Source: an uncultured Selenomonadaceae bacterium (lineage in GTDB: Bacteria > Bacillota > Negativicutes > Selenomonadales > Selenomonadaceae). Taken from it: a stretch of 64,000 bases of DNA. The position numbers and the translations under genes were made by a program. Positions within the stretch are counted from its first letter, which is position 1. Each line of letters begins with the position of its first letter. The DNA is taken from NCBI GenBank assembly GCA_905234705.1, contig CAJOIB010000010.1:6616-70615 (forward strand). Reading direction: 5' to 3'. The notes beneath the pieces were generated by a model that worked only from the letters and a program-made list of their open reading frames with translations, was not told the origin of the DNA and did no database searches. Shown here one piece after another: positions 1-64,000 of the stretch.

Positions 1-489
1 ATTTTCGGATTCAAGATCAATCGACTGCCCGCCGACCATACCAGCCGCGCCCGCCGCTAAGCTCATTTCGCGAATAACCGCTAATAAAATTTCCGCCGAA
101 ATATTTTCCTGCCGCGTCAAAACTTCAAACGCCAAAGTCAATAACGCATCGCCCGCCAATATCGCCGTTGCCTCGCCAAAAACTTTGTGATTCGTCAATT
201 TCCCGCGCCGGTAATCGTCATTGTCCATCGCCGGTAAATCGTCGTGTATCAGCGAATACGTATGAATCATTTCAATCGCACACGCCGCCGTTAAAAATTT
301 TTCGCCCGAACCATTGATAGCGTCCGCCGCCGCCATTAATAAAATCGGTCTTAGCCTTTTGCCGCCGCCCATTAAGCTGTATTCCATTGCCTGCGCGAGT
401 TTCGGCTCAAGCGTCGGTGTTTTTCGCAATTCCGCCAGTAAATTTTTTTCAACCAATTCTGCGCGACTTTGCCATAACTTTTTAAACAT
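1..489 (-). CDS. ispA: Polyprenyl (farnesyl/geranylgeranyl) diphosphate synthase, N-terminal part; the gene runs off the window edge
   Basis: Manual translation of the minus strand from ATG at 489-487 gives [18 protein letters not shown]...[11 protein letters not shown]...[37 protein letters not shown]. This contains the first Asp-rich motif of trans-prenyltransferases. The frame stays open to position 1. Confidence 0.85.
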
Positions 490-507
490 AAATCAACTTC
501 CTAACAA

Positions 508-533
508 TAAAAAAACCGGACTTCGGCGTCCGG
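508..533 (-). terminator. Rho-independent terminator downstream of nusB
   Basis: On the minus strand, CCGGAC-loop-GTCCGG hairpin followed by a T8 run, immediately after the nusB stop. Confidence 0.6.
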
Positions 534-544
534 CTAAGATTTTT

Positions 545-976
545 TCAATTTGCTATTGCGTCCAGAATACCATTGACGAATCGCCAGGAATCGTCCGTAC
601 CGTACCTTTTCGCAAGGTTGACAGCCTCGTTGATTATGACGCCAATGGGAACTTCTTCCCCCGCGAATTTCAATTCATAAACCGCCAGCCGCAGGATATT
701 TCTATCCACCGCCGCAATCCGATTCAGCGCCCAATCTTCCCTAAGGTGAGCCTTTATAACTTCGTCAATTTCGTCAACGCGCGCCCGCACATTTTTTACT
801 GTGTCTTGAATGTATTGCAGATTTTTTTTATTCAGTTTGCCAAAATTCAAGCTGTCGTCAATGGCAGTCTCTATCGCGAGATTTTCAAAAGTTTCGCGCT
901 CGTCAACTTCGCCGTGATTAAATTCAAGCTGAAACAACGCTTTAAACGCCGCCTCGCGCGCAAGTGTACGGCTCAT
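545..976 (-). CDS. nusB: Transcription antitermination factor NusB
   Basis: 143-aa ORF starting MSRTLAREAAFKALFQLEF..., containing ...AVDRNILRLAVYEL...VIINEAVNLAKRYG. Typical NusB length and motifs. Confidence 0.9.
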   Translation of the reverse strand: MSRTLAREAAFKALFQLEFNHGEVDERETFENLAIETAIDDSLNFGKLNKKNLQYIQDTVKNVRARVDEIDEVIKAHLREDWALNRIAAVDRNILRLAVYELKFAGEEVPIGVIINEAVNLAKRYGTDDSWRFVNGILDAIAN

Positions 977-987
977 ATTTTCACCAC

Positions 988-1260
988 TTAACTAAAATAT
1001 TTCCAATAACGAAAACGCTCCGGTACGAGATTTTCAAGCACTCGCAGCGTATTTGCAACTAAATCGTCGCCCTCTTCAAAGCGCGAGCCTATGTACAGCC
1101 CGATTATCCCGCAGAATATCGCAAAGAACGTTTTCAAAATCCCAAACGCCATTATCGCCGCGCCGAAAATTACTCCAAGCAGAAATCCAATCTTCCGCAT
1201 CGGATAAATTTCAAAGCTAGATTTTACCAGATTTTTAATTTCTGCCCACATAATTTTCAC
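988..1260 (-). CDS. Small integral membrane protein (DUF2273-like), Asp23-cluster associated
   Basis: 90-aa ORF with a central Gly/Ile-rich double-TM segment (GFLLGVIFGAAIMAFGILKTFFAIFCGIIGLYIG). It sits between Asp23-family genes and nusB, as in other Firmicutes. Confidence 0.6.
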   Translation of the reverse strand: MKIMWAEIKNLVKSSFEIYPMRKIGFLLGVIFGAAIMAFGILKTFFAIFCGIIGLYIGSRFEEGDDLVANTLRVLENLVPERFRYWKYFS

Positions 1261-1263
1261 CGC

Positions 1264-1674
1264 CTACTTCAGTTGACGCCTTTTCGTTTCCGGCAATTTT
1301 TTATTAATCTGCGTCACCCGTATATCAAAGAGCGCGTCCTTGATTGATAAAAATTCGAGTAAATGTTCCTTGATTGCGTCGCGCAGATTCGCCCCTACCG
1401 TCGGCGCTGAATAATCTTGCGTTATAATCAAATTCAGCTTAATTTTCAGCGGCTCATTATCGCTCGGCACATCAACAACGATATTTTTAATTTCGTGAAC
1501 GCCGTTTATTTGAACGCGCTCAACAATTCGCCGCACAACTTCTGCCTCGACGTGGATAGTTCCAAAGTCATTTTCACGCAATAAAAATTCATTGCCCGTA
1601 CGTACCCGCGAACGGCTGAAAGTGCTACCTATCAAACTCGTTAAATTTTTAATTTTGTTAAACATAAGCAACAC
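1264..1674 (-). CDS. Asp23/Gls24-family envelope stress protein
   Basis: 136-aa ORF with Asp23-like pattern (GTIHVEAEVVRRIVERV...IKLNLIITQDYSAPTVGANLRDAIKEHL). Confidence 0.65.
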   Translation of the reverse strand: MLLMFNKIKNLTSLIGSTFSRSRVRTGNEFLLRENDFGTIHVEAEVVRRIVERVQINGVHEIKNIVVDVPSDNEPLKIKLNLIITQDYSAPTVGANLRDAIKEHLLEFLSIKDALFDIRVTQINKKLPETKRRQLK

Positions 1675-2238
1675 CTACACAACGCGCCTTTCACGCTCAA
1701 TGACTGCATGAGTAACTTCAGTAACTTTAATGTCCATAGGAACTTCCGGAATTTGCAAGACTGTTTTCAAAGCTTCATTGACAGAATTTTTAACTTCCGC
1801 GCTGATTTCCGGAGCGGCATAATTTTGCCCAAGAATTATCGTCAACTTAATATTAATTGGTACTTCGCCGCTTTGATTAAAAACTTTCGCTTCAACTTGC
1901 CGCACGCCAACCACATTCAACGCCGCTCTTTCGACTACGCCAACGATCGCAGGAATTGTAACTTTGACTTCATTAAAAGTGCCCTTTTGCAATTCTACGT
2001 CGCTTTGCGGATTTACAACGGTTTTTTTGCTGGACAGCGCCATAGTCAATAAGCACAGGCTGGCTAAAAACATTATCGCCAGTACGATTAAAGTTTCTTG
2101 CCGCGAAATAATCCATTGCAATTCGTTTTGCCATACCGGCGTTGAAATTAAGTGCAGGCAAGCGCCCGCACTTGCTCCCAACGCTACCATTACTGCGAGA
2201 ACGTACAAAAGCAGCAACAGGCGTCCTAGTATGCCCAT
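1675..2238 (-). CDS. amaP: Alkaline shock response membrane anchor protein AmaP-like
   Basis: 187 aa. N-terminal TM helices followed by an Asp23-like domain (IPAIVGVVERAALNVVGV...INIKLTIILGQNYAAPEISAEVKNSV). Located between two Asp23-family genes. Confidence 0.6.
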   Translation of the reverse strand: MGILGRLLLLLYVLAVMVALGASAGACLHLISTPVWQNELQWIISRQETLIVLAIMFLASLCLLTMALSSKKTVVNPQSDVELQKGTFNEVKVTIPAIVGVVERAALNVVGVRQVEAKVFNQSGEVPINIKLTIILGQNYAAPEISAEVKNSVNEALKTVLQIPEVPMDIKVTEVTHAVIERERRVV

Positions 2239-2290
2239 AAACTTTCACACCTCCCGCAATTTTAAAAATTATTTGGATACCATTTGAAAA

Positions 2291-2692
2291 TTAGTGGACG
2301 CGAACTTCTTCGTTTTTTTCTTCTTCTTCGGGGAAGCTGACGCCCTGCACGTGAACATTAACTTCGACGACTGAAAGACCGGTCATAGTTTCGATAGCGC
2401 GCTTAATATTTTCCTGCGCGGCAAGAGCAACATCCGGAATGCGCACGCCGTATTTAACAATGATATACAAATCAACAGCGGCTTCACGTTCACCGACTTC
2501 AACTTTGACGCCCTTGGAAAAGTTTTTGCGACCGAGCATTTCGGCGATACCGCCAACCAAGCCGCCGCTCATTCCAGCGATGCCTTCAATTTCCGTTGCG
2601 GCTAAACCGGCGATAATGCTAACAACTTCGTCCGCAATCTTAATTGCGCCTAAACCTGTATCGCTTTTCACCAAATCTTTTTCTTCAGCCAT
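2291..2692 (-). CDS. asp23: Asp23/Gls24 family alkaline shock protein
   Basis: Sequence MAEEKDLVKSDTGLGAIKIADEVVSIIAGLAATEIEGIAGM...VDLYIIVKYGVRIPDVALAAQENIKRAIE. I chose the ATG at 2692 because a GGAGG lies 9 nt upstream. The track ORF extends to 2722. Confidence 0.8.
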   Translation of the reverse strand: MAEEKDLVKSDTGLGAIKIADEVVSIIAGLAATEIEGIAGMSGGLVGGIAEMLGRKNFSKGVKVEVGEREAAVDLYIIVKYGVRIPDVALAAQENIKRAIETMTGLSVVEVNVHVQGVSFPEEEEKNEEVRVH

Positions 2693-2804
2693 GATTAGTA
2701 ACCTCCTAAAAATCTTATTCAAATCACCTGTATCAATATTCGATACGCCGCTAATTTTCCCTGCTATGAATTAAAAATTTTCAAGCCCGCGATTGGCAAA
2801 ATAT

Positions 2805-2833
2805 TTGACTTGCCGCGCCTGGTGTTTTATAAT
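2805..2833 (+). promoter_or_regulatory. Sigma-A type promoter upstream of sigH
   Basis: TTGACT (2805-2810), a 17-nt spacer, then TATAAT (2828-2833). It lies about 27 nt upstream of the sigH ATG, with a GGAGGA RBS in between. Confidence 0.5.
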
Positions 2834-2859
2834 TTGCGCATAGTAATGGAGGATTTAAA

Positions 2860-3615
2860 ATGGAAATGAACACTGACACTATTTGCGGCGCAGATGTTTC
2901 CGATGAATATAGTAAATACGATTCTTTGACTGACGAGGAGCTCATTACCGAAATTAAAGACAACGTCAATACTTCGGCATTGGATTATCTGATTCACAGA
3001 TACAGAAGTTTCGTCAGGGCTAAGGCGCGTTCGTACTTTTTAATCGGAGCGGATCGCGAAGACATTATCCAAGAAGGCATGATTGGCTTTTACAAGGCGG
3101 TTAGAGATTTTAAAAGCGATAAACTTTCGTCATTCCACGCCTTTGCCGAATTGTGCGTGACGCGGCAGATTATCACCGCTATTAAAACTGCCACGCGTCA
3201 AAAACATATCCCGCTAAATTCCTACGTTTCGCTGAATAAGCCGATTTACGACGAAGATTCAGACCGGACTTTGCTTGACGTAATTTCGGGCGTGAAAGTT
3301 GCCGACCCAGAGGAATTAGTGATAAGCCGCGAAGAATTTTTAGCTATCGAAAAAAAGATGGAGGAAATTTTGAGCGACCTTGAATGGCAGGTTTTAATGG
3401 CTTATCTGGACGGCAAATCTTACCAGGAAATTGCAATGAGCCTTAACCGCCATGTCAAATCAATCGATAACGCCCTGCAGCGCGTCAAACGCAAACTTGA
3501 GCGCTACGTCGCCAGCCGCAGTGAATCTATCGATATTGGCACGGTTTACCGCGGACTCTCGACGATTGACCGGCATTTAAAATCTTCTGCGCGACATCCT
3601 ATCCCGCTCGATTAA
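2860..3615 (+). CDS. sigH: RNA polymerase sigma factor SigH (sigma-70 family, sporulation/transition state type)
   Basis: 251 aa: ...ALDYLIHRYRSFVRAKARSYFLIGADREDIIQEGMIGFYKAVRDFKSDKLSSFHAFAELCVTRQIITAIKTATRQKHIPLN.... This is the characteristic SigH region 2. The C-terminal region 4 is ...SYQEIAMSLNRHVKSIDNALQRVKRKL. Confidence 0.8.
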   Translation: MEMNTDTICGADVSDEYSKYDSLTDEELITEIKDNVNTSALDYLIHRYRSFVRAKARSYFLIGADREDIIQEGMIGFYKAVRDFKSDKLSSFHAFAELCVTRQIITAIKTATRQKHIPLNSYVSLNKPIYDEDSDRTLLDVISGVKVADPEELVISREEFLAIEKKMEEILSDLEWQVLMAYLDGKSYQEIAMSLNRHVKSIDNALQRVKRKLERYVASRSESIDIGTVYRGLSTIDRHLKSSARHPIPLD

Positions 3616-4875
3616 TCAATCTGCACTCTCCCGCCAATGACGCTGGAGGGCTTTTTTAATTTCCGCTTCATAGCCAATTTCCGTCGGCTGATAATAATTT
3701 TTTTGAAACGGCAGATATTGTTGTTTGACAAAATGCTCCGGAAAATCATGCGGATATTTATAACCTTCACCATTGCCGAAAAAATTTGCGCCCTTGTAAT
3801 GAGTATCGCGTAAATGTTTTGGAATTTCAGCGTCAATTTTTTTAACGTCAGCAAGCGCCGCGTCAATCGCCAAATACGCCGCATTACTTTTCGGCGCGCC
3901 CGCAATGTACGTTACCGCCTGCGCGAGAATAATTCTGGCTTCGGGCAAACCAACAAATTGAGCCGCCTGTGCCGCCGCATTCGCCAATATCAACGCCCGC
4001 GGATCTGCATTGCCGACATCTTCAGCCGCGCATATCACAATTCGCCGCGCTATGAAATTTAAATCTTCGCCGCCGTCAATCATTTTCGCCAAATAAAAAA
4101 TCGCCGCGTCCGCGTCACTGCCGCGCATACTTTTTATAAACGCGCTCGCCGTGTCGTAATGATTATCGCCGCCCTTGTCATAGCGCCTGGTTTTTTCGCC
4201 AAAAATTTCGCGCAGATTTTCAACGCTCACGCCGCCACTAAAAATTAATTGCTCCAAAATATTCAGCGCAACCCGCGCATCGCCATCAGCAAATTCTGCA
4301 ATAATTTCAAGCGCCGATTCTTCAGCACTTTCGCCATTGAGCGCCCGCTGGAGGATTTTTTTTATTTCAGCGGCAGTCAATTTTTCCAGCCGAATGATTT
4401 TCACGCGGCTTAAAAGCGCAGGATTCACTTCAAAAAATGGATTTTCAGTCGTCGCGCCAATCAATATCAAACGCCCGTCCTCAACGTACGGCAACAGAAA
4501 ATCTTGTTGACTTTTGTTAAAGCGGTGAATTTCATCGATAAATAAAATCGTCCGGCGGCTGTAAAAATTTTTCAAATCGTCAGCGTCCTTGACAATTTCG
4601 CGCAGATCTTTAATTCCGGAAAGTGCGGCGTTGATTTTGACAAAATTGCTCTGCGTGGTATTCGCGATAATCTTTGCCAACGTAGTTTTGCCAGTGCCAG
4701 GCGCGCCATAAAAAATCATCGACATTAAGCGATTTTCCGCAATCATTTTGCCGAGAACGCGCATAATTTTTTCCTGCCCAACAAAATCACTGAGATTTTG
4801 CGGACGCATTTTCTCAGCCAGCGGTTGAAAATCAGTATCGCCCGCCATTTCAAATAAATTAATTTCACGTTTCAT
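3616..4875 (-). CDS. rarA: Replication-associated recombination protein A (MgsA/RarA AAA+ ATPase)
   Basis: Walker A GAPGTGKTT, Walker B ILFIDEIHRFNK, the TTENPFFEVNPALLSR motif and the C-terminal MgsA domain (DAAIFYLAKMIDGGED). I set the start at the ATG at 4875 (MKREINLFEMAGD...). The 80-aa upstream extension in the track overlaps a gene remnant. Confidence 0.9.
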   Translation of the reverse strand: MKREINLFEMAGDTDFQPLAEKMRPQNLSDFVGQEKIMRVLGKMIAENRLMSMIFYGAPGTGKTTLAKIIANTTQSNFVKINAALSGIKDLREIVKDADDLKNFYSRRTILFIDEIHRFNKSQQDFLLPYVEDGRLILIGATTENPFFEVNPALLSRVKIIRLEKLTAAEIKKILQRALNGESAEESALEIIAEFADGDARVALNILEQLIFSGGVSVENLREIFGEKTRRYDKGGDNHYDTASAFIKSMRGSDADAAIFYLAKMIDGGEDLNFIARRIVICAAEDVGNADPRALILANAAAQAAQFVGLPEARIILAQAVTYIAGAPKSNAAYLAIDAALADVKKIDAEIPKHLRDTHYKGANFFGNGEGYKYPHDFPEHFVKQQYLPFQKNYYQPTEIGYEAEIKKALQRHWRESAD

Positions 4876-5181
4876 AATATCATCAGCAACGTTCCAATTC
4901 CGATTAGCACACAGCCCGCGATTGATTTTGTCGTGACCGTCTCGTTTAAAAATATCACCGCGAAAATTATTGTTAAAACTATGCTCAATTTGTCGATTGG
5001 CACAACTTTTGAGACTTCGCCGATTTGTATTGCCTTGTAATAGCACAGCCACGATGCGCCCGTCGCCAAGCCCGATAAAATCAGAAACCCAAATTCGAGT
5101 TGACGCCTTCAATTCCTATTTTCGCCAAAATCGCCGTGAGTGCGCAAAAATTGACGATAACAACGCAAAAATCAGCCACAT
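4872..5181 (-). pseudogene. Decayed small EamA/DMT-family transporter gene
   Basis: Three pieces lie in different frames. The N-terminal piece is MWLIFALLSSIFA. The next piece, frameshifted, is LTAILAKIGIEGVNSNLG. The C-terminal piece is EFGFLILSGLATGASWLCYYKAIQIGEVSKVVPIDKLSIVLTIIFAVIFLNE...GIGTLLMIL. There is a stop at 5109-5111, and about 110 nt of the middle of a normal ~140-aa gene is absent. Confidence 0.55.
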
Positions 5182-5202
5182 TTACAAAAATCTCTCCATT
5201 AT

Positions 5203-5314
5203 GCGGGCGCGCACGGATGCGCGCCACACCCGCGCTAGTCACGTGATGTGACTACAGCGGGCAGTTTTCTTTCTTTGCAAGCGTTTCTTTCTTTCCGAAA
5301 AGAAAGAAATGCTG
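5203..5314 (-). repeat. Copy A of a ~120-nt three-hairpin intergenic element (3' of dut)
   Basis: Aligns along its length with 40255-40379 (inverted) and 56951-57071. Shared core is AGTCACGTGATGTGACT, flanked by GC stems and a TTTCTTTCTTT/AAAGAAAGAAA hairpin. It begins 7 nt after the dut stop. Confidence 0.7.
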
Positions 5315-5320
5315 ATAACA

Positions 5321-5752
5321 TTAATATATTCCCGTTGAACCGAAACGCCCTGCGCGAACCGCTCCAACACCAATCTCATCGCCATCAATCGGCAAATATC
5401 TTTGAAAAACACCTTGAGCCACGCGCATACCTTTTTTAATCTCAAATTCGCCAAAAAAACTTATAACCGGCAAAATAATATGCCCGCCATAATCCGCGTC
5501 AATCACGCCAACGCCATTAGCCAAAGTCACGCCGTACTTCACCGCTAAACTGGAACGAATATAAATCATCAAAACTTCTTCGGGCAACATAAAAGCTTTG
5601 AGACCCGTCGGCACAAGCGAAATTTTTTTGTTCGACACCAAAACATCCGCCGCAGACTGTAAATCATAGCCCGCACTTAACGCCGTCTTTCGCGTCGGCA
5701 AATTTATTCCGCAATTTTCGTAGCCGGTTAGAATCTCAAAGCCTCTAGTCAT
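5321..5752 (-). CDS. dut: dUTP diphosphatase
   Basis: MTRGFEILTGYENCGINLPTRKTALSAGYDLQSA...GVGVIDADY...KKGMRVAQGVF...RAGRFGSTG. These are trimeric dUTPase motifs. Start set at the internal ATG at 5752. Confidence 0.8.
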   Translation of the reverse strand: MTRGFEILTGYENCGINLPTRKTALSAGYDLQSAADVLVSNKKISLVPTGLKAFMLPEEVLMIYIRSSLAVKYGVTLANGVGVIDADYGGHIILPVISFFGEFEIKKGMRVAQGVFQRYLPIDGDEIGVGAVRAGRFGSTGIY

Positions 5753-5768
5753 TTGCACTGTTAAAATC

Positions 5769-6035
5769 TTACTCTTCGTCTTCTTTCGGAGCAGGCGCAG
5801 CATTTTTATCTCCGCCGTTAGTGCTGAGTGCCTTCGTCGGCGTGATTGTGGAAATAGCGTGCTTGTAAATCATTTGCTGTTTGCCCATGGTCTCAATAAC
5901 CACGGTGAAATTGTCAAAGCCGCGCACTAGCCCTTTCAACTGAAAACCGTTGACTAGGTGAATCACGACCATAACATTTTCTTTGCGCGCCTGATTTAGG
6001 AAGTTATCCTGAATGTTAATCATTTTGGCAGCCAT
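5769..6035 (-). CDS. hfq: RNA chaperone Hfq
   Basis: [61 protein letters not shown], which covers the Sm1/Sm2 motifs. Confidence 0.9.
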
Positions 6036-6060
6036 CTTGAAAATCTCCTTTACAAAAAAT

Positions 6061-6855
6061 TTATTCGACGCTGTAGAATTTTATATAATCCATTCGCCGA
6101 TACCAAGTTAACTGACGCTTTGCAAAATTTCGCGTCGCTTGACTGATTTTAGAAATAGTTTCGTCTAAAGTTAATTCGCCGCGCAGATATTCAACCGTTT
6201 CCTTGTAGCCGATACCAAGCATAGCCTGCGCATTTTCGCTGACACCATTTTTTAAAAGCCGCCGCACTTCCTCAACAAGCCCCGCGTCAAACATTTTCCG
6301 CGTCCGCCGATTAATCCTGTCATAAAGTTCTGCGCGATTAGCCGTCAAGCCGATAACCAGCGCATTGTATTTGAGTTCGCCGGTGTCTTTGAAAAATTTG
6401 GATTGACTTTTGGCGCTATCGCCGAATTTATAACCTTCGACGAGCGCTTGAATGTAAAGCCCCGTACCGCCGCAAATGATAGGAATTTTGCCGCGCGAAT
6501 TAATTTCAGTAATAATTTTGGACGCCAGCCGCACAAATTCCGCCACGCTGAATTTTTCTTCCGGATTTAAAATATCGATTAAATGATGCTTAATTCGCTG
6601 AAGTTCCGCCGCAGTCGGTTTCGCCGTGCCGATATTGAAGTCTTTGTACACAGACATTGAATCAGCCGAAATAATTTCCGTGCCCAAAATTTCCGCCAAT
6701 CGCATTGCCAATGAACTTTTTCCGGTAGCCGTCGCGCCCAAAATCACCAACAACTTTTCCTTCGACGAATTTTGCAAACTCAATGATTGTACAGAATCTA
6801 AAATTTTTGTCAAGTCAAAAGGCTCGGCGGCGATTTCCTTTATGACGTTACGCAT
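6061..6855 (-). CDS. miaA: tRNA dimethylallyltransferase (short form, insertion domain apparently missing)
   Basis: P-loop [11 protein letters not shown], then [30 protein letters not shown] and the C-terminal [12 protein letters not shown]. See the separate finding on the missing segment. Confidence 0.8.
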
Positions 6856-7510
6856 CCAAATTCAAAGTTCCGCCAGGTTTGACAATGTGAACTTTCGCAT
6901 TTTTGACAAGCGCCTTAAATTCTTCCGGATTCTGTTTAATAATATCCCACGTGTTATAGTGAACCGGAATAACATTTTTTGCGCCGAGAATCTCAACCGC
7001 CTTAGCCGCGTCAACAATATCCATCGTATAATGCCCGCCAATCGGCAGAATCGCGTAATCAATCTGGTCGCGCTCGCCAATAAATTTCATATCGCCGAAA
7101 AGCGCCGTATCGCCCGCAAAATAAATCACCTTGCCGCCAATGCCAATAACATAACCGCAGGCAACACCGCCCGCAATTCCCGCACTGTGAAGTGCCTGTA
7201 CCATTCGCGCAAAGCCAAACGGTAATTGCAAAGTGCCGCCCAAATTCATATTGATTGATTTGACATTTTCGCCGCCAAAATCCGTAATTTCCGGAATGCC
7301 AACAGCCGTTGCGCCCGTGCGTTTCAAAATGTCGTAGCCGTCGCCAACGTGGTCTGCGTGCGCGTGCGTCACAAAAATATAATCCGTTTCAATATCATCT
7401 GGTTTAATCGACGCCTGCGGATTGCCGGTCAAAAACGGGTCGAACAAAAGTTTATATTTGCCGTCGTCCAACCGAAAACAGGCGTGTCCATAATAATTGA
7501 AGGTTAGCAA
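6848..7510 (-). CDS. Metal-dependent hydrolase, metallo-beta-lactamase fold (UPF0173/YtkL-like)
   Basis: TTG start with a GGAGGA RBS. Sequence LTFNYYGHACFRLDDGKYKLLFDPFLTGNP...DYIFVTHAHADHVGD contains the HxHxDH motif. Confidence 0.75.
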   Translation of the reverse strand: MLTFNYYGHACFRLDDGKYKLLFDPFLTGNPQASIKPDDIETDYIFVTHAHADHVGDGYDILKRTGATAVGIPEITDFGGENVKSINMNLGGTLQLPFGFARMVQALHSAGIAGGVACGYVIGIGGKVIYFAGDTALFGDMKFIGERDQIDYAILPIGGHYTMDIVDAAKAVEILGAKNVIPVHYNTWDIIKQNPEEFKALVKNAKVHIVKPGGTLNLDA

Positions 7511-7574
7511 ATTTTTTTCCTCCTAAAAGTTTTCTCTACGGTTAAATTCGATATAACGCTGAAAATACCTTGTA

Positions 7575-7666
7575 AGTTTTCAGAAAAATTTTTCAGCGCT
7601 CAAAAATCCATACGCACGCCGATAAATGGTTCGCTCATTTTAAAATTGCCGCGATTATCTTGTGCC
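7575..7666 (-). repeat. Duplicated fragment of the 3' end plus downstream flank of the OMP gene at 7730-8302
   Basis: 92 nt at 7575-7666 are near-identical to 7706-7797. That covers about 25 nt of downstream flank plus the last ~22 codons, ...GNFKMSEPFIGVRMDF*. A 1-nt indel (attatcttgtgcc versus attatccttgtgcc) breaks the frame in the upstream copy. Confidence 0.7.
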
Positions 7667-7729
7667 AAATTGTTATTGTAAATCTTTTTTTACAAAATAC
7701 ATTTTAGTTTCAAGAAAAATTTTCAGCAC

Positions 7730-8302
7730 TCAAAAATCCATACGTACGCCGATAAATGGTTCGCTCATTTTAAAATTGCCGCGATTATCCTTGTGCCGAA
7801 CAGTCGCCGCAATGTGCCGATAGCCCGCCGTCAACGAAAAATTTTTACTCGGCGAATATTTCACGCCGGATTCCGTATCGATAACGTGAGCGCGCCCGCC
7901 AAAACTCATTCCCGAAAGTTGCGTGTAAATCGTCATCTTCGGCATTATCGCCATATAAATTTTAAAGCCAACCGTCGGCAACGGCGAAAAAGTTTTCCAG
8001 TCAATTCCCGTCACGCCGTACTTCAAATCCAAGCCAGTTCCCATCAGCGAAATTATTTCATTGTCAACGTCGAATTTCAAATAATGCATATCGGCGTCGA
8101 AATGGTTATAATCCAGCGAAAAATTTTTATAGCGGAAAATAAATTCTGGCTCTTTGGCGCGCACCTCTATGCTCAGCGGCAAACTTTTTGGCTTAAAATC
8201 TTTCAGCGCTTCGCCCAATAAAAAATCGTTTTTGCTCTGCGCGAAAACCGTTGCCGATAATAAAATCAGCGCCAAATTCACCAAAAATATTTTTTTCGCC
8301 AT
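7730..8302 (-). CDS. Putative outer-membrane beta-barrel protein
   Basis: Signal peptide MAKKIFLVNLALILLSATVFA/QS, alternating beta-strand pattern, and a C-terminal aromatic residue (...FIGVRMDF) typical of BAM substrates. Confidence 0.6.
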   Translation of the reverse strand: MAKKIFLVNLALILLSATVFAQSKNDFLLGEALKDFKPKSLPLSIEVRAKEPEFIFRYKNFSLDYNHFDADMHYLKFDVDNEIISLMGTGLDLKYGVTGIDWKTFSPLPTVGFKIYMAIMPKMTIYTQLSGMSFGGRAHVIDTESGVKYSPSKNFSLTAGYRHIAATVRHKDNRGNFKMSEPFIGVRMDF

Positions 8303-8305
8303 AGC

Positions 8306-9835
8306 TCACCATTCCTTGAAATTCCGCCGCGTCGCTAATCCGGCTACCGCTATTAACAGCGCGAAAATTTCCAGCCGCCCCAATATCAACATTATCATAC
8401 AAAAAACTTTCCCGACATCTGACAGCCTTAAAAAATCTTCCACGCTGCAAATCCCTGGTAACGCCCCAACATTCGTCAAACACGCGACCGACATTGCAAC
8501 CGCTTCTGAAAATTTTGGTTCCATAAAACTCAAAACCGCCGAGCATATGAACAGCGTCAAGCACGTCAAAAAGAAAAAGCCCAATATTCGCCCGACGATT
8601 TTTGGCGGAACGGTGATTTTGTTTACGCGGATAACCGTTAACATTCGCGGGTGCATCGTTTTGGTTAATTCAGCCGCCGTGATTTTCAAAAGTACCAACA
8701 GCCGCACGATTTTAATCCCGCCCGTAACCGAGCCCATACAGCCGCCAAATATCGCCATTAAAAATATTAAAAATCTGTCAAAGTCCGTGGCTTGATTGAG
8801 CGTCTCTAAATGTATTCCGGTCGTACTCATAAACGAAACCACGTGAAAAAATGCGTAGCGAAAAGCCAAATTGCCGTCGGTGATAATGCCGCGCCGATAT
8901 GTGCTAAAACTTATGAACAGGACGCTCAGCAAAATTATTACCGATACCGTTTTGACTTCGGAATTGCTGAAGAATTTTTTGACGCCGCTGAAAATATTTT
9001 TTACAAGCTGTTTCAAGTAGATTATTCCACGGCGATAAAAATTTTCCTGTTGATTGGAAGTCGGCGGTGGAATTGTTACGATTAATCTGTGGTAGAAAAG
9101 CAAATTCCCGCACGCTAACAGCATTGTAAAAGCCGCCGCGTATTCTGCAAATAAATTTCCTCGCGCAGGGAAATAATTTCCGCCGCCCGTCGAAATACAC
9201 CGCATCGCCATTAACAGCGAATCCCAGCCGCCTAAGCCCGCCAATTTGAACAGCAAAAAACTTAACAACGTCAGCGCCGAATAAACTGTTATCACTCGCT
9301 GAGCAATTACCAGCATTTGTCCCAAAATCGGGCTGAAATTTTGTCCGCCGTGCAGGCTCAAACTCATTCCAAAACAGCCGCTGACTTCCGGCAAAACCGT
9401 TACCAGCATCACCAGAAAAATCAGCGAGCCGAACCACATTAACACGCTTTGCCACAATTTTAAAACGTACGGCGCACTTTCCGGCAACAGCGACAGTCCC
9501 GCCGAAGTTAAATCCGAAATTGTTTCCAGCATTGCCTCAATCGGCGTCAACCAGCCCGAATACCAAAATGGTAACGCCGCGAATACCGCAACTATCGGAT
9601 AAGCCAGCAGCATTGAAATTGCGGATTCTAACAGCGGCAGGCGACGCTTCGATTTTCGCCCCAAATGTTTGAAGAGCCGCTCTGTCGTCCATACGCAGAT
9701 TAAAATTATGCAAAAAAATGCCGCCACGTTTGAATTGCGCATAAATGCCGCCGCATAAATTATCGGCAACGCGAATGTGAATGCAAACGCCAACAGCACA
9801 TTTCCTTGAAGTTTTAATATTAATTTCTTATCCAT
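8306..9835 (-). CDS. trkH: TrkH/KtrB-family cation (K+) transporter
   Basis: 509-aa polytopic membrane protein. It has repeated M1-P-M2-like units and selectivity-filter-like segments (ISTGGGNY, MSTTGIHL, LTNVGALP). Confidence 0.75.
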   Translation of the reverse strand: MDKKLILKLQGNVLLAFAFTFALPIIYAAAFMRNSNVAAFFCIILICVWTTERLFKHLGRKSKRRLPLLESAISMLLAYPIVAVFAALPFWYSGWLTPIEAMLETISDLTSAGLSLLPESAPYVLKLWQSVLMWFGSLIFLVMLVTVLPEVSGCFGMSLSLHGGQNFSPILGQMLVIAQRVITVYSALTLLSFLLFKLAGLGGWDSLLMAMRCISTGGGNYFPARGNLFAEYAAAFTMLLACGNLLFYHRLIVTIPPPTSNQQENFYRRGIIYLKQLVKNIFSGVKKFFSNSEVKTVSVIILLSVLFISFSTYRRGIITDGNLAFRYAFFHVVSFMSTTGIHLETLNQATDFDRFLIFLMAIFGGCMGSVTGGIKIVRLLVLLKITAAELTKTMHPRMLTVIRVNKITVPPKIVGRILGFFFLTCLTLFICSAVLSFMEPKFSEAVAMSVACLTNVGALPGICSVEDFLRLSDVGKVFCMIMLILGRLEIFALLIAVAGLATRRNFKEW

Positions 9836-9892
9836 CGCGCAGGTATTTTACAATTTTTTTAGCATTATGTCTGCAGATTTTATTAAAGCGTG

Positions 9893-9920
9893 AAAAAACG
9901 TACGTTTAATCGCGTACGGG
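9893..9920 (-). terminator. Rho-independent terminator after the ORF at 9927-10376
   Basis: On the minus strand, CGTACG-CGATTAAA-CGTACG hairpin followed by T6. Confidence 0.6.
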
Positions 9921-9926
9921 TATTTT

Positions 9927-10376
9927 TTAGATCAAATAAATTTCCTCATAGGTTTTCAAAAGCGCGTCTAAAGTTTTGATGTAGCGCAAAACCATTTTGC
10001 CGGTATCTTCGTATTCGTAATCTTCATCAATGTAAGTTTTAAATATGTCTAAATCTTTCTCGACCGTCTCATAAAAAGTGTCCTTGATAAAATTGTACAA
10101 ATGCACTTGAATGAGATATTTAGTATTTGAATCCGAAATTTCATTAGCAATTTTTATAAAATGTCTTTCCGCGTCCATCATATTCAAAATATCATCGAGC
10201 GACCAATTCAGCAAATTTAAATCGTCCCAATCGCTGAAATTTTCTTCATCGTCATCATCGTTAATATCGTCCATCAATGAATCGATGTCATCAAATAATT
10301 TTTTGACAAAATCATAACGAAAATTAAAATAATCAATATCGAGCCAATCACTTTTCATATTTTTCACCAGTTTCAA
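9927..10376 (-). CDS. Hypothetical, extremely acidic cytoplasmic protein
   Basis: 149-aa ORF with Asp/Glu runs (DDINDDDDEENFSDWDD). No family recognised. Its 5' end overlaps the 3' end of the upstream GNAT gene, so the start is uncertain. Confidence 0.5.
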   Translation of the reverse strand: MKLVKNMKSDWLDIDYFNFRYDFVKKLFDDIDSLMDDINDDDDEENFSDWDDLNLLNWSLDDILNMMDAERHFIKIANEISDSNTKYLIQVHLYNFIKDTFYETVEKDLDIFKTYIDEDYEYEDTGKMVLRYIKTLDALLKTYEEIYLI

Positions 10377-10827
10377 GCGTCATGGCAATTTCGTCGCAGT
10401 TAGGGAATTTTTGACACTCAATGCAATCTGTCCAAATTTTGTGCGGTAAAGTTTCACGCGGCACGGTTATAAAACCCAGGCTTTGAAAAAATTTCGGCTG
10501 ATAGGTAAGCGTAAAAAATTTCTTAACACCAACTGCGAGCCCAACTTCAATTAAGCGCTTGACGATTTCGCCGCCGATACCTTGACGGTGAAAATCTTGG
10601 TGAACAGCCATTGAACGAATCTCGGCAAGTTCATTCCAAGTCGTGTGCAACGCGCCGCAGCCTACGATTTTGCCGCTGTCAATTTCCTCGGCAACAAAAA
10701 ATTCGCGCAGGATTTCATAAAGTACGTTGTGCGTTTTCGGGAGCATTAAGCCCTGCGTAGCGTAGCCGTTTATCAGATTAAAAATATCTTCAACGTCAGC
10801 GAAAGTGGCGGGTCTGTACTTAAACAA
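10348..10827 (-). CDS. GNAT N-acetyltransferase (amino-acid N-acetyltransferase/ArgA-like short form)
   Basis: Sequence ...GCGALHTTWNELAEIRSMAVHQDFHRQGIGGEIVKRL... contains the acetyl-CoA motif Q/RxxGxG. C-terminal segment is LPHKIWTDCIECQKFPNCDE. Confidence 0.75.
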   Translation of the reverse strand: MFKYRPATFADVEDIFNLINGYATQGLMLPKTHNVLYEILREFFVAEEIDSGKIVGCGALHTTWNELAEIRSMAVHQDFHRQGIGGEIVKRLIEVGLAVGVKKFFTLTYQPKFFQSLGFITVPRETLPHKIWTDCIECQKFPNCDEIAMTLETGEKYEK

Positions 10828-10886
10828 ATTTTCAACCTTCCTTGAATGTGTTATAATCTAAAAAAATTTAGGGGAGCTGATTTTTT

Positions 10887-11117
10887 ATGGCAGAATATTA
10901 TGAAGCGTGTCCGCGTTGCGGCAGGACTAATTTTGGCGAAATTTTACACTGCAAACGCTGCGGGACTGAATTTTGCACAGTTTGTATCGGCAAGCGCACT
11001 TTGCCCGACGGCACGAAATACGAATGTTGCCCGCGTTGCGGCGCTGAATACGACGAAGACGACGATACTATTTACGTTGTCGTTACCGAAAAGGAAAACG
11101 CGCGCAATAAGCGTTAA
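10887..11117 (+). CDS. Small double zinc-ribbon protein
   Basis: 76 aa with CPRCG...CKRCG...C..C...CCPRCG pairs. Preceded by an extended -10 (TGTTATAAT) and a GGGGAG RBS. Confidence 0.55.
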   Translation: MAEYYEACPRCGRTNFGEILHCKRCGTEFCTVCIGKRTLPDGTKYECCPRCGAEYDEDDDTIYVVVTEKENARNKR

Positions 11118-11737
11118 ACGTCAGCGGACGGGCAAATTTCATTGAGCGGGCAATCATAACATTTTGGACTGCGCGAAGTGCAAATTAATCTGCCGTGCCA
11201 AATGAGCCAATGATGCGAGTCCGACCATTTTTCCTTGGGAATAATTTTTTGCAAGCCGAGTTCGACTTCAAGCGGAGTTTCGCCCTCGGCTAATTTCATT
11301 CTATTGGCAAGTCTGAAAACGTGCGTATCAACGGCAATGGCGGGAATTTTAAACGCAACGCTGGCAATGACATTCGCAGTTTTCCGCCCGACGCCAGGAA
11401 GTTTTATCAGTTCGTCAAAATCAGCCGGAACTTCGCCGCCATATTCGCGCAGGAGCATTTCACTCGCGCCGATAATATGTTTAGCCTTCGAGCGAAAATA
11501 GCCGCACGGTCTGATAATTTCTTCCAATTTGCTTTGCCCAAGCGCAATAATTTTCTCGGGCGTATTGGCGATTGGAAATAATTCCTGCGTCACGATATTA
11601 ACGCGCTTATCCGTACATTGCGCCGATAAAATCACCGCTACAAGCAATTCAAAAGTCGAACCAAATTTTAATTCCGGAATTGCGCCTTTGTAAGTTTCTT
11701 CCAAAATTCGCAGTTCCTCAATCTTAAAATCTTCCAC
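11114..11737 (-). CDS. nth: Endonuclease III (DNA glycosylase/AP lyase)
   Basis: FELLVAVILSAQCTDKRVN..., the HhH-GPD segment LPGVGRKTANVI, and the C-terminal 4Fe-4S motif CTSRSPKCYDCPLNEIC. Confidence 0.9.
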   Translation of the reverse strand: MEDFKIEELRILEETYKGAIPELKFGSTFELLVAVILSAQCTDKRVNIVTQELFPIANTPEKIIALGQSKLEEIIRPCGYFRSKAKHIIGASEMLLREYGGEVPADFDELIKLPGVGRKTANVIASVAFKIPAIAVDTHVFRLANRMKLAEGETPLEVELGLQKIIPKEKWSDSHHWLIWHGRLICTSRSPKCYDCPLNEICPSADV

Positions 11738-11740
11738 AGC

Positions 11741-12187
11741 TCAGCCCTCGCGCGTAAAAACTAATTCCAAATATGGCAATTCTTTAAAACCAAGATTTTT
11801 ATAAACAGTCAGCGCCTTTGAATTGTCGTGCTCCGCCTCAAGCCGCAAAATCTTATCCGGATAAATCTCCTTGACGTACTGAAGAAATTTCGTACCTAAG
11901 CCGCGCCCGCGATATTCCTGCTCAATAAAAATATCTTCAATCCAAATGCATTCGCCGCCAAATTCGGTGGAATAACTTTTCGCAAGCATACCGTAGCCGA
12001 TAATTTTTTCCGCGTCAACAAAAACAAAGCCTTCAATAAACGCCGAGCCGCTTAAACAATTTTCAACATTCGCCGCGTAAATTTTTTCAGAGCCATTCGT
12101 TATCAGCGCGGGCGAATTGTAAAATCTGCGCATCATTCCTAAAACCGCGTCAGCATCTTCGCGCAGGATTTTTCTAATTTCAAACAT
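11741..12187 (-). CDS. GNAT family N-acetyltransferase
   Basis: 148 aa. IEDIFIEQEYRGRGLGTKFLQYV is the acetyl-CoA binding motif. Confidence 0.75.
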   Translation of the reverse strand: MFEIRKILREDADAVLGMMRRFYNSPALITNGSEKIYAANVENCLSGSAFIEGFVFVDAEKIIGYGMLAKSYSTEFGGECIWIEDIFIEQEYRGRGLGTKFLQYVKEIYPDKILRLEAEHDNSKALTVYKNLGFKELPYLELVFTREG

Positions 12188-12188
12188 T

Positions 12189-13550
12189 TTAATTCGTCAA
12201 ACTCCTAACCGGCGCAGGAATACGCCCGCCGCGCGCAATAAACGCTTCACTGCTCCAATTATTTCTAATGGGAACAATCGGACAATAGCCCAGCAAGCCG
12301 CCAAATTCAACCACATCGCCAACTTTAGCATTCGGCACGGGAATTATCCGAACAGCGGTAGTTTTATTATTGACAACGCCAATAGCCGCCTCGTCAGCAA
12401 TAATGCCGCTCAAAGTCGCCGCGCTGACATCGCCCGCAACCGCGATCATATCCAAACCAACGCTACATACACACGTCATAGCTTCAAGTTTCTCAATAGA
12501 CAGACTGCCGATATTCACGGCGTTAATCATACCTTCGTCTTCACTGACGGGAATAAACGCGCCGCTCAAACCGCCAACGTGCGAGCTAGCCATTAAGCCG
12601 CCTTTTTTAACAGCGTCATTTAACAAAGCAAGAGCCGCAGTCGTACCAGGCGCACCGCAAGCCTCTAAGCCCATTTCTTCCAAAATGCGCGCGACCGAAT
12701 CACCAACCGCCGGAGTCGGCGCAAGCGATAAATCCACAATTCCAAATTGAACACCCAAACGCCGCGACGCTTCCTGCGCGACAAGTTGACCAACGCGAGT
12801 AATTTTAAACGCAGTCTTTTTAATCGTCTCGGCAATTTCAGTAAAATTCGCGCCCTTCAAATCTTCCAGCGCGTGTTTGACAACGCCAGGACCGCTGACG
12901 CCCACATTGATAACAGTATCAGCTTCGCTCACGCCGTGAAACGCGCCCGCCATAAATGGATTGTCATTCGGCGCATTGGCAAAAATTACCAGCTTAGCAC
13001 AACCAATAGCCTGTTTGTCGCGCGTCAATTCAGCTGTGCGTTTCAAAATTTCGCCCATCTCGCGCACGCAGTCCATATTTATGCCCGCCTTAGTTGACGC
13101 CAAATTGACTGAGCCGCAAACTAAATCTGTCGTTGCTAATGCTTGCGGAATTGACTCAATCAAAATCCTGTCGCCGCGCGTGTAACCTTTCTCAACCAGC
13201 GCGCTGAATCCGCCAATAAAATTTACTCCAACTTCCTTAGCCGCCTTGTCAAGAGTTTCAGCAATCGGAACGTAGCTGTCAGTTTTGCAGGAATCCGCCG
13301 CAATGGCTATCGGCGTCACGGAAATTCGCTTGTTGATAATCGGCACGCCATATTCCGCTTCAATATCTTCGCCGGTTTTTACGAGAAATTCAGCAGTCTT
13401 TGTAATTTTATCATAAACATTCCGGCAAAATTCGTGAAGATTAGGGTGCGCGCAGTCTCTCAAAGAAATTCCCATTGTTATCGTCCGCACGTCTAATTTA
13501 TTTTCAGTTATCATTCGGTTTGTTTCAAGTATATCTTCAATCGTTATCAA
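12189..13550 (-). CDS. UPF0210 / DUF711 (PFL-like) family protein
   Basis: [27 protein letters not shown]...[11 protein letters not shown]...GGFSALV...VGLDMIAV. I chose the TTG at 13550 because GGGGG lies 7 nt upstream. The track ORF extends to 13727. Confidence 0.8.
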
Positions 13551-13692
13551 AGTTTCAGCCCCCGTCAAAAATTTATCTTCAAATTCTATCAAAAAGTTAT
13601 TCAAAGTCAAGAAACATTTTAACTTGATTTTTGCGCGCGCGGTAATTAAAATATATGGAGTTTTTTTATAAATTGTCGAGGTGGTATTATTC

Positions 13693-14070
13693 ATGGGACA
13701 TCCTGTAACAACAAACCCGTTAATCATTATGCTGATTAATATGACGGTGGTATTCGTCGTGCTGGTTTCGCTAAGTGTATTGATTAATTTGATTCACATG
13801 GTAGATCCGACGAAACAGCCGGAAGTCAAAGAAGACGAAGGCGAAGCGGAAACAGCGGCGATAGTATCAAAATTGCAAGCCGCGCCAAAAGTTGAGCCCG
13901 AACCCGCGCCGGTTGTCGAAGAGGGCATACCGCCTGAAGTTATCGTTGCAATTTCGGCGGCTATTGCGTGTTGCGGAATTTCCGGCAATGTTCGCGCAGT
14001 GCGTGTTGTCAATAATAATAAATCCGCGTGGCGGCAAAATGCGCTCAACAGCGGCTTGACGAACGTTTAA
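13693..14070 (+). CDS. Na+-translocating decarboxylase small (gamma/delta, OadG-like) subunit
   Basis: N-terminal TM helix ([25 protein letters not shown]) followed by an Ala/Pro/Glu-rich linker. It sits directly upstream of the beta-subunit gene. Confidence 0.65.
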
Positions 14071-14083
14071 GGAGGCGCGGCAG

Positions 14084-15217
14084 TTGGAATTTTTTAATGC
14101 ATTTTCGGTATCACTACAGGCAGTTTGGAATGACAGCGGCTTTTCGGCATTCACCGTCGGCAACGGAATTATGATTGTCGTTGGAATTTTACTTTTATAT
14201 ATGGCGTTCGTTAAAGAATTTGAGCCGCTACTTTTAGGACCAATCGCGTTTGGCTGCATACTGGCGAATTTCCCGAACACAGGATTTTTCGGCGAAGAAA
14301 TGAACGTTATGCAGGCTATTCGCTATGGTATAAACTATGAAATTTTCCCGCCGTTGATTTTCTTAGGTATCGGCGCAATGACAGATTTTGGACCATTGCT
14401 CGCGCGTCCTTCGACTTTACTTTTGGGTGCGGCGGCTCAAATCGGCGTTTTCGTTGCATTAGCCGGCGCAATGATTGTAGGTTTCGACATTAAAGAGGCA
14501 GCGGCTATCGGAATTATCGGCGGCGCTGACGGTCCTACTTCAATTTATCTGTCAATAAAATTAGCCCCGCACTTACTCGGCGCAATCGCAGTCGCGGCGT
14601 ATACTTATATGTCGCTCGTGCCGATGATTCAGCCGCCCATTATGAAGGCTTTAACTTCACAAAAAGAGCGCGAAATTGTTATGACTGAGCTCCGCACGGT
14701 TACGAAATTTGAGCGCGTAGTTTTCCCTGTGGTTGTAACGATTTTTATCAGCTTGCTCTTGCCGCCAATCGCCGCATTGCTCGGAATGTTAATGCTTGGA
14801 AATCTCCTGCGCGAAAGTGGCGTAACAGACAGACTTTCAGACACCGCGCAAAATTCGCTGTGCAATATCGTAACAATCTTTTTGGCAACAGGCACAGGTA
14901 TGACGATGAACGCGAAAGATTTTCTTGTGCCAGAAACTTTGTTGATAATCTGCTTGGGCTTAGTGGCGTTTATGGGCGGCACTGCTGGCGGCGTTATTTT
15001 CGGAAAAATTATGTGCAGAATGTCGGGCTGGAAAGTTAATCCGCTTATCGGTTCAGCTGGTGTTTCTGCTGTTCCAATGGCGGCGCGCGTCAGTCAAATC
15101 GTTGGTATGAAGTCTAAGCCTGGCAATTATCTTTTAATGCACGCAATGGGACCAAATGTCGCGGGCGTTATCGGGACGGCTGTTGCTGCCGGTACGATGC
15201 TTGCTATGCTCAAATAA
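14084..15217 (+). CDS. Na+-translocating decarboxylase beta subunit (OadB/MmdB/GcdB family)
   Basis: 377-aa polytopic protein: ...[19 protein letters not shown]...[12 protein letters not shown]...[14 protein letters not shown].... TTG start with an AAGGAGG RBS. Confidence 0.85.
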
Positions 15218-15292
15218 ATTCTAAAACTTTGAAGGATAAATATTCTTCGCGGCGAAATGTAATTTAGTTACAAAATTTGTGGGGGCGATTTA

Positions 15293-16217
15293 ATGGCGAA
15301 CGATAAAGCACGCCGAGGCGACGAAACTGCCGGCGATAAGAAGGGTATTCTGCTTGAAACCGGTACTAATGAATTTGAAATTGTCGAGTTCAGCATTGGC
15401 AAAGTTAATTACGGAATAAATGTTGCGAAAGTCCGTGAAGTCATTCAGCGCGCGCCGGTTACCGCAATGCCGCAGGCTCACCCGTACATTGACGGGCTTT
15501 TTACCCTGCGCGGCAAAGCTATTCCGCTGGTTAATCTTCCGCGCTGTTTGAATGTGGCGTCCGGCGAAGAAGCTAAAAATATTATCGTTACTGAAATTAA
15601 TAATTACGGCATTTTGGAAAGACATGGAACCCGCGCCCGAAGTCGGCGACCAATCGCGCGTTGTCGGTATTATTAAAATGAGCGACCGAATTGTCCTGTT
15701 GCTCGACTTTGAAACGATTATTGCGGAAATTAATCCGGAAATTAACGCGAAACTTACCACGGTTGAAGACGCCACTGAAGATACCCGTTCGATGCGCTCA
15801 AATATTCACGTGGTTGTTGCGGAAGATTCGGCTATGTTGCGCGATTTGCTTGTTACGACTTTGCACGATTCGGGCTACAGATTTGTTCGCGATTTCGGCA
15901 ACGGTATGGACGCTTGGGAATATCTGCGCACTCTCGCCAACAAAGATGGTCCTATTCATATGCACGTGGGTATCATTGTTTCTGACGTTGAAATGCCGAA
16001 AATGGACGGGCACAGACTTTTGAAACTCGTCCGCGATAACGACCGCCTGCATGAAGTTCCATTTGTACTGTTTTCTTCGTTGATTAGTGAAGAAATGCGC
16101 TTAAAGGGCGAATCACTTGGGGCGAGCGCGCAAATTTCTAAGCCGGAAATTAATCAGCTGATTGATATTCTCGACAAGCTGATTTTCGGAAAAACTTTGA
16201 AGCCGGTACAAGATTAA
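15293..16217 (+). pseudogene. cheV: Chemotaxis protein CheV (CheW domain + receiver), disrupted by an internal deletion and frameshift
   Basis: Frame 1 encodes the CheW-like N-terminus (...TGTNEFEIVEFSIGKVNYGINVAKVREVI...IIVTEINNYGI). Frame 3, from about 15612, encodes FWKDMEPAPE...VVGIIKMSDRIVLLLDFETIIAEINP plus a complete receiver domain (VVVAEDSAMLRD...VSDVEMPKMDG...SKP). About 13-14 codons are missing at the junction. Confidence 0.75.
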
Positions 16218-16244
16218 TTTCGACGAATATTTTAATCGATTGTG

Positions 16245-16279
16245 AAAATGCATTCGTGAAAACGAGTGCGTTTTTTTTT
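16245..16279 (+). terminator. Rho-independent terminator after cheV, abutting the RBS of the next operon
   Basis: GCATTCG-TGAAAA-CGAGTGC hairpin (one G.U pair) with an A-tract upstream and a T9 run at 16271-16279. The GGAGAGGGG RBS starts at 16280. Confidence 0.65.
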
Positions 16280-16296
16280 GGAGAGGGGCAACTTCT

Positions 16297-19248
16297 ATGC
16301 AGAAAAATCTTACCACCGCGGAAAAAATTTCTGATTTGTTGCAGAGCCATTCAAATTTGGAAATTTCTAATCCGTACAGTTTGAAAAGCGACGAACTTGA
16401 AGCCAACGAAATTTGCTTTTACAAAATAAATCTGCTGACATTCGACGAAGAATATCCGCACCGCGAGGCGTTTGAAAATGTTTTGCAGAGCCTTGACAAT
16501 GCGGCTTTTAATTTCGTGTACATTCTCAGCGGCGACGAGCGCGGCATCGAACTTTATATCGGCGTGGTGAAAAATCACAACGAAAATCAGCCCGTCCTCG
16601 GCAAACTTTTGAACGCGGCGAATTACGGAAAAAATATCGCGGGCGCATTTGCGGGGAATTTCGGCGGCAGTTCCCTTGAAAAATTAACCGGTCAAAATTT
16701 GACAAACGCCGTGATAAATTCTGCGCGACAATTCAAAAACGCGGGCGTCATTGTCGGTATCCCGTCCGTCAACGAAACCAAGGACAGCAAATACGGTTTC
16801 CAGGGGATTGACAGGCTGATAAACAGTATGCTCGGCGCGAAATGGCGAATTGTGGTTGTTTGCGAGCCGGTGAATAAATCTGAAATTGCGAAAATCCGCA
16901 GCGAAGTTTACAATCTTTACAATGAATTAGCGCCGCTCGCCCGTCAATCCGTTCAAAAATCTACCAGCAGTAATCAGACGCTGAGCCGCGGCACAAACGA
17001 ATCTACCACTAAGGGCACGAATTATTCTGACAGCGAAAGTTCGTCCGATTCGCACGGCAAACAAAATGATAATTCAAATTCGAGCCACTCCGACCAGACA
17101 AGCAAATCTTACGGCGAAAGTACGACAAAAACCACCGGCAGCAATGAAAGTACCGGCGTCAGTTCCGGCAGTTCGAGCGCGGTTACTTTGGAAATTGCGA
17201 ATAAGCAGGCGGCGGAAATTATTGACTACATCGACAATGAACTTTTGGAGCGCGTGAAAATCGGATTCAGCCGCGGCTTTTTCAAAACTTCGATTTATTA
17301 TATGGGCGAAAAGCCGATTGACGCCGAGCGCCTCAAAGTTGGAATTATTTCGTTGTTTCAAGGCAGCGGCTCATCGTATAGTCCGTTGCGCGCGTATCCG
17401 CTGAATGTCGAGCGCGATTTTAAAATTTTAAACAGTTACCAAAGTTTTTACATCAGCAATGAAAATAATTTGCCAGAAAAATTGACGCTGGCGAGCCGCC
17501 CGCATTTTGACAGCCGCCTTGGTTTGAATACCTATTTGACGTCGGGCGAAGTCAGCCTAATCGCTGGTTTGCCGCAAAAAGAAATTCCTGGTATCACCGT
17601 GAAGGAGAGCGTCGAATTTGGTTTGAATTTTAATCAGAGCGACGGCGAGATTATTTTGGGCAATTTGATTCAGAAGGGGCGCGAATTGCCTAGCATTCCA
17701 ATGAAAATCAGCCGCGAAGTTTTGAGCAAACACGTCTTTATTGCTGGCGTGACTGGTTCGGGCAAAACTACGACCTGCCACAAAATTTTGACGGAAGCCG
17801 CGGTTAAATTTTTGGTGATTGAGCCTGCGAAAACTGAATACCGCGCGCTGATAAATTCGCCGCATTTCGGCAACGTCGTTGTCTTTACGGTGGGCGACGA
17901 ATTGACCGCGCCTTTTCGGTTGAATCCGTTTGAATTGGTGCGCGGCGAAAGTGTTTCTGCTCACGTCGATATGTTGAAGGCTACGTTTACTTCGTCTTTC
18001 CCAATGGAAGCGTCGATGCCGCAGATTTTGGAAGAGGCGATTTACAAAATTTACGAAGACAAGGGCTGGGACATTGACACAAATAAAAATTATCTGATTG
18101 AGGCGCGCGCCGATTATAAAATTGGTGATGAATTTCGCGCAGAATTTGATACTTTTCCGACGCTGACTGATTTTTTGACGGCGCTTGAAAAAATTGTTGA
18201 CGAAAAAGGATTTAGCGACCGCCTGCGCGACGATTATCGCGGCTCACTGATTAGCCGGTTTTCCAATTTGACGAAAGGCTCAAAGGGCGCGCTTTTCAAC
18301 TGTCGCCGCTCGATTGATTTTGAAAAACTGATTAATCAAAACGTCGTCATTGAAATGGAAAATTTGAAATCGGCGGAAGATAAGGCGCTGTTAATGGGAT
18401 TTATTTTAACGCGGCTGGCGGCGGTTATCAAACGGCGAAACAAATTGGATAAAAATTTCCGGCACATAACGCTGATTGAAGAGGCGCACCGGCTTTTATC
18501 GAAAGTTGAATTAGGCGACGGCGGCTCAAAGCGGACGGCGGTTGAAACTTTCACAGATTTACTCGCGGAGATTCGCAAGTACGGCGAAAGTCTGATAATC
18601 GTTGACCAGATACCGAATAAACTTGCGCCCGAAGTTTTGAAAAATACCAACACGAAAATAATTCACCGGCTTTTTGCGCGCGACGACAAAGAAGCGGTTG
18701 GTGATACGATGCTGATGGACGACAAGCAGAAAGAATATTTATCGGCGCTGGAAACTGGGCAGGCGATTATTTTTAGTGAAGGAATGCGCCGCCCCGCGCA
18801 CGTCAAGATTCAGAGCGTGACGGATACCGGCGACAGCGTTGTTGACAATGACGCCGTTAAATCGCAGTTTGTCAAAAATTTTGGCGCGTGGTATTGCGAT
18901 TTGGAAATTTCGCGCAGGTTTAATCGGGCGGTTTATGATTTGCTGAAAAAAATTGCGGTTGAATATCTCGACAAAAATTCATTGGAAATTGAAACTTTAA
19001 ATGCTGTGGCGAAAATTCGCTCGGCTGTGAAAAATTTCTGCGCGACTTTCGATTTTGAAGAAATTGCGGCGGCTGACGTTACGAAATATCTTGCGGAAGA
19101 ATTTACAAGACTCAAAGCAGGTGATAAAATTTTTGAACGGCGGCTTGAGAATTTTCTGAATTTGCTGATTGGCGATTTTACTTTGGAAAAAATTTCGGGT
19201 GACAGGGAAAATTTGAAGTTGCTGATAAATATTAAACGAGAATTTTAA
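16297..19248 (+). CDS. Large HerA/FtsK-superfamily (DUF87-like) ATPase with an unknown N-terminal domain and a Ser/Thr-rich linker
   Basis: 983 aa. Walker A is IAGVTGSGKTTT (about nt 17744-17776). Walker B/sensor is HITLIEEAHRLL (about nt 18463-18492). The HerA-type C-terminal block is LAEIRKYGESLIIVDQIPNKLAPEVLKNTNTKIIHRLFARDD. Residues ~215-300 are low-complexity Ser/Thr/Asn (GTNESTTKGTNYSDSESSSDSHGKQNDNSNSSHSDQTSKSYGESTTKTTGSNESTGVSSGSSS). Confidence 0.7.
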   Translation: MQKNLTTAEKISDLLQSHSNLEISNPYSLKSDELEANEICFYKINLLTFDEEYPHREAFENVLQSLDNAAFNFVYILSGDERGIELYIGVVKNHNENQPVLGKLLNAANYGKNIAGAFAGNFGGSSLEKLTGQNLTNAVINSARQFKNAGVIVGIPSVNETKDSKYGFQGIDRLINSMLGAKWRIVVVCEPVNKSEIAKIRSEVYNLYNELAPLARQSVQKSTSSNQTLSRGTNESTTKGTNYSDSESSSDSHGKQNDNSNSSHSDQTSKSYGESTTKTTGSNESTGVSSGSSSAVTLEIANKQAAEIIDYIDNELLERVKIGFSRGFFKTSIYYMGEKPIDAERLKVGIISLFQGSGSSYSPLRAYPLNVERDFKILNSYQSFYISNENNLPEKLTLASRPHFDSRLGLNTYLTSGEVSLIAGLPQKEIPGITVKESVEFGLNFNQSDGEIILGNLIQKGRELPSIPMKISREVLSKHVFIAGVTGSGKTTTCHKILTEAAVKFLVIEPAKTEYRALINSPHFGNVVVFTVGDELTAPFRLNPFELVRGESVSAHVDMLKATFTSSFPMEASMPQILEEAIYKIYEDKGWDIDTNKNYLIEARADYKIGDEFRAEFDTFPTLTDFLTALEKIVDEKGFSDRLRDDYRGSLISRFSNLTKGSKGALFNCRRSIDFEKLINQNVVIEMENLKSAEDKALLMGFILTRLAAVIKRRNKLDKNFRHITLIEEAHRLLSKVELGDGGSKRTAVETFTDLLAEIRKYGESLIIVDQIPNKLAPEVLKNTNTKIIHRLFARDDKEAVGDTMLMDDKQKEYLSALETGQAIIFSEGMRRPAHVKIQSVTDTGDSVVDNDAVKSQFVKNFGAWYCDLEISRRFNRAVYDLLKKIAVEYLDKNSLEIETLNAVAKIRSAVKNFCATFDFEEIAAADVTKYLAEEFTRLKAGDKIFERRLENFLNLLIGDFTLEKISGDRENLKLLINIKREF

Positions 19249-19264
19249 TTTAGGGGGAAGCTTT

Positions 19265-19900
19265 ATGTCAATTTTTGGAGCAATTTTTTCTGGGATAAGT
19301 AGCGTGCTGAGCGTAGTGTCAAATGTATTCACGCCGATTTTGACGAAAATTCTTGGACCGGCGCTTGAGAAACTTGGGCGGGCGTTTGAGGCTTTTTTCA
19401 AAGAATTGGGGTTGATTGAGCCGGAAGAGAAAGTTGAAGAAATTGGAGACCGCGCATTGCAGGCGGAAGTCGACGAAATTCATCCGGTTAAAATTGAAAC
19501 TTTCGACAATCACGAAAAATATTTGGCGGCGCTCAAAGAATATGAGCCGAGCGCTGAAAAATCCGCGCTGATTCCGGTTGACGATAAACTTCACAAAGGG
19601 CTTGAGGTTTTAATGGGGCTGGCGATTTCGCGCTACGGGCAGTCTATGAGCGAATTTGGGCAGATTATTTTGAATAACCCCGAATTTTACAGTCAATTTG
19701 GCAGGCTGGCGGAAATTGGCAGTATCGCCCGCGATAAAACTGAAACTTTCGCCGATATCGTGAATTACATTGCGGGCAAAAGTATGAGCAGCGAAAAAAC
19801 TGACACGGCGATTGACGCGCTCGTTGACATTGAGAAAAAAGTTAATCCGGAGGCGACTGACGCTGAAATTTTGAAAACTGTTAGCGATTTGAAAAAGTGA
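19265..19900 (+). CDS. Hypothetical protein with small-residue-rich hydrophobic N-terminus
   Basis: 211 aa. The N-terminus is MSIFGAIFSGISSVLSVVSNVFTPILTKILGPAL (Gly/Ser-zipper-like), followed by an acidic helical region. A GGGGGA RBS lies 16 nt after the upstream stop. Confidence 0.6.
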   Translation: MSIFGAIFSGISSVLSVVSNVFTPILTKILGPALEKLGRAFEAFFKELGLIEPEEKVEEIGDRALQAEVDEIHPVKIETFDNHEKYLAALKEYEPSAEKSALIPVDDKLHKGLEVLMGLAISRYGQSMSEFGQIILNNPEFYSQFGRLAEIGSIARDKTETFADIVNYIAGKSMSSEKTDTAIDALVDIEKKVNPEATDAEILKTVSDLKK

Positions 19901-20373
19901 GGCGATTGATTTTGTTGCAATATTTTTTAGTTATCTGCAAAAATCGGTTTTACGTTTACCGAACTGACGGCGCGCCGGAATATTTTGGTGGCAATGATTA
20001 TTTTGAATATGAGCAGAGCAAGATTCGCGAGGCGGCGGCTCAACTTGTCGAGGAAATTTTGAGCAACAACAATCTTGCCGACAGAAACGAATTACAATTT
20101 GCGCTGATTGAGAATAGCGACGCCGTGCGCAATGAGATTGTGCTGAAGGAACTGAAGAATTTGGTAGTTCAGCGTTACGCGGTGAATGATTTAGTTTACG
20201 CGGCGATGGTTGATTTGGCTAAAAATCCTGCGCTGTACATTCGCGAATTGGGCGTAAATTATGACGGCGAAAGTCACCATTTGGACGCGAATAATCCGAT
20301 GTGGCGGGGCGCTTATAGTTTGCTGGCGTTGACGATTGAGCCGATTGAATTGTTAAAGCGCGTGGGGAGGTAG
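19897..20373 (+). CDS. Hypothetical protein
   Basis: 158-aa ORF. Its GTG start overlaps the upstream stop (GTGA). No family recognised. The start codon is uncertain. Confidence 0.5.
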   Translation: MRRLILLQYFLVICKNRFYVYRTDGAPEYFGGNDYFEYEQSKIREAAAQLVEEILSNNNLADRNELQFALIENSDAVRNEIVLKELKNLVVQRYAVNDLVYAAMVDLAKNPALYIRELGVNYDGESHHLDANNPMWRGAYSLLALTIEPIELLKRVGR

Positions 20374-20377
20374 TTTT

Positions 20378-21922
20378 ATGGAAAAGATTATTTGTGGCAA
20401 ATGTCACGCCGAGAATAATGCAAAGCGGCATTTCTGCGCGAAGTGCGGGGCTTTTCTGCACACGGATTTTGACGCGAAAGTTTATGCGTTGCCGGAAGTT
20501 AAAATGATGCGCGTTGTGGAAAATTTATTGCGAGTTCCGCACCAGCCAATAAATTGGGACGACGTGACGGACGCTTACACGGCGAAGGCTGAAAAATGGC
20601 AGGCGCTGTTCAATGTCCCTGGAATGGGCGCGGAAACAAATTCTGCGGTTGTCGAGAAGATTGAAGATTTTTTGAATCTGTGCCGCAATGCCGATTTTCA
20701 AATTGCGTTCGTCGGTACGATTAAAACGGGCAAATCGACGCTGATAAATGCGCTGTTAGGCAAAGAATACGCGTCAATGGACGTGACGCCGGAAACCGCC
20801 GCTTTGACGAAATTTCGTGCCAGCCCGCGCGATTATGTTGACGTGACTTTTTACACGCAAAAGGAATGGGACAACCTTTGGGCTTCGCGCTCCAAGGACG
20901 CAACCGATTTTATGAAGGAATACGAATTGCTTGACGGCGATTCGCAAAAATCTAAATGGATTAATCAGCCGCAGCGCCATATCGAAATGGCTAACGAAGA
21001 TATTCAGCAGGAATTAAAAATTTGGTCGAGTTCACAGCGGGTGGAACATTATTTCGTCAAGGAAATTGAAGTTGGAATTTCGACGTTGCCGCGGGATTTT
21101 CCGGCGCAGGTTGTATTCGTCGACACGCCAGGATTATCAGATCCGGTTGCATATCGTTCGGAGCTGACGAAAAATTATATCCGGCGGGCAAATGCGGTTT
21201 TCGTTTGCGTCGAGGCGCAGAAAATGATGTTCGAGGAAATGAACACAATCCAATCGGTAATGTCGCTGTCTTCGCACGACAAGAGCAAAGTTTTTGTCAT
21301 AGCCACGCACTGGGACACATTGCACGACCCAGAAACGGATTGGGCAAAGCAGAAAAATTTTTACATTCGGCGCTTAACCGGACCGGCTTTTTATGACAAT
21401 CAGCAAATGGCGGCGGATAATATTTTGTATTCGGCGGCGTACATTTATAATCTGTGCAAAAATTTTCACGCGCTCGACCCGAATAACAGGGCTGATAAGC
21501 GGCAGATTCGCACGCTTGAAGATTTCGGCGATTATTTTGACTGCGCGCCCGACGATTTGCGGACGATTGGCGAAAAGACTAACATTGTGGCGATTAGGAA
21601 AATTATTCGCGACCGGCTCGCGGCGAATTATAAAAAATTTTTGGCGGGCGATATTAAGCGGAAATTTATGGACGTGAATTTTAATCTGAATCGCGTTGCC
21701 AGCGAAAATAAAGCGAGTATGATTGAGCGCTTAACGGCGTCCTATGCTGACGAACAAGAATTAGCCGCGAAATTGGATGAACAGCGCAAAAAATGCGATA
21801 ACGTCCGGCAAGTTTCCGACCAGCTTAACGAAATTATGAAGAAGGTTAAGCACAAGACTAAAACGCGCGCCGATGTTATTTGCGGGAAATTGCGGCTGAA
21901 ATTGAGCGAGTCGAAAAAATGA
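20378..21922 (+). CDS. Dynamin-like GTPase with N-terminal zinc ribbon
   Basis: Zinc ribbon is [20 protein letters not shown]1 is [16 protein letters not shown] (about nt 20714). G2-region Thr is [10 protein letters not shown]3 is [10 protein letters not shown] (about nt 21121). G4-like is VIATHWD. The C-terminal tail is helical and charged. Confidence 0.75.
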
Positions 21923-22863
21923 GCGCGGCTATAACTTTGCAGGAAATTTCTGCTAAATTGGATTATGGGCTGATAGGCGACGGCGCTTTGAAAGTTTCAG
22001 CGTTTAAATTTGCCGCGGAAGCTGATGAAAATTCTTTAGCGGTAGTACTCAGCGATAAAGAGGCGATTGACACTGCGGCGCGTGCGGTATTGACGACGCC
22101 GAGGATTTTGCCGATTGATAAAACTTTTCTGTACTGCAATTTTAAAAAGATGAGCGCGGCGATAGTTGACGTTGCGCGGCTGATGATTGACGCCGGAATT
22201 TATCCCGATTATGAAAAAAATTTTGAGCAGGTTGAAAAGCACTGCGCGATGTTCGGTAAAAATTTTGAGATTGGTGAAGGCAGTTACGTTGGCGCTTTTG
22301 CAAATATCGGCGAAAATGTTAAAATTGGCAGGAATTGTAAGATTGGCGCGGGCGTTTATATCGGCTCTGACGTTGAGATTGGCGACGGCGTGAAAATTCA
22401 TTCTGGCGCGCGGATTGGCGCTAATTGCCATTATCATTTTACGCAACACCACAAGCAGAAAAGTTTTTGCGGGATTGGGCGGGCGCTGATTGAAGATGGC
22501 GTTGAAATTGGCTACAACACGGTGATTCAGCGCGGCTCTTTGTCCGATACCGTGATTGGCGCGGGTACGATTATTGGCAATTTGGTTGAGATTGGACACG
22601 ACGTAAAAATCGGCAAAGATTGTTTGATAGTTTCGCAGGCGGGCATATGCGGCGGCGTGGAGATTGGCGAACGGGTTCAGATTTACGGGCAAGTTGGAAT
22701 TGCTGACAGGGTTAAAATTGGCAGCGACGCAACGATTATGGCGAAATCCGGCGTTACCAAAGACATTCGCGCAGGGCAAGTTGTTTCGGGAATGTTCAGC
22801 CGCAGTCATTTAGACGAATTGAAACGGCAGGCGAAATTTAGGAAACTGACTAAGGGGGAATAG
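21919..22863 (+). CDS. LpxD-like left-handed beta-helix N-acyltransferase (out of lipid A context)
   Basis: The ATG overlaps the dynamin-like stop (ATGA). It has an LpxD-type N-terminal domain ([43 protein letters not shown]), hexapeptide repeats, a conserved catalytic-His context ([10 protein letters not shown]) and an LpxD-type C-terminal helix ([17 protein letters not shown]). Confidence 0.7.
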
Positions 22864-22866
22864 ACT

Positions 22867-23658
22867 ATGGGCGGAGGCGGTGGCTGCGGAGATATTTGTT
22901 GCATTACGCATTGCGGCTTTTGCTGTGTTTTTAAATGCAGTGACTGCGGCGATTGTTGCGTGGGTCATTGTAGCGGAGATTGTGGCGGTACTCGTGTTTC
23001 CAGTGGCGGTGGCGGTTGTTCTGATTATCAAGAAGATCCGCAAACTCGGCACGCGGAGATTATTGCTAACGAATTGGCGGAAATGAAGAAGCGCTCGACT
23101 GAGGACGCCAAACGCGAAGAGGACGCCATTCTCAAAGACATTAACGAAACCATGGACGAATTTATTGATTGGCTCAAAAAAATTAACAGCGAACCGTACG
23201 GCGGGCGCAGTCTGAATATTAATATCACGAAAATTAATGAGCTCAATGAAGAATTGCGAAACGCGGTTATCGGCTCAATCGGCAAACATTTGGATTCTAA
23301 GCTGGTTATGACTGACGAAAACGTCAAGCTGATTCTTTCCGATATGAATGATAAGACGCGCAAGAAAAAATTTGACGAGTTTTATCGGCAAACTCTGCGC
23401 GACGCTATTAGGAATTTGATTAAAATTATTGAAGATTCCGTTCAAAAACAATCTGAGAGTATCGAGCGCGAAATTCAAAATCGCATTAATGAAGTCCAGC
23501 AAAGTATGTCCGAAGAGGCGGGCGCGTTTGAGGAACTTCAGCAGATTAAACAGCAGAAAAATTTAGGTATGGCGGAAAAACGCGTTGAATATATGTACTA
23601 CGAAAATCTGTGCGATATTATGTTCGACCAGCTGAAACTTTCCGGCATTAAAAGGTGA
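22867..23658 (+). CDS. Cysteine-string / coiled-coil protein
   Basis: 263 aa. The N-terminus is MGGGGGCGDICCITHCGFCCVFKCSDCGDCCVGHCSGDCGGTRVSSGGGGCSDY, with 13 Cys in 51 residues. The remaining ~200 aa are charged heptad-like helices. An AAGGGGG RBS lies 8 nt upstream. Confidence 0.7.
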   Translation: MGGGGGCGDICCITHCGFCCVFKCSDCGDCCVGHCSGDCGGTRVSSGGGGCSDYQEDPQTRHAEIIANELAEMKKRSTEDAKREEDAILKDINETMDEFIDWLKKINSEPYGGRSLNINITKINELNEELRNAVIGSIGKHLDSKLVMTDENVKLILSDMNDKTRKKKFDEFYRQTLRDAIRNLIKIIEDSVQKQSESIEREIQNRINEVQQSMSEEAGAFEELQQIKQQKNLGMAEKRVEYMYYENLCDIMFDQLKLSGIKR

Positions 23659-23664
23659 TTCGCT

Positions 23665-25011
23665 ATGCTCAATTTAATTTCCGGAAATGAAAATATTCTT
23701 GCGCTGATGTACGCTATGTCGAGCGATTTGGATTTGAAAGATAATTCCGCGCGTTTGGAAAATCTTCGCGCAGTGGTGGAAAATTCGGCGGAAGTCAAGC
23801 CGTCGGTTTTCAATTATCACGTCGAGGCGGCGGAAAAAATTTTGATTTACAATACGCTTTACAATTCAATGACTTGGTTAACGAAAGAGGAATTTGCTCA
23901 ACTTGGCGGCGAAATTTTTGATGACGAATTGCGGCGGAATTTTCTTGAGAGCGGAATTTGCGTGGCGGCGAATGTTGACGAGCGGGCGAATTATCATAAG
24001 TGGCGGATTCTTTTTCAAAAAAAGTCCGAGCATTTGTCGGTGAATATTACCACGACGCTGAAATGCAACGCGCGCTGTCCCTATTGCTACGAGCACGGCG
24101 TCAAGCACATTGACTTTGATGACACTAAGATTGACGCGCTGATAGATTTTATTAAGCGGCACAAAAAAAATTCGCCGGTTAAACTGAATTGGTTTGGCGG
24201 CGAACCTTTTATGAATCCGAAAATTATTGACACCGTGACGCGGCGGCTCGGCGAAATCGGCTTTCCATTTTTCTGCTACGCCATTACCAACGGAAATTTA
24301 TTGACGCGGCAAATGATTAATACCAAATTCAAGCAATGGCATATTCGCGGCGTTCAGATAACTTTGGACGGCACGGCGGAACAATACGCGGCGCGCAAAA
24401 ATTATACCGGCAATCAGCGCGATGTTTTCAAAAAAATTTTAAATCGTATTCAATGGCTCGCTGAAGCAAATATTCACGTTGACGTGCGGCTGAATATCGA
24501 CCGCCAAAATCTGTGCGATATGCTCAATCTTATTTACATTTTGCAGGCGCGTTTTGACGGCGAAAAAAATATTTGTTATTATCCGGCGTTTGTTACGGGC
24601 TTGCAGGATAAATTGACTGAAACTGAGAAATTAGATTTTGTCAAGGAAATGTTTAACGCGGTTGCCAATTCCGCCAAACTCAGCATTACAAATCGGCTGT
24701 ATTCTTTCCCGCGCAGTATTCCGTGTATGCGCAATGATCCGCAGTCATTTTCTGTTGATGTTTACGGGCGGATTTATAATTGTGAGCATTTGGTCGGGCG
24801 CGCTGAAAAATCGTTAGGAACTTTAAAACGTTTGCCGACAAAAATTAATGACGCGCGGCTTGAAGAAAATCTGCGCGAGGAATGCGGAAGTTGCGTATTT
24901 CTGCCGAAATGTATGGGCGGCTGTGCGTCGAATTTGGAAACCGGCGATAGCGCGTGCCTGATTGAAAAATATTTAATTAAAGCATATATGCAGTATATGT
25001 GCGAACGCTAG
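23665..25011 (+). CDS. Radical SAM enzyme with C-terminal SPASM domain (peptide/protein maturase type)
   Basis: The CxxxCxxC motif is CNARCPYC (nt 24064-24087). The SPASM motifs are CMRNDPQSFSVDVYGRIYNC (Cx13Gx4C) and CGSCVFLPKCMGGC (Cx2Cx5Cx3C). The N-terminal ~110 aa resemble the RRE/PqqD-like leader-binding region of such maturases (ILIYNTLYNSMTWLTKEEFAQL...LESGICV). Confidence 0.85.
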   Translation: MLNLISGNENILALMYAMSSDLDLKDNSARLENLRAVVENSAEVKPSVFNYHVEAAEKILIYNTLYNSMTWLTKEEFAQLGGEIFDDELRRNFLESGICVAANVDERANYHKWRILFQKKSEHLSVNITTTLKCNARCPYCYEHGVKHIDFDDTKIDALIDFIKRHKKNSPVKLNWFGGEPFMNPKIIDTVTRRLGEIGFPFFCYAITNGNLLTRQMINTKFKQWHIRGVQITLDGTAEQYAARKNYTGNQRDVFKKILNRIQWLAEANIHVDVRLNIDRQNLCDMLNLIYILQARFDGEKNICYYPAFVTGLQDKLTETEKLDFVKEMFNAVANSAKLSITNRLYSFPRSIPCMRNDPQSFSVDVYGRIYNCEHLVGRAEKSLGTLKRLPTKINDARLEENLREECGSCVFLPKCMGGCASNLETGDSACLIEKYLIKAYMQYMCER

Positions 25012-25020
25012 GAGGTAAAA

Positions 25021-25383
25021 ATGGACGACATTGCAAAAATTTTGGAACAGCAGGAAGAAATTTTACGCTCAATACACCGGCTGGAGGAAGAAGTTAGCCT
25101 AATCAAATTTTTACACCACAGTCAGTACGACGAAACAAATGCGCGGCTTGAAATGTTCGAGCGGTCATTGCGGCAAATCGACGAACAACTTGCACTTTCA
25201 AATATGAGCCAAGAATCGCGCGACGACAAAATAAAAAAATTGCTTAGTGAATTTCAGCGTGCGAATCAATCGCGGCGGCTGAATATGATTGAAGAATTGC
25301 TCCGGTTAATCGCCGCCAATCAGATAATGGATTCGCTCGAACCGCCGAAAAAACCGCGGGGCAATAAATCGCAGAAAAAATAA
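25021..25383 (+). CDS. Small coiled-coil protein, hypothetical
   Basis: 120 aa, predicted helical and charged (ILEQQEEILRSIHRLEEEVSLIKF...), with a basic tail (PPKKPRGNKSQKK). An AGGAGG RBS lies upstream. Confidence 0.55.
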   Translation: MDDIAKILEQQEEILRSIHRLEEEVSLIKFLHHSQYDETNARLEMFERSLRQIDEQLALSNMSQESRDDKIKKLLSEFQRANQSRRLNMIEELLRLIAANQIMDSLEPPKKPRGNKSQKK

Positions 25384-25400
25384 TCTTGGGAGGAATTTTA

Positions 25401-26795
25401 ATGAGCATACTAGCTTCGGTCGTAGTACCGCACCCGCCTATCATTTTGCCGGAAATTGGCAAGGGCGAAGAATCCAAAATCGCCGCAACTACCGCCGCTT
25501 ATAAAGAAATTTCAAAGCGCGTGGTCGAACTTGCGCCCGATACGATTGTTATCACCAGCCCGCACTCGATTATGTACGCGGATTATTTTCACATTTCGCC
25601 TGGCGAATCGGCTAGCGGGAATATGGCGAGATTTCGCGCGCCCGAAGTCGATTTGACTATTAACTATGACGTTGAATTTGTTGACAAATTGAGCGCGGCG
25701 GCTATGGCTGAAAATATTCCCGCCGGTAAAATTGGCGAGCGCGAAAAAAGTTTAGACCACGGCACGATGATTCCGCTTTATTTTTTGGAAAAAGCAGGTT
25801 TAGATTTTGACGCGGTTAAATTTTTGCGCATAGGGCTTTCTGGTTTGCCCGCGGCGGCGCATTATCATTTTGGGCAGGTTATTTCAAAGGTTGCGGACGA
25901 ATTGAACAGGCGCGTTGTATTCGTGGCGAGCGGTGACCTTTCGCACAAACTCAAAGCGGATGGTCCTTACGGTTTTGTTGAAGAAGGTCCGAAATTCGAC
26001 GCCGAGGTTATGGAAAATTTATCCGACGAAGATTTTTTGAAATTGTTGACGATGGATAATACGATGTGCAATCGCGCGGCTGAATGCGGCTTGAGGAGTT
26101 TTTGGATAATGGCGGGCGCGCTCGATAAAAAATCCGTTCAAGCTGAAAAATTGTCCTATGAAGGACCTTTCGGCGTTGGCTACGGCGTTGTTTGGTTTAA
26201 CATTAACGGCGTTGACAGTTCGCGGAATTTTGCCGCCAAGCTTGAAAATTTTAAGCATGAAGAATATTTAAAGCGCATTGAAACTGAAGACGAATACGTG
26301 AAACTGGCGCGCTACAGCCTTGAAACTTACATTAAGACGCACAAGGCGGCGGAAATGCCCAAAGATTTGCCTGCTGAAATGTTGAATCGGCGTTCGGGAA
26401 CTTTCGTCAGTCTTCATAAAGACGGGAATTTGCGCGGCTGTATCGGAACATTTTTGCCGACAACTGAATCTATCGCGCAGGAGATTTTGCAAAACGCCAT
26501 TTCTGCCTGTTCGAGAGACCCGCGCTTTTCGCCGGTCGAAGAATCCGAAATTGAAGACCTTGACATCAGCGTTGACGTTTTGTCTGAACCGGAGCGAATT
26601 TTTGACGTCAAAGATTTGGACGCAAAAAAATACGGCGTTATCGTCGAGAACAACGGACGCCGCGGTTTATTGTTGCCGGATTTGGAAGGCGTTAATACCG
26701 TGCAAGAGCAACTCGCCATCGCTATGAAAAAAGGCGGTATCCCCGCCAATGAAAAAGTTAACGTGTGGCGTTTCCAAGTAATTCGCCATCATTAA
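25401..26795 (+). CDS. Fusion of class III extradiol dioxygenase-like (LigB/Memo superfamily) domain and AMMECR1 domain
   Basis: N-terminal domain: VVPHPPIILPE...ITSPHS...SLDHGTMIPLYFL...VASGDLSHKL. C-terminal AMMECR1 domain: SGTFVSLHKDGNLRGCIGTF...ACSRDPRFSPV...YGVIVENNGRRGLLLPDLEGV. Start set at the ATG at 25401 after a GGGAGGA RBS. Confidence 0.8.
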   Translation: MSILASVVVPHPPIILPEIGKGEESKIAATTAAYKEISKRVVELAPDTIVITSPHSIMYADYFHISPGESASGNMARFRAPEVDLTINYDVEFVDKLSAAAMAENIPAGKIGEREKSLDHGTMIPLYFLEKAGLDFDAVKFLRIGLSGLPAAAHYHFGQVISKVADELNRRVVFVASGDLSHKLKADGPYGFVEEGPKFDAEVMENLSDEDFLKLLTMDNTMCNRAAECGLRSFWIMAGALDKKSVQAEKLSYEGPFGVGYGVVWFNINGVDSSRNFAAKLENFKHEEYLKRIETEDEYVKLARYSLETYIKTHKAAEMPKDLPAEMLNRRSGTFVSLHKDGNLRGCIGTFLPTTESIAQEILQNAISACSRDPRFSPVEESEIEDLDISVDVLSEPERIFDVKDLDAKKYGVIVENNGRRGLLLPDLEGVNTVQEQLAIAMKKGGIPANEKVNVWRFQVIRHH

Positions 26796-27232
26796 ATCGC
26801 CGCATCTTCGTAATTTTCTTCATCGTCATAAGATGGAGTATTTAAATTGTCCCAAAAAATTCTGTAGTTCATACTGGATTTGACTTGCCCGCGCGCCGGA
26901 CAATCCGCGTCTTTGTGCGTGAAAATGTGATGAACTTCCTGCCCCGACGGAACAATTAATTCTTTCGGATAAAAATGAACATTTCGCGCAGACCAAATCC
27001 AAAAGTCGTTGTTGTTCACTGCGCGAATGTTTTCCAGTAAAAAGTGCGTGATTCTGGCATCCTGGTCGCCGGAATTTATGAAGTGCCCGTATAAAACCGC
27101 TTGCCCTTCATTCAAAATGAGTTTATCGGCTTGAAATTTCAAATTCGCTCCGGCGCTCGCAACGCCATTTGCAAAAATAAAAATCGCAACAGCCATAATC
27201 GCCGCAACAAAAAAATTTTTCAAGATAATCAC
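26792..27232 (-). CDS. Hypothetical exported protein
   Basis: 146 aa with an N-terminal signal/anchor (FFVAAIMAVAIFIFANGVASA). No family recognised. Its stop overlaps the stop of the convergent AMMECR1 gene (TTAA). Confidence 0.5.
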   Translation of the reverse strand: MIILKNFFVAAIMAVAIFIFANGVASAGANLKFQADKLILNEGQAVLYGHFINSGDQDARITHFLLENIRAVNNNDFWIWSARNVHFYPKELIVPSGQEVHHIFTHKDADCPARGQVKSSMNYRIFWDNLNTPSYDDEENYEDAAI

Positions 27233-27237
27233 GCCCC

Positions 27238-27702
27238 TTAAAAAATTTCTTGCGCCCGCTGTTCAAATCGTGTAACAATTTCCGTGTGAAGTGATTCGTT
27301 GAGCTCCATTAACGCCAGCCAAAAATCACTCCGGCGCGGAAATTCTTTTTTTGGCAACATCGTTTCGACAAAATCTAATGCGTCGTCGCCGAAGCAAATT
27401 TTTCGCACAATCGCCGTTACCGCCACGCCAAAAGTTATTATCGACGGTATCACCCACGGCAGGGCGTTCGCCACAATCGGAATTAATTTTTTCAGCGCAA
27501 GGTATATCGCCGACGCCAGCACGCCGATTAATACGCAAACCGTTTTGAAAAAAACCATAACCGCGCCAATGAATACGCCCGCCAATACTGCCAGCGCTTG
27601 AAAAATCAGCCGCAAAAATCCCAGCCCGCAAATCAGCAAAATCGCCGCCGCTATCACAATTCCAACCATAACTAACGCCCCTCTCGATTTAAAGCGTGTC
27701 AA
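27238..27702 (-). CDS. Hypothetical integral membrane protein
   Basis: 154 aa with about four hydrophobic helices and a soluble C-terminal tail. Located downstream of upp. Confidence 0.5.
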   Translation of the reverse strand: MTRFKSRGALVMVGIVIAAAILLICGLGFLRLIFQALAVLAGVFIGAVMVFFKTVCVLIGVLASAIYLALKKLIPIVANALPWVIPSIITFGVAVTAIVRKICFGDDALDFVETMLPKKEFPRRSDFWLALMELNESLHTEIVTRFEQRAQEIF

Positions 27703-28306
27703 AAATCCTGTCGCCCGCGTCGCCCAAGCCAGGCACGATATAGCAATTCTCGTTCAAATGGTCGTCAATCGCCGCCGTGTAAATCGGAATGTCCGGATGT
27801 TCCCGCGTGATAAAATTAATGCCTTCGGGCGCAGAAATTATGCAGATAAAAGTAATATCCTCAGCGCCGCTGTCTTTGAGCATTTGAAGAGCCGCCGCTG
27901 AACTGCCGCCCGTCGCCAGCATCGGGTCAACAACCAAAACTTTTTTACCGGCGAGATTTGGAAGTTTTTTATAATATTCGATTGGCTTATGAGTAGTTTC
28001 GTCACGAACTAAGCCGATATGCCCAACCGCCGCGTCAGGCAGAATTTTTAACGCGCCGCTAACCATTGCCAGCCCTGCGCGAAGTATCGGCACAATTATA
28101 AAATCATCAGCCAAAATCTTAGCCTTGCAACGAGTCAAAGGCGTTTCAATTTCAATCTCGCGCAGTGCAAAATCCCGCGCAACTTCATAAGTAAGAAATG
28201 CGGCGATTTCTTCAACGGCAGCGCGAAAATCTTTTGAAGGCGTGTCTTTGCGTCGAATCAGCGCCAATTTGTTTTGGATAATCGGGTGTTTAATTTCGTT
28301 AATCAT
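27689..28306 (-). CDS. upp: Uracil phosphoribosyltransferase
   Basis: MINEIKHPIIQNKLALIRRKDT...VPILRAGLAM...VVDPMLATGGS...YIVPGLGDAGDRIF. Start set at the internal ATG at 28306. Confidence 0.9.
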   Translation of the reverse strand: MINEIKHPIIQNKLALIRRKDTPSKDFRAAVEEIAAFLTYEVARDFALREIEIETPLTRCKAKILADDFIIVPILRAGLAMVSGALKILPDAAVGHIGLVRDETTHKPIEYYKKLPNLAGKKVLVVDPMLATGGSSAAALQMLKDSGAEDITFICIISAPEGINFITREHPDIPIYTAAIDDHLNENCYIVPGLGDAGDRIFDTL

Positions 28307-29075
28307 CGGCGTAAACTTCCTTAGCCATACCGAACGCCGCCCAAGCTTTTGGCCAGCCGGTATAAAATGCAAGTTGCGTTATAATTTCAACCATTTCAGC
28401 CTTAGTCACGTCGTGCTCTTTCGCAAGCGAAATGTGATTTTTCAAAGCGCCCGTGAAAATTCCCGCGCCAATTAACGCCGAAACCGTAACAATGCTCCGA
28501 TCGTGCAGGGATAAAATATTATTGCGCGTCCAAACTTCGCCGAAAAGAATCTCATCATTATAACGCGCAAAATCCGGTGCAAAATCGCCGAGTCTGTCTT
28601 TACCGGCGGTTTGAGGCTGATAAACGCCTTCACTTTCCGGTTCAACATAAGCGTCGCCGCCGTAAACTTCCTTAGCCATAGGAAATACCGCCCAAGCCTT
28701 AGGCCAGCCCGCATAAAAGCCCAGTTGCGTGATAATTTCAACCATCTCTGCGCGAGTGACGCCGTTTTTCTTAGCGCTCTCAATGTGATATTTCAGCGAA
28801 CTGTCCAAAATGCCACTGCCCACAAGCGCAGAAACCGTAACAATGCTCCGGTCGTGCAAAGACAAAATATCATTGCGCGACCACACTTCGCCAAAAAGTA
28901 TATCGTCATTGTAGCGCGCAAATTCCGGCGCAAATTCGCCCAAAACATTTCTGCCCGCCGTCTGCACAACTTTCACAGGTTTTTTCTCCATAGCCGCCGC
29001 CTCCGTCGATACTAAATTTGTTGCCAATAAAAGCCCTGCTGTTAATCCCGCAATTAATTTTTTCACCCGCACCAC
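28299..29075 (-). CDS. Exported protein with two tandem carboxymuconolactone decarboxylase (CMD/AhpD-like) domains
   Basis: Signal peptide MVRVKKLIAGLTAGLLLATNLVSTEAAA. Two ~95-aa repeats follow, each containing FAPEFARYNDDILFGEVWSRNDILSLHDRSIVTVSAL...TRAEMVEIITQL.FY.GWPKAW. The repeat is also visible at the DNA level. Confidence 0.7.
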   Translation of the reverse strand: MVRVKKLIAGLTAGLLLATNLVSTEAAAMEKKPVKVVQTAGRNVLGEFAPEFARYNDDILFGEVWSRNDILSLHDRSIVTVSALVGSGILDSSLKYHIESAKKNGVTRAEMVEIITQLGFYAGWPKAWAVFPMAKEVYGGDAYVEPESEGVYQPQTAGKDRLGDFAPDFARYNDEILFGEVWTRNNILSLHDRSIVTVSALIGAGIFTGALKNHISLAKEHDVTKAEMVEIITQLAFYTGWPKAWAAFGMAKEVYADD

Positions 29076-29076
29076 C

Positions 29077-29910
29077 TCAAATTTCAGTCAAAAATTCTTC
29101 AAACGGCAAACCGTAATTCCACGGCAAATTTAAATTTTCAGCGTGTTCAATGCATTTTGTTACAAAATCCGCCGCTTTACGTACAGCCGCCGTCAAATTT
29201 TCGCCATTTAGCAAATCCGCCGCCACTATCGCAAAAAATACATCACCCGTACCGGAACGGTCGCTGCCCAATCTGCGCGAAGTCACAAAGTCAATCCTGC
29301 CGCTGTCATAAATAAAATTGATAATGTTCGAGCCGTCGTCAAATTCAAGCGTCACGCCAGTTATAACAACTTTGCCGCCGCGCGTTTTCGCTGCAATATT
29401 CGTCGCCATCATCGCCAAATCCGAATCTGAAACTACGCCATTGTTCGGGTATGGAATATTCAAAAGTTCGCAGGCTTCAGTCAAATTCGGCGTGACTAAA
29501 TCGGCAAATTTTAAAAGGTCGCGCATTTTCACGCACATTTCCCGCGTATACGACGCATAAATTTTCCCGTGATCGCCCATTACCGGATCTATAAAAACCT
29601 GCGCGCTAAATTCTTTCAAAAAATCGCTGACAATTTCAATCTGCGCCGCCGAGCCTAAAAATCCCGTAGCAATTCCGTCGAACTCCAAATTATTCAGCCG
29701 CCAGCTTTTTATGTAAGCGCTCATTCGGTCAGTATAATCGTCCATAAAATAATTTTGGAAACCGGTATGAACTGACAAAATCGCCGTCGGCAAAGGGCAA
29801 ACTTGGATTTTCAGCGCAGAAATTATCGGCAATTCCACCGCGATTGAGCAACGCCCAAATCCCGTCATATCGTTAATAAGCGCCAATTTTTTTTGCTTCA
29901 ATGTTATCAC
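29077..29910 (-). CDS. pdxK: Pyridoxal/pyridoxamine kinase (ribokinase-like fold)
   Basis: LALINDMTGFGRCSIAVELPIISALKIQVCPLPTAILS...DPVMGDHGKIY...GTGDVF. I chose the GTG at 29910, just after the queF stop. The track ORF extends to 29997. Confidence 0.75.
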   Translation of the reverse strand: MITLKQKKLALINDMTGFGRCSIAVELPIISALKIQVCPLPTAILSVHTGFQNYFMDDYTDRMSAYIKSWRLNNLEFDGIATGFLGSAAQIEIVSDFLKEFSAQVFIDPVMGDHGKIYASYTREMCVKMRDLLKFADLVTPNLTEACELLNIPYPNNGVVSDSDLAMMATNIAAKTRGGKVVITGVTLEFDDGSNIINFIYDSGRIDFVTSRRLGSDRSGTGDVFFAIVAADLLNGENLTAAVRKAADFVTKCIEHAENLNLPWNYGLPFEEFLTEI

Positions 29911-29917
29911 CAGATTT

Positions 29918-30352
29918 TTATTCGCGCTGAGCCATTCGATTTTTAGCAAGAGCCTCAAATTCGCCGCGCCCAAAATTGACAAAAGGCTCAATCGCAATTC
30001 CGCCGCGCACGCTGAAAATACCTTCTACTTCCAGATAGCGCGGATTCAACAATTTAATCAAATCGTCGGCAATTCGATTAACAACGTCCTCGTGGAAAAT
30101 ACCAACGCCGCGAAAACTCGTCAAGTAAAGTTTCAAACTCTTGCTCTCAACAAGTTTTTCGTCGGGAATGTAACGGATTTTAATCGTGGCAAAATCGGGC
30201 TGGTGCGTCACCGGACAAACGCAGGTAAATTCATTGCTAGTCAATTTCACGAAATAATTCCTGTCGCTGTTGCGGTTCGGTATCGCCTCTAAAAATTCCG
30301 GCGCGTATTCAAAATTATAATCGATTTGTTTGCCTAAATTTTTCAGTTCCAT
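29918..30352 (-). CDS. queF: NADPH-dependent 7-cyano-7-deazaguanine reductase (type I QueF)
   Basis: [41 protein letters not shown]...FHED, which is the QueF signature. Confidence 0.9.
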
Positions 30353-31347
30353 TTGACTGCTCCCTTGAAATTCAGATTTGGGACGGCGTTTAAATCGTAC
30401 TGCGCGAAATCATTTTTCAGCGATTGATAATAACCGCGACAAGCGATCATAGCAGCGTTGTCAGTGCAGAGAATTTTGCTCGGATAGAAAAATTTCAAGC
30501 CGCGTTTTTCGCACGCCTCGCGCAGATTTTTTTCCAATTCAGAATTAGCCGCCACGCCGCCCGCCAGTACAATTTTTTTCATACCAAGATTTTTAGCCGC
30601 GTCAAGAGTTTTTTCAATCAGCGAATCGACCACAGCTTTTTGGAAACTCGCCGCCACGTCAGCATTATTCACCGGTTCGCCCTTCATATTCGCCGAATTT
30701 AAATAATTCAAAACCGCAGACTTCAAGCCGCTAAAACTAAAATCAAATTCATCAACTTTCGGATGCGGAAAATCAATCGCGTTCGGGTTACCCAATTTCG
30801 CGAGTTTATCAATTTGAGGACCGCCAGGGTACGGCAAATCCATTACCCGCGCAATTTTATCGAACGCTTCACCCGCCGCATCGTCGCGCGTTTGTCCGAG
30901 CAATTTAAAATCGTTGTAGTCAATCATTTTAGAAACTACCAGCGCTAAAAATGGCGGCTCTAATTCCGGCTCACTCAAGAAATTTGCGAATATGTGTCCT
31001 TCCAAATGATTCACTGCGATTAGCGGCACTTTCAACGCGAAGGCTAAAGTTTTTGCCGCCGATACGCCCACCAATAACGCGCCGACTAAACCAGGTCCGT
31101 ACGTCACGGCGATTTGATTTATTTGTGAAAGTTCGACGCCCGCTTTTCTGATTGATTCGTCGATAACCGGCATTATGTTTAAAATGTGTTTGCGCGAAGC
31201 TATTTCCGGTACGACGCCGCCGAATTTTTGATGTAGCGGGATTTGCGTTGATATGACGTTCGACAAAATTTCTCGCCCGTCGCGCAGGACTGCCGCCGCC
31301 GTTTCGTCGCAACTGGTTTCTATTCCAAGTGTCAATAATTTTTCCAT
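30343..31347 (-). CDS. tsaD: tRNA N6-adenosine threonylcarbamoyltransferase TsaD (atypical: SGGHT motif absent)
   Basis: [14 protein letters not shown]..., metal ligands NHLEGHI, then [25 protein letters not shown] and LAGGVAANS. See the separate finding on the missing motif. Confidence 0.85.
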
Positions 31348-31351
31348 AACT

Positions 31352-31798
31352 TCACTCCAAATGAGTATTCCACATGATTAAAGCGTCTTCGCCGTTGTCA
31401 ACGTAATAGCCTTTGCGCCGACCAACGCTTTTCAGCCCAAAACTTTCGTACAATTTAATCGCCGCCGTATTTGAAGGGCGAACTTCCAAAGTTATCGCCG
31501 TAGCGCCGCGCTCTTTACAAATCTTAATCAGTTCGGCAAAAAGTTTCGTGCCAATCCCGCGCCCGCGAAAATTTTCCTCAACAGCCACGCTCATAACTTC
31601 CGCCTCATTGAAACTGAGCCACGCGCCCGCATATGCAATGACTTTCCCGTCAAGCTCGCCGACAATGTAAACTGTATTTTCGCGCTGTACCACTTCATAA
31701 AAAGTATCGCGCTTCCAGGGCATAGCAAAAGATTTTATTTCAATCTCCGAAACAACGTCGGCATCGGCGGGCATCATTTTTCGGAAAATCAACATTTT
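31352..31798 (-). CDS. rimI: Ribosomal-protein-alanine N-acetyltransferase (RimI-like GNAT)
   Basis: [23 protein letters not shown]...[17 protein letters not shown].... It sits in a tsaE-tsaB-rimI-tsaD arrangement. The track ORF start is 31819. Confidence 0.7.
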
Positions 31799-32256
31799 AA
31801 ATCCTCCAAATTTGCGCACATTGTCAAAGCGTCCTCGCCACTCATATAATAGCGTTTCATTCGCCCGACAATTTTAAAACCAAATTTCTGGTAAATGTGC
31901 AGGGCAGGGACGTTGCTAACCCGAACTTCAAAAATCATCGAATTAGCGCCGCGCATTTTCGCAATCTTAATCACTTCAAGCAAAAGTTTCTTGCCGATAC
32001 CGCGCCCTTGATATTCCGGCGCAACCGCTATCGTCATACCTTCCGCCTCGTCGAAAAAAATTTTGATTCCCGCGCACGCAATAATTTTCCCGCCAATTTC
32101 GCCAACAATATAATCCGAATTTTCGTCGCGCAGTTCCTCAATAAAAAAATCTTCGTCCCAGCCGTCCTCTTCAAAGCAAATTTCATCCAATTCGGCAACC
32201 GCGGGAATATCGGCAAGCGTCATACTGCGAAAAGTTATTTCCGGCGTTGTTCCCAT
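31789..32256 (-). CDS. Second RimI-like GNAT acetyltransferase (tandem paralogue)
   Basis: ...MTLADIPAVAELDEICF...IAVAPEYQGRGIGKKLL.... The start is ambiguous (32256 or the ATG at 32223). Confidence 0.65.
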   Translation of the reverse strand: MGTTPEITFRSMTLADIPAVAELDEICFEEDGWDEDFFIEELRDENSDYIVGEIGGKIIACAGIKIFFDEAEGMTIAVAPEYQGRGIGKKLLLEVIKIAKMRGANSMIFEVRVSNVPALHIYQKFGFKIVGRMKRYYMSGEDALTMCANLEDLKC

Positions 32257-32906
32257 AATTCCTCAGCCTCCGACCGGCGTATGTACAGCGGCTCTAAATC
32301 CATTACGTTTGAAATTTCGCCCGCGTCGAGCAAATCTTTTCCGCACAGCGCAACGTTGACTGCGCGAGGCATTCTTGAATTTATCGGCGCTAATTTGACA
32401 TTCGGCGGCAATTCGACTTTGATTTTGCTTAAAACTTCGCCGCATAAAAAAACTTCACCGTCAATTTGTCCCGCGGCTGTCACAATTTCATCAATCGGTT
32501 TGACTTCAATTTTTGTTAAAGGTTTGCCCGCTTTGAATTGCTGAACATACGCGCGATTTTTCTGGGCGTCGAGCATTGGCAGGATTGTTGCCGAATTTGT
32601 TGGGAAATGGTAAGAAATTGCCTGCAGGGTTGGGACGCCGATAATTTTTATTTGCCACGCGTAGGCTAAAGATTTCGCCGTTGCCAAGCCGATTCTTAAG
32701 CCCGTGAATGAGCCTGGACCTATGCTGACTGCGACCGCGTCAATTCCTTCGACGTTTGCGATTTTCAAAGTTTGTTCGATTTGCGGCAGTAAAGTTTCCG
32801 AATGAGTTAAGCGCGCCTCTTGCGAAATTTCGGCTAAAATTTTTTCGTCCGAGATAACCGCCACGCTCGCAACTTTCGTCGCCGCTTCTATTCCTAAAAT
32901 CTGCAA
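32235..32906 (-). CDS. tsaB: tRNA threonylcarbamoyladenosine biosynthesis protein TsaB
   Basis: QILGIEAATKVASVAVI...VSIGPGSFTGLRIGLATAKSLA. Likely TTG start at 32906, after a GAGGTGG RBS. The track ORF extends to 32936. Confidence 0.8.
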   Translation of the reverse strand: MQILGIEAATKVASVAVISDEKILAEISQEARLTHSETLLPQIEQTLKIANVEGIDAVAVSIGPGSFTGLRIGLATAKSLAYAWQIKIIGVPTLQAISYHFPTNSATILPMLDAQKNRAYVQQFKAGKPLTKIEVKPIDEIVTAAGQIDGEVFLCGEVLSKIKVELPPNVKLAPINSRMPRAVNVALCGKDLLDAGEISNVMDLEPLYIRRSEAEELWEQRRK

Positions 32907-32916
32907 ATTTCCACCT

Positions 32917-33438
32917 CTAATCGTCACCGCTGACAAAATCTTTCAGCTCATCAATAAATTCAAGGTGCTCTTCACCAACGCAGGAAAAAGTTATCCGCCG
33001 CATATTTCGCGAATCTTTCACCCGCTCAATTTTAATCTGTACGTAATTTTCGGGGAGTGCATCGGGAAATTTTTCCGCCCACTCAATAAACACAATCCCC
33101 TCTGGAAAATCCGTGTACTCATAAAAACCAATATCTTCAAGTTCATCCTCATTATGCAGGCGGTACAAGTCAAAATGCACAATCGGACAAAAGCCCTCGT
33201 AAATGTTCATGAGATTAAAAGTCGGGCTGGTAACTTCGCCCTGCACGCCCAAAGTTCGCGCCATGCTCTGAACAAATAAAGTTTTCCCCGCGCCGAGTCC
33301 GCCGTCTAAACAAATTACCGTGCCTTCGCGAACGCGCTGTGCTACTTTCGCCGCCAATTTTACCGTCCCGTATGGGGACTGCGTTATGTGCGTAAACAAA
33401 AAATTTGTCACTCCTCGTAAAAATAATTTTCGCTTCAA
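32917..33438 (-). CDS. tsaE: tRNA threonylcarbamoyladenosine biosynthesis ATPase TsaE
   Basis: LDGGLGAGKTLFVQSMARTLGV...VTSPTFNLMNIY...HFDLYRL. The N-terminal boundary is uncertain. Confidence 0.8.
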   Translation of the reverse strand: MKRKLFLRGVTNFLFTHITQSPYGTVKLAAKVAQRVREGTVICLDGGLGAGKTLFVQSMARTLGVQGEVTSPTFNLMNIYEGFCPIVHFDLYRLHNEDELEDIGFYEYTDFPEGIVFIEWAEKFPDALPENYVQIKIERVKDSRNMRRITFSCVGEEHLEFIDELKDFVSGDD

Positions 33439-33471
33439 CTGGTTTTATGATAGCCGCATTTAGCCTTATTG

Positions 33472-33846
33472 TCAATTTAACCAAAAAAATAAAACGCCGC
33501 TGAAAAAACTTACGGCGTTGGTCAAAGTCAAAGTTTTCAGCAGTTTCAATCGTGAGCCGTCAATCCAATATGAACAAAGCGCAAATTCCAGCGCCAATAC
33601 AAAAATTTCGCCCGCGCAAATCGTCAGCCACTCCGAATTAACCGCACTCAAAAAATCATTCAATAACAAATTGCTGATTAAATTTACCGCCGCGAATAAA
33701 ATTAAATCTTTCGCCCGTCGATAGCCGCACAGAAAAAATATCGGTACTTCGATTAAAATAGTTTCCGCCGCGTAAATCATCAAGTCGCCATTTTTCCAAT
33801 AAAAAACTCCGGAAACTTCGGGCGCGGAAGATATTTCGACAATCAC
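33472..33846 (-). CDS. Hypothetical small membrane protein
   Basis: 124-aa ORF with 3-4 hydrophobic helices. Overlaps the upstream ORF by 4 nt. No family recognised. Confidence 0.4.
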   Translation of the reverse strand: MIVEISSAPEVSGVFYWKNGDLMIYAAETILIEVPIFFLCGYRRAKDLILFAAVNLISNLLLNDFLSAVNSEWLTICAGEIFVLALEFALCSYWIDGSRLKLLKTLTLTNAVSFFSGVLFFWLN

Positions 33847-34817
33847 GCTATCGCCGCCTTGTTGTTAAAAATTTTCCACGCCGACAACAAAATTAAAAAT
33901 TGAATCACGACCATTGCTTGAACTGCGATTGTAAAATTTCCCTTGAAGAAAACGCCAGGCAGTAAACACCCCGCCGCCAATCCGAACATTAATCCTGGGA
34001 AATTTGGATTGCAGGCGTGCAAAAGTCTCAGCGTCAACGGCATCGTCATATTGAATGTCAGCGTCAACAGAATCAGCGGCACGAGTCCTTCAAATTGCAA
34101 AGACGCAAAGCCCAGCACGAATATCAGCAGGATTGTATTTTGCCAGCCGATTTTGTCACAGCATACGCCGCCTAAAAATTTTCCCGCCGCAAAAATTATC
34201 GGGAACAGCATCACATATTCGGACGAACCGCCGCTGCCGCCAAATCCGCGCATTATTACGCAACTAAGCAAAAGTATCGCGCAGAAAATTATTGGCTCTG
34301 AAATTTTTGTTGAAACGGATACTCGCGCAGAACTCGGCGCTCTGAATGTCAGCACGGCTAAAATCGTTAGTACGGCGTACGAGAATAAAAATGTTTGCGC
34401 GTCTACAAGCTGATTCAAGCCCAACGCTAAACCTATTGCGCCGCTGGACACGAATAAGCCCAATTCTTTGTAGCCGGTGAATTTTTGTAAAACTATGCTG
34501 CCCGCCGTCACATGGAAAAGGCAGTTTCCTATTCCCAAAAAAATTACCTGCGCGAAAATTCCAATCGCAGGCAAAGTTCCGACGCCTAAACTTATCAGCG
34601 ATAAAATAAACGCCGCGCGTAAAAAATTTGGATGCTTGTCGAGGAAAAATCCCGCCGCCGCTTGCAGTCCGAACGCCAGCAAATTGTACATTCCGAAATA
34701 AAAAATTATCGGCTCATAATAAATTTCTCCGACTGCGTAAGCCGCCAGCGCCGCGCCGCAGATTCCATCTACCGTCAAATGTTGCAGCGTGTACAAAAAT
34801 AAAATTTTATCTGTCAT
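33843..34817 (-). CDS. Hypothetical polytopic membrane protein
   Basis: 324 aa with about 9-10 hydrophobic helices. No motif recognised. Confidence 0.5.
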   Translation of the reverse strand: MTDKILFLYTLQHLTVDGICGAALAAYAVGEIYYEPIIFYFGMYNLLAFGLQAAAGFFLDKHPNFLRAAFILSLISLGVGTLPAIGIFAQVIFLGIGNCLFHVTAGSIVLQKFTGYKELGLFVSSGAIGLALGLNQLVDAQTFLFSYAVLTILAVLTFRAPSSARVSVSTKISEPIIFCAILLLSCVIMRGFGGSGGSSEYVMLFPIIFAAGKFLGGVCCDKIGWQNTILLIFVLGFASLQFEGLVPLILLTLTFNMTMPLTLRLLHACNPNFPGLMFGLAAGCLLPGVFFKGNFTIAVQAMVVIQFLILLSAWKIFNNKAAIA

Positions 34818-35277
34818 AGCTGACTTCAGCCGTCAATTCGTCGCCGTAGCGGGTAAATTCAATTATGTAATTCATTTGAAGATAACTAGGACGTTGACGC
34901 AACTTATTTCCAAAATTCGTGGGCGCGTACTGAATTTCAGTTTCAATTTCGACTCTCAAAGTTTCGGGCGTATCATTTGACAAATCGTCGTAATCGAAAG
35001 TTATCAGCGCGGTTTTGCTGTCAAAATTTCCGGTGCCGCCGGTGACATACAAGCCGGATTCGCGATAAATCGAGTACAAATATTTTTGCACATCAGATTT
35101 TTTGAGCGAAAGTTTCAGCGTCACTTGATTATTTTCTTCGTCGATGGATTCAACCGATAATTTTATTGGCGCTTGAAAAGCCCTGGGGCGCTCCGGAATT
35201 GCAACGTCCGCGTAAACCGTTTGTATTTGCGCCGTGAAAATTAACACCGCCAGCATTAAAAAAAATTTCTTCACCAT
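34807..35277 (-). CDS. Hypothetical exported protein
   Basis: Signal peptide MVKKFFLMLAVLIFTAQIQTVYA. GGAGG lies 9 nt upstream of the ATG at 35277. The rest looks beta-rich. Confidence 0.5.
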   Translation of the reverse strand: MVKKFFLMLAVLIFTAQIQTVYADVAIPERPRAFQAPIKLSVESIDEENNQVTLKLSLKKSDVQKYLYSIYRESGLYVTGGTGNFDSKTALITFDYDDLSNDTPETLRVEIETEIQYAPTNFGNKLRQRPSYLQMNYIIEFTRYGDELTAEVSYDR

Positions 35278-35450
35278 AATAAATCGCCTCCAAAATTTTC
35301 CTGCACATTTCGACACAGCGATAAATACTTCCTGCGCGAATCCAATTTTTAATCAAATTTTAATCTTTGCGAAAGGGTTTTAATTTTTTTCCGCGTATAA
35401 TATATTTGTGAATGACTTGTTTTTTTGTTTAACGAAAGGGTGTGCACAAT

Positions 35451-36269
35451 ATGAAAGAAATTGCGAAAAAAATTTTAGTGGCGTTTATGCTAATGGCGGT
35501 GACATGCTGCTATTCGATTTCGGCGGAGGCGGCTAAAAAACGTGTGGCAGTTTTGCCGCTGGAAAATGTTTCCGGATTCAGTGCTGAAAATGTTGCCGAA
35601 ATTATGGCTGAAGAATTGACTGCAGCGTTGTTAAACAGTCAGCGGTACACGGTTATTGAGCGCAACCAAATTGCCGCGATTTTGCGCGAGCAAGGTTTTC
35701 AAAATATTTCAGCCAATCCGAATAGCGCGGTTGAACTTGGAAAATTAGCTGGAGCTGATTATTCTGTTATCGGCAAAGTTACATTGGCGACAGTTGTCCA
35801 AAATTCATTGAATGTTTTTGTCGATGTTGCAGACCCTAACAAGGGCAAAGTTTCAGTTGATATTCGCTTTGTTGATAACGAAACCGGCGAAATTATTTTT
35901 GCCAAGACTTTTGAGGGTAGCAAGAGCGGTACAAATGCCGCGGTTTGTATACACGGCGCTTGCAGAGATGCGGCAGAAAAATTTCTTGACGAATTGAAAA
36001 AAAATATTATTGGGCGCATAGCTGAAGTTGCCGATAAAGAAGTCTACATTGATTTAGGCGCGGAAAGCGGACTTCGCAAGGGCGATACTTTGCTTGTTGT
36101 TCGTGAAACAGATCCTATCATCATTAATGACAAAGTTGTCGGTATGAAAACTATTCCGATTGGCAAAGTGAAAGTTACCGAAGTCAACGCCGAATATTCC
36201 GTTTGCAAAATTGATAAAGTCGAAAAGGGCAACAGCATTCGCAAGGGCGACGTTGTAAAGAGGGGCTGA
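35451..36269 (+). CDS. CsgG/LpoB/FlgO-like periplasmic protein
   Basis: Signal peptide, then KKRVAVLPLENVSGFSAENVAEIMAEELTAALLNSQRYTVIERNQIAAILREQGF...LAGADYSVIGKV. This pattern is typical of the CsgG/TolB-N-like fold. The family assignment is from memory. Confidence 0.55.
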   Translation: MKEIAKKILVAFMLMAVTCCYSISAEAAKKRVAVLPLENVSGFSAENVAEIMAEELTAALLNSQRYTVIERNQIAAILREQGFQNISANPNSAVELGKLAGADYSVIGKVTLATVVQNSLNVFVDVADPNKGKVSVDIRFVDNETGEIIFAKTFEGSKSGTNAAVCIHGACRDAAEKFLDELKKNIIGRIAEVADKEVYIDLGAESGLRKGDTLLVVRETDPIIINDKVVGMKTIPIGKVKVTEVNAEYSVCKIDKVEKGNSIRKGDVVKRG

Positions 36270-36273
36270 TAAC

Positions 36274-37362
36274 GTGAAAAAATTTGCGCTATTAATCTTA
36301 GCTTTGATAATTTTGACGTCAACTGCGCTGGCAAAAAACGTCACAGTAACCGGAATGGGCGCAACTCCCACTGACGCGGAAAATGACGCGCTCCGATTGG
36401 CTGTAGAAAAAACTTTGGGCGTACTGGTAGATTCTGAAACTTTAACCGAAAATGCCGCCGTAGTTCGTGACAAAATTTATACTCAATCGCGCGGATTCGT
36501 CACCGATTACAAAGTTACAAATCGTCAGCAAGTTCAAGGCGTTTGGGAAGTTACAATCGACGCCGTTGTTGACGACCAGCCAAATTCTAAATTGATGAAT
36601 GAATTGACGCGGCTTGGGATTATCGACAATCAGCTCAGAAATCCGAAAATTGCCGTGTACATTCCCGAACATCATATTCAGTACCGGATACCCGATCCTG
36701 CGGGCGAAACTGCCGTTGTGAAGGCGCTAATTGCGGCGGGTTTTTCAAATGTGACTGAAGTTGGTTCGCGCTTGAATATTTCTAATCCGTTGAAAATGAC
36801 TGCCGCTGAAATGACGCAAGCCGCTAATCAACTTGGCGTGGACATTATGATTGTTGGCGAAGCTTTTAGTGAAGGCGTTGGAGATCCGGCTCAATGGGCG
36901 CCTGGGCGTCAAAGTTCCGGTATGAGAGCGTGTCGTGCGCGCGTCGAAGCTAAAATGTTTATCGTGAAAACTGGACAGATTATCGCGGCTGACGGCAAAT
37001 TTGCGTCCGGCGTCGACAATTCCGAATCCATTGCATCTAAAAAGGCGCTGGCGAATGCCGGTCAGCAGATGGGCGAATATTTTGTTGAGCAGATAACTGG
37101 TCTTTATACCAGCCGCCAGGGAATTGAAATTATCGTTATCGGCGCGGCTTTTCAGAAAATTAATCAAGTTCAGCAAGCTATTGGAAATGTGCGCGGCGTG
37201 AAAAGTTGCAACCTTTCTAAATATGAGAATGGCAAAGCGATTTTCAGCGTTATGTACAGCGGTTCGCCGCAAAATCTTTTCAATGAGATTCAAGCCGCCA
37301 CTGACGCCGATTTAGTTTTGAAGTCGCTCGATTATAACACGCTCACAATCCAGGTTCGATAA
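36274..37362 (+). CDS. Exported protein with LPP20/FlgP-like N-terminal domain and CsgG/TolB-N-like second domain
   Basis: GTG start. Signal peptide MKKFALLILALIILTSTALA. Then VTVTGMGATPTDAENDALRLAVEKTLGVLVDSE...VWEVTIDAVV, and later PKIAVYIPEH...AVVKALIAAGFSNV. Confidence 0.5.
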   Translation: MKKFALLILALIILTSTALAKNVTVTGMGATPTDAENDALRLAVEKTLGVLVDSETLTENAAVVRDKIYTQSRGFVTDYKVTNRQQVQGVWEVTIDAVVDDQPNSKLMNELTRLGIIDNQLRNPKIAVYIPEHHIQYRIPDPAGETAVVKALIAAGFSNVTEVGSRLNISNPLKMTAAEMTQAANQLGVDIMIVGEAFSEGVGDPAQWAPGRQSSGMRACRARVEAKMFIVKTGQIIAADGKFASGVDNSESIASKKALANAGQQMGEYFVEQITGLYTSRQGIEIIVIGAAFQKINQVQQAIGNVRGVKSCNLSKYENGKAIFSVMYSGSPQNLFNEIQAATDADLVLKSLDYNTLTIQVR

Positions 37363-37447
37363 AATTTTAATGCGCCGTTAATTTTTCTCAAATGTTTTTC
37401 AAAGAATCGCGCAGTAAACTTTGCCCAAACTTAAGGAGTTGATAACA

Positions 37448-37837
37448 ATGAAATTTAAAACATTAGCATTAACGGCGGTAACTTGCGTAGCGTCGATTTT
37501 TGGAACGAGTATGACGGCGGCGTTTGCCTCACCGATTTATGATTTAAATTCTCCAGCGCAAATTGAGACGCAGGAATTAAGTAAATCCGTGCGAAACCGC
37601 AACACGATAATTGGCGCGGTTGCCGGAGCGGTTGCCATTGCGGCTATTGCCAATCACAACAATAAGAAAAATTACGACGAAGATAAATACAACGACCGCG
37701 ACCGTTATAATGAGCGCGACCGTTATGACGACAGAAACAATCGCAACGACCGCAATACTCGCAGTGAAGATTACCAAAACAGGAACAGCGGCAACAGAAA
37801 TGCTCCGCCGCCTCCGCCTATGCCTAGTCGCAGATAA
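37448..37837 (+). CDS. Small exported low-complexity protein (Asp/Arg/Asn-rich, Pro5 tail)
   Basis: AAGGAG RBS. Signal peptide MKFKTLALTAVTCVASIFGTSMTAAFA. The tail is DRDRYNERDRYDDRNNRNDRNTRSEDYQNRNSGNRNAPPPPPMPSRR. Confidence 0.5.
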   Translation: MKFKTLALTAVTCVASIFGTSMTAAFASPIYDLNSPAQIETQELSKSVRNRNTIIGAVAGAVAIAAIANHNNKKNYDEDKYNDRDRYNERDRYDDRNNRNDRNTRSEDYQNRNSGNRNAPPPPPMPSRR

Positions 37838-37846
37838 AAAATTTCC

Positions 37847-37874
37847 AGCCGGTAAAGTAAACCGGCTTTTTTTA
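37847..37874 (+). terminator. Rho-independent terminator
   Basis: AGCCGGT-AAAGTAA-ACCGGCT perfect 7-bp stem followed by T7. Confidence 0.7.
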
Positions 37875-37937
37875 TTTGGCAGGTTAAAAATTATTCGCGT
37901 CGAAATTATCAGCAAATCGTTATAGGAGATGAATTTT

Positions 37938-38924
37938 ATGGCTGACAAAAATTTAAACTGGGCTGTGCTGGGCGTTGGCGTTATCGCTAATGAGATGGCT
38001 CAAGCTCTTCAGAAAATGGGGCGGCGGCTTTATTCCGTTGGCAATCGCACGCACGAAAAAGCTGTTACTTTCGCTGAAAAATACGGCGTTCAAAAAGTTT
38101 ATGACAAAATCGACGATATTTTCACCGATGAAAACGTCGATATCGTTTACATTACCAGCCCGCACAATACGCACTTTCAATTTATGAAACAGGCGCTTGA
38201 CAACGGCAAAAATATTTTCGTGGAAAAATCTATCACGCTCAACAGCCGCGAACTCGACGAAATGATTGCTCTTGCCAAGTCTAAAAATTTGATTTTGGCT
38301 GAGGCTATGACGATTTGGCACATGCCGCTTTATAAGGAATTGTGGCGGATTATCAAGGACGGCGAATTGGGCAAGGTTCAGATTATCACGATGAATTTTG
38401 GCAGTTTCAAGGAATACAATATGAGCAACCGCTTTTTCAATATGAATTTGGCGGGCGGCGCGCTGTTGGACATTGGCGTTTATGCGCTGTCGGTCGTGCG
38501 CAGTTTTATGGACAAAAAGCCTACCGAAATTCTCAGCCAATGGAAACCTTCACCAACCGGCTCGGACGAACAAGCTACTATTTTGCTGAAAAATTCTCTT
38601 GGTCAAATGGCAACCGCGGCGTTGTCAATGCACTCTAAACAGCCCAAGCGCGCCATTATCAGCTGTGAGAAGGGCTATATCGAGATTATGGAATATCCTC
38701 GCGCAGATAAGGCTACAATCGTTGACGCGGAAACTGGCAAGACGCGCGAAATTTCCAGCGGCGCTCGTGCCAATGCGCTTTTTTACGAAATGAGCGATAT
38801 GGAAAATGCGGTTTTAACCGGCGACGCTTCGGCTATGAAACTCGAATTTACCAAAGACGTTATGGACATTATGACGGCGCTCAGAAAAAATTGGAATTTA
38901 AAATATCCGCGCGAAGAATGGTGA
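37938..38924 (+). CDS. Gfo/Idh/MocA family oxidoreductase
   Basis: Rossmann N-terminus NWAVLGVGVIANEMAQAL, then EKP-like FVEKSITLN. About 328 aa. I chose the ATG at 37938 on RBS spacing. Confidence 0.8.
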   Translation: MADKNLNWAVLGVGVIANEMAQALQKMGRRLYSVGNRTHEKAVTFAEKYGVQKVYDKIDDIFTDENVDIVYITSPHNTHFQFMKQALDNGKNIFVEKSITLNSRELDEMIALAKSKNLILAEAMTIWHMPLYKELWRIIKDGELGKVQIITMNFGSFKEYNMSNRFFNMNLAGGALLDIGVYALSVVRSFMDKKPTEILSQWKPSPTGSDEQATILLKNSLGQMATAALSMHSKQPKRAIISCEKGYIEIMEYPRADKATIVDAETGKTREISSGARANALFYEMSDMENAVLTGDASAMKLEFTKDVMDIMTALRKNWNLKYPREEW

Positions 38925-38930
38925 AAATAT

Positions 38931-40253
38931 TTGGCAACGAGTAAATTAAATCGGGGGCTGAAAAATCGGCACTTACAAATGATCGCGCTTGGTACGGCGG
39001 TTGGCACGGGTTTATTTTATGGCTCGACTTCGACGATAGCGCTTGCTGGTCCGGCGGTTTCGCTGAGTTATTTAATTGGCGGAATAATAATTTTTCTGAT
39101 AGTGCGAATGTTGGGCGAGATGTCGGTTGAAGAGCCGGTTTCGGGTTCATTCAGCTATTACGCGGGAAAATATTGGGGCAAATTCCCAGGATTTTTAGCG
39201 GGCTGGAACTATTGGTTTTTGTACATAATTGTAAGCATGGCGGAGTTGACGGCGGTTGGAATTTATTTGCAATATTGGTTTCCGGATTTGCCGCAATGGG
39301 TCGGTGCGTTGATTTGCTTAATCATAATCACGGCGATAAATTTAATCACGGTCAGCGCGTATGGCGAAATAGAATTTTGGATGGCGCTGATAAAAATCTC
39401 GGCGATAATCTTTATGATAATTTTGGGAACGTACTTAATATTGACGGACGCGCGCCCATTTCCCGACAACTTCAGTAATTTGTGGGTGCACGGTGGATTT
39501 TTCCCGCACGGTATTTGGGGAATGATGATATCGATTGTGCCGGTGCTTTTTAGTTTTGGCGGAATTGAATTAATCGGGATAACGGCGGGAGAGACTGAAA
39601 ATCCGGAAAAGACGATACCGCGGGCGATTAACCAAGTCATTTACAGGATTTTGATTTTTTATGTAGGTACAATGCTGGTATTGATGACGCTGTGGCCGTG
39701 GGACGAAGTTGGGACACAAGCCAGCCCATTTGTACAGATTTTTGAAAATGTTGGAGTGCAAACGGCGGCGAATATTTTAAATTTCGTGGTATTGACGGCG
39801 GCGGTCTCGGTTTACAATTCGGCGATTTATTCAAATTCGAGAATGCTGTTTAGTTTAGCGGAAAATTCCTCAGCGCCGAAATTTTTAACAAAACTGTCAA
39901 GTAACCGCGTGCCTGTCAATGGAATTTTGATTTCGTCTGGGATAACGTTATTGGCGGTTATACTCAATTACATATTCCCAGGGCAAATTTTTATGTATTT
40001 GCTGTCAATCGTGACTGGCGCGGTAGTTATCAGCTGGGCAATGATTGTTTTGACGCATTTAAAATTCCGCGCGCGTTGCACACGTACACCCAAATTCAAG
40101 GCGCTGTTTTTCCCGTTCGCAAATTATTTGTGTCTGGCTTTTTTGGCGGGCGTGATAATTTTAATGACGACCATGGAAGAAATGCGGCTAGCAGTTATTA
40201 TGATGCCAATCTGGCTCGGCGCGATCTGGTTGTTCTATAAATCTAAAAAATAA
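38931..40253 (+). CDS. Amino acid permease (APC superfamily, AAT family)
   Basis: LNRGLKNRHLQMIALGTAVGTGLFYGS...FSFGGIELIGITAGE.... 12-TM profile. TTG start. Confidence 0.85.
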   Translation: MATSKLNRGLKNRHLQMIALGTAVGTGLFYGSTSTIALAGPAVSLSYLIGGIIIFLIVRMLGEMSVEEPVSGSFSYYAGKYWGKFPGFLAGWNYWFLYIIVSMAELTAVGIYLQYWFPDLPQWVGALICLIIITAINLITVSAYGEIEFWMALIKISAIIFMIILGTYLILTDARPFPDNFSNLWVHGGFFPHGIWGMMISIVPVLFSFGGIELIGITAGETENPEKTIPRAINQVIYRILIFYVGTMLVLMTLWPWDEVGTQASPFVQIFENVGVQTAANILNFVVLTAAVSVYNSAIYSNSRMLFSLAENSSAPKFLTKLSSNRVPVNGILISSGITLLAVILNYIFPGQIFMYLLSIVTGAVVISWAMIVLTHLKFRARCTRTPKFKALFFPFANYLCLAFLAGVIILMTTMEEMRLAVIMMPIWLGAIWLFYKSKK

Positions 40254-40254
40254 T

Positions 40255-40379
40255 ACGGCATTTCTTTACTTTTTAAAAAAAGAAAGAAACGCCTAGCAAA
40301 GAAAGAAAAACTTCCGCGCTACAGTCACATCACGTGACTGGCGCGCGGCGAGCGCCCGTCCTTGGGCGCTCTTTTTTTT
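40255..40379 (+). repeat. Copy B of the three-hairpin 3'-flank element (3' of the amino acid permease gene), ending in an intrinsic terminator
   Basis: Reverse complement of copies A and C. It starts 2 nt after the permease stop and ends with a GAGCGCCC-loop-GGGCGCTC hairpin plus T8. Confidence 0.7.
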
Positions 40380-40381
40380 GG

Positions 40382-41824
40382 TTATAGTTCGATGATAGAG
40401 TCAGCAAATTCCATAACCGCGGCTCGGTGCGTTGCTATTACAATCGTCCTGCGCGAAGAATATTTTTTCAGCACAGTTAAAACTTTCAATTCGGTTTCGG
40501 CGTCCAAATTAGCCGTCGGTTCGTCCAACAAAATCACCGGCGAATCCTTCAACAGCGCGCGTACCAACCCCAGCCGTTGCAACTGCCCGCGGCTTATTTT
40601 TTGTACTGAAGACAATTCTAAATTCAAATCCAGCGCGGCGAGCAATTCCGGCAATTTCGCCGTATCCAACAGATTGAACATTGAAAAGTTTTCCGCCAGC
40701 GTTGCGTCGAACAAATGTGGATCTTGCGGTAAATACGCGATTTTTGAAAACAATGACGCGCGTTGCATTTTGGAAGTCGGCAATTCGCTAAAAAATATTT
40801 CGCCGCTCGTTGGTAAAATTAGCCCCGCCAATAATTTTAACAGCGTCGATTTGCCACTGCCAGATTCGCCGGTTATCGCCGTGATTTTTCCCGCCGCGAT
40901 TTTCAAATTTATTTCGCGCAGTGCCGCAACTTTTTTCAACGGGTATGTGTAACTGACATTTTCTAACAAAATTTCGGGCGGCAGTTTCAATTTCTCAATT
41001 CCGGCAACTTTAATCGGCGCATTCACTAAAAATTTTTCGATCCGCTCAAGCGCCAATTTCGCCGAAATTACCACGTGGAACATCACGCCCAATTTTCTCA
41101 CCGGTGCAAAAAATTCTGGCGCAATTAACAGCAAAAACAGCGCCGCCTCAAATTCCACCGCGCCCGCCAATAATCTTAGCCCCAATGTCACCGCGACCAG
41201 CGCAATCGCCAGCGTCGTTATCAATTCCAGCGCAAACGATGACACGAACGCCAATTTTAAAACTTCGAGCGTTGCGGCTGATGATTTTTCTGATGTCGAT
41301 TTTAATTTGCCAGCCGCCGCGTCGATTCGCCCGAATATTTTTAAAGTTGTTACCGCTGATAAAATTTCTTTGAAATCGCCGTTTAATTTTTGCAATTCCG
41401 CCCATGCACGCGCGTTTCGTTCAGCCGTCGCTTTGCCGATTAAAAATAACAACAGCGGCGCGACCGGCAGCGTCACCAACAAAATTACCGCCGTCAGCCA
41501 ATCTTCGACCAGCGCGCCAATTAAAAATATCGGCAACAAAATTACCGCCGCGGCTACATTCGGCAAGACTTTTACAAAAAATTCGTCAAGCGCCTGTGTC
41601 GTGTCGAATGTCAGCGTTAAAATTTCGCCGCTAGAGATTTCGCGGTTGAAAATTTCGGTGTGCAATTTTTTTCGGATTGAAATTTGGAACGCCGCCGACA
41701 ACTTTAAAAATTTTTTCGCGCAGATATTCAAAACTAACAGCCGCATTGAAAAAATTATCAGCCACGCGATTAAAAATTCTGTCGCCGCCGCGTCCAAGAA
41801 TCGCACTAAAAAATGCGCCGCCAA
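40382..41824 (-). CDS. ABC transporter permease/ATPase fusion, CydD/CydC-like; N-terminally short with a degenerate signature motif (possibly decaying)
   Basis: Walker A is GESGSGKST and Walker B is ILLDEP. The signature is ISRGQ instead of LSGGQ. The TMD segment is FLLLIAPEFFAPVRKLG. Only ~480 aa are available before an in-frame stop, versus ~570 expected, and no partner subunit is adjacent. Confidence 0.7.
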   Translation of the reverse strand: MAAHFLVRFLDAAATEFLIAWLIIFSMRLLVLNICAKKFLKLSAAFQISIRKKLHTEIFNREISSGEILTLTFDTTQALDEFFVKVLPNVAAAVILLPIFLIGALVEDWLTAVILLVTLPVAPLLLFLIGKATAERNARAWAELQKLNGDFKEILSAVTTLKIFGRIDAAAGKLKSTSEKSSAATLEVLKLAFVSSFALELITTLAIALVAVTLGLRLLAGAVEFEAALFLLLIAPEFFAPVRKLGVMFHVVISAKLALERIEKFLVNAPIKVAGIEKLKLPPEILLENVSYTYPLKKVAALREINLKIAAGKITAITGESGSGKSTLLKLLAGLILPTSGEIFFSELPTSKMQRASLFSKIAYLPQDPHLFDATLAENFSMFNLLDTAKLPELLAALDLNLELSSVQKISRGQLQRLGLVRALLKDSPVILLDEPTANLDAETELKVLTVLKKYSSRRTIVIATHRAAVMEFADSIIEL

Positions 41825-42011
41825 TAAAATTAATACGCCTTCGCAGATTTTGCAGATTGAAATTTCGACGAGGGCTTTTTTATTTTCGCGCAGGAATAAT
41901 TTCAGCGTGACAAATCAACTCTTTTCTGAAAATTATAGCACGCGCGCAAATACCTTGCCAAAGGAAATTTTTGGTGATACAATTTCGGCAAAAAATTAAG
42001 GTGGGAGCGCA

Positions 42012-42857
42012 ATGGTACGGGAATTTGCACGGGCGAAAATCAATCTGACATTGGACATACTCGGCACTCGCGCCGACGGCTTTCACGAAGTCGAAATGAT
42101 TATGCAGACGCTTGAATTGGCTGATATTGTCGAACTTGAGAAAAATTCTGCTATCGAATTGAAAATCAGCGGCAATGATTCACTGCCTGCCGACGAAAAT
42201 AATTTAGCTTATCGAGCGGCGGCGGCGGTTCAAAAATTTTGCGGAAAAAATTTCGGCGTCAATATCAATTTACAGAAAAAAATTCCAATGGCGGCGGGCT
42301 TAGCGGGCGGCTCTGCTGATGCGGCGGCTGTTATTCGCGGGCTCAATCGGCTTTACGATTTGAATTTGAGCGCTGAAAAAATGTGCGAAATTGGCGCGAC
42401 GATTGGTTCTGACATTCCATTTTGCATAATCGGCGGCACTTGTCTTGCCAAAGGGCGCGGCGAAATTTTGACGCCGTTACCTGCGCTGAAAAATTTTAGT
42501 GTTGTGCTGATTAAACCGCGTGGCGAAATTTCCACTGCCTGGGCTTATAAAAATTACGATGAAAATCCTGCCGCTAATCACATACCGACGCTGGCGATTA
42601 TTGAAATGTTGCGCGCCGGAGATTACGGTTCGGCTTTTAAAAATTTTGCTAATGTGCTTGAAGCGGTCGCGGCGAAAAAAATTCCTGCGATTGAGACGTA
42701 CAAAAAATTTTTGCTTGAAAGCGGCGTTGACGTGGCTTTAATGAGCGGCAGTGGTCCAACGATTTTTGCGCTGACGGACGAATTGACTGCTGAAAAAATT
42801 GGGGCGAATTTTGACGGCAACGCGCAGATTTTTATCACTAAGACAAGGAATGATTGA
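42012..42857 (+). CDS. ispE: 4-diphosphocytidyl-2-C-methyl-D-erythritol kinase
   Basis: AKINLTLDILGTRADGFHEVEMIMQT...KKIPMAAGLAGGSADAAAV...MSGSGPTIFAL. Confidence 0.9.
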   Translation: MVREFARAKINLTLDILGTRADGFHEVEMIMQTLELADIVELEKNSAIELKISGNDSLPADENNLAYRAAAAVQKFCGKNFGVNINLQKKIPMAAGLAGGSADAAAVIRGLNRLYDLNLSAEKMCEIGATIGSDIPFCIIGGTCLAKGRGEILTPLPALKNFSVVLIKPRGEISTAWAYKNYDENPAANHIPTLAIIEMLRAGDYGSAFKNFANVLEAVAAKKIPAIETYKKFLLESGVDVALMSGSGPTIFALTDELTAEKIGANFDGNAQIFITKTRND

Positions 42858-42858
42858 C

Positions 42859-43554
42859 ATGGCGAAATTACAGCCGATAAATTTAGATACATATCAGCCG
42901 CTGCGCGAAGTGGTTTGCGAGGCGCTGCGCGACGCGATACGCAAGGGCATTTTAGAGCCAGGCGAGCGTTTAATGGAAGTACAGCTTGCGGACGAACTTG
43001 GAATAAGCCGAACGCCGGTACGCGAGGCGATTCGCAAACTTGAGCAGGAAGGCTACGTTATAATGATGCCGCGGCGCGGAACTTACGTTTCGGACATTTC
43101 GACTAATGACGTTAAAGAAATTTTTGAAATTCGGTCGGCGCTTGAATCGCTTGCAACTGGTTTAGCCGCGCGCAGGATTGAGCCGGACGAACTTGAAACT
43201 TTGCAAAATCTTCTTGTCGAAATTGAAGGCTACATTAAGAAAAACGACATCGAAAAAATTGTTGAGACCGATATAAAATTTCACGGCTTGCTGTACCAGG
43301 TTAGCCGGAATGAGCGGCTCGTCAACATTATTAATAATCTCAAAGAACAGTTGGCGCGTTTTCGTACGCTGTCAATGTCATATCCTGGGCGTTTGCAGGA
43401 AACTTTAGAGGAACATTCCGATATGGTTGAAGCAATTGCCAATGGCGACGTAAGCGCGGCGCGTGACGCTGCTGAACATCACATGGAACGCGCCGAAAAA
43501 ACTTTGCTTAAGGCTATGCGCAAAATTCGAGATAAAAACAAATCGGGGGAATAG
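42859..43554 (+). CDS. GntR family transcriptional regulator (FadR/FCD subfamily)
   Basis: wHTH segment LREVVCEALRDAIRKGILEPGERLMEVQLADELGISRTPVREAIRKLEQEG plus a C-terminal FCD-like helical domain. Confidence 0.8.
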   Translation: MAKLQPINLDTYQPLREVVCEALRDAIRKGILEPGERLMEVQLADELGISRTPVREAIRKLEQEGYVIMMPRRGTYVSDISTNDVKEIFEIRSALESLATGLAARRIEPDELETLQNLLVEIEGYIKKNDIEKIVETDIKFHGLLYQVSRNERLVNIINNLKEQLARFRTLSMSYPGRLQETLEEHSDMVEAIANGDVSAARDAAEHHMERAEKTLLKAMRKIRDKNKSGE

Positions 43555-43558
43555 TAAA

Positions 43559-44911
43559 TTGGAGACAATAATCTTAGCGGCGGGCAAGGGCACGCGAATG
43601 AAAAGCAAATTGCCGAAAGTCTTGCACAAAGTAGCGGGCAAGCCGATGTTACAGCACGTAATAGACGCGGCGAAATCTGCGGGCTCAACGCGTGAAGTGG
43701 TTGTAATCGGTTCGGGCGCTGAATTGGTCGAGCAAAAAATTTCGGGCGTAGAATTTGTTTTGCAGGCGGAACAGCTCGGCACAGGGCACGCGGTTTTGTG
43801 CGCCAAAGAAAAATTTGCAGGCGCGGACGATACAATTATGGTACTTTGCGGAGATACGCCGCTCTTTACCGGCGAATTGCTCAAAAAATTTGTCGACGCC
43901 CATATAAAAGCAAAAGCCGCCGCTACAGTTTTAACCGCTGAAGTTCCCGACGCTACCGGCTACGGCAGGATTATTCGCGAAGATGACGGCACTTTTAGAA
44001 AAATCGTCGAACATAAGGACGCTAACAGCTACGAGCGCCAAATCCGCGAAGTCAACGCCGGTATTTATTGTTTCGACGCTGAAAAACTTTTCGACGCTCT
44101 TACCAATGTTAAAAATGAAAATGCGCAGGGCGAATATTACCTGCCCGATGTGCTGACGATTTTAAAAAGCAACGGCGAAAAAATTAACGCGGTTTTCACT
44201 GAAGATTATAATCAGACGCTGGGAATAAATTCTCGCGCGCAGCTTGCCGAGGCGGATAAAATTATGCGTCAACGCAAAAATCTTGAGTTGATGGACAGCG
44301 GCGTTACGATTATCGACCCCGCCACGACTTTTATTGACGCGGCAGTTGAGATTGGCGTTGACACGATTATTTATCCGAATACGTATCTTGAGGGCAACAC
44401 GAAAATTGGCGAATCCTGCGCGATAGGTCCAAATGCGCGGCTTGCTGATATGATTGTTGGCGATAATGTTCAGGCGCAATTTTGCTACTGCCACGAAGCC
44501 GAAATTGGCGATGGCGTGATTCTTGGTCCGTATGTTCACATTCGCCCAAATACTAAAATCAGCAATAAAGTTAAAATTGGCAACTTTGTCGAAGTGAAAA
44601 ATTCAAATATCGGCGAAGGCTCGAAACTGCCGCATTTGCAATACATTGGCGATTGCGATATGGGCGGCGGCTGTAATATCGGCTGCGGCGCTATCACGGT
44701 TAATTATGACGGCAAGAAAAAATTCCGCACGACGATTGGCGATAATGTTTTTGTTGGTTGCAATTCAAATTTGGTTGCGCCGGTGACATTGGAAAATGGC
44801 GCGTATGTCGCCGCCGGTTCGACCATTACTAAAAATGTTCCGGCTGATAATCTTGCTATTGCGCGCGCGCGTCAAACTAATCTCGAAGGTTGGAATGACA
44901 AGCGCAAATAA
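43559..44911 (+). CDS. glmU: Bifunctional UDP-N-acetylglucosamine pyrophosphorylase / glucosamine-1-phosphate N-acetyltransferase
   Basis: TTG start after GGGGGA. ILAAGKGTRMKSKLPKVLH...LCGDTPL..., followed by C-terminal hexapeptide repeats. Confidence 0.9.
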   Translation: METIILAAGKGTRMKSKLPKVLHKVAGKPMLQHVIDAAKSAGSTREVVVIGSGAELVEQKISGVEFVLQAEQLGTGHAVLCAKEKFAGADDTIMVLCGDTPLFTGELLKKFVDAHIKAKAAATVLTAEVPDATGYGRIIREDDGTFRKIVEHKDANSYERQIREVNAGIYCFDAEKLFDALTNVKNENAQGEYYLPDVLTILKSNGEKINAVFTEDYNQTLGINSRAQLAEADKIMRQRKNLELMDSGVTIIDPATTFIDAAVEIGVDTIIYPNTYLEGNTKIGESCAIGPNARLADMIVGDNVQAQFCYCHEAEIGDGVILGPYVHIRPNTKISNKVKIGNFVEVKNSNIGEGSKLPHLQYIGDCDMGGGCNIGCGAITVNYDGKKKFRTTIGDNVFVGCNSNLVAPVTLENGAYVAAGSTITKNVPADNLAIARARQTNLEGWNDKRK

Positions 44912-44929
44912 TAAATTCAATAAAATGTA

Positions 44930-45913
44930 TTGGCAATGGGGGAATTTAACGAAATGGAAAATAACAGCGTCAACACGAGCAATCTTTGTTTGATGACGGG
45001 AAATGCTAATCCGGAATTGGCGAAAAAAATTGCCGACCATATCGGCGTGGATTTGTTTAATACTTTCGTCGGACGCTTCAACAACGGCGAGACGCAGGTT
45101 ATGATTGGCGACAGTATTCGCGGCAAGGATATTTTTATTGTTCAGCCGACTTCTCAACCTGTCAATGACAATTTAATGGATTTGCTGATAATGGCGGATG
45201 CCTGCAAACGCGCTTCTGCTCATAGTATCACGGCGGTTGTTCCCTATTACGCCTACGCACGCCAGGACAGAAAGACTCGCGGGCGCGAGCCTATTTCCGC
45301 TAAACTTGTTGCGAATTTGATGGTTGCCGCCGGTATGACGCGCGTTATCACGGTTGATTTGCACGCGGGGCAGATTCAAGGCTTTTTCGATATTCCTGTG
45401 GATCATTTATTGGGCGCGCCGGTTTTCGCTGATTATTTTAACGGGCATGATTTTGGCGGCGAATTGGTTGTAGTTTCGCCGGATTTGGGCGGCGTCACTC
45501 GCGCGCGCGTTTTGGCTGATTTTCTGAAAGCTCCCATTGCGATTATTGAGAAGCGGCGTCCGCGTCCTGGCGAAGCTGAAGTTATGAATATTATTGGCGA
45601 CGTGCAAGGCAAAATCGCGCTTATGATTGACGATATTGTTGACACGGCGGGCAGTTTGTGCGAAGGCGCTAAGGCTTTGAAACGTTTGGGCGCAAAATCT
45701 GTATTGGCGGCTTGCTCTCACGCTGTACTCAGTAAAAACGCTGTTGAAAAAATTAACAACTCTGACATTGAAAAGCTTGTTATAACCGATACAATAATGT
45801 TGCCGCCGGAAAAGCAATCTGAAAAATTTGTCGTGTTGTCAATGGCAAAATCAATTGGCGACGTAATTATGAGGATTCAAGCGCGACGCTCAGTCAGCCA
45901 GCTCTTTAGATAG
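44930..45913 (+). CDS. prs: Ribose-phosphate pyrophosphokinase
   Basis: GNANPELAKKIADHIGV...FNNGETQV...YYAYARQDRK...DLHAGQIQGFF...MIDDIVDTAGS. The start may instead be the ATG at 44954. Confidence 0.9.
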   Translation: MAMGEFNEMENNSVNTSNLCLMTGNANPELAKKIADHIGVDLFNTFVGRFNNGETQVMIGDSIRGKDIFIVQPTSQPVNDNLMDLLIMADACKRASAHSITAVVPYYAYARQDRKTRGREPISAKLVANLMVAAGMTRVITVDLHAGQIQGFFDIPVDHLLGAPVFADYFNGHDFGGELVVVSPDLGGVTRARVLADFLKAPIAIIEKRRPRPGEAEVMNIIGDVQGKIALMIDDIVDTAGSLCEGAKALKRLGAKSVLAACSHAVLSKNAVEKINNSDIEKLVITDTIMLPPEKQSEKFVVLSMAKSIGDVIMRIQARRSVSQLFR

Positions 45914-45956
45914 GGATTAGGTTTTAGTGGTTAGGGGTTAGTGACTATACCCTAAA

Positions 45957-45984
45957 AGCGGCATGCAATGTGCCGCTTATTTTA
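45957..45984 (+). terminator. Rho-independent terminator after prs
   Basis: AGCGGCA-loop-TGCCGCT hairpin followed by TATTTT. Confidence 0.55.
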
Positions 45985-45999
45985 ATAGGAGGGATAATT

Positions 46000-46227
46000 T
46001 TGTTAACGTTTTTAATGGTATTAGACGGAATAATTTCAGTAGCGTTAATTGCGTCGGTATTGGGGCAGGAAGCAAAATCCGGCGGAATGGGCGGCATGGA
46101 CGGCGGCTCGGATGCGGTATTTTCGAGCCAGGCGCGCGGTATGGATGCATTTTTGGCGCGTGTCACGGTAATTTTGGCGATACTTTTCGCCGTGATAACG
46201 ATTGTAATTGCGCGGATGGTTTCTTGA
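46000..46227 (+). CDS. secG: Preprotein translocase subunit SecG
   Basis: TTG start 6 nt after AGGAGGG. LTFLMVLDGIISVALIASVLGQEAKSGGMGGM...FLARVTVILAILFAVITIVIA. The track ORF starts upstream at 45970, inside the terminator. Confidence 0.75.
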   Translation: MLTFLMVLDGIISVALIASVLGQEAKSGGMGGMDGGSDAVFSSQARGMDAFLARVTVILAILFAVITIVIARMVS

Positions 46228-46228
46228 A

Positions 46229-46966
46229 ATGATTATCGAAGGCGCGGAGTCATTTTTCTTAAAGGGCAATTCCGCTGGCGTTTTATTAATTCACGGATTC
46301 ACGGGTTCGCCCGCCGAAATGTTATTGCTCGGTGAATTTTTAAATCGCGCAGGTTTTACGGTTTTGGGCGTTAGATTGGAGGGGCACGGCACGAACGAAT
46401 TGAACTTAATGAAAACTACAAATGAAGATTGGTTTAATTCGGTGCTGGACGGCTACAAAATGCTCAGTGGATTTTGCGAAAAAGTTTTTGTCGCGGGTTT
46501 TTCTATGGGCGGGCTGTTGACGCTGAAATTGGCGGCGATTTGCGGCGTCGAAAAAATTGTAACTTTATCCGCGCCGATTTTTATAAATGACGAATGGCAC
46601 TTAAAAGATTTACCGCCGCGCAGTGAATGTAAAGATTTTTGCGTGATTTGCCCGCGCCGCAGATTAAAAAATGTTCCGCCTGCCGTCAATAAAGTTTATC
46701 GGCGAATGCCCTATGTCAGCGTTCACGAACTGGTTAATCTTTTGGAAGAAGTGAAAATAATTTTGCCGCGAATAACCGCGCCGATTTTGATAATGCACGG
46801 CGACGCAGATCATACCGCTCAACCCGCCAGCGCCGATTTCATTGAAAAAAATATCAGCTCAACCTTTGTAAAAAAAATTATTGTGCCGAATTGCGGACAC
46901 CTTTTGCCGCTGACTGACAGCCGAGAATTTGTCTTTGAGGAAGTTTTAAAATTTTTAGTATGCTGA
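46229..46966 (+). CDS. Alpha/beta hydrolase (carboxylesterase/monoacylglycerol lipase-like)
   Basis: HGFTGSP..., nucleophile elbow GFSMGG, and the C-terminal HGDADH...CGH triad context. Confidence 0.7.
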   Translation: MIIEGAESFFLKGNSAGVLLIHGFTGSPAEMLLLGEFLNRAGFTVLGVRLEGHGTNELNLMKTTNEDWFNSVLDGYKMLSGFCEKVFVAGFSMGGLLTLKLAAICGVEKIVTLSAPIFINDEWHLKDLPPRSECKDFCVICPRRRLKNVPPAVNKVYRRMPYVSVHELVNLLEEVKIILPRITAPILIMHGDADHTAQPASADFIEKNISSTFVKKIIVPNCGHLLPLTDSREFVFEEVLKFLVC

Positions 46967-46988
46967 ATTTTGCGGGCGGCGGCTTGAT

Positions 46989-47246
46989 TTGATAATAATT
47001 TTGGTAATGACGGCAAGCTTGGGCAAAGGCTGTATATTTTCCTGCGTGTCAGTAGGAATTTTTCAAGGCGCGATAACGATATTTGCGGGATTTTTAGAGC
47101 CGTTTGTAACAGAAATTGCGCTGAAAAATTTATCGTGCGTGGGCAATGCGCTGATTTTCGGCGTGGGAGTAAATTTAATGTTCGGCAATAAAATTCGCGT
47201 GGCAAATTTGCTGCCGGCGTTGATTATTGCGGTTTTATGGGAGTGA
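46989..47246 (+). pseudogene. C-terminal remnant of a DUF554-family membrane protein gene
   Basis: The 85-aa ORF matches only the last third of ~220-aa DUF554 proteins (...FQGAITIFAGFL...VGNALIFGVGVNLMFGNKIRVANLLPALIIAVL). There is no room for the N-terminal two thirds upstream. Confidence 0.5.
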
Positions 47247-47251
47247 AGATT

Positions 47252-47653
47252 ATGGCGTTTAGCAGTGACGATTATTGTTTTGCATGCGGTGAAAAAAATC
47301 CGATTGGCTTGCATTTGAAATTCGAGCCGGAAGGCGATAAATACGTTGCGAAAAAAATAATTGCGCGCGAATATGAAGGCTATGCAAATGTGGTACACGG
47401 CGGCATTTTAACAACGATGCTTGACGAGGCGATGGGAAATTACGTGCAGGAAAAATATCACGAACAGGCAATGACGGCTAGATTAGAAATACGTTACCAC
47501 GTGCCGACGCCGATTGAGCAGGAATTAAAAATTTCGGCGTGGCAGGATTCAAAGAAACTAAATATAATCACGATGAAAGCGCAAATTCAAACGGCAGATG
47601 AAGTTGTGACGGCGGAAGCGACGGCTAAATTTGCGTTGGTGTCCTTGAAATGA
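47252..47653 (+). CDS. PaaI/hotdog-fold thioesterase
   Basis: CFACGEKNPIGLHLKF...GYANVVHGGILTTMLDEAMG. Confidence 0.7.
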   Translation: MAFSSDDYCFACGEKNPIGLHLKFEPEGDKYVAKKIIAREYEGYANVVHGGILTTMLDEAMGNYVQEKYHEQAMTARLEIRYHVPTPIEQELKISAWQDSKKLNIITMKAQIQTADEVVTAEATAKFALVSLK

Positions 47654-49362
47654 GCCAGCAGGAAATTTCTAAGGGCGATATTGTTATTGGCAGAGTTCAC
47701 GGCGTCAAGAAAAAATTTTGGGTGAAAGTTAGCGGCGCTGATTTAAAAATTCCGATAAAGCGCGTGGCGGGCGACAGTGAGCAGCTTAAAAATTGGCGCG
47801 CCAATAAAACAAAAGTTGCGGTAAAAATCCTGTCTGCCAAAAATTTTTATGGCGAAATTATTGGGACTGTGCAATCGGCGGACATTGCGGACGTTATTAA
47901 AAGTCACGGCGTGGTTGAAGAATTTCCGGCGAATGTTCGAGCGGCGGCGGCTTTGATTGGCGAAAATCCGAGCGCGGCTGAAATTTCCAAGCGAATTGAC
48001 AGGCGCACGTTGCCGATTGTGACGATTGACGGCGAAGACGCGAAAGATTTGGACGACGGCGTTTTTGCTGAAAAAATTACTACCGGTTATTTTTTGGGCG
48101 TGTACATTGCCGATGTTAGCTATTACGTGCGGGCGAATACTCCGCTGGATCGTGAAGCCTTCGAGCGCGGCACGAGCATTTATCCGGTTGATAGAGTTGT
48201 GCCGATGTTGCCCAAAGAATTGTCCAATGGCATTTGCAGTTTGAATGCGGGCGTTGAGCGGCTTGCTATGGCGTGCGAAATGTTTTTAGATTTTAGCGGG
48301 AAAGTTACCAGCTACAAAATTTTTCCAACGGTGATTAAAGTTTTTCGGCGGCTGAATTATACGCAGGTTAATAATTTTTTTAATGGCGCGGAAGATTTGA
48401 AGTCCTGCGCGAAGAATTTAAATGCGTTGCTGGAAGTTTACAAACTGCGGAAAAAGATTCGCGAGGAACGCGGCGCAATTGATTTTGAAATTCCCGAAAT
48501 TAAAATTATTCTTGACGAAAGCGGCGCGCCGATTGAATTGACGAAAAAAATTAATGGCTTGGCGGAAAATCTGATTGAAGAATGTATGCTTGCCGCGAAT
48601 GAAACCGTTGCTGAGCACACGATTAAAAATAAAATTCCGAGCCTGTACCGCGTGCACGAATTGCCGAGCGCTGAAAAAGTTAATACATTTAATCAGTTGC
48701 TGGTGCATTTTAATTTGCACATCAGCAAGAATGAGCCGCGCGCTTTTCAAAAAGTTCTCGCGCAGGTTAAAGGCACGCCTGCTGAAAAAGTTATTTCCAG
48801 TTTTGCGTTGCGCACGATGCAACAGGCGCGGTATTCGCCGGAAAATCTTGGGCATTTTGGATTGGCGGCGGAATTTTACACGCATTTTACATCGCCGATT
48901 CGCCGGTATCCAGATTTGATTGTTCATCGAATGTTGCGCGCAAAGCCCGATAAAATTGCTAAATTGGCGCGGCGGCTTGAGGAAATTTCAATACAATCTT
49001 CGGAGCGGGAACGTCGCGCAGTGGAAATTGAGCGTGAGGCTGTCGATTTGAAAAGTGCTGAATATATGCAGCGGTTTATCGGTAAAAATTTTGACGCGGT
49101 GATTTGTAGCGTGGCGAGTTTTGGATTTTTCGTCGAATTGGACAGCGGCGTTGACGGGCTTGTGCGGGCGGCGAGCCTAAAGGACGATTATTATGGTTAT
49201 GTGGATTCGGAATTTGCGCTGATTGGCGTTCGTACCGGCAAAACTTTTCGGCTTGGTGACAAAGTTAGAGTGAGATTGACTGAAGCGAATGTTGAATTGC
49301 GGCGGCTAACTTTTGAATTGGTTAACGGCGTCGTTGCGGAAGATTTAATTGCGGAGGTTTGA
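47650..49362 (+). CDS. rnr: Ribonuclease R (short form)
   Basis: RNB domain: TIDGEDAKDLDDGVFAE...YIADVSYYV...SLNAGVERLA...HFTSPIRRYPDLIVHR. C-terminal S1 domain: GKNFDAVICSVASFGFFVEL. Confidence 0.85.
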   Translation: MSQQEISKGDIVIGRVHGVKKKFWVKVSGADLKIPIKRVAGDSEQLKNWRANKTKVAVKILSAKNFYGEIIGTVQSADIADVIKSHGVVEEFPANVRAAAALIGENPSAAEISKRIDRRTLPIVTIDGEDAKDLDDGVFAEKITTGYFLGVYIADVSYYVRANTPLDREAFERGTSIYPVDRVVPMLPKELSNGICSLNAGVERLAMACEMFLDFSGKVTSYKIFPTVIKVFRRLNYTQVNNFFNGAEDLKSCAKNLNALLEVYKLRKKIREERGAIDFEIPEIKIILDESGAPIELTKKINGLAENLIEECMLAANETVAEHTIKNKIPSLYRVHELPSAEKVNTFNQLLVHFNLHISKNEPRAFQKVLAQVKGTPAEKVISSFALRTMQQARYSPENLGHFGLAAEFYTHFTSPIRRYPDLIVHRMLRAKPDKIAKLARRLEEISIQSSERERRAVEIEREAVDLKSAEYMQRFIGKNFDAVICSVASFGFFVELDSGVDGLVRAASLKDDYYGYVDSEFALIGVRTGKTFRLGDKVRVRLTEANVELRRLTFELVNGVVAEDLIAEV

Positions 49363-49363
49363 A

Positions 49364-50662
49364 TTGGAAAAGGCGAAAAAATTATTGGCGAAAGGCGAGC
49401 CGCTAGAGGCGCTTGACAGATTGAAAAAATTGCTGAAAACTGTTGACAAAGATAAAATTTGGCGCGTGCACGAATTGATTGGTGCGGCGTTCCACGATTT
49501 GGCGGACGCTGAAGGTGCGGCTCAAGCTTATTACAACGCGGCGAAGGCTGATACGATTTTGAGAAATCAGCGGACGCATTGGTCGAATTATTTATTTGCT
49601 CTACATTATTTGCCGCTGGCTAACGCGGAAATTTTGTATGACGCTGCGAAAGTTTATAATTCGCTGTACCGCGACGTTGAGCGGCTGAAATTGAATCCGC
49701 GTACTTCTAAAAAAATTCACGTGGCTTATATTGCGCCGCATTTTTTAGATTCGTCGAGCGCGCGCTTTTACGAAAGTCTGTTGACTGATTATAACCGCAA
49801 GAAATTTTTTGTAACTGCGTGGAGTTTGGACAATCGCGCAGATGATTTCACTGAAAAAATTAAGCAGAGCGTTGACGGATATTTTGACATTTCGGAAACC
49901 AGTTTTGAAGAGGCGGCTGAACAAATTCGGGACGCGGGCGCGGATATTCTGTTTGATTTGGGCGGGCATACTGAAGGCGGCGTTACGTTGCAGGTGGCGG
50001 CTTATAAACCTGCGCGAGTTCAAATTTCCGGCATTGGCTATTTCGACACCACGGGGCTTGACGCTATGGATTATTTTTTGACTGATAAATTTCTCGCTAA
50101 ATCGCAAACCAAATTCACCGAGAAACTTTTGATAATCGACAGCGCCTTTGCTCTTACGCCGAATCAGAAAATGATTGACGCCAAAAATAATCTTGATCGC
50201 AAACCGCACATGACTTTTAATTACGGTTGTCTTGGCAATTTTATGAAAATCGACGACACGTATATTCAAGTTATGCAGATGTTTTTGGAAGAAGACCCTG
50301 GAAACAGATTTATTTTACGCGATACGACGCCGCTTGAGAGCCGCCGCCAAAATTTAATTAAGAGAATGAAATTGGCGAAAGTACCGATGTCTCAAGTTGA
50401 AGTTCGGGTTGGCGCGGATGATTTTTTCAGCGATTACGCCGAACTTGATATTATTTTGGACACGCAGCCCTACGCCGGCGGTTTTATGAATGCGCTGGCG
50501 TTGTATATGGGCGTCAATGTTTCCACTTTGGCGGAAGATTTATATCACAGTCGGCTTGGCGCGGATATTCTGACGCAGTCTGAAAAGGGCAAACTTCTTG
50601 ATACGAAAAATTTTGTGCGGCGCGTTTATCGGAAATTCGCTGAGGTTATGGAAAATGTTTGA
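49364..50662 (+). CDS. TPR-containing SPINDLY/OGT-like glycosyltransferase (GT41-like)
   Basis: N-terminal TPR-like helices, then HVAYIAPHFLDSSSARFYESLL...DILFDLGGHTEGG...ISGIGYFDTTGLDAMDYFLTD, as in bacterial SPY-type predicted O-GlcNAc transferases. The assignment is from memory. TTG start after GGAGG. Confidence 0.6.
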   Translation: MEKAKKLLAKGEPLEALDRLKKLLKTVDKDKIWRVHELIGAAFHDLADAEGAAQAYYNAAKADTILRNQRTHWSNYLFALHYLPLANAEILYDAAKVYNSLYRDVERLKLNPRTSKKIHVAYIAPHFLDSSSARFYESLLTDYNRKKFFVTAWSLDNRADDFTEKIKQSVDGYFDISETSFEEAAEQIRDAGADILFDLGGHTEGGVTLQVAAYKPARVQISGIGYFDTTGLDAMDYFLTDKFLAKSQTKFTEKLLIIDSAFALTPNQKMIDAKNNLDRKPHMTFNYGCLGNFMKIDDTYIQVMQMFLEEDPGNRFILRDTTPLESRRQNLIKRMKLAKVPMSQVEVRVGADDFFSDYAELDIILDTQPYAGGFMNALALYMGVNVSTLAEDLYHSRLGADILTQSEKGKLLDTKNFVRRVYRKFAEVMENV

Positions 50663-51455
50663 GCTGTTAAAATTAGTGCCGCCGAATTATTCAAGCGACG
50701 TGGCGGTATTAATTTTTGATTCGACTAAATTTTTACCGTCACTGCGCGAATTAATGCCAAATGCGCGAATAGCCTTGCTGACTTCGGAGCAAACGCCAAA
50801 ACTTTTATCAGTGTGCAAAAAATTCCGCGCCGATATATTCACCAGTTTGCCGACCGAGCCAAAAATTTTCGACGTGATAATCGCCGAGGAAGTTTTAACC
50901 TTCGCGCAGGATTTTTATCGAACGTTACTTGAAATAAATCACCTGCTTAAAGATTCGGGCTTTTTGTTGACGCAATTTTTAAACGTGCGATTTGTGGGCG
51001 TATTGGAAAATTTGAGGCGCGGCGAATTTTCCACTCACGAAAAAAGATTCTGGGCGAAATGGGATGTTGTTAAAATTTTGAACGATGCCACGTACAAGGA
51101 AATTAGATTTTTACCAGGCGAGCGCGCGGAAATTTCGGCGACGGATTGGGAAAATTTTGGTTTCGACAATTTCAGCGACGATTTGACTACAAAAATTTGG
51201 TTGGTAAAAGCGTGCAAATGTACCGCGGAAGTTGCGGCGCTCAAAGATTTATACACGCCAGAAATTCGCGCAGAATTGGCGCGGCTATTGCACAGAATTG
51301 AATATGACATTGACGCGGAAAAAAATTTGCAGGCGCTGATTGAATTGGTGCAGCGCGAAAATATTTTTGCCGATTATTTAACAGACTTCACCGAACAAAC
51401 GGTAATTCACCCATTAAAACAAAAATTTATACTGCAGGCAGTCATTGACAAATAG
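50655..51455 (+). CDS. Hypothetical protein, possibly class I methyltransferase-like
   Basis: FDVIIAEEVLTFAQDFYRTLLEINHLLKDSGFLL resembles MTase motifs post-I to III. No clear GxGxG. Overlaps the upstream stop by 8 nt. Confidence 0.45.
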   Translation: MFELLKLVPPNYSSDVAVLIFDSTKFLPSLRELMPNARIALLTSEQTPKLLSVCKKFRADIFTSLPTEPKIFDVIIAEEVLTFAQDFYRTLLEINHLLKDSGFLLTQFLNVRFVGVLENLRRGEFSTHEKRFWAKWDVVKILNDATYKEIRFLPGERAEISATDWENFGFDNFSDDLTTKIWLVKACKCTAEVAALKDLYTPEIRAELARLLHRIEYDIDAEKNLQALIELVQRENIFADYLTDFTEQTVIHPLKQKFILQAVIDK

Positions 51456-51509
51456 GTTTCATTTGCGATAGAGTTAATAAAAATTTCCGCTGTTAAGGAG
51501 TGGGTGTAA

Positions 51510-53246
51510 ATGAGTGGATTATCCCTGACCAAAAAATTAATCGCATCTTTCGGAACGGTTTTCCTGTTAGTATCCTGTTTTGGTTTATTTATACTTTACT
51601 CGTTTAATAGCTTGAGCGGCGAACGCTCCAACGTGCGTGATTGGCTTGATTCTAACGTCACCGTCAATACGCTAACCAAAGATATTTCCAAGGCTCAGAG
51701 AATGGTTTATTTCACAATCGCCACAATTGGCACGCCTAATCAATCCAGATGGACTACTGAACGCGACCAAATTATTAGCAGTGTTGATTCCGGTTTTACG
51801 AAATACCAGAAAATTTTAGACGATAGCGTTTACGACGACGAGGCGGAAAAGCAACACGATCAATCCGTTCTTGATAATGAAGTAAATCTTTGGCGCAATT
51901 ATAAGGAAAAACTTAATAACCTTAATCAAATAATCGCAACCGGCGACCGCGCGGCAAGTTTCGCGTACATGGATAACGAAGTTGATTCGGCGTACGATGG
52001 AATTACTGACGCTATCGAAGCTGATTTTATTGAATGTGCGAAGGGCTTGGAAAATGCGGTTGATGTTTCTGAAAAAACTTTTGAGGATTTTGAAACGCTC
52101 GTTCATATTATGGGGCTGATAGTTGCGGCAATTTTGGTAATGGTCATTGTGATTTTATACTTTTTGGTTAGGGACATTCGGCATTCGGTTGAGCAAATTG
52201 TCACGGTTACTGAAAAGGCGTCGCAGGGCGATTTTTCGCACGATATTAAAACCGACGCCACCGACGAATTTGGAACTATCGCCGCGCAATTTAATTCGGT
52301 TATTCACAATATGCGCGAAATTATCGGCGATGTGCAAAACGCGGCTACACAAGTTGCTGAGAGCTCTGAAAAAATGCAGGAGAATGTTAATAAAACCGGC
52401 GATTTGATTCAAGGCGTTGCAATGTCAGTAACAGCGGCGACCGATAACGCTTCCGCTCAAAAAGAATCTCTTGCTGAAACTGAAACCCGTATTAAAAATA
52501 TGGAGCAAAACATTGAAAAATCTATTTCGGCAATGTCAATCGGTTTGGACAGCGTTAAGAAAACTTTGGAACACGCGGCGCTTGGTAACGATATGGCGAA
52601 TGCGACGGTTAAGCAAATGCACGAAATAGCGGCGTCCGTCGAAAATTCTGCTAAGATTGTGCAGGAACTCGGTGAAAATTCCAAAGAAATTGGCTCGATT
52701 GTCGAAGTTATTTCCGGCATCGCTGACCAGACAAATTTGCTTGCGTTAAATGCGGCGATTGAAGCGGCTCGCGCAGGTGAACACGGACGCGGCTTTGCTG
52801 TCGTTGCTGAAGAAGTTAGGAAATTGGCGGAAGGCTCTCAGCAATCGGTTCAGCGCATTGGGAATATTATCAGCACCATTCAAGAAACCACTGAAAAAGC
52901 CGTTGTGACAATGCAAACCGGTCACAAACAGGTTGTTGAAGGGCGCGAAAATGTTGAGGCTACGGGCAATTCTTTTAACGAGATTTTGAATATGATTAAG
53001 CAGGCGGAAGAAAATTCGCAACAGGTTATGACAATTATTAGCAGTTTTCGCGAGCCGATTGCCGATATTGTTAGCCGCGCCGAGAAAATTTCAAATATGT
53101 CCATCGAAATTGAGCAGAAAATGGAAAATATTTCGATGTCAACCGCGGAGCAAGCGTCGAGCATTATGGAAATTTCACAAAACAGCAACAGTCTAACTGA
53201 TTTGTCGAAGAAGATGAAACATTCCGCGCACGAATTTAAAATTTAA
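51510..53246 (+). CDS. Methyl-accepting chemotaxis protein
   Basis: Two TM helices, a HAMP domain and the highly conserved signalling hairpin [38 protein letters not shown]. Confidence 0.9.
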
Positions 53247-53247
53247 T

Positions 53248-53276
53248 TTGACAAAATAAGCGGCGGCGGCTATAAT
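53248..53276 (+). promoter_or_regulatory. Consensus sigma-A promoter for tRNA-Arg
   Basis: TTGACA (53248-53253), a 17-nt spacer, then TATAAT (53271-53276), 11 nt upstream of the tRNA 5' end. Confidence 0.6.
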
Positions 53277-53287
53277 TCATTTGTTAA

Positions 53288-53361
<74 letters not shown>

Positions 53362-53454
53362 TAAATTTTCAGCTCCGAGAAATCGGGGCTTTTTTCGTGA
53401 AATTGTCCTGCCGTATCAACACAAATCAGATTTTTTATCGTACGATTAGCCAGG

Positions 53455-53790
53455 GTGATTTTTATGAATTTCGTTAGATTCTTGATAGAATTTCTGTTGA
53501 TACGAACCTTGAAGAGAATCTTGAAAATTTTGCTGATAATAATTTTCGTCTTGATACAGCTGAAAACGTCCGAGCCGAATCCGAAATTGCAACCGTTGCC
53601 GTCTGAACCGCAACCCTTGCCGCCCAAACCAAAACACGAAACGCCCTGGCTGTCAATCGGCGCGGCGTTTTTTATCTGGTTGCTGTTGGCGTTCCTCGGA
53701 ATGCCCTTGCTGTTGTCCTTGCTGTTAATAATCGGCGCGACGTTTTTTATCTGGTTGCTGGGGTTGCTGGCGGCGTTCTTCGATTCATAA
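53455..53790 (+). CDS. Questionable ORF: hydrophobic/Pro-rich small protein
   Basis: 111-aa ORF with a Pro-rich centre (EPNPKLQPLPSEPQPLPPKPK) and a duplicated FFIWLL hydrophobic segment. Weak RBS and no homology recognised. It may be non-coding. Confidence 0.3.
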   Translation: MIFMNFVRFLIEFLLIRTLKRILKILLIIIFVLIQLKTSEPNPKLQPLPSEPQPLPPKPKHETPWLSIGAAFFIWLLLAFLGMPLLLSLLLIIGATFFIWLLGLLAAFFDS

Positions 53791-53796
53791 TGAAAA

Positions 53797-53945
53797 GCGG
53801 CAAGTTTTTTAGCCCTGCCGTTTTTTAATTGTTAAGCGCCAATCGCAGCCGGAAAAAATAAGATTCAGCCATCAATCGCAAATTCGCATTGGATTTTAAG
53901 CGCCGCTGAATTTTCGTGCCTTCGTCGAACATCGCCAATAAATTT
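53797..53945 (-). repeat. Duplicated copy of the holB 3' end plus its terminator
   Basis: 149 nt at 53797-53945 match 53983-54131 with about 4 mismatches. That covers the holB terminator hairpin plus the last ~40 codons of holB. The copies are 186 nt apart in direct orientation. Confidence 0.75.
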
Positions 53946-54010
53946 TTTCACGTCGAAATTATATTTTGGGAAAATAAAAAGTGCGGCAAGGTTTTTATCC
54001 CTGCCGTTTT

Positions 54011-55000
54011 TTAATTGTTAAGCGCCAATCGCAGCCGGAAAAAATAAGATTCAGCCATCAATCGCAAATTCGCATTGGATTTTAAACGCCGCTGAATTTT
54101 CGTGCCTTCGTCGAACATCGCCAATAAATTTGTTTCTGGAATTTTAATTTTATTGAGCCGCGATTTTAAATCGGGATTGTAAAGTTTTTCCGCGTCGAGC
54201 AAATAAATATCGCGCAGGATTTTTTGAATGTAAGTCACGAAATCGCCAAAACTTTCGCGCGAGCCGTCGGAATATTGCGCGCCCTGCTGAAAAATTTCTT
54301 CCGTGTCAATTTTATTCGTGCAAAGCCGCTCCAAAAAATTCAAAGCCGATTCGCGAATTTCATAACCGCCGGAACTTTCAAGTTGCAACGCGCGCCCAAA
54401 ACTGCCGTCAGCTATCAGCGAAATGGTTTCAGCCCTGCCGCTGCCGACTCCGCGATTTTCCAGTGCATTTTTAATCTGCTCGGCGGAAAGTTTATCGAAA
54501 TTCACCGTGATACAACGCGACCGCACCGTCATTAAAAGCCCTGCGCGATTCGCCGTAACTAAAATGAAAGTCGTTTGACCGGTCGGCTCTTCCAAAGTTT
54601 TCAGCAAACAATTAGCCGCCGGAGTGTTCATGAGTTCAGCGCCGTCAATAATCACCACGCGGCGATTTGACAGATTCGGTTGCAAAGCCGTTTCAGCCTG
54701 CATTTCGCGAATTTGCCCAATTTTAATATTCGGCGCAGATTTAGTTTCTTCCGGCTCGACGATTTTAAAATCCGGATGACTGCCCGCCCTAATCAATTTG
54801 CAACTTTCGCAGACTCCGCAAGCCTCGCCGCCGCTCGGATTTTCGCACAATAAAACTTTCGCGCAGGTTTCAGCGATTTTGCGTTTGCCAATACCAGCCG
54901 CGCCAGAAAATATCACGGCGTGCGGAAATTTGCCCTCAGCCAAAATTTTTTTTAAATGCTCAAGCCGCGCCGCGTTGCCGAAAATTTCTTGCCAGCTCAT
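54011..55000 (-). CDS. holB: DNA polymerase III delta' subunit
   Basis: HAVIFSGAAGIGKRKIA..., the Zn module CENPSGGEACGVCESC, the VVIIDGAELMN Walker B-like segment, and SRC (RSRCI). Confidence 0.85.
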   Translation of the reverse strand: MSWQEIFGNAARLEHLKKILAEGKFPHAVIFSGAAGIGKRKIAETCAKVLLCENPSGGEACGVCESCKLIRAGSHPDFKIVEPEETKSAPNIKIGQIREMQAETALQPNLSNRRVVIIDGAELMNTPAANCLLKTLEEPTGQTTFILVTANRAGLLMTVRSRCITVNFDKLSAEQIKNALENRGVGSGRAETISLIADGSFGRALQLESSGGYEIRESALNFLERLCTNKIDTEEIFQQGAQYSDGSRESFGDFVTYIQKILRDIYLLDAEKLYNPDLKSRLNKIKIPETNLLAMFDEGTKIQRRLKSNANLRLMAESYFFRLRLALNN

Positions 55001-55456
55001 TTACATATACAAATCAACCAGCATACCGCGAATAGCGTCGTGGCTGGCGATAACGTCAAGTTTATCAGATTGCCCAAGGCGAATTTTTTCAGCCATCTCC
55101 TCAAGCTTGCGGTCGATTTTGCGAACGGTTGTATAAACGCGCTGCCTGCCCATTCTGTCCCAACCGGCGGACGTGCTGAGCTCGTACATATTGCTAACCG
55201 CCGCGCCTATAAAATTTTTAATCATAGTTCGATATTCGCGCAGTTCGTCATAGGTCGGCGTCTTGCTGAGGCGTCCGGCTTGCTCGTCAATTTTTTTGAG
55301 CATGGCTTCCATTTCTTCGTGCGATACGCCTTCGTTTTGTTGGTCAAAAAGTTCTTCCGCAAAATTAGTGTCTTTTTCCTGGACGCGCGCGCCGCCTTCG
55401 TGAATAACTTCAAACGGCGAATTTGGCGTCGGCATCGTCCCAATTTTAACTGCCAT
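55001..55456 (-). CDS. yaaR: YaaR/DUF327 family protein
   Basis: 151 aa: ...LKKIDEQAGRLSKTPTYDELREYRTMIKNFI...YTTVRKIDRKLEEM.... It lies immediately upstream of holB, as in Bacillus. Confidence 0.75.
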   Translation of the reverse strand: MAVKIGTMPTPNSPFEVIHEGGARVQEKDTNFAEELFDQQNEGVSHEEMEAMLKKIDEQAGRLSKTPTYDELREYRTMIKNFIGAAVSNMYELSTSAGWDRMGRQRVYTTVRKIDRKLEEMAEKIRLGQSDKLDVIASHDAIRGMLVDLYM

Positions 55457-55540
55457 AAAACATCACTCACTTTCGCTACCGAAATTATAAAGCGCAATAA
55501 AAAAATCGGCAAGGAAAATATTTGAGCTCGCCCAATTTCT

Positions 55541-56927
55541 GTGCTATCATTTTCAAAAATTCAAGGAGGTATGAATTTGCCCACGTTTAATTTTCTCGGC
55601 AAAGACAAAGTTATCCAACATAAGCCGCCCTTTCTCCTAAAATTTGAAGGCAGAATCAAATGCATTTATATCGACCCGCCGTATAATACCGGCAATGAAA
55701 ATTGGATTTACAACGATAACGTCAACGACCTGAGCCTTCAGAAATGGATTGGTGAAGTGGTTGAGCGCGAAGGCGAAGATTTAACGCGACACGATAAATG
55801 GCTGTGTATGATGTACCCGCGGCTTAGGCTGTTGCAAAGATTATTAGCGAACGACGGCGCAATTTTTATCAGCATTGACGATAACGAACAGGCGAATCTT
55901 AGGCTAATTTGCAATGAAATTTTTGGTGAAAATAATTTTGTCAGTCAGATTACATTGGTGGCGAATTTGAGCGGGCGCGATTATGGCGGAATTGCCAGAA
56001 TGCACGAATATATTTTAGTTTACAGAAAATCGGCGGCTTTGAAATTGAAGCTGATTAACGACGCGGAAGGCAAATTTAAAATATTCGACGATTTAGGCGG
56101 CTTTGAACTGCGTGAGCTCCGAAATAGAAATGTGCGTTTCAATGACGGCAACCGCCCGAATTTGTATTATCCGTTTTATGTTGATACTGAAAATGCTGAT
56201 GAAAATGGTCTGCATAAAATTTCGCTAGAGCCGCGGGCAAATTGGTTTGAATTGTATCCGCTGGAGTCGCAAGGAGTAAAAACTGTTTGGCGTTGGGGCA
56301 AAGAAAAATCCGCCGCGAATTTGAATGTAAACATAATGGCTAAGCCGATGAAAAACGGCAGATTTATGATTGTCGAGAAATATCGTGAGGAGCGGAAAAT
56401 GGCGCGGTCGGTTTGGTTGGAAAAGGAATTTCGCAATGAAGCCGGTACTTTACTTTTGAAGGAAATTTTTGGCGAAAAAGTTTTTGATTATCCCAAATCG
56501 CTTGACACTTTGCTTAGAATTTTGGAAATGGCGACGGACAAAGATTCGATAGTGCTGGATAGTTTTGCAGGGAGCGGGACGACTGCGCACGCTGTTATCA
56601 ATCTCAACAAAGCTGATGGCGGCTCGCGCAGATTTATTTTGATTGAGCTGAATGACTACGCGGAGACAATCACAGCTGAAAGAGTGCGGCGCATTGGTGG
56701 CGAATTTAATTTTTATGAGTTGGGCGAAAATTTATTTGAGGGCGATTTTATCAATCCGAAAATTTTTATTGGGCGTCGACAATGGAATCGCCTATTATTA
56801 TTGCCATGAACCGACAATGTTAAATTTTGAATTTCTGTCAACAATGAAGACTCGCGCAGATTATTATGTGATTTATGCGGACGCCTGCAATTTGAGTGAC
56901 GAACAGCTTGCCACGCGCAATCTATGA
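55541..56927 (+). pseudogene. Degenerate orphan beta-class (type III Mod-like) N6-adenine DNA methyltransferase
   Basis: Motif IV is IYIDPPYNTGNENWIYNDN and motif I is DSFAGSGTTAHAV. The segment normally between the N-terminal 'GK' box and DPPY is missing. There is a frameshift near 56765-56775 (...INPKIF / IGVDNGIAYYY...YYVIYADACNLSDEQL) and a premature end. No res gene is adjacent. Confidence 0.7.
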
Positions 56928-56950
56928 CGTACCCAAATATTAATATCACG

Positions 56951-57071
56951 AAAAAAGGCGCTCACGGATGAGCGCCCGCCGCGCGCCAGTCACGTGATGT
57001 GACTGTAGCGCGGAATTTTTCTTTCTTTGCTAGGCGTTTCTTGCTTTTTCTCAAAAAGAAAGAAATGCCGT
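56951..57071 (-). repeat. Copy C of the three-hairpin 3'-flank element (3' of the lactate permease gene), ending in an intrinsic terminator
   Basis: Starts 7 nt after the lctP stop, reading on the minus strand. It contains the same AAAGAAAGAAA/TTTCTTTCTTT hairpin and AGTCACGTGATGTGACT core. It ends with GGCGCTCA-loop-TGAGCGCC plus T6 on the minus strand. Confidence 0.7.
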
Positions 57072-57077
57072 TATAAT

Positions 57078-58610
57078 TTATCCAACAATAGCTAATCCGA
57101 AGTAAACGACCGCGCCCATAAATATTACAAACGGAACGTAAACTTTAACCGCAAAAGCCAAAAGCTGAGCGTCCGCGCCCTTTACGCCGATAGCCGCTGA
57201 ACCAATCGCTATCGTGAGCGGTGAAATCATTTTGCCAGCACACGCGCCAGTAGCATTTGCCGCCGCAACCCACGCTTGACCGGTTTCACTTGCTCCAATC
57301 GCTTGACTCGCCATAACCTGTAATTTCCCAAACAAAACACAGCTTGAAGTCGCCGAACCCGTTATGTACGTACCAACTGAGCCTAAAAACGCCGCCATTG
57401 TCGGGTAAAATGTTCCAGTCGCCGCAACCGCCGTATCAGCTATCTCATTCGTCATTCCGCTGTAGCCCATAACTTTCGCCGTCGCTATAACCGCTATTAT
57501 CGTTAACATTGTGAATTTCAAGCCGTTAATCGTGCGTCCCAAAAGTGCAAGCATTTCGCCAAATCCAGCGCCTTGCTTACTGCCCGCTATGAACGCCGCC
57601 AATAAAATTAAAACACCTGGCGTATTCACCCAAACAAATGTGTATGGCGCGCCGCCCTCGCCCGTGTAAATTGGTACTGCTGATTTGAATTGCATTAAAA
57701 ATGAATTTATCGGCGGCACAAGTTTACTCGTGAATAACAAGAATATGAAAATCAGTATGAACGGCAGGCAAGCGTTAATTCCTTTCGCCGTGCTAACCGC
57801 AGTTCCGCCTTGTGAAGGCATCGCAAATTCCGGATCGTCAACCGGAAATTTTTTTGCCAAAAATACAATCGTGCCCATTGTGACGATAGCGCCCGCAACT
57901 ACCGCTAATTCCGGTCCTACGAACATTGACAGCGCAAATTCCGGAAGACAAAATGCTAAGCCCGCGCCTAAGCACATCATCGTCATTCCGCGAAGTCCCT
58001 TCATTCCGCCGCCCGCAGTAATTGTTATCAGCCACGGACAAAGTAAATTTAAAACGCTTAACTGAATGGCAGTGAAAGTTGCCAGCTGAATTGGATCAAA
58101 GCCCGTGACATTCGCCAATGTTACCAGCGGTATTCCGATTGAGCCGTAAGCCGTCGGTACTGAATTTGCGATTAAACAAACTGAAACTGACAAAATCGGA
58201 TTGATACCAATACCCGCTAACATTCCCGCGGGAACTGCAACCGCCGTACCAAATCCAGCCATACCTTCCAAAAATCCGCCGAAGCCCCACGCTATTAACA
58301 AAATCAGCACGCGCTTATCGTGGCTGACGCTCGTTAACATATCTTTAATTGTGTCCATAGCCTTTGTATGGAGCGTTAAATTATAAGTAAAGATTGCTGC
58401 AACGATAACCAGTAAGATTGGCCAGCACGCCAATGCAACGCCTTCTAATACAGCTTCAACCGCATAATTGGCTTGCATTCCCCAAACGCCCATACCAGCC
58501 CCCAGGGAAATTGCCAGCGCGGCTACGCACGCTTTCCACGGCGCCATTTTTATGACGCTCAGCGCGAGCACCAACCATAGAATTGGCGACAACGCAAGTA
58601 AAAAATCCAA
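57078..58610 (-). CDS. lctP: L-lactate permease (LctP family)
   Basis: 510-aa polytopic protein with LctP-like segments (LIAWGFGGFLEGMAGFGTAVAVPAGML; GSATSSCVLFGKLQ). Confidence 0.85.
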   Translation of the reverse strand: MDFLLALSPILWLVLALSVIKMAPWKACVAALAISLGAGMGVWGMQANYAVEAVLEGVALACWPILLVIVAAIFTYNLTLHTKAMDTIKDMLTSVSHDKRVLILLIAWGFGGFLEGMAGFGTAVAVPAGMLAGIGINPILSVSVCLIANSVPTAYGSIGIPLVTLANVTGFDPIQLATFTAIQLSVLNLLCPWLITITAGGGMKGLRGMTMMCLGAGLAFCLPEFALSMFVGPELAVVAGAIVTMGTIVFLAKKFPVDDPEFAMPSQGGTAVSTAKGINACLPFILIFIFLLFTSKLVPPINSFLMQFKSAVPIYTGEGGAPYTFVWVNTPGVLILLAAFIAGSKQGAGFGEMLALLGRTINGLKFTMLTIIAVIATAKVMGYSGMTNEIADTAVAATGTFYPTMAAFLGSVGTYITGSATSSCVLFGKLQVMASQAIGASETGQAWVAAANATGACAGKMISPLTIAIGSAAIGVKGADAQLLAFAVKVYVPFVIFMGAVVYFGLAIVG

Positions 58611-58828
58611 TTCAATCAGCCTCCTTGAAGTTCGACTTCAGCCTTCAGTGCCTTTCGCCGATACAAAAAAATTATTCCAATCATTTGCCGCTAATTTTTT
58701 TCTATGAAACCCGCAAAAATCCTGCCGTTAAAATTTCTCAAACGCCTTTAGTTATTAAAAAAAATATCGACGCGGCTATTGCATTTGTGATAATATATAT
58801 GAGTTTTATTTTTGGAGGTGATTTTTCA

Positions 58829-61240
58829 ATGGCTAATATAGATGAGCAACCCGATGAGCAAATTTCGCGCAATACCGGAAATCCCGTTTGGCGCGCGGTG
58901 AAGAAATTTTTTAAGATTATACTTGGAATTTTAATTTTTATAATAGTGACGGTTGCTGGAGTAGCTATTGGATTTGTGACAGCTAATGTTAATGCGAAAC
59001 CGGACATTACGGGCGATATTGTACCGTCGGCGTCTTCGCAAATTTACGATTCGGCGGGAAATGAAATTGCAAACATTCACGCCGCGGAAAATCGAATGCC
59101 GGTTAAAATTGAAAAAATACCGAGAAATCTTCAGCACGCGTTTATCGCCATTGAAGATAATCGATTTTATGAGCATAACGGGATAGACTTTCGCGGTTTA
59201 TTGCGCGCGGCTCGTTCTAATTTCATCAGCGGCGAAATTTCAGAAGGCGGCTCGACAATCACGCAACAATTAGCGAAAAACGCCTATCTCACGCAGGATA
59301 GAACTTACAAGCGCAAACTTCAAGAAGTTTTTCTCGCCCTGCAACTCGAAAAGCAGTACACCAAGCAAGAAATTCTCGAATTTTATTTGAATCAGATTTA
59401 TTTTGGGCGCGGCGCTTATGGCGTACAGGCGGCGGCTAAAACTTATTTCAATAAAAATGTCGAAGATTTGACGCTCTCCGAGTGCGCGCTTTTAGCCGGT
59501 ATTCCTAAGAGCCCAAATTATTACTCGCCGTTCAATGACGTGCAGGCGGCTATCAATCGCCGAAATGTCGTCCTTGACCAAATGGTGAAGTACCGCTACA
59601 TTTCCGCAAGTGATGCCGCGGCGGCGAAAAATGACCAATTAATTCTCGCGCAGGCGGATCGTCCCGAAGAACAGAAAGACGCCGAATATTTTATCAGCTA
59701 CGTCACTCAACTTTTGATTGAAAAATACGGCGCGGACGCTGTTTATAAACAGGGCTTGAAAATTTACACGACGATTGATATGGATATGCAGCGAATGGCA
59801 GAAGCGGCGATAGCTGAAAATTTGCCGAATGATTATACTGACGCAAATGGTGTTCAACAGCCACAATGCGCACTCGTGGCGATTGAGCCGCAAACCGGCT
59901 ATGTTCGCGTAATGGTAGGCGGGCGCGGTACTGACCAATTTAATCGCGCGGCACAAGCTACACGTCAACCTGGCTCTGCTTTTAAACCGTTTGTATTTGC
60001 CGCGGCGCTGGAAAATGGATTCACGCCCGACACGCTGATTGAAGACAGCCCCATTACTGTTGACGGTTGGTCGCCGCAAAATGACAGCCGCCGTTTCAGT
60101 GGTCCTGTTCCTATGCGCACCGTTGCAACTTTTTCAATGAATGTTCCTACCGTTAAAATTGCCAAGGCGATTGGTATGGAGAATATTATTTTCTATGCTC
60201 AGCAAATGGGAATTACGACTTTTGTTTTGGACGGTCCGGTTAATGACAGAAATTTAGCTTCGAGTTTGGGCGGCTTGACGCGCGGAGTTACGCCGCTTGA
60301 AATTGCCAGTGCGTATTGTACTTTTGCTAATGGCGGCATTCACATTCCGCACGTTTCAATCACGAAAGTTTTGGACAGAAACGGCAATGTTTTGGAAGAA
60401 GCCGTACCGGAAGGTAAAGCGATAATCACGCCGGAGAGCGCCGCCGATTTAACGAGTATGCTTGAAGATGTTATTAACAAAGGCAGTGGCAAACGCGCGG
60501 CGATTGGGCGTCCAGCCGCCGGTAAAACTGGAACTACGACTGATTATAAAGATGCGTGGTTTGTTGGATATACGCCGGATTTGGTCGCGGCTGTTTGGAT
60601 TGGCAATGACGATAATTCAACCACCAACGGAATTATGGGCGGTATGACGCCCGCGGCAACCTGGTCTTCGTTTATGTACCGCGCTCTTGCCAATACGCCT
60701 GTTCATGATTTCAGCGATTTAGTTGTTGAGCGTCGTCCGGTTGTAACGCCGCCCGCGCCTGTGTCTCAACCAGAGCCTGAGCCTGTTTATAATGAGCCTA
60801 CTTATTATGAGTCCGAACCAACTTACAATGAGCCAAGTTATTATGAACCAGAGCCAACTTATAATGAGCCGAGCTATTATGAGCCAGAGCCTAGTTACCA
60901 TGAGCCAAGTTATTATGACGAACCCAGTTACAATGAACCAACTTACAACGAGCCCAGTTATTATGAACCAGAGCCAACTTATAATGAACCCAGTTATAAC
61001 GAGCCGAATTACTATGACGAGCCCAGCTACAATGAGCCTACTTACAATGAGCCAAATTATTATGATGAGCCCAGTTATAATGAGCCGAATTATTATGACG
61101 AGCCCAGCTACGAAGAGCCGCGTTATGAAGAGCCTACCTACAGCGAACCAGAGCCTTCATATGAGCCTGAGCCGGTTTATAATGATGATTATTATGACGA
61201 TACGCCTTCACGTGGCGACGGGCTTTCTAAAGAGCGCTGA
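58829..61240 (+). CDS. Class A penicillin-binding protein (PBP1A; glycosyltransferase + transpeptidase) with repetitive C-terminal tail
   Basis: GGAGGTG RBS. TM anchor present. GT51 motifs: AFIAIEDNRFYEHNGID, GGSTITQQLAKN and RKLQE. Transpeptidase motifs: SAFKPF, SMN and KTGTT. Confidence 0.9.
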   Translation: MANIDEQPDEQISRNTGNPVWRAVKKFFKIILGILIFIIVTVAGVAIGFVTANVNAKPDITGDIVPSASSQIYDSAGNEIANIHAAENRMPVKIEKIPRNLQHAFIAIEDNRFYEHNGIDFRGLLRAARSNFISGEISEGGSTITQQLAKNAYLTQDRTYKRKLQEVFLALQLEKQYTKQEILEFYLNQIYFGRGAYGVQAAAKTYFNKNVEDLTLSECALLAGIPKSPNYYSPFNDVQAAINRRNVVLDQMVKYRYISASDAAAAKNDQLILAQADRPEEQKDAEYFISYVTQLLIEKYGADAVYKQGLKIYTTIDMDMQRMAEAAIAENLPNDYTDANGVQQPQCALVAIEPQTGYVRVMVGGRGTDQFNRAAQATRQPGSAFKPFVFAAALENGFTPDTLIEDSPITVDGWSPQNDSRRFSGPVPMRTVATFSMNVPTVKIAKAIGMENIIFYAQQMGITTFVLDGPVNDRNLASSLGGLTRGVTPLEIASAYCTFANGGIHIPHVSITKVLDRNGNVLEEAVPEGKAIITPESAADLTSMLEDVINKGSGKRAAIGRPAAGKTGTTTDYKDAWFVGYTPDLVAAVWIGNDDNSTTNGIMGGMTPAATWSSFMYRALANTPVHDFSDLVVERRPVVTPPAPVSQPEPEPVYNEPTYYESEPTYNEPSYYEPEPTYNEPSYYEPEPSYHEPSYYDEPSYNEPTYNEPSYYEPEPTYNEPSYNEPNYYDEPSYNEPTYNEPNYYDEPSYNEPNYYDEPSYEEPRYEEPTYSEPEPSYEPEPVYNDDYYDDTPSRGDGLSKER
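60770..61200 (+). repeat. Degenerate tandem coding repeat (about 15-nt/5-aa units, E-P-S/T/N-Y-Y/N) in the PBP1A tail
   Basis: Translates to PEPEPVYNEPTYYESEPTYNEPSYYEPEPTYNEPSYYEPEPSYHEPSYYDEPSYNEPTYNEPSYYEPEPTYNEPSYNEPNYYDEPSYNEPTYNEPNYYDEPSYNEPNYYDEPSYEEPRYEEPTYSEPEPSYEPEPVYNDDYYDD. Confidence 0.8.
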
Positions 61241-61325
61241 TGTTAGGGAATAGGGGCAAGGGGCTAGGGATTAGTGTTTTTTCACTAGCCACTTTTCACT
61301 TTCCACTAAAAAAGGAGTGATTTGA

Positions 61326-62123
61326 ATGATTAAACTTTTCGTTAGCGATATTGACGGGACTCTGCTTGTTCCTGGCAAAGAAATTTCCGCGAAAAATATT
61401 GCGGCTGTTCAAAAAATGGTTAACGCCGGAATTACCGTGACCATTGCAACCGGCAGAATGTACAGGGCGGCTTTGCCCGTCGCGCAGAAATTAGGCGTCA
61501 ATGTGCCGATTATTACTTACAACGGCGCGCTGATTAAAACTGTTGACGGGAAAATTATTCACGCGGAATATTTGCCGGAAAATCTGATTGTCGAGATTGT
61601 AAATTTCTGTGAGCGCCAAAATTGGTATTTGCAAAGTTACAGCGGCGATGTTTTGTATTATCCTGCGCGAAACAGTTATTCAGAGCGCTATGAAATTTCG
61701 CAAAAAGTTACCGGCAATGAAGTTGGCTGGGCTGGACTGCGCGAAAAAACCGATAAAGTTTGCAAACTGCTGAGCATATCGGACGGCGAGGCTGAAACTG
61801 CGAAAAGAATTGCCGCGGTTAAATCCGAATTTGGTGACAAGGTTGAAGTTACAAAATCCCATCCGCAATTCACGGAAATAATTTGCCCTAGCGTGTCGAA
61901 GGCGTCCGCTGTTAAAATTCTCGCGCAGAAATTAGGCGTTGAAAAATCTGAAGTTATGGCGATAGGCGACGCCGAAAACGATTTGCCAATGTTAAAAGCC
62001 GCCGGTACTAGCATTGCAATGGGTAATGCGGTTGACGCCGTGAAAAATTCTTGTGATTTGGTAACTGGAAATTGCGAAGACGACGGTTTTGCTGAAGCTG
62101 TCGAAAAGTACGTGTTGAAATGA
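61326..62123 (+). CDS. Cof-type HAD-IIB family hydrolase
   Basis: Motif I is LFVSDIDGTLL. Also TIATGR, and the C-terminal GDAENDLPMLKAAGTSIAMGNA. Confidence 0.8.
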   Translation: MIKLFVSDIDGTLLVPGKEISAKNIAAVQKMVNAGITVTIATGRMYRAALPVAQKLGVNVPIITYNGALIKTVDGKIIHAEYLPENLIVEIVNFCERQNWYLQSYSGDVLYYPARNSYSERYEISQKVTGNEVGWAGLREKTDKVCKLLSISDGEAETAKRIAAVKSEFGDKVEVTKSHPQFTEIICPSVSKASAVKILAQKLGVEKSEVMAIGDAENDLPMLKAAGTSIAMGNAVDAVKNSCDLVTGNCEDDGFAEAVEKYVLK

Positions 62124-63067
62124 ACAGCAAGCCAATAGTTGAGGGCGGCTTATTAACGGCAATCTCGGTAATTTTAGGGCTGGCGTCGGTGTACCTGCCG
62201 GTATTTGGGCTGATTGTAGAATTTTTCTGCGCAGTGCCAATCGTAGTGCTGACAGTTCGACAGGGAGCGGCTAAAGGGTTTTTGGCGTTAATGGCGTCAT
62301 TTATCCTGCTCACGGTTTTTGTAGGACCGCTGCTGTCGATAAGAAATGCGCTGAGTTTCGGCGTATGCGGCTTAGTTTTGGGCTGGTGCATAGTCAAAGG
62401 TTACGGCGCGGTAAAATCTTTCATAGCCACGCTGATAACTGCATTTGTCGCGCAGTTAATAGTTATCGGCATTGTAACATTCGTGCTGGAAATTGACGTA
62501 CTCGATACAGAAATGACTTCAGTTCGCGAAAGTTTCAACGAATCCTTTCAAATATACGAGCAAATGGGCGTCGACGAAACAACCATAGCCGAAGCGCGCG
62601 CGCAAGTCGAACCAACGCTTGAACTGATGAAATTTTTATTGCCGATGATTTTAATGTTAATGGCGCTGCTGAACGCGGTAGCCTGTTATTTGACGTCGCA
62701 GGTGGTTTTTAAAAAATTGCGGCTGAAATTCGTTGAGCCGATGCCGCCGTTTGCCGAATGGCGATTCCCGATAATAATTTTGTACATAGCGTCATTCGCG
62801 ATTTTGGGCGTATATTGGGGCGGCACAAGAAATTGGGAATTGCTTTTTACCATTTCGCTGAACACGGCATTTTTCGCAATGAGTATCGGCTTAGTCCAAG
62901 GGCTGGCGGTTTTGTCCTGCGCGGCGGATAAATATAACATTTCAAAATTCGTGCGGCGAATAATTTTTGTGGTATTGATTTTAAATATGTTAACGCTTGA
63001 ATTGGTGGCGATAACGGGATTATTCGATATGATATTCGACTACCGGACAAGGTGGCTGAATCGCTGA
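62120..63067 (+). CDS. yybS: YybS/DUF2232 family membrane protein
   Basis: 315-aa polytopic protein directly upstream of gdpP, which is the conserved Firmicute arrangement. N-terminus is IVEGGLLTAISVILGLASVYLPVFG. Confidence 0.7.
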   Translation: MNSKPIVEGGLLTAISVILGLASVYLPVFGLIVEFFCAVPIVVLTVRQGAAKGFLALMASFILLTVFVGPLLSIRNALSFGVCGLVLGWCIVKGYGAVKSFIATLITAFVAQLIVIGIVTFVLEIDVLDTEMTSVRESFNESFQIYEQMGVDETTIAEARAQVEPTLELMKFLLPMILMLMALLNAVACYLTSQVVFKKLRLKFVEPMPPFAEWRFPIIILYIASFAILGVYWGGTRNWELLFTISLNTAFFAMSIGLVQGLAVLSCAADKYNISKFVRRIIFVVLILNMLTLELVAITGLFDMIFDYRTRWLNR

Positions 63068-63079
63068 GGAGGTGACGCC

Positions 63080-64000
63080 GTGCCAAGAAAATTATCGGCG
63101 TGGCGAGATTTAGTTGTGCAATTATGCGCGCTGGGCGTAATGATTTTTGTTTTGGGACAATACAATCGGTACGTGGCGGCGGCGGCGTTTGTAGTTTTAT
63201 TGGTGATAGCGGGATTTTCGCGAAAAAATTACAAAGAGCGCCTGCAAAAATTTGATGAGTACTGTCAAAACGTCATAGCCAGCGGCAACGAAATGATGAG
63301 TTATGCTATGGCGAATATTCCGCAGTCGGTTATGGTAATTGACGACAAAGGGCGGCTGCGCTGGCACAATGACATTACTAAAAATTACGCTGAATTTGAG
63401 CCGGAAGATGGCGCTTTTATTCAAGATTTTTGGAAAGGACTTCTGCGCGACGAAGTTTTAGAAATTACGCCCGAAGAAGACGTTAACCTGCTGAAAAGCG
63501 GCAAATACGTTACTAAAATTCTTCAGCAAAAAACTTCAGACGACGGCAACGAAACCGTTGAAATAGCGCATTATTTTTCTGTTCTTTACAGACAAATCGC
63601 CGCAAAAGCCGATTATCCGCGGTTAATTGCGCTTTTCGTGCAGGACGTTACCGCGCAGGAAAATTTGAAAATCGAATATTCGCAGAGTCGAACCGTTTTA
63701 ATGTACGTGCAGGTTGATAATTTCGATGAGATTATGCAAGGGCTCAATGAAACTGAAAAAACTTCGTTAATGCTCGCCGTGAATGAAGAGCTCGAAAAAT
63801 GGATGACTGAGTTATCCGGTTTTATGCAGAAAGTTCACAGCGATTTATTTGTGGCGGTGGTTGAATATCTCGCGCTGGAAAAAGCTATCGAAGGCAAATT
63901 TGCTGTGCTTGACAGAATCCGGCAAATCGTCAGCAAAAATGGCATACCGGTTACTTTGTCAATCGGCGTGGCGGTGGCTGATAAAAATCCGACCGAGCAA
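63080..64000 (+). CDS. gdpP: Cyclic-di-AMP phosphodiesterase GdpP (N-terminal part; runs off the window)
   Basis: GTG start after GAGGAGGTG. Two N-terminal TM helices, a PAS-like region (PQSVMVIDDKGRLRWHN) and a degenerate GGDEF region (MYVQVDNFDEIMQGL...HSDLFVAVVE...TLSIGVA). The frame is open to the window end. Confidence 0.75.
   Translation, partial: MPRKLSAWRDLVVQLCALGVMIFVLGQYNRYVAAAAFVVLLVIAGFSRKNYKERLQKFDEYCQNVIASGNEMMSYAMANIPQSVMVIDDKGRLRWHNDITKNYAEFEPEDGAFIQDFWKGLLRDEVLEITPEEDVNLLKSGKYVTKILQQKTSDDGNETVEIAHYFSVLYRQIAAKADYPRLIALFVQDVTAQENLKIEYSQSRTVLMYVQVDNFDEIMQGLNETEKTSLMLAVNEELEKWMTELSGFMQKVHSDLFVAVVEYLALEKAIEGKFAVLDRIRQIVSKNGIPVTLSIGVAVADKNPTEQ

Follow-up and report, generated by a model that had tools for sequence, protein, structure and literature searches.

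A mobile eight-gene cassette of Selenomonadaceae and other gut and rumen bacteria: a candidate two-module membrane machine with a short dynamin-like GTPase, a Cys-headed coiled-coil protein and a HerA-type ATPase

Eight consecutive genes (g1–g8) of an uncultured Selenomonadaceae bacterium, lying at positions 16297–25383 of the 64,000-nucleotide stretch of DNA that was analysed (the window), were found to make up a cassette that is rare, moves horizontally and belongs to bacteria of the gut and rumen. The cassette is tentatively read here, with confidence a little short of even, as accessory and mobile, encoding a two-module, nucleotide-driven membrane machine, most likely of the phage-defence or interbacterial conflict type. 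Module A consists of g1–g3 and module B, which would be the core of the machine, of g4–g8. The features are as follows.

16250..16279, + strand: terminator-like hairpin and T-run, read in the sequence, 3' of a frameshifted cheV.
16297..19248, + strand: g1, 983-aa ATPase with an N-domain specific to its family (residues ~39–222), a Ser/Thr-rich disordered linker (220–299), a P-loop domain of HerA/VirB4 fold and a helical C-terminus.
19265..19900, + strand: g2, 211-aa protein with a Gly/Ser-rich hydrophobic N-terminal segment and a conserved helical body.
19897..20373, + strand: g3, ~153–158-aa protein with a non-catalytic RNase H-like/actin-like half fold.
20378..21922, + strand: g4, short dynamin-like GTPase of 514 aa that has a Zn ribbon at its N-terminus and lacks a membrane paddle.
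21919..22863, + strand: g5, 314-aa LpxD-like left-handed beta-helix acyltransferase, an LpxD paralogue.
22867..23658, + strand: g6, protein of 263 aa that begins Met-Gly and has a ~55-aa Cys-repeat head and a helical coiled-coil body.
23665..25011, + strand: g7, 448-aa radical SAM (rSAM)/SPASM enzyme of the Cys-rich-peptide maturase clade.
25021..25383, + strand: g8, coiled-coil protein of 120 aa whose C-terminal amphipathic motif is conserved, the last cassette gene.
25401..26795, + strand: g9, LigB-AMMECR1 fusion, a resident core gene and downstream boundary marker, outside the cassette.

An earlier note on this DNA had described a nine-gene unit, and nine tightly packed ORFs on the + strand are indeed present between 16297 and 26795, with intergenic gaps from g1 to g9 of 16, −4, 4, −4, 3, 6, 9 and 2 nt, the last becoming 17 nt when g9 is started at ATG 25401, most likely its start, behind GGGAGG. 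The GTGA and ATGA stop/start overlaps that it listed were both found, at 19897 and 21919. Its further claim, that each ORF has its own Shine-Dalgarno sequence, holds for g1, g2, g4, g6, g7 and g8, each preceded by a Shine-Dalgarno-like purine run, and for g9 from ATG 25401, but fails for the GTG of g3 at 19897; homologues start about five codons downstream, at a TTG behind GAGG, which is probably also the true start of g3. The part of the claim that did not survive concerns g9. This gene was found in 22 of the 24 other genomes of the genus, with or without g1, and directly adjoins a cheV-like gene in two genomes (G003 and G022) that both lack g1–g8; it is therefore a core neighbour outside the unit. 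It is also missing from every distant cassette. The cassette unit is thus made up of the eight genes g1–g8, inserted beside the resident g9. The decayed cheV and terminator reported upstream were recovered as a CheW half (15293–15676) and a REC domain (15552–16217) in two frames, followed by the hairpin at 16250–16279, which marks the upstream insertion boundary; in cassette-free genomes the cheV-like gene has an equivalent hairpin with T-run behind it, and g9 comes next. The convergent gene described at the other end is the ORF at 26792–27232, which overlaps the stop of g9. No direct or inverted (att-like) repeats were found flanking the cassette and no composition shift was seen at it; the window's own flanking genes are housekeeping. 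As for g9 itself, the AmmeMemoRadiSam models A (AMMECR1) and B (Memo/LigB) scored 133.7 bits (cut-off 99) and 26.1 bits (cut-off 26, barely exceeded), respectively, and the TIGR04337 radical SAM partner is encoded on another contig (C71), with none matched on the window's contig (C10), which carries g7, so that the set of A, B and TIGR04337 partner is incomplete at this locus. The idea that g7 is the AmmeMemoRadiSam radical SAM protein was rejected on the same ground.

The order g1–g7 was found to be kept down to 23–48% identity in Selenomonadaceae, Eubacterium, Lachnospiraceae, Eisenbergiella and a Fibrobacter MAG, and, together with a g8-like gene, is conserved in more than 20 genomes. The flanking genes vary between loci, and at least three insertion sites were found inside one genus (between cheV and g9, between gcpE and metG, and others); recurrence of the gene set in unrelated genomes with different flanks is what the earlier note had proposed to look for. 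The reading of the adjacency as fortuitous is contradicted by these synteny data, namely a seven-to-eight-gene order held at such identities in two phyla with differing flanks, and is also opposed by a gene fusion; nothing speaks for it except that g9 did prove an unrelated neighbour, and it can be set aside as virtually untenable. For g2 and g3, previously called orphans, clear homologues were found in all related cassettes. Carriers account for only 14 of the 262 genomes of the family (about 5%) and 3 of its 40 genera, a distribution that makes the spore or essential-envelope role once suggested unlikely. The two modules can part: one locus (L023) consists of DLP-LbH-g6-CC-rSAM-DLP only, and partial cassettes without g1–g2 (G156 and a Eubacterium locus) or without g2–g3 (G179) were found. 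Cassettes adjoin type I and MmeI restriction-modification genes, WYL regulators and an integrase.

Within module B, g4 belongs to the Dynamin_N family (70.5 bits against a Pfam cut-off of 27), and its P-loop, DTPG and T-H-W-D blocks are invariant across 8 homologues, the Zn ribbon being optional. Its best solved relative is 5owv chain A (74 bits, nearly full-length alignment), which we take to be Campylobacter jejuni DLP1/DLP2. The full architecture of bacterial dynamin-like proteins, with their own paddle or transmembrane segment at the trunk tip, was not found in g4, which has 514 aa as against 695–732 aa in the solved proteins and contains no hydrophobic segment (maximum 19-residue hydropathy 1.08). 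A complex model of g4 with residues 55–263 of g6 gave an ipSAE of 0.72 (runs 0.65–0.78), a mark that 58 of 80 solved complexes attained, as did 2 of 110 mismatched pairs, whereas the best of three controls gave 0.00; the runs share at least 75% of contacts and the partner pLDDT is at least 73, which supports binding of g6 by the g4 GTPase, with the caveat that complex predictors readily pair long helices. The N- and C-terminal helices of g4 would pack on the helical body of g6, the pair would act like a split bacterial dynamin, and the membrane-engaging tip would be the N-terminal head of g6.

The head of g6 has the repeat Met-Gly-(Cys-Cys-x-x-x)n. In its family (83 clusters at 90% identity, 309 representatives at 50%) the median Cys count is 11 for the head and 1 for the body, the median number of CC-x-x-[DN] units in the heads of relatives is 3, and the Met-Gly start is found in 95 of 115 full-length representatives, whatever the head type. 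Against solved structures, the g6 profile gave only chance coiled-coil matches. The neighbouring g7 scored 46.6 bits for Radical_SAM (cut-off 29.5) and 39.1 for SPASM TIGR04085 (cut-off 27), and its Cys motifs, visible in the translation, place it among rSAM/SPASM peptide maturases (CX3CX2C core and SPASM). Its best families were CefB, Clo7bot, TIGR04463 and PapB, with 141, 135, 129 and 96.7 bits, all below the respective equivalog cut-offs of 600, 600, 525 and 340, and its best solved relative is CteB (5wgg). CteB and PapB install thioethers. The gene was found in 18 of the 18 Cys-head loci that have downstream sequence and in 0 of 3 loci with a hydrophobic-helix head (L067, L072 and L077), a contrast whose independence is overstated, the compared loci being mutually related; two further loci with a hydrophobic head, L062 and L027, lie on contigs that end upstream of the possible rSAM position, and L072 extends L027. 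As judged from these gene contents, presence of the rSAM gene goes with that of the Cys head, and the Cys-repeat tip of g6 is probably matured by its own rSAM enzyme. The head would be membrane-active only once matured, and g7 would cross-link it, probably through thioethers. PapB forms Cys-Asp/Glu thioethers (PMC9413430, PMC10739248); at positions that are Asp or Asn in most relatives, the head of the window's g6 carries His or Lys, so that a PapB-type Cys-Asp link is not guaranteed in it. Homologues of g8, which lie before or after g7, range from 105 to 400 aa and have the C-terminal motif in common, some with about 13 tandem 25-aa repeats; coiled-coil proteins of this type would serve as adaptors.

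The same observations could be taken to describe a RiPP-like cluster, in which the head of g6 would be the core of a ranthipeptide or sactipeptide; g7 would cross-link it and g5 acylate it, and cleavage would release it as a lipopeptide. The clade of g7, the periodic Cys repeat and the covariation of enzyme and head are what such a cluster would show. The presumed precursor is, against this, a conserved coiled-coil protein of 230–280 aa with its Cys region at the extreme N-terminus (residues 1–55) and no leader, so that the classical combination of a short leader-core precursor with a protease or exporter is not seen in g1–g8, among which protease and exporter families are absent. In addition, members with a hydrophobic head have their body in common with the Cys-headed ones, and their dynamin and ATPase neighbours too, which argues for the head being a functional tip of a structural protein. 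Release as a lipopeptide is accordingly considered highly improbable, and a matured tip on a dynamin partner is preferred.

The acyltransferase g5 scored 210.8 bits for NF002060, just above the cut-off of 207, and 197.3 bits for the LpxD equivalog TIGR01853, below its cut-off of 242.5. It was rejected as the housekeeping LpxD, the true one (351.7 bits) being encoded on contig C25. Its catalytic His is invariant. By profile search of the loci, four genomes (G154, G139, G156 and G013) were found to encode g5 as a fusion with a g6-like protein; a search with the window's g6 as query found no fused forms of greater length. It is kept in three hydrophobic-head loci and absent from L067, which has a hydrophobic head, and from the Cys-head locus G180, so that its link to the Cys head is not strict. 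In the proposed mechanism g5, as an LpxD-like acyl-ACP acyltransferase, would add or supply an acyl group, one candidate target being the exposed N-terminal Gly of g6; lipidation by g5 is offered only as a hypothesis. The known acceptors of hexapeptide acyltransferases are small molecules, not proteins, and the retained LpxD-type N-domain suggests that the acceptor may alternatively be a nucleotide sugar. Gly N-acylation of g6 would be a bacterial counterpart of the eukaryotic Met-Gly-Cys dual lipidation.

A sugar-lipid product would suit an accessory role in envelope or membrane maintenance, with g5 making an alternative acylated sugar-lipid and the dynamin and coiled-coil proteins repairing or shaping stressed membrane, without any role in conflict. 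The retention in g5 of the overall LpxD architecture and catalytic His agrees with this, as do the fatty-acid synthesis genes that follow the cassette in locus L030, and bacterial dynamins such as DynA repair membranes. Yet Eubacterium and Lachnospiraceae carry the cassette too, and in them the normal acceptor of LpxD should be absent, since these monoderm Clostridia are expected to have no lipid A pathway; one variant lacks g5 entirely, and the patchy spread, the shifting insertion sites and the restriction-modification, WYL and toxin neighbours better suit conflict genes. Maintenance of this kind is considered very unlikely, and a conflict-type machine remains the favoured reading.

In module A, g1 exceeded the cut-off for DUF87 (33.9 bits against 23.2) and, with 160.7 bits over residues 219–825 against a curated cut-off of 650, is related to the serine-rich protein family NF033849 without being a member. 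Its AF2 model (pLDDT 69.5) matched HerA (4d2i) by Foldseek with an E value of 1.1e-16, VirB4 and SIR2-HerA being also matched, and the P-loop fold together with Walker A and B motifs invariant across 12 homologues places it in the HerA/FtsK superfamily. No transmembrane segment was seen in g1 by hydropathy. Its N-domain recurs in the atlas on many DUF87 proteins and occurs in 144 genera of 22 phyla, with Dynamin_N within 8 kb in 48 of the 144 genera, whereas random places gave fewer than 3; in the separate bands of likeness, the proximity was found in 45 of 117 below 20% and in fewer than 3 of 24 at 20–39%, fewer than 5 having been tried in the upper bands. Neighbours of g1-like ATPases include pairs of LHH nuclease and SUKH immunity proteins, an AAA_15/21 ATPase and a kinase/PP2C/SF1-helicase set. 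No family match for g2 was present in any library searched, and its atlas matches were unnamed clusters only. Its hydropathy peaks at residues 1–19, and its homologues follow g1-like ATPases in 14 loci, with an N-terminal segment of 20 to 100 aa, from which g2 is proposed to be a membrane-anchored partner of g1. The AF2 model of g3 (pLDDT 91.7) gave VIA Z values of 8.7 for uS11 (the best), 7.7 for BT_3980 (actin-like fold), 5.9 for FtsA and 5.8 for PilM; its Foldseek matches had E values of 4.5e-3 or higher. In the proposed machine g1 would form a hexameric ATPase of HerA/VirB4 fold, which g2 and g3 would hold at the membrane and whose role would be that of a sensor or motor.

The toxin neighbours raise another possibility, that of a toxin or cargo exporter, in which the ATPase would load cargo whose N-terminus carries a hydrophobic signal (g2 in this cassette, small LHH nucleases elsewhere) and the dynamin module would pinch or fuse membrane for delivery to competitors. 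In two loci (L015 and L016) the LHH and SUKH pairs lie immediately after g1-like ATPases, the L016 toxin has a Gly/Ala-rich, hydrophobic N-terminus resembling that of g2, and g1 counts VirB4, a type IV secretion protein, among its best structural matches; LeoA-type dynamins have been linked to vesicle-borne toxin release. With g2 and g3 considered as a possible polymorphic toxin/immunity pair, g2 is conserved end to end, its C-terminus not being polymorphic, and g3 is a half fold (best Z 8.7) of RNase H/actin-like rather than immunity type, for which its candidacy as a SUKH-type immunity protein was rejected. True LHH/SUKH pairs hold the g2/g3 position in distant relatives only. Family searches detected no channel, secretin or other transporter genes in the cassette, and module B survives without g1–g3. 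Export is on this evidence distinctly unlikely, and the ATPase is preferably read as sensor or motor of the membrane machine.

The earlier note had proposed an ATPase- and GTPase-driven machine coupled to a modified, Cys-rich coiled-coil protein. Its family calls were confirmed (DUF87/HerA; Zn ribbon and Dynamin_N; LpxD-like hexapeptide; Radical_SAM and SPASM; LigB and AMMECR1), and the rSAM gene that tracks the Cys head, the fusion of g5 with a g6-like protein and the g4–g6 model give the proposal real support, except that the LigB-AMMECR1 member has to be removed from it. The comparison establishes synteny and mobility, the exclusion of g9, the folds, the joint occurrence of rSAM gene and Cys head and the fusion of g5 with a g6-like protein; the chemistry by which the head matures, membrane binding, the split-dynamin assembly and the conflict role are inferred. 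In its most specific form, the machine would be a new class of bacterial dynamin device: the dynamin tip would be supplied in trans by the coiled-coil g6, with an rSAM-cross-linked Cys head and a conserved N-terminal Gly N-acylated by the LpxD-derived enzyme, and would form with the HerA-type ATPase an anti-phage or anti-competitor membrane device; this complete version is regarded as unlikely. Should the proposed machine prove right, rSAM chemistry of the RiPP kind would mature a large structural protein inside a machine and would no longer be confined to short secreted peptides. Dynamins could then come in two pieces, the GTPase and a membrane tip that has its own gene and is built after translation. 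Evolution would also have taken an LpxD-type acyltransferase out of lipid A synthesis for another use, possibly the lipidation of proteins. The result would further define a wider, unstudied partnership of HerA-like ATPases (those of the widespread N-domain) with dynamins, situated among toxin and defence genes. The series of head types, Cys-repeat with rSAM and hydrophobic helix without, makes the hypothesis directly testable.

The libraries and papers that could be searched contained no described system matching the cassette, in agreement with the earlier note, and no description of a cassette-like system or of its named parts was found in the literature. A 2012 survey of polymorphic toxins does not describe the pairing of HerA-like ATPase and dynamin; a 2026 preprint on ParA NTPases mentions dynamins in passing only. 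PADLOC and PHROGs gave domain-level matches only, and no cassette part reached family level against the defence models of PADLOC or NCBIfam. The Eleos (LeoA/LeoBC) anti-phage system shares with the cassette a dynamin-family GTPase and an accessory, conflict-type context, but the similarity is at domain level, with 33.3 bits of g4 for NF041922 (cut-off 325) and PADLOC scores of 44 (LeoA) and 33 bits (LeoBC) over the GTPase domain only, and the cassette has no LeoBC-type partner. The SIR2-HerA (Nezha) and DUF4297-HerA systems resemble g1 in its HerA fold (Foldseek E values of 1e-14 to 1e-12) and in that relatives of g1 adjoin variable effectors. They differ in the extra N-domain and Ser-rich linker of g1, in its scores of 57 bits against 800 for HerA_antiphage and 46.9 against 850, and in that family and PADLOC searches found no SIR2 or DUF4297 partner among g2–g8.

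Bacterial dynamin-like pairs (5owv, Nostoc BDLP and B. subtilis DynA) are similar in the Dynamin_N domain of g4, with its conserved G motifs and helical partner, and L023 carries two DLP genes; unlike them, g4 is short and lacks a trunk tip or paddle, its proposed partner is a coiled-coil protein with a modified head rather than a second dynamin, and it is accompanied by rSAM, acyltransferase and HerA-type genes. With LpxD, g5 shares the N-domain, the left-handed beta-helix, the C-terminal helix and the catalytic His; it differs in falling under the equivalog cut-off with a true LpxD elsewhere in the genome, in occurring in lineages named as Clostridia and in being fused to a coiled-coil protein in four genomes. 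The PapB, CteB and CefB maturases have the rSAM and SPASM architecture of g7, include its nearest families and nearest solved structure, and are likewise encoded next to a periodic Cys-rich candidate substrate; g7 lies under every equivalog cut-off, however, its substrate region is N-terminal in a structural protein of ~260 aa, and the cassette lacks leader, protease and exporter. QhpD, which cross-links a protein subunit, is also related to g7 (TIGR03906, E 1.4e-12), and resembles it in that the target of g7 would be a protein and not a short peptide.

The genes g1–g8 were found to constitute a conserved mobile cassette, a 9.1-kb insertion (16297–25383) between cheV and a resident gene, g9. 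The nine ORFs g1–g9 are separated by 16, −4, 4, −4, 3, 6, 9 and 2 nt, and the stop/start overlaps described in the earlier note were recovered (GTGA at 19897, ATGA at 21919), as was a decayed cheV with its terminator upstream. That note had also given each ORF its own Shine-Dalgarno; purine-rich runs do precede g1, g2, g4, g6, g7 and g8, but the GTG start of g3 has none. The g3 homologues start about five codons further in, at a TTG behind GAGG, and on this sequence evidence the start of g3 needs correcting to that TTG; the most likely start of g9 is the ATG at 25401, with GGGAGG ahead of it. The same truncated cheV match (from residue 22) recurs in close relatives, so the split may be a real frameshift and not an assembly error. 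The wider flanks are housekeeping genes (DUF711, oxaloacetate decarboxylase beta subunit, upp, a CMD-family gene, pdxK and tsaD).

15293–15676, CheW half of cheV, upstream of g1
15552–16217, REC domain of cheV, in a second, overlapping frame
16250–16279, terminator-like hairpin and T-run after cheV
16297–26795, + strand, g1–g9
26792–27702, − strand, two small convergent ORFs (146 and 154 aa) matching no family, the first opening with a signal-peptide-like hydrophobic stretch

In family searches the domain calls previously made for five of the nine proteins held up, and g2, g3, g6 and g8 matched no family in Pfam, NCBIfam, PADLOC or PHROGs.

g1, DUF87/HerA-type ATPase
g4, Zn ribbon and Dynamin_N
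g5, LpxD-like hexapeptide acyltransferase
g7, radical SAM and SPASM
g9, LigB and AMMECR1

The proposed nine-gene unit has to be shortened to eight genes, with g9 outside it. Close homologues of g9 occur in 22 of the 24 other genomes of the genus and g1 in only 9 of 24, and in two genomes without g1–g8 (G003 and G022) a cheV-like gene adjoins g9, with the same terminator-like hairpin between them; g1–g8 are therefore an insertion. No g9 homologue was present among the more distant cassettes compared. An AmmeMemoRadiSam A/B protein would be expected to have a TIGR04337 radical-SAM partner; this was found on another contig of the same genome (C71:6709–7536, − strand, 244.7 bits), and no TIGR04337 match lies on the contig that carries g7. 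The C71 gene has one in-frame TGA; the gene could be a pseudogene, the codon could be recoded, or the sequence could be in error.

The recurrence of the gene set, suggested earlier as a check, was evaluated with profiles from the window's proteins, and the set does recur between differing flanks. More than 20 genomes have g1 through g7 in the window's order, together with a g8-like gene on one side or the other of g7; identities to the window's proteins range from 96% down to 23–48%. Named hosts include several Selenomonadaceae MAGs (reindeer, water buffalo), Eubacterium, Lachnospiraceae and Eisenbergiella MAGs and one Fibrobacter MAG. Three or more insertion sites are used in the window's genus, including cheV|g9 and gcpE|metG. 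The cassette is rare, with carriers in 14 of 262 genomes and 3 of 40 genera of the family, and in only a handful of the 36,145 genera of a census. Module B (g4–g8) can stand alone, as at locus L023, where a dynamin-like protein, g5-type acyltransferase, g6, coiled-coil protein, radical SAM enzyme and second dynamin-like protein occur without g1–g3 and next to an integrase. The genes g1–g2 have been lost in G156 and a Eubacterium locus, and g2–g3 in G179.

In module A (g1–g3), the AlphaFold model of g1 (pLDDT 69.5) comprises an alpha/beta N-domain, a disordered Ser/Thr-rich linker (220–299), a HerA/VirB4-fold ATPase and a helical tail, with no transmembrane segment. The ATPase matched HerA in Foldseek (E = 1e-16), as well as VirB4, SIR2-HerA and DUF4297-HerA, and its Walker A and B motifs are invariant among homologues. 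The g2 protein opens with a hydrophobic stretch rich in Gly and Ser, whose length in relatives ranges from 20 to 100 aa, and continues as a conserved helical body; its end-to-end conservation argues against a polymorphic toxin. The g3 model (pLDDT 91.7) is an RNase H-like/actin-like half domain without catalytic motifs, its best structural match at Z 8.7 and PilM and FtsA near 6; as a lead only, g3 may be an adaptor of the type tying hexameric ATPases to membrane platforms. The weightiest of three rival explanations takes the cassette for a toxin or cargo export device; in the preferred reading, g1–g3 would act as a sensor or motor.

The dynamin-like GTPase g4 (514 aa) has invariant GTPase blocks and no membrane paddle, and among solved structures it is closest to 5owv (74 bits), which we take to be the Campylobacter dynamin-like pair. 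A complex of g4 with g6 (residues 55–263) was predicted with an ipSAE of 0.72 (0.65, 0.72 and 0.78 in the separate runs), against 0.00 for the best of three controls; the runs have at least 75% of contacts in common and the partner pLDDT is at least 73. Among solved complexes 58 of 80 attain this mark, as do 2 of 110 mismatched pairs. The modelled interface joins g4 helices 17–90 (N-terminal) and 434–512 (C-terminal), presumably the neck by analogy with solved dynamins, to g6 residues 84–117 and 174–258. The model supports, but does not show, that g4 binds g6, and fits a "split dynamin" with trunk and tip supplied by g6. Second among the rivals is an accessory membrane-maintenance module; under the preferred reading g4 and g6 would use GTP to remodel membranes.

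The g6 family (83 clusters at 90% identity; 309 representatives at 50%, 171 of them with E ≤ 1e-10) combines a conserved helical body with a variable head. The close family has a median of 11 cysteines in the first ~50 residues, whereas the body has 1. The median number of Cys-Cys-[VILF]-x-[DN] units in relatives is three; in the window's g6, His or Lys takes the last position. In the wider family the head takes one of three forms: a Cys repeat, seen in 39 of 115 full-length representatives, a helix that is hydrophobic and rich in Gly/Ala, or an amphipathic segment. Whichever form it takes, a Met-Gly start prevails (95 of 115). That plain hydrophobic helices can stand in for the Cys repeat points to the head as a membrane-engaging tip. 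At L064:26–2244, a contig start, three tandem g6-family paralogues with Met-Gly-Phe-Trp-type amphipathic heads lie next to prophage-like sequence with genes for an integrase, an S24 peptidase and methyltransferases.

The radical SAM gene covaries with the Cys head: g7 is present in 18 of 18 Cys-head loci with downstream sequence and absent from L067, L072 and L077, which have hydrophobic heads and no Pfam Radical_SAM match in their downstream genes; this tally is a count and not a statistic, since the loci are related to one another. The nearest families to g7 are CefB, Clo7bot, TIGR04463 and PapB, and the nearest solved structure is CteB. PapB makes Cys-Asp/Glu thioethers (PMC9413430, PMC10739248), and kinship to PapB/CteB-type maturases makes thioether cross-linking of the g6 head the most economical guess. 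A true RiPP cluster is the third and lightest rival; the preferred reading is that g7 would cross-link the head, which would then enter the membrane.

The acyltransferase g5 keeps the LpxD architecture and catalytic His, scores below the LpxD equivalog cut-off, and coexists with a true LpxD encoded elsewhere in the genome. Its acceptor would be the head or a partner lipid; since LpxD is an N-acyltransferase, the conserved Gly at the g6 N-terminus is one candidate site. In G154, G139, G156 and G013, g5 is present only as the C-terminal half of a fusion whose N-terminal half is g6-like with its own Cys head, and a free g6 comes next. Its presence does not follow the Cys head strictly: it is missing from L067 (hydrophobic head) and one Cys-head locus (G180) and kept in three hydrophobic-head loci. 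In the G180 locus (L056, contig C30, 5704–7436), the g6 ORF is extended N-terminally by 148 aa without a family match, possibly the remnant of a deleted or fused acyltransferase. Directly after a cassette in a distant low-GC host lie FabD, FabG, FabF and FabZ genes (L030:10579–14009), with no acpP seen between fabG and fabF. In one genus the next genes after the cassette encode a Zn-ribbon protein and a member of the LRAT/NlpC-P60 family (L054:7760–9127), which could be an extra lipid-active component. Relatives of g8 are coiled coils of 105–400 aa sharing a short C-terminal amphipathic motif, preceded in some by about 10–13 tandem 25-aa repeats; the repeat-bearing proteins may be length-variable spacers or "rulers".

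L025:12450–13655, g8-like repeat protein
L051:15037–15996, g8-like repeat protein
L051:618–3359, type I restriction-modification genes (HsdM/HsdS), HsdM ~1.9 kb before g1
L057:15942–18656, MmeI-type restriction-modification enzyme, ~0.8 kb past the g8-like gene

The family to which module A belongs is far broader than that of module B, and the g1-family ATPases are linked with dynamins. In the Atlas the g1 N-domain occurs on many DUF87 proteins of several phyla. Its census covers 144 genera and 22 phyla, and Dynamin_N lies within 8 kb of its gene in 48 of 144 carriers, whereas random places gave fewer than 3. Split by likeness band, the lowest contributes 45 of 117 and the next has under 3 of 24, and the bands above are too small to read. 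In the same genus and class, g1-like ATPases are accompanied by long dynamins (600–890 aa), up to four in L015, and directly followed by a g2-like protein or by a small LHH nuclease and SUKH immunity protein; further genes nearby encode an AAA_15/21 ATPase and a kinase/PP2C/SF1-helicase set. Paralogous or related cassettes with dynamin, g1-like ATPase, LHH nuclease and SUKH were seen at L015 (G036:C29; four dynamin genes and an AAA_15/21 ATPase), L016 (G027:C60) and L017 (G014:C25). Type I and MmeI restriction-modification genes (L051 and L057, two genomes of the same genus) and WYL regulators adjoin cassettes elsewhere. Such neighbours are the kind of company typical of conflict systems, a role that the whole cassette would serve.

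The view that no described system has this composition was borne out, no description of the g1–g8 combination having been found in the libraries and literature searched. The cassette is similar to bacterial dynamin pairs and Eleos, to HerA-effector defence complexes, to ranthipeptide/sactipeptide maturation and, through g5, to LpxD, but departs from each of them on the tests by which they are defined.

Follow-up and report, generated by a model that had tools for sequence, protein, structure and literature searches.

Judged from its residues, the LpxD-like gene of the 64 kb window (i.e. the whole stretch of DNA analysed here, 64,000 nucleotides from an uncultured Selenomonadaceae bacterium) belongs to a separate branch of the LpxD family that lacks the sugar-nucleotide site, and is not a lipid A enzyme; going by the hosts, this branch extends to bacteria without lipid A. 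It lies in a dynamin/radical-SAM cassette that appears not to have been described previously, and it is a candidate enzyme for bacterial protein lipidation of a new kind, a hypothesis that can be tested directly. Our best reading, offered tentatively, is that the gene product is an acyl-ACP-dependent acyltransferase and attaches a lipid to the N-terminus of the protein encoded next to it (the partner), while a radical SAM enzyme would crosslink the CC[VI]x[DN] repeats of the same N-terminus.

The LpxD-like ORF (21919..22863, forward strand) encodes a 314 aa paralogue of the LpxD-family left-handed beta-helix acyltransferases. Its ATG at 21919 and the TGA of the dynamin-like gene (20378-21922) overlap in an ATGA, as an earlier note on this DNA had described, and it closes with a TAG at 22863; an alternative in-frame TTG at 21880 would yield a 327 aa product, with both homologues and independent gene calls favouring 21919. 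Given the stop at 22863, the end at 23020 that the earlier note had assigned to the ORF is not its own, and that range extends over the first, Cys-rich 51 codons of the next gene. The partner gene indeed starts 3 nt past the stop, at 22867, behind a Shine-Dalgarno-like run (AAGGGGG), and its product opens with Met-Gly5-Cys (MGGGGGCGDICCITHCGFCCVFKCSDCGDCCVGHCSGDCGG).

The LpxD-like protein consists of an N-terminal alpha/beta domain (residues ~1-100), a hexapeptide beta-helix (~105-290) and a C-terminal helix (297-311), i.e. the domain order of LpxD that had been proposed, with residues 4-312 covered by positions 3-330 of the NCBIfam model NF002060, which has 345. A Foldseek search of the PDB with its AlphaFold model gave full-length LpxDs for all of the 25 best matches (E 4e-14 to 1e-9), with TM-scores of only 0.34-0.53 and with residues 232-279 modelled at low confidence; identity to solved LpxDs is 25-30 %. 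While the subfamily model NF002060 is narrowly passed (211.1 bits, cutoff 207), the score against the equivalog model TIGR01853 (197.5 bits) falls below its cutoff of 242.5, and the Pfam model of the LpxD N-domain, PF04613, gave no match. Owing to this narrow pass of the subfamily model, members of the clade are prone to be labelled ‘UDP-3-O-acylglucosamine N-acyltransferase’, and mislabelled members in Lachnospiraceae and Eubacterium could wrongly imply a capacity to make lipid A.

The known roles of LpxD residues, i.e. uracil stacking by F41 and Y47, pyrophosphate contact by H276 and 3-hydroxyl contact by D232 and Q236, are taken from PMC6286764, and residues were compared between 31 paralogues and 33 canonical LpxDs, with F41 to H276 in LpxD numbering. 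The LpxD-like protein carries the catalytic His227, in the signature GHD, and the oxyanion Gly245. Its His segment aligns with E. coli QIAHNVVIG (H227 corresponding to H239) and its GANCHYH with GADGFGY, both as proposed in the earlier note. All 31 of the 31 paralogues retain H239, G257 and the acyl-pocket glycines, and none of His227, Asp228, Gly245 and these glycines varies among paralogues that share only 34-40 % identity. Among the UDP contacts, F41 is replaced by V/I in 30 of the 31, Y47 is deleted in every one and H276 is variable, while the same three positions are 88-100 % conserved in the 33 canonical LpxDs. The contacts to the R-3-hydroxyl of the donor acyl chain are likewise replaced, i.e. 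D232 by G (30/31) and Q236 by E/D. Moreover, all 31 paralogues have N240 changed to D (HN to HD) and D216 to Q, the GFG loop of LpxD reads C/S-x-Y, and the N-terminal domain is well conserved inside the clade. On these alignments, the catalytic machinery is kept, the UDP-sugar acceptor site is rebuilt and no residues for recognising the acyl 3-hydroxyl are left. The clade resembles LpxD in its three-domain architecture, left-handed beta-helix, catalytic His, oxyanion Gly and acyl-pocket glycines, as well as in a basic C-terminal helix, which is the place of ACP docking on LpxD; it differs in the replacement or deletion of F41, Y47, H276, D232 and Q236, in the lack of an lpx context, in its occurrence in Lachnospiraceae/Eubacterium genomes and in the fusions to a helical protein seen in some lineages.

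Phylogenetic analysis, which the earlier note had suggested, placed the LpxD-like sequences in a separate, monophyletic clade (100/100 NJ bootstraps) that neighbours a dynamin-like gene in every sufficiently complete locus. The clade comprises 84 clusters without PF04613, scoring 162-686 bits (at least 190 in all but one), with canonical LpxDs beginning at no more than 178 bits on the same scale; the GHD signature is found in 83 of the 84 members and in 0/36 others. Hosts include Selenomonadaceae, Lachnospiraceae, Eisenbergiella, Oribacterium, Dorea and Eubacterium, the monoderm hosts being assigned as named by the MAG records. Among Firmicutes, LPS is restricted to Negativicutes and Halanaerobiales, and the lpxD of Negativicutes sits in an lpxACDIBK cluster (PMC5007114). 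The earlier note had pointed out the lack of lpx neighbours, and lpxA, lpxB, lpxC and fabZ are in fact all absent from the 64 kb window. Nor were lpxA/B/C or fabZ found within 10 kb of the cassette loci, except for a fabD-G-F-Z set in one locus (L051); a canonical lpx cluster in another (L040) served as positive control for this search.

Around 35 distinct loci share one cassette around the LpxD-like gene, so that its features are not due to chance. The usual order is a HerA-like ATPase, two small proteins, a dynamin-like GTPase, the LpxD-like gene and the MG…Cys helical protein, most often followed by a radical SAM/SPASM enzyme, with the order GTPase, LpxD-like gene, MG-protein conserved in every sufficiently complete locus. 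In 16/84 clusters, the MG…Cys helical domain is fused to the N-terminus of the LpxD-like domain, the His motif being intact in all, and the fusion loci still keep a separate partner gene. The tie of the LpxD-like gene to both its neighbours, which had been proposed from the single locus, is thus very strong, considering conserved order and gene fusions; a fusion to the partner domain may, however, also serve to tether the enzyme to the membrane and need not mean that the partner is its substrate.

The GTPase itself (20378..21922, forward strand; 514 aa) has an N-terminal zinc ribbon (CGKC…CAKC), matches Pfam Dynamin_N with 70.5 bits (cutoff 27) and Zn_Ribbon_1 weakly, and has 5owv and BDLP 2j68 as its nearest solved chains. 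No complete locus lacks it, and the copies in minimal cassettes are 31-33 % identical. These minimal cassettes consist of the GTPase and two to three paralogous helical proteins with no acyltransferase, and neither an LpxD-like, a HerA nor a radical SAM gene occurs within the stretch of DNA covered.

In the partner, the N-terminal residues 1-51 (22867..23019, forward strand) carry Met-Gly5 followed by CC[VI]x[DN]-type repeats, with 13 Cys among the 51 residues; this proposed site of modification is predicted to be disordered (pLDDT <50 in AlphaFold). The remaining residues 52-263 (23020..23658, forward strand) form a helical domain with long helices at 58-108 and 162-260 in the AlphaFold model. 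No Pfam or NCBIfam family covers the partner, which belongs to an unnamed dynamin-partner family with 302 cluster-50 representatives at E<=1e-3 and is homologous to the partners of the minimal cassettes (hhalign probability 99.9 %). An MG start is present in all 32 of the 32 partner genes that adjoin an LpxD-like gene and in 77/83 close homologues, the exceptions being mostly fragments or mis-called starts. The partners in minimal cassettes also begin with MG, followed by an amphipathic helix, so that Gly2 may simply go back to an ancestral, membrane-binding N-terminus; we identified no conserved acceptor residue peculiar to the LpxD-linked partners. An identity with PspA/Vipp1/ESCRT-III, considered in view of the MG-hydrophobic N-termini, failed on profile and sequence similarity: hhalign of a partner-family protein (A2) against E. 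coli PspA gave a probability of 0.3 %, and the partner showed neither a significant Foldseek match (best E 0.085) nor a match to Pfam PspA_IM30.

Directly downstream of the partner gene, a 448 aa radical SAM/SPASM peptide-maturase-like enzyme is encoded (23665..25011, forward strand), with the motifs CNARCPYC (CX3CX2C) and CGSCVFLPKCMGGC (CX2CX5CX3C). It matches Pfam Radical_SAM and the NCBIfam SPASM domain TIGR04085 (39.1 bits, cutoff 27); the best full-length matches, all far below cutoffs, are CefB, Clo7bot, TIGR04463 and PapB, and the nearest solved chain is 5wgg/5why, which we take to be CteB. The Cys repeats are highly regular: among 253 CC motifs in 77 N-termini of the partner family, 247 are followed by V/I at +1 and 217 have D/N at +3. 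This CC[VI]x[DN] pattern fits the Cys-X3-Asp/Glu motif of the PapB ranthipeptides (PMC9413430), with Asn as an acceptor being an assumption. The radical SAM gene is present in all Cys-type loci and missing from four loci whose partners have no Cys motif, i.e. the Cys motif tracks the radical SAM gene and not the acyltransferase. In these four loci the LpxD-like gene is intact (GHD), so that a Cys thiol is not the universal acceptor; all four come from Lachnospiraceae and have an additional gene (about 350 aa) in common, and they probably represent a single evolutionary event.

What we infer for donor, acceptor, site and crosslink chemistry can be put as follows. A neofunctionalised, trimeric LpxD-family beta-helix enzyme would still draw its fatty acyl group from acyl-ACP and, once the initiator Met has been removed from the partner, would acylate the extreme N-terminus, preferably at the Gly2 alpha-amine, because LpxD itself acylates the nitrogen of a primary amine. 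Where the cassette is of the Cys type, thioether rings would then be made from the CC[VI]x[DN] repeats by the radical SAM/SPASM enzyme, and the lipidated, compact anchor would keep the long helical partner at the cytoplasmic face of the membrane targeted by the dynamin-like GTPase. From conserved residues and gene order, acylation of the partner by the LpxD-like enzyme is plausible. It is tempting to speculate, although we regard it as doubtful, that all this amounts to a new cytoplasmic lipidation pathway, in which an LpxD-derived enzyme would transfer acyl groups from acyl-ACP to an N-terminal Gly and, together with radical SAM thioethers, build a ‘ranthi-anchor’ on a full-size dynamin-partner protein; on this equally doubtful reading, lipid A biosynthesis would have given rise to a functional counterpart of the N-myristoylation seen in eukaryotes.

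The earlier note had set against its own proposal the possibility of a housekeeping lpxD in an odd location. For an ordinary lipid A enzyme, or a second isozyme like Francisella LpxD1/LpxD2, speak the host family Selenomonadaceae, which is diderm with LPS (PMC5007114), the narrow pass of NF002060 and the fact that LpxD paralogues in lipid A remodelling are known. Nevertheless, the UDP and 3-hydroxyl contacts are gone, the TIGR01853 cutoff is missed, clade members occur in Lachnospiraceae and Eubacterium genomes, and the gene never adjoins lpx genes and always lies within the dynamin cassette. A housekeeping lpxD is therefore rejected at family level (separate clade, absent UDP residues, hosts, no lpx context), where that null is largely refuted, and a lipid A role is extremely improbable. 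It is also unlikely, though less so, that the enzyme acylates a membrane lipid or a small-molecule amine, e.g. an aminophospholipid head group, thereby altering the membrane for the dynamin-like GTPase, with the MG…Cys protein only tethering it. Such an acceptor would suit a rebuilt acceptor site beside a kept catalytic machinery and acyl pocket, a conserved N-terminal domain, which for that reason may bind a defined ligand, fusions in which the enzyme itself carries the anchor and the helical domain, and MG starts in cassettes without the enzyme; against it are the strict adjacency of the partner gene when unfused, the retention of a separate partner in fusion loci and the absence of a conserved lipid-metabolism gene from the cassette, the fab genes downstream in L051 being a single case.

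The cysteine-string version of the hypothesis, i.e. palmitoylation-like S-acylation of the partner's N-terminal Cys, now appears quite improbable. Most close homologues have 8-14 Cys in their first 60 residues, which exceeds the available D/N, so that free thiols should remain after thioether formation, and an LpxD-like gene is present in all Cys-type loci. However, the four loci with an intact LpxD-like gene and a partner without Cys motif, as well as the co-variation of the regular repeat with the radical SAM/SPASM gene, weaken the likeness to a SNAP-25-like S-palmitoylated cysteine string that had been drawn. Family chemistry points the same way, being amide or O-ester formation: LpxD forms an amide on an amine and LpxA an O-ester, and we know of no thioester-forming member. 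Of the original interpretation, the non-housekeeping nature of the gene and its link to neighbour and GTPase have stood, while the cysteine string has not; nor is an MG start specific to LpxD-like cassettes. A non-catalytic role, in which the LpxD-like protein would serve as a trimerisation/scaffold module bundling three helical partners, is less credible still. LpxD is obligately trimeric, its C-terminal helices forming a three-helix bundle (PMC6286764), and the fusions would yield a trimeric stalk, but the invariance of His227, Asp228, Gly245 and the acyl-pocket glycines at 34-40 % identity would not be expected of a pure scaffold.

Returning to N-terminal acylation of the partner, the nearest functional analogy is eukaryotic N-myristoylation plus palmitoylation, with its cytoplasmic Met-Gly…Cys N-terminus and a lipid anchor at the cytoplasmic face as proposed here. 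NMT is a GNAT-fold enzyme using acyl-CoA, whereas the LpxD-like enzyme is a beta-helix relative of LpxD that presumably uses acyl-ACP; the cassette contains no DHHC protein, and the partner Cys look like radical SAM substrates. HlyC/TAAT of the RTX toxins, RiPP-acylating GNATs and Lnt similarly transfer fatty acyl groups onto a protein amine, but their folds (TAAT, GNAT and nitrilase-like, respectively) are unrelated to the LpxD beta-helix, and Lnt acts outside the cytoplasm with a phospholipid donor. The radical SAM enzyme resembles those of PapB/PapA, CteB/CteA and CefB in its CX3CX2C and SPASM motifs, its best matches being maturases of Cys-rich peptides. In contrast to ranthipeptides and sactipeptides, the partner repeats lie at residues 7-40, at the extreme N-terminus of a 263 aa protein with a 200-residue helical domain and no layout of leader and C-terminal core, the cassette has no protease or exporter, and family-specific HMM cutoffs are all missed. 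Finally, BDLP, DynA, LeoA/LeoBC ‘Eleos’ and CrfC likewise combine a Dynamin_N GTPase with accessory helical proteins. Profile matches to LeoA, LeoBC and CrfC in the cassette are weak, and the similarity of the dynamin-like protein to PADLOC LeoA (E 3e-12) and NCBIfam DLP_LeoA_gen (33 bits, cutoff 325) is confined to the GTPase domain. Our literature search found an LpxD-like acyltransferase, a radical SAM enzyme or an MG…Cys partner in no described dynamin-like system.

The protein lipidation known from bacteria almost always takes place outside the cytoplasm (Lgt/Lsp/Lnt lipoproteins) or is specific to toxins (HlyC-type). If our reading is true, a lipid A enzyme has been recruited to a protein substrate, and lipidation of a cytoplasmic N-terminus by an LpxD-derived enzyme would be a new route of membrane anchoring. 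The cassette also pairs a RiPP-type radical SAM enzyme with a full-length protein as its proposed substrate, and it joins a dynamin-like GTPase and usually a HerA-like ATPase with the unnamed dynamin-partner family (about 300 clusters at 50 % identity).

The distribution of the cassette is sporadic among gut and rumen anaerobes, beside variable, partly defence-like genes, and the cassette may be a membrane-directed stress or phage-defence module, as suggested only by its context. Its first gene in the extended form encodes a 983 aa HerA/FtsK-like P-loop ATPase (16297..19248, forward strand) with a Ser-rich low-complexity linker at about residues 215-300, a central Pfam DUF87/HerA domain, PADLOC matches to HerA and mad8, partial NCBIfam matches far below cutoffs (HerA families and NF033849 ‘serine-rich protein’) and HerA (8xau, 4d2i) as nearest solved chains; it is syntenic in most loci and missing from the architecture of L049/L050. 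Two small proteins without Pfam, NCBIfam or PADLOC match follow on the same strand. One, of 211 aa (19265..19900), has a hydrophobic or amphipathic N-terminus (MSIFGAIFSGISSVLSVV…), keeps its position in extended cassettes at 28-100 % identity and is duplicated in three loci (L029, L036 and L051). The other, of 153 aa (19912..20373), is conserved in position among loci; its ORF opens with a GTG at 19897, the start at 19912 being taken from the gene calls of L001/L002. Downstream of the radical SAM gene, a 120 aa coiled-coil accessory protein (25021..25383, forward strand) with a C-terminal EELLRL…N.IM motif has no Pfam or NCBIfam family and is traceable by tblastn in the Selenomonad group only. 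Other loci have analogous small genes for coiled-coil proteins with a motif of similar kind at the C-terminus.

Eight genes are packed tightly on the + strand between positions 16297 and 25383 of the window, among them the LpxD-like ORF, which runs from an ATG at 21919 to a TAG at 22863 (+) and encodes 314 aa. As the earlier note had described, its ATG overlaps the TGA of the dynamin-like gene immediately upstream (20378-21922, +) as ATGA, and the next gene, encoding what we call the partner protein, begins 3 nt past its stop codon, at 22867. The Gly/Cys-rich start described for this neighbour was likewise found, i.e. the partner begins MGGGGGCGDICCITHCGFCCVFKCSDCGDCCVGHCSGDCGG and carries 13 Cys within residues 1-51. 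The feature had been given the extent 21919-23020, of which the start is that of the LpxD-like ORF and the end does not hold, since 23020 takes in the Cys-rich stretch of the partner. A promoter and terminator scan of 15200-27400 gave counts not above those in shuffles. Upstream, at 13681-16217, lie genes for the oxaloacetate decarboxylase gamma and beta subunits and for a CheW-response-regulator (CheV-like), i.e. housekeeping flanks that the other loci do not have. Downstream, a single gene (25401-26795, +) encodes AmmeMemoRadiSam system protein B (Memo/LigB-like) fused to protein A (AMMECR1); it starts at most 17 nt past the last gene of the group, depending on the start chosen, and is apparently co-oriented and possibly co-transcribed in the window. 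This gene is probably not a member of the conserved gene group, hereafter the cassette, because it adjoins it only in the closest relatives (loci L001, L002, L010 and L011).

The assignment of the LpxD-like protein to the LpxD family is sound. Pfam finds only hexapeptide repeats in it; the LpxD domain order reported earlier is borne out by the NCBIfam subfamily model NF002060, which aligns the whole protein at 211.1 bits (cutoff 207), and the NCBIfam equivalog model TIGR01853 gives 197.5 bits, below its cutoff of 242.5. In the AlphaFold model, mean pLDDT is 79.8, with values above 85 in the N-domain and poor ones at residues 232-279, and its 25 best PDB matches are full-length LpxD structures. 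The catalytic-His and GADGFGY-loop motifs align as claimed with E. coli LpxD (sequence from NC_000913). A search of 5.8 billion proteins delimited a clade of 84 LpxD-like clusters scoring 162-686 bits (below 190 in a single case), none with the Pfam LpxD N-domain, which the lower-scoring ordinary LpxDs do have. An alignment of 31 clade members, 33 canonical LpxDs and the E. coli enzyme gave a monophyletic clade in 100/100 neighbour-joining bootstraps, so that the divergent clade suspected beforehand does exist, its members lying in cassettes with a dynamin-like gene and usually a radical SAM/SPASM (rSAM) gene.

Residue roles were taken from a review of LpxD structures (PMC6286764; E. coli numbering). 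The general base H239 (H227 in the LpxD-like protein) and G257, which provides the oxyanion amide (G245), are kept in 31/31 clade members, as are the glycines of the acyl chain pocket in the clade. The uracil-stacking residues F41 and Y47 are V/I in 30/31 and deleted in 31/31, respectively, and the pyrophosphate contact H276 is variable, while the 3-hydroxyl contacts D232 and Q236 are replaced by G (30/31) and E/D. N240, the sugar/ribose contact written Q240 in the review, is D in 31/31, and D216, for which the review gives no role, is Q in 31/31; the GFG loop, with F183 next to the pocket for the acceptor's 3-O-acyl group, reads C/S-x-Y. The resulting GHD signature at the catalytic His is found in 83/84 clade clusters vs 0/36 others. 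From this pattern, the donor-side chemistry of LpxD is predicted to be conserved in the clade, and the acceptor site and 3-hydroxyl reader are not, which marks the LpxD-like protein as a probable neofunctionalised LpxD-family enzyme with its catalytic residues intact.

The null hypothesis of the earlier note, i.e. that this is simply a housekeeping lpxD, is hardly credible, given the separate clade, the missed TIGR01853 cutoff, the changed UDP and 3-hydroxyl contacts and the lack of lpx neighbours. As had been stated, there is no lpxA, lpxB, lpxC or fabZ within the window, and the surroundings of the paralogue are free of lpx genes to a distance of 10 kb at every locus; the search did pick up a canonical cluster that happened to be included (L040), which served as positive control. 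Among 185,579 species-representative genomes scanned, 30 loci with the LpxD-like gene were found, many of them in diderm Selenomonadaceae or Selenomonadales, others in Lachnospiraceae, Eisenbergiella, Oribacterium, Dorea, Eubacterium and Eubacteriaceae (contigs to 190 kb), and one each in Fretibacterium, UBP6 and Fibrobacter MAGs (all host names as in the MAG records). Lachnospiraceae belong to the Clostridia; LPS in Firmicutes is confined to Negativicutes and Halanaerobiales, and Negativicutes lpxD sits inside an lpxACDIBK cluster (PMC5007114). IMG/VR contained no relative of the LpxD-like protein, phage and plasmid collections held no partner homologue, and the plasmid matches of the LpxD-like protein were ordinary LpxDs with <44 % identity.

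Comparison of the window's proteins with all loci by tblastn revealed one conserved gene order, i.e. a HerA-like ATPase (~980 aa), proteins of ~205 aa and ~154 aa, the dynamin-like GTPase, the LpxD-like protein, the partner (230-265 aa) and usually the rSAM enzyme, plus variable small coiled-coil proteins; a shorter, HerA-less architecture with a second dynamin-like gene occurs in L049/L050. The LpxD-like gene is thereby in obligate genomic partnership with the dynamin-like GTPase and a helical protein with a Met-Gly (MG) start, to which it is fused in some lineages. In 16/84 clusters, a diverged partner copy of ~220 residues is fused to the N-terminus of the LpxD-like domain; 13 of these 16 fusions start with MG, mostly followed by Cys motifs, the catalytic His motif is intact in all 16, and a separate partner gene is still present at the fusion loci.

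The partner itself has no relative among Pfam, NCBIfam or PDB sequences. In the AlphaFold prediction, residues 1-51 are disordered and 58-108 and 162-260 form long helices, and a Foldseek search with this model gave nothing significant (best E 0.085, TM <0.3); homology to PspA/ESCRT-III was rejected on the same values and an hhalign probability of 0.3 %. All 32 partner genes adjoining an LpxD-like gene encode an MG start, as do 77/83 close homologues, the rest being mostly fragments or mis-called starts. Within 77 N-termini of the family, 253 CC dipeptides are followed by V/I in 247 cases and have D/N at +3 in 217, giving a regular repeat, CC[VI]x[DN], which follows the logic of the Cys-X3-Asp/Glu motif of PapB ranthipeptides (PMC9413430). 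The enzyme encoded beside the partner has CX3CX2C and SPASM motifs, and its best family matches are Cys-rich-peptide maturases (closest solved chain 5wgg/5why). Where the rSAM gene is missing, at the four loci L026, L027, L028 and L030, the partner N-termini are hydrophobic and Cys-free, still with MG, and the LpxD-like genes still have GHD; two more Cys-type loci, identified through their partner genes, encode both enzymes. The Cys repeats thus track the rSAM enzyme. The rSAM-less, Cys-less cassettes also contain an extra ~350-aa gene between the 154-aa and dynamin-like genes (L026 7379-8437; L030 7417-8463), the two products being homologous (23 % identity, E 2e-26) and without family assignment. 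A few partner-family representatives (P0236, P0245, P0257 and P0266) start with MCC… or MCWGC… instead of MG; Met excision would here expose an N-terminal Cys, resembling that of classical lipoproteins.

When 1.84 billion representatives were searched with a profile, the partner family grew to 302 clusters, with an MG start in 88/106 full-length sequences among the matches listed. The remote members lack Cys and have amphipathic N-termini (e.g. MGFWSSLW… and MGLFSFISS…), and are nevertheless true homologues (hhalign probability 99.9 %). They lie in minimal cassettes, i.e. an orthologous dynamin-like GTPase (~490 aa) with two or three paralogous helical proteins of ~235-250 aa (L044 6926-10702; L045 4954-9064; L047 7811-10771; L043 26-2244), in whose contexts no LpxD-like, HerA or rSAM gene was found. 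One helical protein of each starts with MGFF… or MGIF…, and L045 has, in addition to its dynamin-like gene, a truncated copy of it (362 aa, 83 % identity). Such cassettes have the look of the system's ancestral core. From them and the remote partners we conclude that the ancestral module paired a dynamin-like GTPase with a helical partner whose N-terminus binds membranes, that the MG start is older than the acyltransferase, and that the N-terminus was swapped among amphipathic, Gly/Ala/Val-rich and Cys-repeat types. The membrane-binding type of the remote N-termini supports a role of the Cys-rich segment as membrane anchor.

What the LpxD-like enzyme acylates has to be weighed against this background. 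We favour, tentatively, acylation of the partner. The enzyme would use housekeeping acyl-ACP, with no need of a 3-hydroxyl group on the chain now that D232 and Q236 are gone, and would modify the partner's N-terminus, most simply the Gly2 alpha-amine after Met excision, because LpxD chemistry is the N-acylation of a primary amine and Cys is not a universal acceptor; the rSAM enzyme would form thioether rings. The MG start, previously taken as a pointer to this reaction, has lost that value, since homologous partners start with MG in minimal cassettes without any acyltransferase, and it is no longer specific evidence for N-acylation. Less likely, the acceptor is a lipid or small molecule and the partner acts as a tether. 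S-acylation of the Cys string, as proposed earlier, would suit the Cys-rich N-termini and is improbable, as Cys-free partners occur beside GHD-bearing LpxD-like genes and the repeats follow the rSAM enzyme instead. A non-catalytic scaffold is very unlikely, the catalytic residues being intact in the clade. Confirmation of partner lipidation would establish something categorically new in bacteria. Each cassette enzyme falls in a known superfamily; we found no literature on this gene combination, on LpxD-like protein acyltransferases or describing the clade, partner family or cassette, and no models for these three in PADLOC, Pfam or NCBIfam.

The cassette flanks vary by locus and include WYL-WCX regulators, KAP NTPases, a kinase, integrases and AAA_14/DUF4143 genes, which fits, without proving, a mobile, possibly defence-related module. 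PADLOC matched no known defence system in full, giving only generic HerA, LeoA and viperin-level matches in the window and none for the LpxD-like gene. WYL-WCX-type regulators often accompany defence systems, and at three distant loci one directly follows the cassette (L007 13751-14758; L026 12504-13511; L030 12530-13624); an LRAT/NlpC-P60-like gene (14186-15181) is also found near the L030 cassette. In L049 (7646-14424 and 18324-19295; same in L050), LpxD-like, Cys-protein, 237-aa and rSAM genes are flanked by the two dynamin-like genes, and the region also has genes for an integrase, an FtsZ/tubulin-like protein and a YeeR_C-domain protein, and two AAA_14/DUF4143 genes. At a single locus, L051, a fabD-fabG-fabF-fabZ/FabA-like set (10579-14009) directly follows the cassette and could be the housekeeping fatty-acid cluster, there by coincidence, or be dedicated to supplying the LpxD-like enzyme with acyl groups.

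The HerA-like ATPase of the window (16297-19248) contains a long Ser/Thr/Asn-rich low-complexity linker at residues ~215-300 and partially matches NCBIfam NF033849 'serine-rich protein' (160.7 bits vs cutoff 650), suggesting that this model covers its relatives. Finally, the small and medium coiled-coil accessory proteins of the cassettes (window 25021-25383; L003 13762-14124 and 14125-14787; L004 11671-12534; L007 11664-11999) share a C-terminal motif, [LV]EE.[LI]RL….N.[IL][ML], present in the window as IEELLRLIAANQIMDSL, which could serve one of the enzymes or ATPases as a docking peptide.

Follow-up and report, generated by a model that had tools for sequence, protein, structure and literature searches.

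We found that a cysteine-string protein and an adjacent radical SAM/SPASM enzyme (rSAM) form a gene pair in a 64,000-nucleotide stretch of DNA (the window) from an uncultured Selenomonadaceae bacterium, and we propose that the rSAM probably cross-links, through thioethers, the leaderless N-terminal Cys string of this full-size cytoplasmic protein and so turns it into a membrane-interacting module. If true, RiPP-type radical SAM/SPASM thioether chemistry would extend to a full-size cytoplasmic protein, here in an N-terminal segment that lacks a leader, and the rSAM would have to recognise its target without one. A swap between an amphipathic helix and a Cys string with its maturase, seen in both directions, provides a testable hypothesis of function, namely membrane binding, which is rare for orphan rSAM systems. 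The analysis also defines a sizeable unannotated family whose members, in anaerobes of the rumen and gut, partner bacterial dynamin-like GTPases, enzymes whose roles in the cell are little understood so far. Peptide and protein engineering could possibly make use of a leaderless cross-linking tag at the N-terminus.

The Cys-string protein (22867..23658, + strand, 263 aa) has the N-terminus MGGGGGCGDICCITHCGFCCVFKCSDCGDCCVGHCSGDCGGTRVSSGGGGC and belongs to a family of ~240-aa dynamin-associated proteins. An earlier note on this DNA had described 13 Cys within residues 7-51 (22885..23019, + strand), and all were recovered at the positions listed there (7, 11, 12, 16, 19, 20, 24, 27, 30, 31, 35, 39 and 51); a further Cys outside the string is C249. 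Given a background Cys frequency of 1.19%, calculated from 23 long ORFs of the window, the probability of at least 13 Cys in 45 residues is 4.9e-15. The two series 12-16-20-24 and 27-31-35-39, the CGD(I)CC(I/V)xHC duplication, the Gly runs and the five CGD/CSD/CSGD units are likewise present as described. The ATG is the first start codon past an in-frame stop, so no leader is possible before the Cys cluster, in agreement with the note, and a Shine-Dalgarno sequence (GGGGGA) lies 8 nt 5' of it. In the AF2 model, residues 58-258 are predicted to form long helices and residues 1-53 to be disordered, including the string, the putative substrate region of the rSAM. Inspected by eye, the MGGGGGC start carries no lipobox lipoprotein signal, being without an n-region or h-region, and CxPxR, the anSME-type target, is absent from the string. 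The Cys-string N-termini matched no NCBIfam model even at E <= 10.

The rSAM (23665..25011, + strand, 448 aa) starts 6 nt past the Cys-string stop codon and was classified as a radical SAM/SPASM enzyme from NCBIfam and Foldseek. It contains the CX3CX2C radical-SAM cluster motif CNARCPYC (C134, C138, C141; 24064..24087, + strand) and a SPASM domain with seven Cys (C354, C373, C407, C410, C416, C420, C431; 24724..24957, + strand), spaced as C354-x13-G-x4-C373 and C407-x2-C-x5-C-x3-C420, then C431. Both motifs had been pointed out before, and all of their Cys proved invariant in 15 and 19 homologues in two alignments (A5 and A6). The Pfam Radical_SAM match was 5.5e-12, and the TIGR04085 SPASM domain scored 39.1 bits against a cutoff of 27. 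The AF2 model of the enzyme (pLDDT 89.5) places a beta3/alpha3 domain at the N-terminus, with strands at 44-73 and helices at 74-120. CteB was both the best fold match by Foldseek (E 1e-16, full length, 444-468 columns) and the best sequence match among solved structures (E 2.6e-8). Judged by this predicted fold and the CteB alignment, the N-terminal region that the note had called RRE-like is predicted to be an RRE, a winged-helix peptide-recognition domain, and the top HMM alignments take it in. An RRE normally binds a leader, which the Cys-string protein does not have.

Neither the Cys-string protein nor the rSAM fits a curated family. The best NCBIfam matches of the rSAM are maturases of Cys-rich peptides: CefB (141.3 bits), Clo7bot (135), TIGR04463 (129), geopeptide (125) and PapB (96.7), all below cutoff. 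Specifically, the equivalog cutoffs for CefB and for the uncharacterised Clo7bot, TIGR04463 and geopeptide maturases are 400-600, with our enzyme far below. An identity as CefB (NF038107, the "Cys-every-fifth" maturase) was rejected against its 600-bit cutoff and for want of a CefA precursor match in the strings; the family described here has a five-residue Cys period in half its repeats, and a literature search found no publication on CefA/CefB. We also rejected identities as the ranthipeptide maturase PapB (NF047865, cutoff 340 bits), as a SCIFF maturase (TIGR03974, 42 bits versus a cutoff of 425) and as QhpD (TIGR03906, 47 bits versus a cutoff of 453), the last with no qhp genes nearby, the neighbors being dynamin, left-handed beta-helix (LbH) and HerA genes. 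The enzyme does not group with anSME, a grouping that the note had named as speaking against its reading: it scored 47.1 bits for TIGR03942 (cutoff 349) against 141 for CefB, and anSME, which has no RRE, was only the fifth-best fold match. The CXXX-repeat target family mentioned in the note was not recovered either. It lies outside the 25 best NCBIfam matches, which puts its E value above 9e-10, compared with 4e-41 for CefB, and the repeat period here is 5 or 8 rather than 4.

The two genes are linked by their distribution across homologous loci. The rSAM lay downstream of 33/33 distinct N-termini with at least three Cys and of none of the four distinct Cys-free N-termini (L022, L029, L031 and L042), the latter being counted only if at least 2 kb of downstream DNA was available (Fisher p = 1.5e-5, not corrected for phylogeny). 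The dynamin, LbH and HerA genes persist in these four loci. Two Cys-free outgroup loci (L060 and L061) are also without the rSAM, two loci with three Cys only (L041 and L025) still keep it, and a Cys-rich ORF, whose absence would have counted against the note's reading, was present in every homologous rSAM locus. From locus to locus, the Cys protein and the rSAM lose identity to their counterparts in the window in parallel. A rough NJ tree suggests one gain and one nested loss, with Cys and rSAM concordant in both; the members of the clade that lack both form a single nested group, so the independent evolutionary events are few. These patterns agree with the functional tie between enzyme and Cys cluster that the note had put forward. 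From the gene distributions, an enzyme-substrate pairing appears well supported, and the perfect co-occurrence gives indirect support to modification of the neighboring Cys-rich sequence by the rSAM; we infer the direction of dependency between the two, the type of cross-link and the acceptor residues.

Clustered at 50% identity, the family of the helical protein comprises at least 322 clusters; its members are ~240 aa long, all-helical, cytoplasmic and encoded next to a dynamin-like GTPase. The first 25-50 residues form a variable module that is hydrophobic or amphipathic. Distant members have here either an amphipathic helix or a segment that is rich in Gly/Ala and transmembrane-like; Cys-free relatives keep the helical body and have a different N-terminus, of the MGFWGSLWSGIKKVAK-, MGFFKSLKNTIGRGIGKALEKIGE- or MGAVGKVVTAVAVGVVAAGAIIAKK-type. 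In the clade of the window protein, the module is a Cys string of C-C-[V/I]-G-[D/N] units, and it is in precisely this clade that the CteB-like rSAM gene follows. Across 99 unique N-termini, the conserved unit was C-C-[V/I]-x-[D/N], with successive CC pairs 5 (88 cases) or 8 (86 cases) residues apart. The Cys, the beta-branched residue at +2 and the D/N at +4 are conserved, C-x3-[D/N] occurring in 85% of units, and position +4 is D in 46% and N in 39% at the family level. In the window protein, the +4 residues of the CC units are H/K/H rather than D/N, so a single fixed acceptor rule fails. The CXXX register described in the note does not hold for the family; in the window protein it is a by-product of an 8-residue CCxxxCxx unit.

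Both types of module reach similar hydrophobicity, with Kyte-Doolittle maxima (19 residues) of 1.2-2.1 versus 0.4 in the helical body, and intermediate members have both a short Cys string and an amphipathic segment, NPIGDFFRDIF. A G-C-[GS]-Y-H-P-G-P-S segment is conserved after the string; its YHPGPS part is present in Cys-free members too and is therefore not specific to rSAM recognition. In three loci (L009, L012 and L020), a single ORF encodes the LbH enzyme together with a coiled-coil paralogue and an N-terminal module that contains Cys, and a fourth (L013) has the same in-frame arrangement with its upstream part lost at the contig end; all four contain the rSAM. Given these fusions, the Cys-string module is, on the sequence comparison, portable.

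Several known systems resemble parts of this pair. CteB, the partner of the SCIFF peptide CteA in Clostridium thermocellum (PDB 5wgg, 5why), is a sactipeptide-type thioether synthase that shares with the rSAM the N-terminal RRE, the barrel and the 7-Cys SPASM domain, and a Cys-rich sequence would be the substrate in both cases. However, SCIFF is a ~45-aa peptide in which a leader precedes a six-Cys core at the C-terminus, whereas the Cys region of the window protein is at the extreme N-terminus of a leaderless 263-aa protein. A short RiPP with leader and C-terminal core (ranthipeptide, sactipeptide or SCIFF) was rejected for this reason. Among the NCBIfam matches of the rSAM, PapB/PapA (freyrasin, a ranthipeptide) is the nearest family with experimental characterisation. 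PapB joins Cys to Asp or Glu by a thioether in Cys-X3-Asp motifs and tolerates Cys-Xn-Asp for n from 0 to 6 (PMC9413430); the CGD, CSD and CSGD units in the window protein fall within this range. The family repeat has C-x3-[D/N] spacing; unlike in PapA, position +4 carries Asn about as often as Asp, and the core lies at the N-terminus of a large protein and has no leader. For modification at the level of a protein, the nearest precedent is QhpD, an rSAM/SPASM enzyme that introduces Cys-to-Asp/Glu thioethers into a protein subunit, QhpC of quinohemoprotein amine dehydrogenase, rather than into a secreted peptide, though QhpC itself is small and periplasmic and has a leader.

Based on these likenesses, we envisage that the rSAM binds the helical protein, possibly via the conserved post-string segment, which would serve as a "follower" rather than a leader, as family knowledge suggests. 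The enzyme would then join Cys sulfurs to backbone or side-chain carbons in sactionine- or ranthionine-type thioethers, as CteB and PapB do, and cross-linking would turn the N-terminus, disordered and rich in thiols, into a compact hydrophobic head. This head would replace the amphipathic helix of the relatives, so that the helical protein is attached to or inserted into the membrane at which the dynamin-like GTPase works. The LpxD-like enzyme would likewise be brought to the membrane in those loci where it is fused to a second copy of the module. We infer both the chemistry on the string and the membrane role: cross-linking of the string is most likely because, in the loci recovered, the rSAM is found only beside Cys-bearing members, and the role as a membrane head is suggested by the evolutionary swap of amphipathic helix and Cys string. 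The arrangement here, a short hydrophobic or amphipathic N-terminus on a long helical body working with a dynamin, resembles N-terminal membrane-targeting modules (the amphipathic helices N-BAR H0, PspA/Vipp1 alpha0 and Arf, and eukaryotic cysteine-string/palmitoyl anchors), and the Cys-free relatives carry such helices; this is a functional analogy only, with no homology found. DHHC and NMT enzymes are not known in these bacteria. BAR-like Foldseek matches of the helical body were non-significant (E >= 0.06), and a Pfam search of the ORF gave no PspA_IM30 match and no J domain. Homology to PspA/IM30/Vipp1 was rejected at an hhalign probability of 0.3% (against a manually entered PspA sequence), with no PspA/Vipp1 among the 50 Foldseek PDB matches listed.

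The Cys string could instead be a metal or Fe-S module: it might sense redox state, buffer metal in the manner of a metallothionein, or donate electrons or clusters to the rSAM, whose substrate would then lie elsewhere, e.g., in a lipid or in what the LpxD-like enzyme produces. The 13 Cys with several CxxC pairs (CGFC, CSDC, CGDC) would suit such a role, and the co-loss of Cys and rSAM is symmetrical: the same pattern is expected if the string serves the enzyme. GDGT-MAS (7tol), a lipid-modifying SPASM-type rSAM, is also among the weak PDB matches. Against this, the number of Cys per string varies from 3 to 14 and their spacing is 5, 8 or other, which leaves no fixed ligand set, and minimal variants have only CC and one further Cys. 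The His residues, which the note had stressed together with the Cys, are not conserved. The residues that are conserved between the Cys are hydrophobic (V/I/F), unlike in metallothioneins, AF2 predicts no ordered fold for the string, and the nearest HMM and fold relatives of the rSAM are RRE-bearing maturases of Cys peptides. We therefore consider a metal or Fe-S module unlikely.

The Cys-string and rSAM genes are part of a 7-9 gene cassette, which the note does not mention, in the order HerA-like ATPase, two small proteins, dynamin-like GTPase, LpxD-like acyltransferase, Cys-string protein, rSAM and small coiled-coil protein, which we recovered in ~50 loci from rumen and gut anaerobes. One carrier, Mitsuokella jalaludinii DSM 13811 (L018), is cultured and permits direct testing of our proposal. 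In the window, all genes of the cassette lie on the + strand. The first encodes a 983-aa HerA/FtsK-like ATPase with a Ser-rich linker (16297..19248; Pfam DUF87, partial NCBIfam HerA/CedD and partial PADLOC mad8/HerA matches) and precedes the Cys-string gene in most of the loci that reach far enough. It is followed by a 211-aa protein with a hydrophobic N-terminus (19265..19900), which is sometimes duplicated, and a 158-aa protein (19897..20373); the cassette positions of both are conserved, and neither had a match in Pfam, NCBIfam, PADLOC or PHROG. The dynamin-like GTPase (20378..21922, 514 aa; Pfam Dynamin_N 2.3e-19, Zn_Ribbon_1, weak LeoA/LeoBC) has an N-terminal zinc ribbon and is the most constant partner of the helical family, including its distant Cys-free relatives. 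The LpxD-like LbH acyltransferase (21919..22863) is given a TTG start (21880) in the ORF list but probably begins at the ATG at 21919, in an ATGA overlap with the dynamin stop. This overlap and the gaps of 3 nt (acyltransferase stop to Cys-string ATG) and 6 nt (Cys-string stop to rSAM) make a tight operon. The LpxD-like protein just passed NF002060 (210.8 bits, cutoff 207) and failed TIGR01853 (197, cutoff 242.5), and its best PDB match was LpxD (2iu8). The gene is always in the cassette and never in an lpx cluster.

The acyltransferase raises the possibility of a lipid anchor. In a bolder reading, which we also regard as unlikely, the rSAM, possibly with the LpxD-like acyl-ACP transferase, would make the Cys string a cross-linked and perhaps lipid-bearing anchor that tethers the dynamin partner, and in some loci the acyltransferase as well, to the membrane, a counterpart of eukaryotic cysteine-string/acyl anchors in an unrecognised dynamin/HerA membrane-remodelling conflict system. 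Lipidation could also be the main event, with the LpxD-like enzyme acylating Gly2 or the Cys to give a counterpart of myristoyl/palmitoyl or cysteine-string anchors and the rSAM an accessory, e.g., for a thioether to the lipid. The LbH gene is translationally coupled to the Cys-string gene, lying directly upstream in nearly all cassettes, and some loci fuse its product to the Cys-string module. The enzyme has an invariant catalytic His, while the equivalents of H276 and D232 are lost and the C-terminal helix is shorter (compared with a manually entered E. coli sequence). In addition, ~90% of the helical family starts with MG, and FabD/G/F/Z-like genes lie near one locus. However, the LbH gene is kept in Cys-free loci and is thus independent of the Cys, one locus without LbH (L061) keeps the MG start, and one with LbH (L042) starts with MS. 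The retained LpxD N-terminal domain suggests a nucleotide-sugar-like substrate, and LbH enzymes are not known to acylate proteins. Lipidation as the main event is very unlikely on this evidence.

A classical RiPP, in which the N-terminal core is modified, cleaved and exported as a small thioether peptide with the 200-aa helical part as a giant follower or scaffold, would fit the likeness to RiPP maturases and a possible cleavage site in the conserved post-string segment, but we judge it very improbable because no protease or transporter/exporter is conserved in the cassette across the recovered loci, the body is the conserved part of its family and persists with non-Cys N-termini, the putative cleavage segment also occurs in Cys-free members and some loci join the module to an enzyme. 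In agreement with the note, the target of the rSAM appears to be a full-size helical protein rather than a short secreted RiPP.

As for the cellular setting in which the proposed cross-linked protein would act, the variable neighbors of the island include toxin-antitoxin genes, WYL-like regulators, NERD/UvrD helicases and an integrase, and the whole cassette may, more tentatively, resemble a mobile, fast-evolving conflict or defence island. Searches with PADLOC v2 gave weak or partial matches only: LeoA (3e-12), mad8 (3.5e-24), HerA (about 1e-20 to 2e-20 over the C-terminal third) and, for the rSAM, a pVip match (2.6e-17) confined to the generic rSAM core. The known anti-phage systems in PADLOC v2 (Eleos, HerA systems and prokaryotic viperins) were rejected, having no full-length component matches. 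Eleos (LeoA/LeoBC) and HerA defence systems share with the cassette a dynamin-like GTPase, a HerA-type ATPase and variable island neighbors; they differ in their other gene content, and PADLOC has no model for the Cys protein, the LbH enzyme or the small proteins.

Beyond the cassette, a LigB/AMMECR1 fusion (25386-26795) follows in the window and in its two closest relatives (L006 and L007) and in none of the other loci. A partnership of the AmmeMemoRadiSam kind was rejected because the fusion is not syntenic beyond these two and the rSAM is of the SPASM/RRE type. The last gene of the cassette itself encodes a 120-aa coiled-coil protein (25021..25383, + strand), with tblastn matches in L006-L013 and L020. 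In other loci, homologues or analogues of this gene lie 3' or 5' of the rSAM, and analogous small coiled-coil genes in L022, L024, L025 and L029 end in an LLLLNSVMEQI-like motif.

The open reading frame (ORF) at 22867-23658 (+) encodes a 263-aa protein that begins MGGGGGCGDICCITHCGFCCVFKCSDCGDCCVGHCSGDCGGTRVSSGGGGC, with 13 cysteines within residues 7-51 and a single cysteine, C249, in the remaining 212 residues. Because cysteine accounts for only 1.19% of residues across 23 long ORFs of the window, the probability of this enrichment arising by chance is approximately 5 × 10−15. The ATG is the earliest start codon following an in-frame stop, so a leader is impossible on this protein. It lies 3 nt past the stop codon of the preceding gene, which encodes an LpxD-like left-handed beta-helix acyltransferase (LbH), and a Shine-Dalgarno sequence (GGGGGA) is found 8 nt 5′ of it. 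A lipoprotein signal peptide was ruled out, as n- and h-regions are absent. Every sequence detail that an earlier note had listed for this Cys string and the neighboring radical SAM enzyme was found as described. The CXXX register that it proposed is present in the window protein, as part of an 8-residue unit, but does not hold across the family. Instead, 99 unique N-termini share the unit C-C-[V 69% / I 29%]-x(G 57%)-[D 46% / N 39%]-[C/F], with CC-to-CC distances of 5 residues in 88 cases and 8 residues, given by a CGF insert, in 86 cases.

We found no meaningful Pfam match and no NCBIfam or PHROG match to the protein; PADLOC returned only two marginal coiled-coil matches, and no NCBIfam precursor model matched the N-terminal string even at E ≤ 10. 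In an AF2 model, residues 1-53 are disordered and are followed by helices at 58-108, 120-157, and 162-258. Homology of this helical body to BAR domains was rejected (Foldseek E ≥ 0.06, TM about 0.2), as was homology to PspA/ESCRT-III (hhalign probability 0.3% against a PspA sequence).

Six nucleotides 3′ of the stop codon begins the ORF of the radical SAM/SPASM enzyme (rSAM; 23665-25011, +), which carries CNARCPYC and a complete seven-Cys SPASM pattern; these motif cysteines are invariant across 15-19 homologues. Though 63 NCBIfam models match this enzyme, all do so well below cutoff. The top scores belong to models for maturases that act on Cys-rich peptides: CefB (141 bits, cutoff 600), Clo7bot (135), TIGR04463 (129), and geopeptide (125), with the PapB model at 97 bits (cutoff 340). 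The earlier note had proposed checking the enzyme against SPASM subfamilies that included the CXXX-repeat, SCIFF, and QhpD-like types, and had named affinity to anaerobic sulfatase-maturing enzymes (anSME), together with a sulfatase substrate elsewhere in the genome, as evidence against a maturase of the Cys string. HMM scores were low for all of these (QhpD 47, anSME 47, and SCIFF 42 bits), and we rejected all four identities. The nearest solved relative by sequence is CteB, which is also the best Foldseek match to an AF2 model of the enzyme (pLDDT 89.5; E = 1 × 10−16; 444-468 columns aligned, with the N-terminal RRE covered), followed by TigE, anSME, SuiB, and SkfB. Given the HMM scores and the sequence and model matches, we predict that the enzyme belongs to a new subfamily of CteB-like RRE-rSAM-SPASM maturases. 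Its best 120 homologues all have at least 40% identity in their best local alignment, and the two that we looked up (L056/L057 and L058) lie in the same cassette, adjoining MGCCVGDCCVLDCGFCC... proteins.

Searches with the Cys protein yielded 83 homologues, 18 genome loci, and 29 metagenome loci, plus further contexts. We recorded, locus by locus, how the stand-alone family member begins and whether an rSAM gene lies downstream of it. The enzyme was present with 33 of 33 distinct N-termini holding at least three cysteines, and absent in all four cases in which a distinct Cys-free N-terminus was followed by 2 kb or more of sequence (Fisher p = 1.5 × 10−5, uncorrected for phylogeny). Two loci, L041 and L025, mark the minimum of three cysteines still accompanied by the enzyme. 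The Cys-free N-termini are MGAVGTIAAVAGGVLLAGKAIKGIKDIW... in L022, MGAVGDFIGNVAGGILDGVSAAGDFIGGVFGDLFGG... in L029 and L031, and MSTVVDTVKYAAEEIRDFFRYSLF... in L042; the ORF listings of these loci contain no rSAM gene, and their dynamin, LbH, and HerA genes are retained. In a rough NJ tree built on the helical domains, the Cys-free members of the clade form one nested group, within a subclade having just 3-6 cysteines along with an amphipathic stretch such as MGGCCVGNCCVMNNAVGDFFRDIF, and the outgroups lack both cysteines and rSAM. This pattern suggests a single gain and a single loss, each of them concordant for string and enzyme; with a single nested Cys-free group, three independent losses of the string and enzyme were rejected.

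An exhaustive profile search extended the family to at least 322 clusters at 50% identity. Nearer members begin with Cys strings, and farther members with either classic amphipathic helices (MGFWGSLWSGIKKVAKTVVSLFGF, MGFFKSLKNTIGRGIGKALEKIGE, and MGLFGWLKDKVEDAVDWVRDRI) or Gly/Ala-rich transmembrane-like segments (MGAVGKVVTAVAVGVVAAGAIIAKK and MGVGAILVGTVAAGAAVLGAKK). The Kyte-Doolittle maximum over 19 residues is 1.2-2.1 for Cys strings and most of their replacements, and only 0.4 for the helical body. Three contexts of amphipathic-type relatives were examined: L059 has three tandem paralogues without rSAM and starts at a contig end; L060 combines dynamin and LbH with two paralogues, HerA and rSAM not being seen; and in L061 dynamin is accompanied by two paralogues, and LbH, HerA, and rSAM were not seen. 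These contexts point to a dynamin-like GTPase and one to three helical proteins as what stays constant in the wider family; the HerA module, LbH, and the Cys-string/rSAM pair have been added to this core.

Modification of Cys-rich sequences by rSAM/SPASM enzymes is already known. Based on the chemistry of CteB and PapB, we propose that the enzyme would link the cysteines of the string as C-S (thioether) cross-links. PapB makes Cys-Asp/Glu links in Cys-X3-Asp motifs, with Cys-Xn-Asp spacings of n = 0-6 tolerated (PMC9413430), and so the C-x3-[D/N] units of the family and the CGD, CSD, and CSGD units of the window protein fall in its range. Recognition must differ from that of leader-dependent RiPPs; the conserved segment following the string, which is also present in Cys-free members, is a possible "follower" for recognition. 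Given the swap of N-termini, the cross-linked hydrophobic head would be the part of this dynamin partner protein that interacts with the membrane. That an rSAM/SPASM enzyme can act on a protein subunit is known from QhpD. What is new is a leaderless Cys string at the extreme N-terminus of a full-size cytoplasmic helical protein, its interchange with amphipathic helices in evolution, and its place in a dynamin-associated family and a cassette without earlier annotation; in the literature searched, we found no description of the cassette or of CefA/CefB.

The joint loss of cysteines and enzyme would be equally well accounted for if the string bound metal or Fe-S and the rSAM acted on something else. 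We consider this unlikely, as the number and spacing of cysteines are variable, the spacer residues are hydrophobic, histidines are not conserved, and the affinities of the enzyme are with RRE maturases. Less probable still is that LbH lipidates the N-terminus. Of the 240-aa proteins in the family, about 90% start with Met-Gly, whichever module follows. Yet L061 keeps this start while lacking an LbH gene, and N-acylation of Gly2 was therefore rejected as the main explanation; LbH also persists in Cys-free loci, which argues that it is independent of the cysteines. A cleaved, exported RiPP is very improbable, since the cassette has no conserved protease or exporter, the conserved part is the helical body, and some loci carry the module as a fusion to an enzyme.

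In such fusions the enzyme is LbH. A single 530-aa ORF in L009 (8378-9970) starts with MGGGGGCCVSNIENQCADCNFCCVGD... and continues through a coiled-coil paralogue into the LpxD-like enzyme. Equivalent ORFs are found in L012 (567 aa) and L020 (542 aa), whose N-terminal modules hold 9 and 3 cysteines, respectively, and L013 has the same in-frame arrangement, its upstream part lost at the contig end. All four loci have rSAM, and in L009, L012, and L020 the fusion is additional to a stand-alone Cys-string protein. The Cys-containing module thus behaves like a transferable N-terminal element, and its fusion takes the acyltransferase to wherever the helical protein is located. LbH just passed an NCBIfam subfamily model (210.8, cutoff 207), failed the LpxD equivalog (197, cutoff 242.5), and can be aligned to solved LpxD structures. 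In a comparison with an E. coli LpxD sequence, the catalytic H239 proved invariant, the equivalents of H276 and D232 are not retained, and the C-terminal helix is shorter. In the distant cassette of L024, FabD-, FabG-, FabF-, and FabZ/ApeP-like genes (10579-14009) lie two genes downstream of rSAM; the cassette could simply lie by chance next to a housekeeping fab cluster, or these genes could provide LbH with acyl groups as a dedicated source.

The window cassette, with genes called by simple ORF logic, is a tightly packed run on the + strand. It starts with a HerA/DUF87 ATPase (16297-19248), followed by two proteins unassigned to a family by our searches, p211 (211 aa, 19265-19900) and p158 (158 aa, 19897-20373), and by a zinc-ribbon dynamin-like GTPase (20378-21922). 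With its listed TTG start (21880), LbH would overlap the dynamin gene by 43 nt (21880-21922); the ATG at 21919 is the more probable start, because it forms an ATGA overlap with the dynamin stop and homologues begin there. The Cys-string protein and rSAM come next, and a 120-aa coiled-coil protein (25021-25383) ends the cassette. A long low-complexity linker rich in Ser, Thr, and Asn occupies roughly residues 220-300 of the HerA-like ATPase, which has partial matches to NF033849 "serine-rich protein" (160 bits, cutoff 650) and to PADLOC mad8. Promoter and terminator scans found 23 promoter-like sites (17.7 ± 3.7 expected from shuffling) and 25 terminator-like sites (20.7 ± 5.3), and are uninformative because both counts are within about 1.5 SD of expectation.

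Housekeeping genes lie on both sides of the cassette, namely those encoding oxaloacetate decarboxylase beta, a response regulator, and a LigB/AMMECR1 fusion, plus upp. The fusion, a 469-aa LigB/Memo-like and AMMECR1 protein (25386-26795, +; AmmeMemoRadiSam protein A, 133.7 bits), begins 2 nt past the last cassette gene. We place it outside the cassette, as, beyond the window, it adjoins the cassette in L006 and L007 only; an AmmeMemoRadiSam link of rSAM was rejected on this limited synteny, and the adjacent SPASM enzyme is not the usual radical-SAM partner of such fusions. L006, from a Selenomonadaceae metagenome-assembled genome (MAG) of reindeer rumen, is the nearest relative of the window. 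In L006 and L007, flanking genes are 92-99% identical to those of the window, compared with 86% and 74% for the Cys protein and 86% and 65% for the 120-aa protein, suggesting that the cassette evolves faster than its surroundings.

By tblastn, most loci with enough contig have the order HerA, p211, p158, dynamin, LbH, Cys protein, and rSAM, with an optional small coiled-coil gene between the last two; the HerA module is missing from a few (for example, L004). Host labels include Selenomonadaceae, Anaerovibrio, and the isolate Mitsuokella jalaludinii DSM 13811 (L018), and further MAGs are labeled Prevotellaceae, Fibrobacter, Eubacterium, Lachnospiraceae, and Bacteroidetes, though MAG taxonomy may be unreliable. 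Neighbors in other loci include integrase, Phd/ParE, AAA_14/DUF4143 ATPases, NERD/UvrD helicases, and putative regulators of 338-364 aa judged WYL-like by eye. Together with the patchy distribution and fast evolution, these neighbors suggest that the whole cassette may be a defense island. We found no relatives in INPHARED, PLSDB, or IMG/VR and no PHROG match with the small proteins, and PADLOC matches to known defense systems were partial only.

In the Cys-free loci L042 (9593-11562) and L029 (9250-10305), a downstream GTPase with a Gly-zipper C-terminus is accompanied by LRAT/NlpC-like proteins with a NCEHFALWCKTG motif and a putative regulator, WYL-like by eye, with a helicase-like gene also present in L042; this is company typical of defense islands. 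L053 (1-2300) holds a decayed cassette, its dynamin, LbH, and Cys-free family genes being split between several frames or broken by stop codons. In the distant cassettes of L004 (12886-14424), L050 (8662-9741), and L052 (2840-4333), rSAM is immediately followed by the gene for a second dynamin-like GTPase, suggesting a two-dynamin arrangement. Finally, small coiled-coil proteins of 120-312 aa are encoded beside the family gene in the window (25021-25383), L022 (10644-11582), L024 (8053-8499), L025 (3921-4451), and L029 (6745-7572). They share a C-terminal hydrophobic motif (for example, LLLLNSVMEQI, MRLLLINTILDCM, and LLRLIAANQIM) and occur both with and without rSAM.
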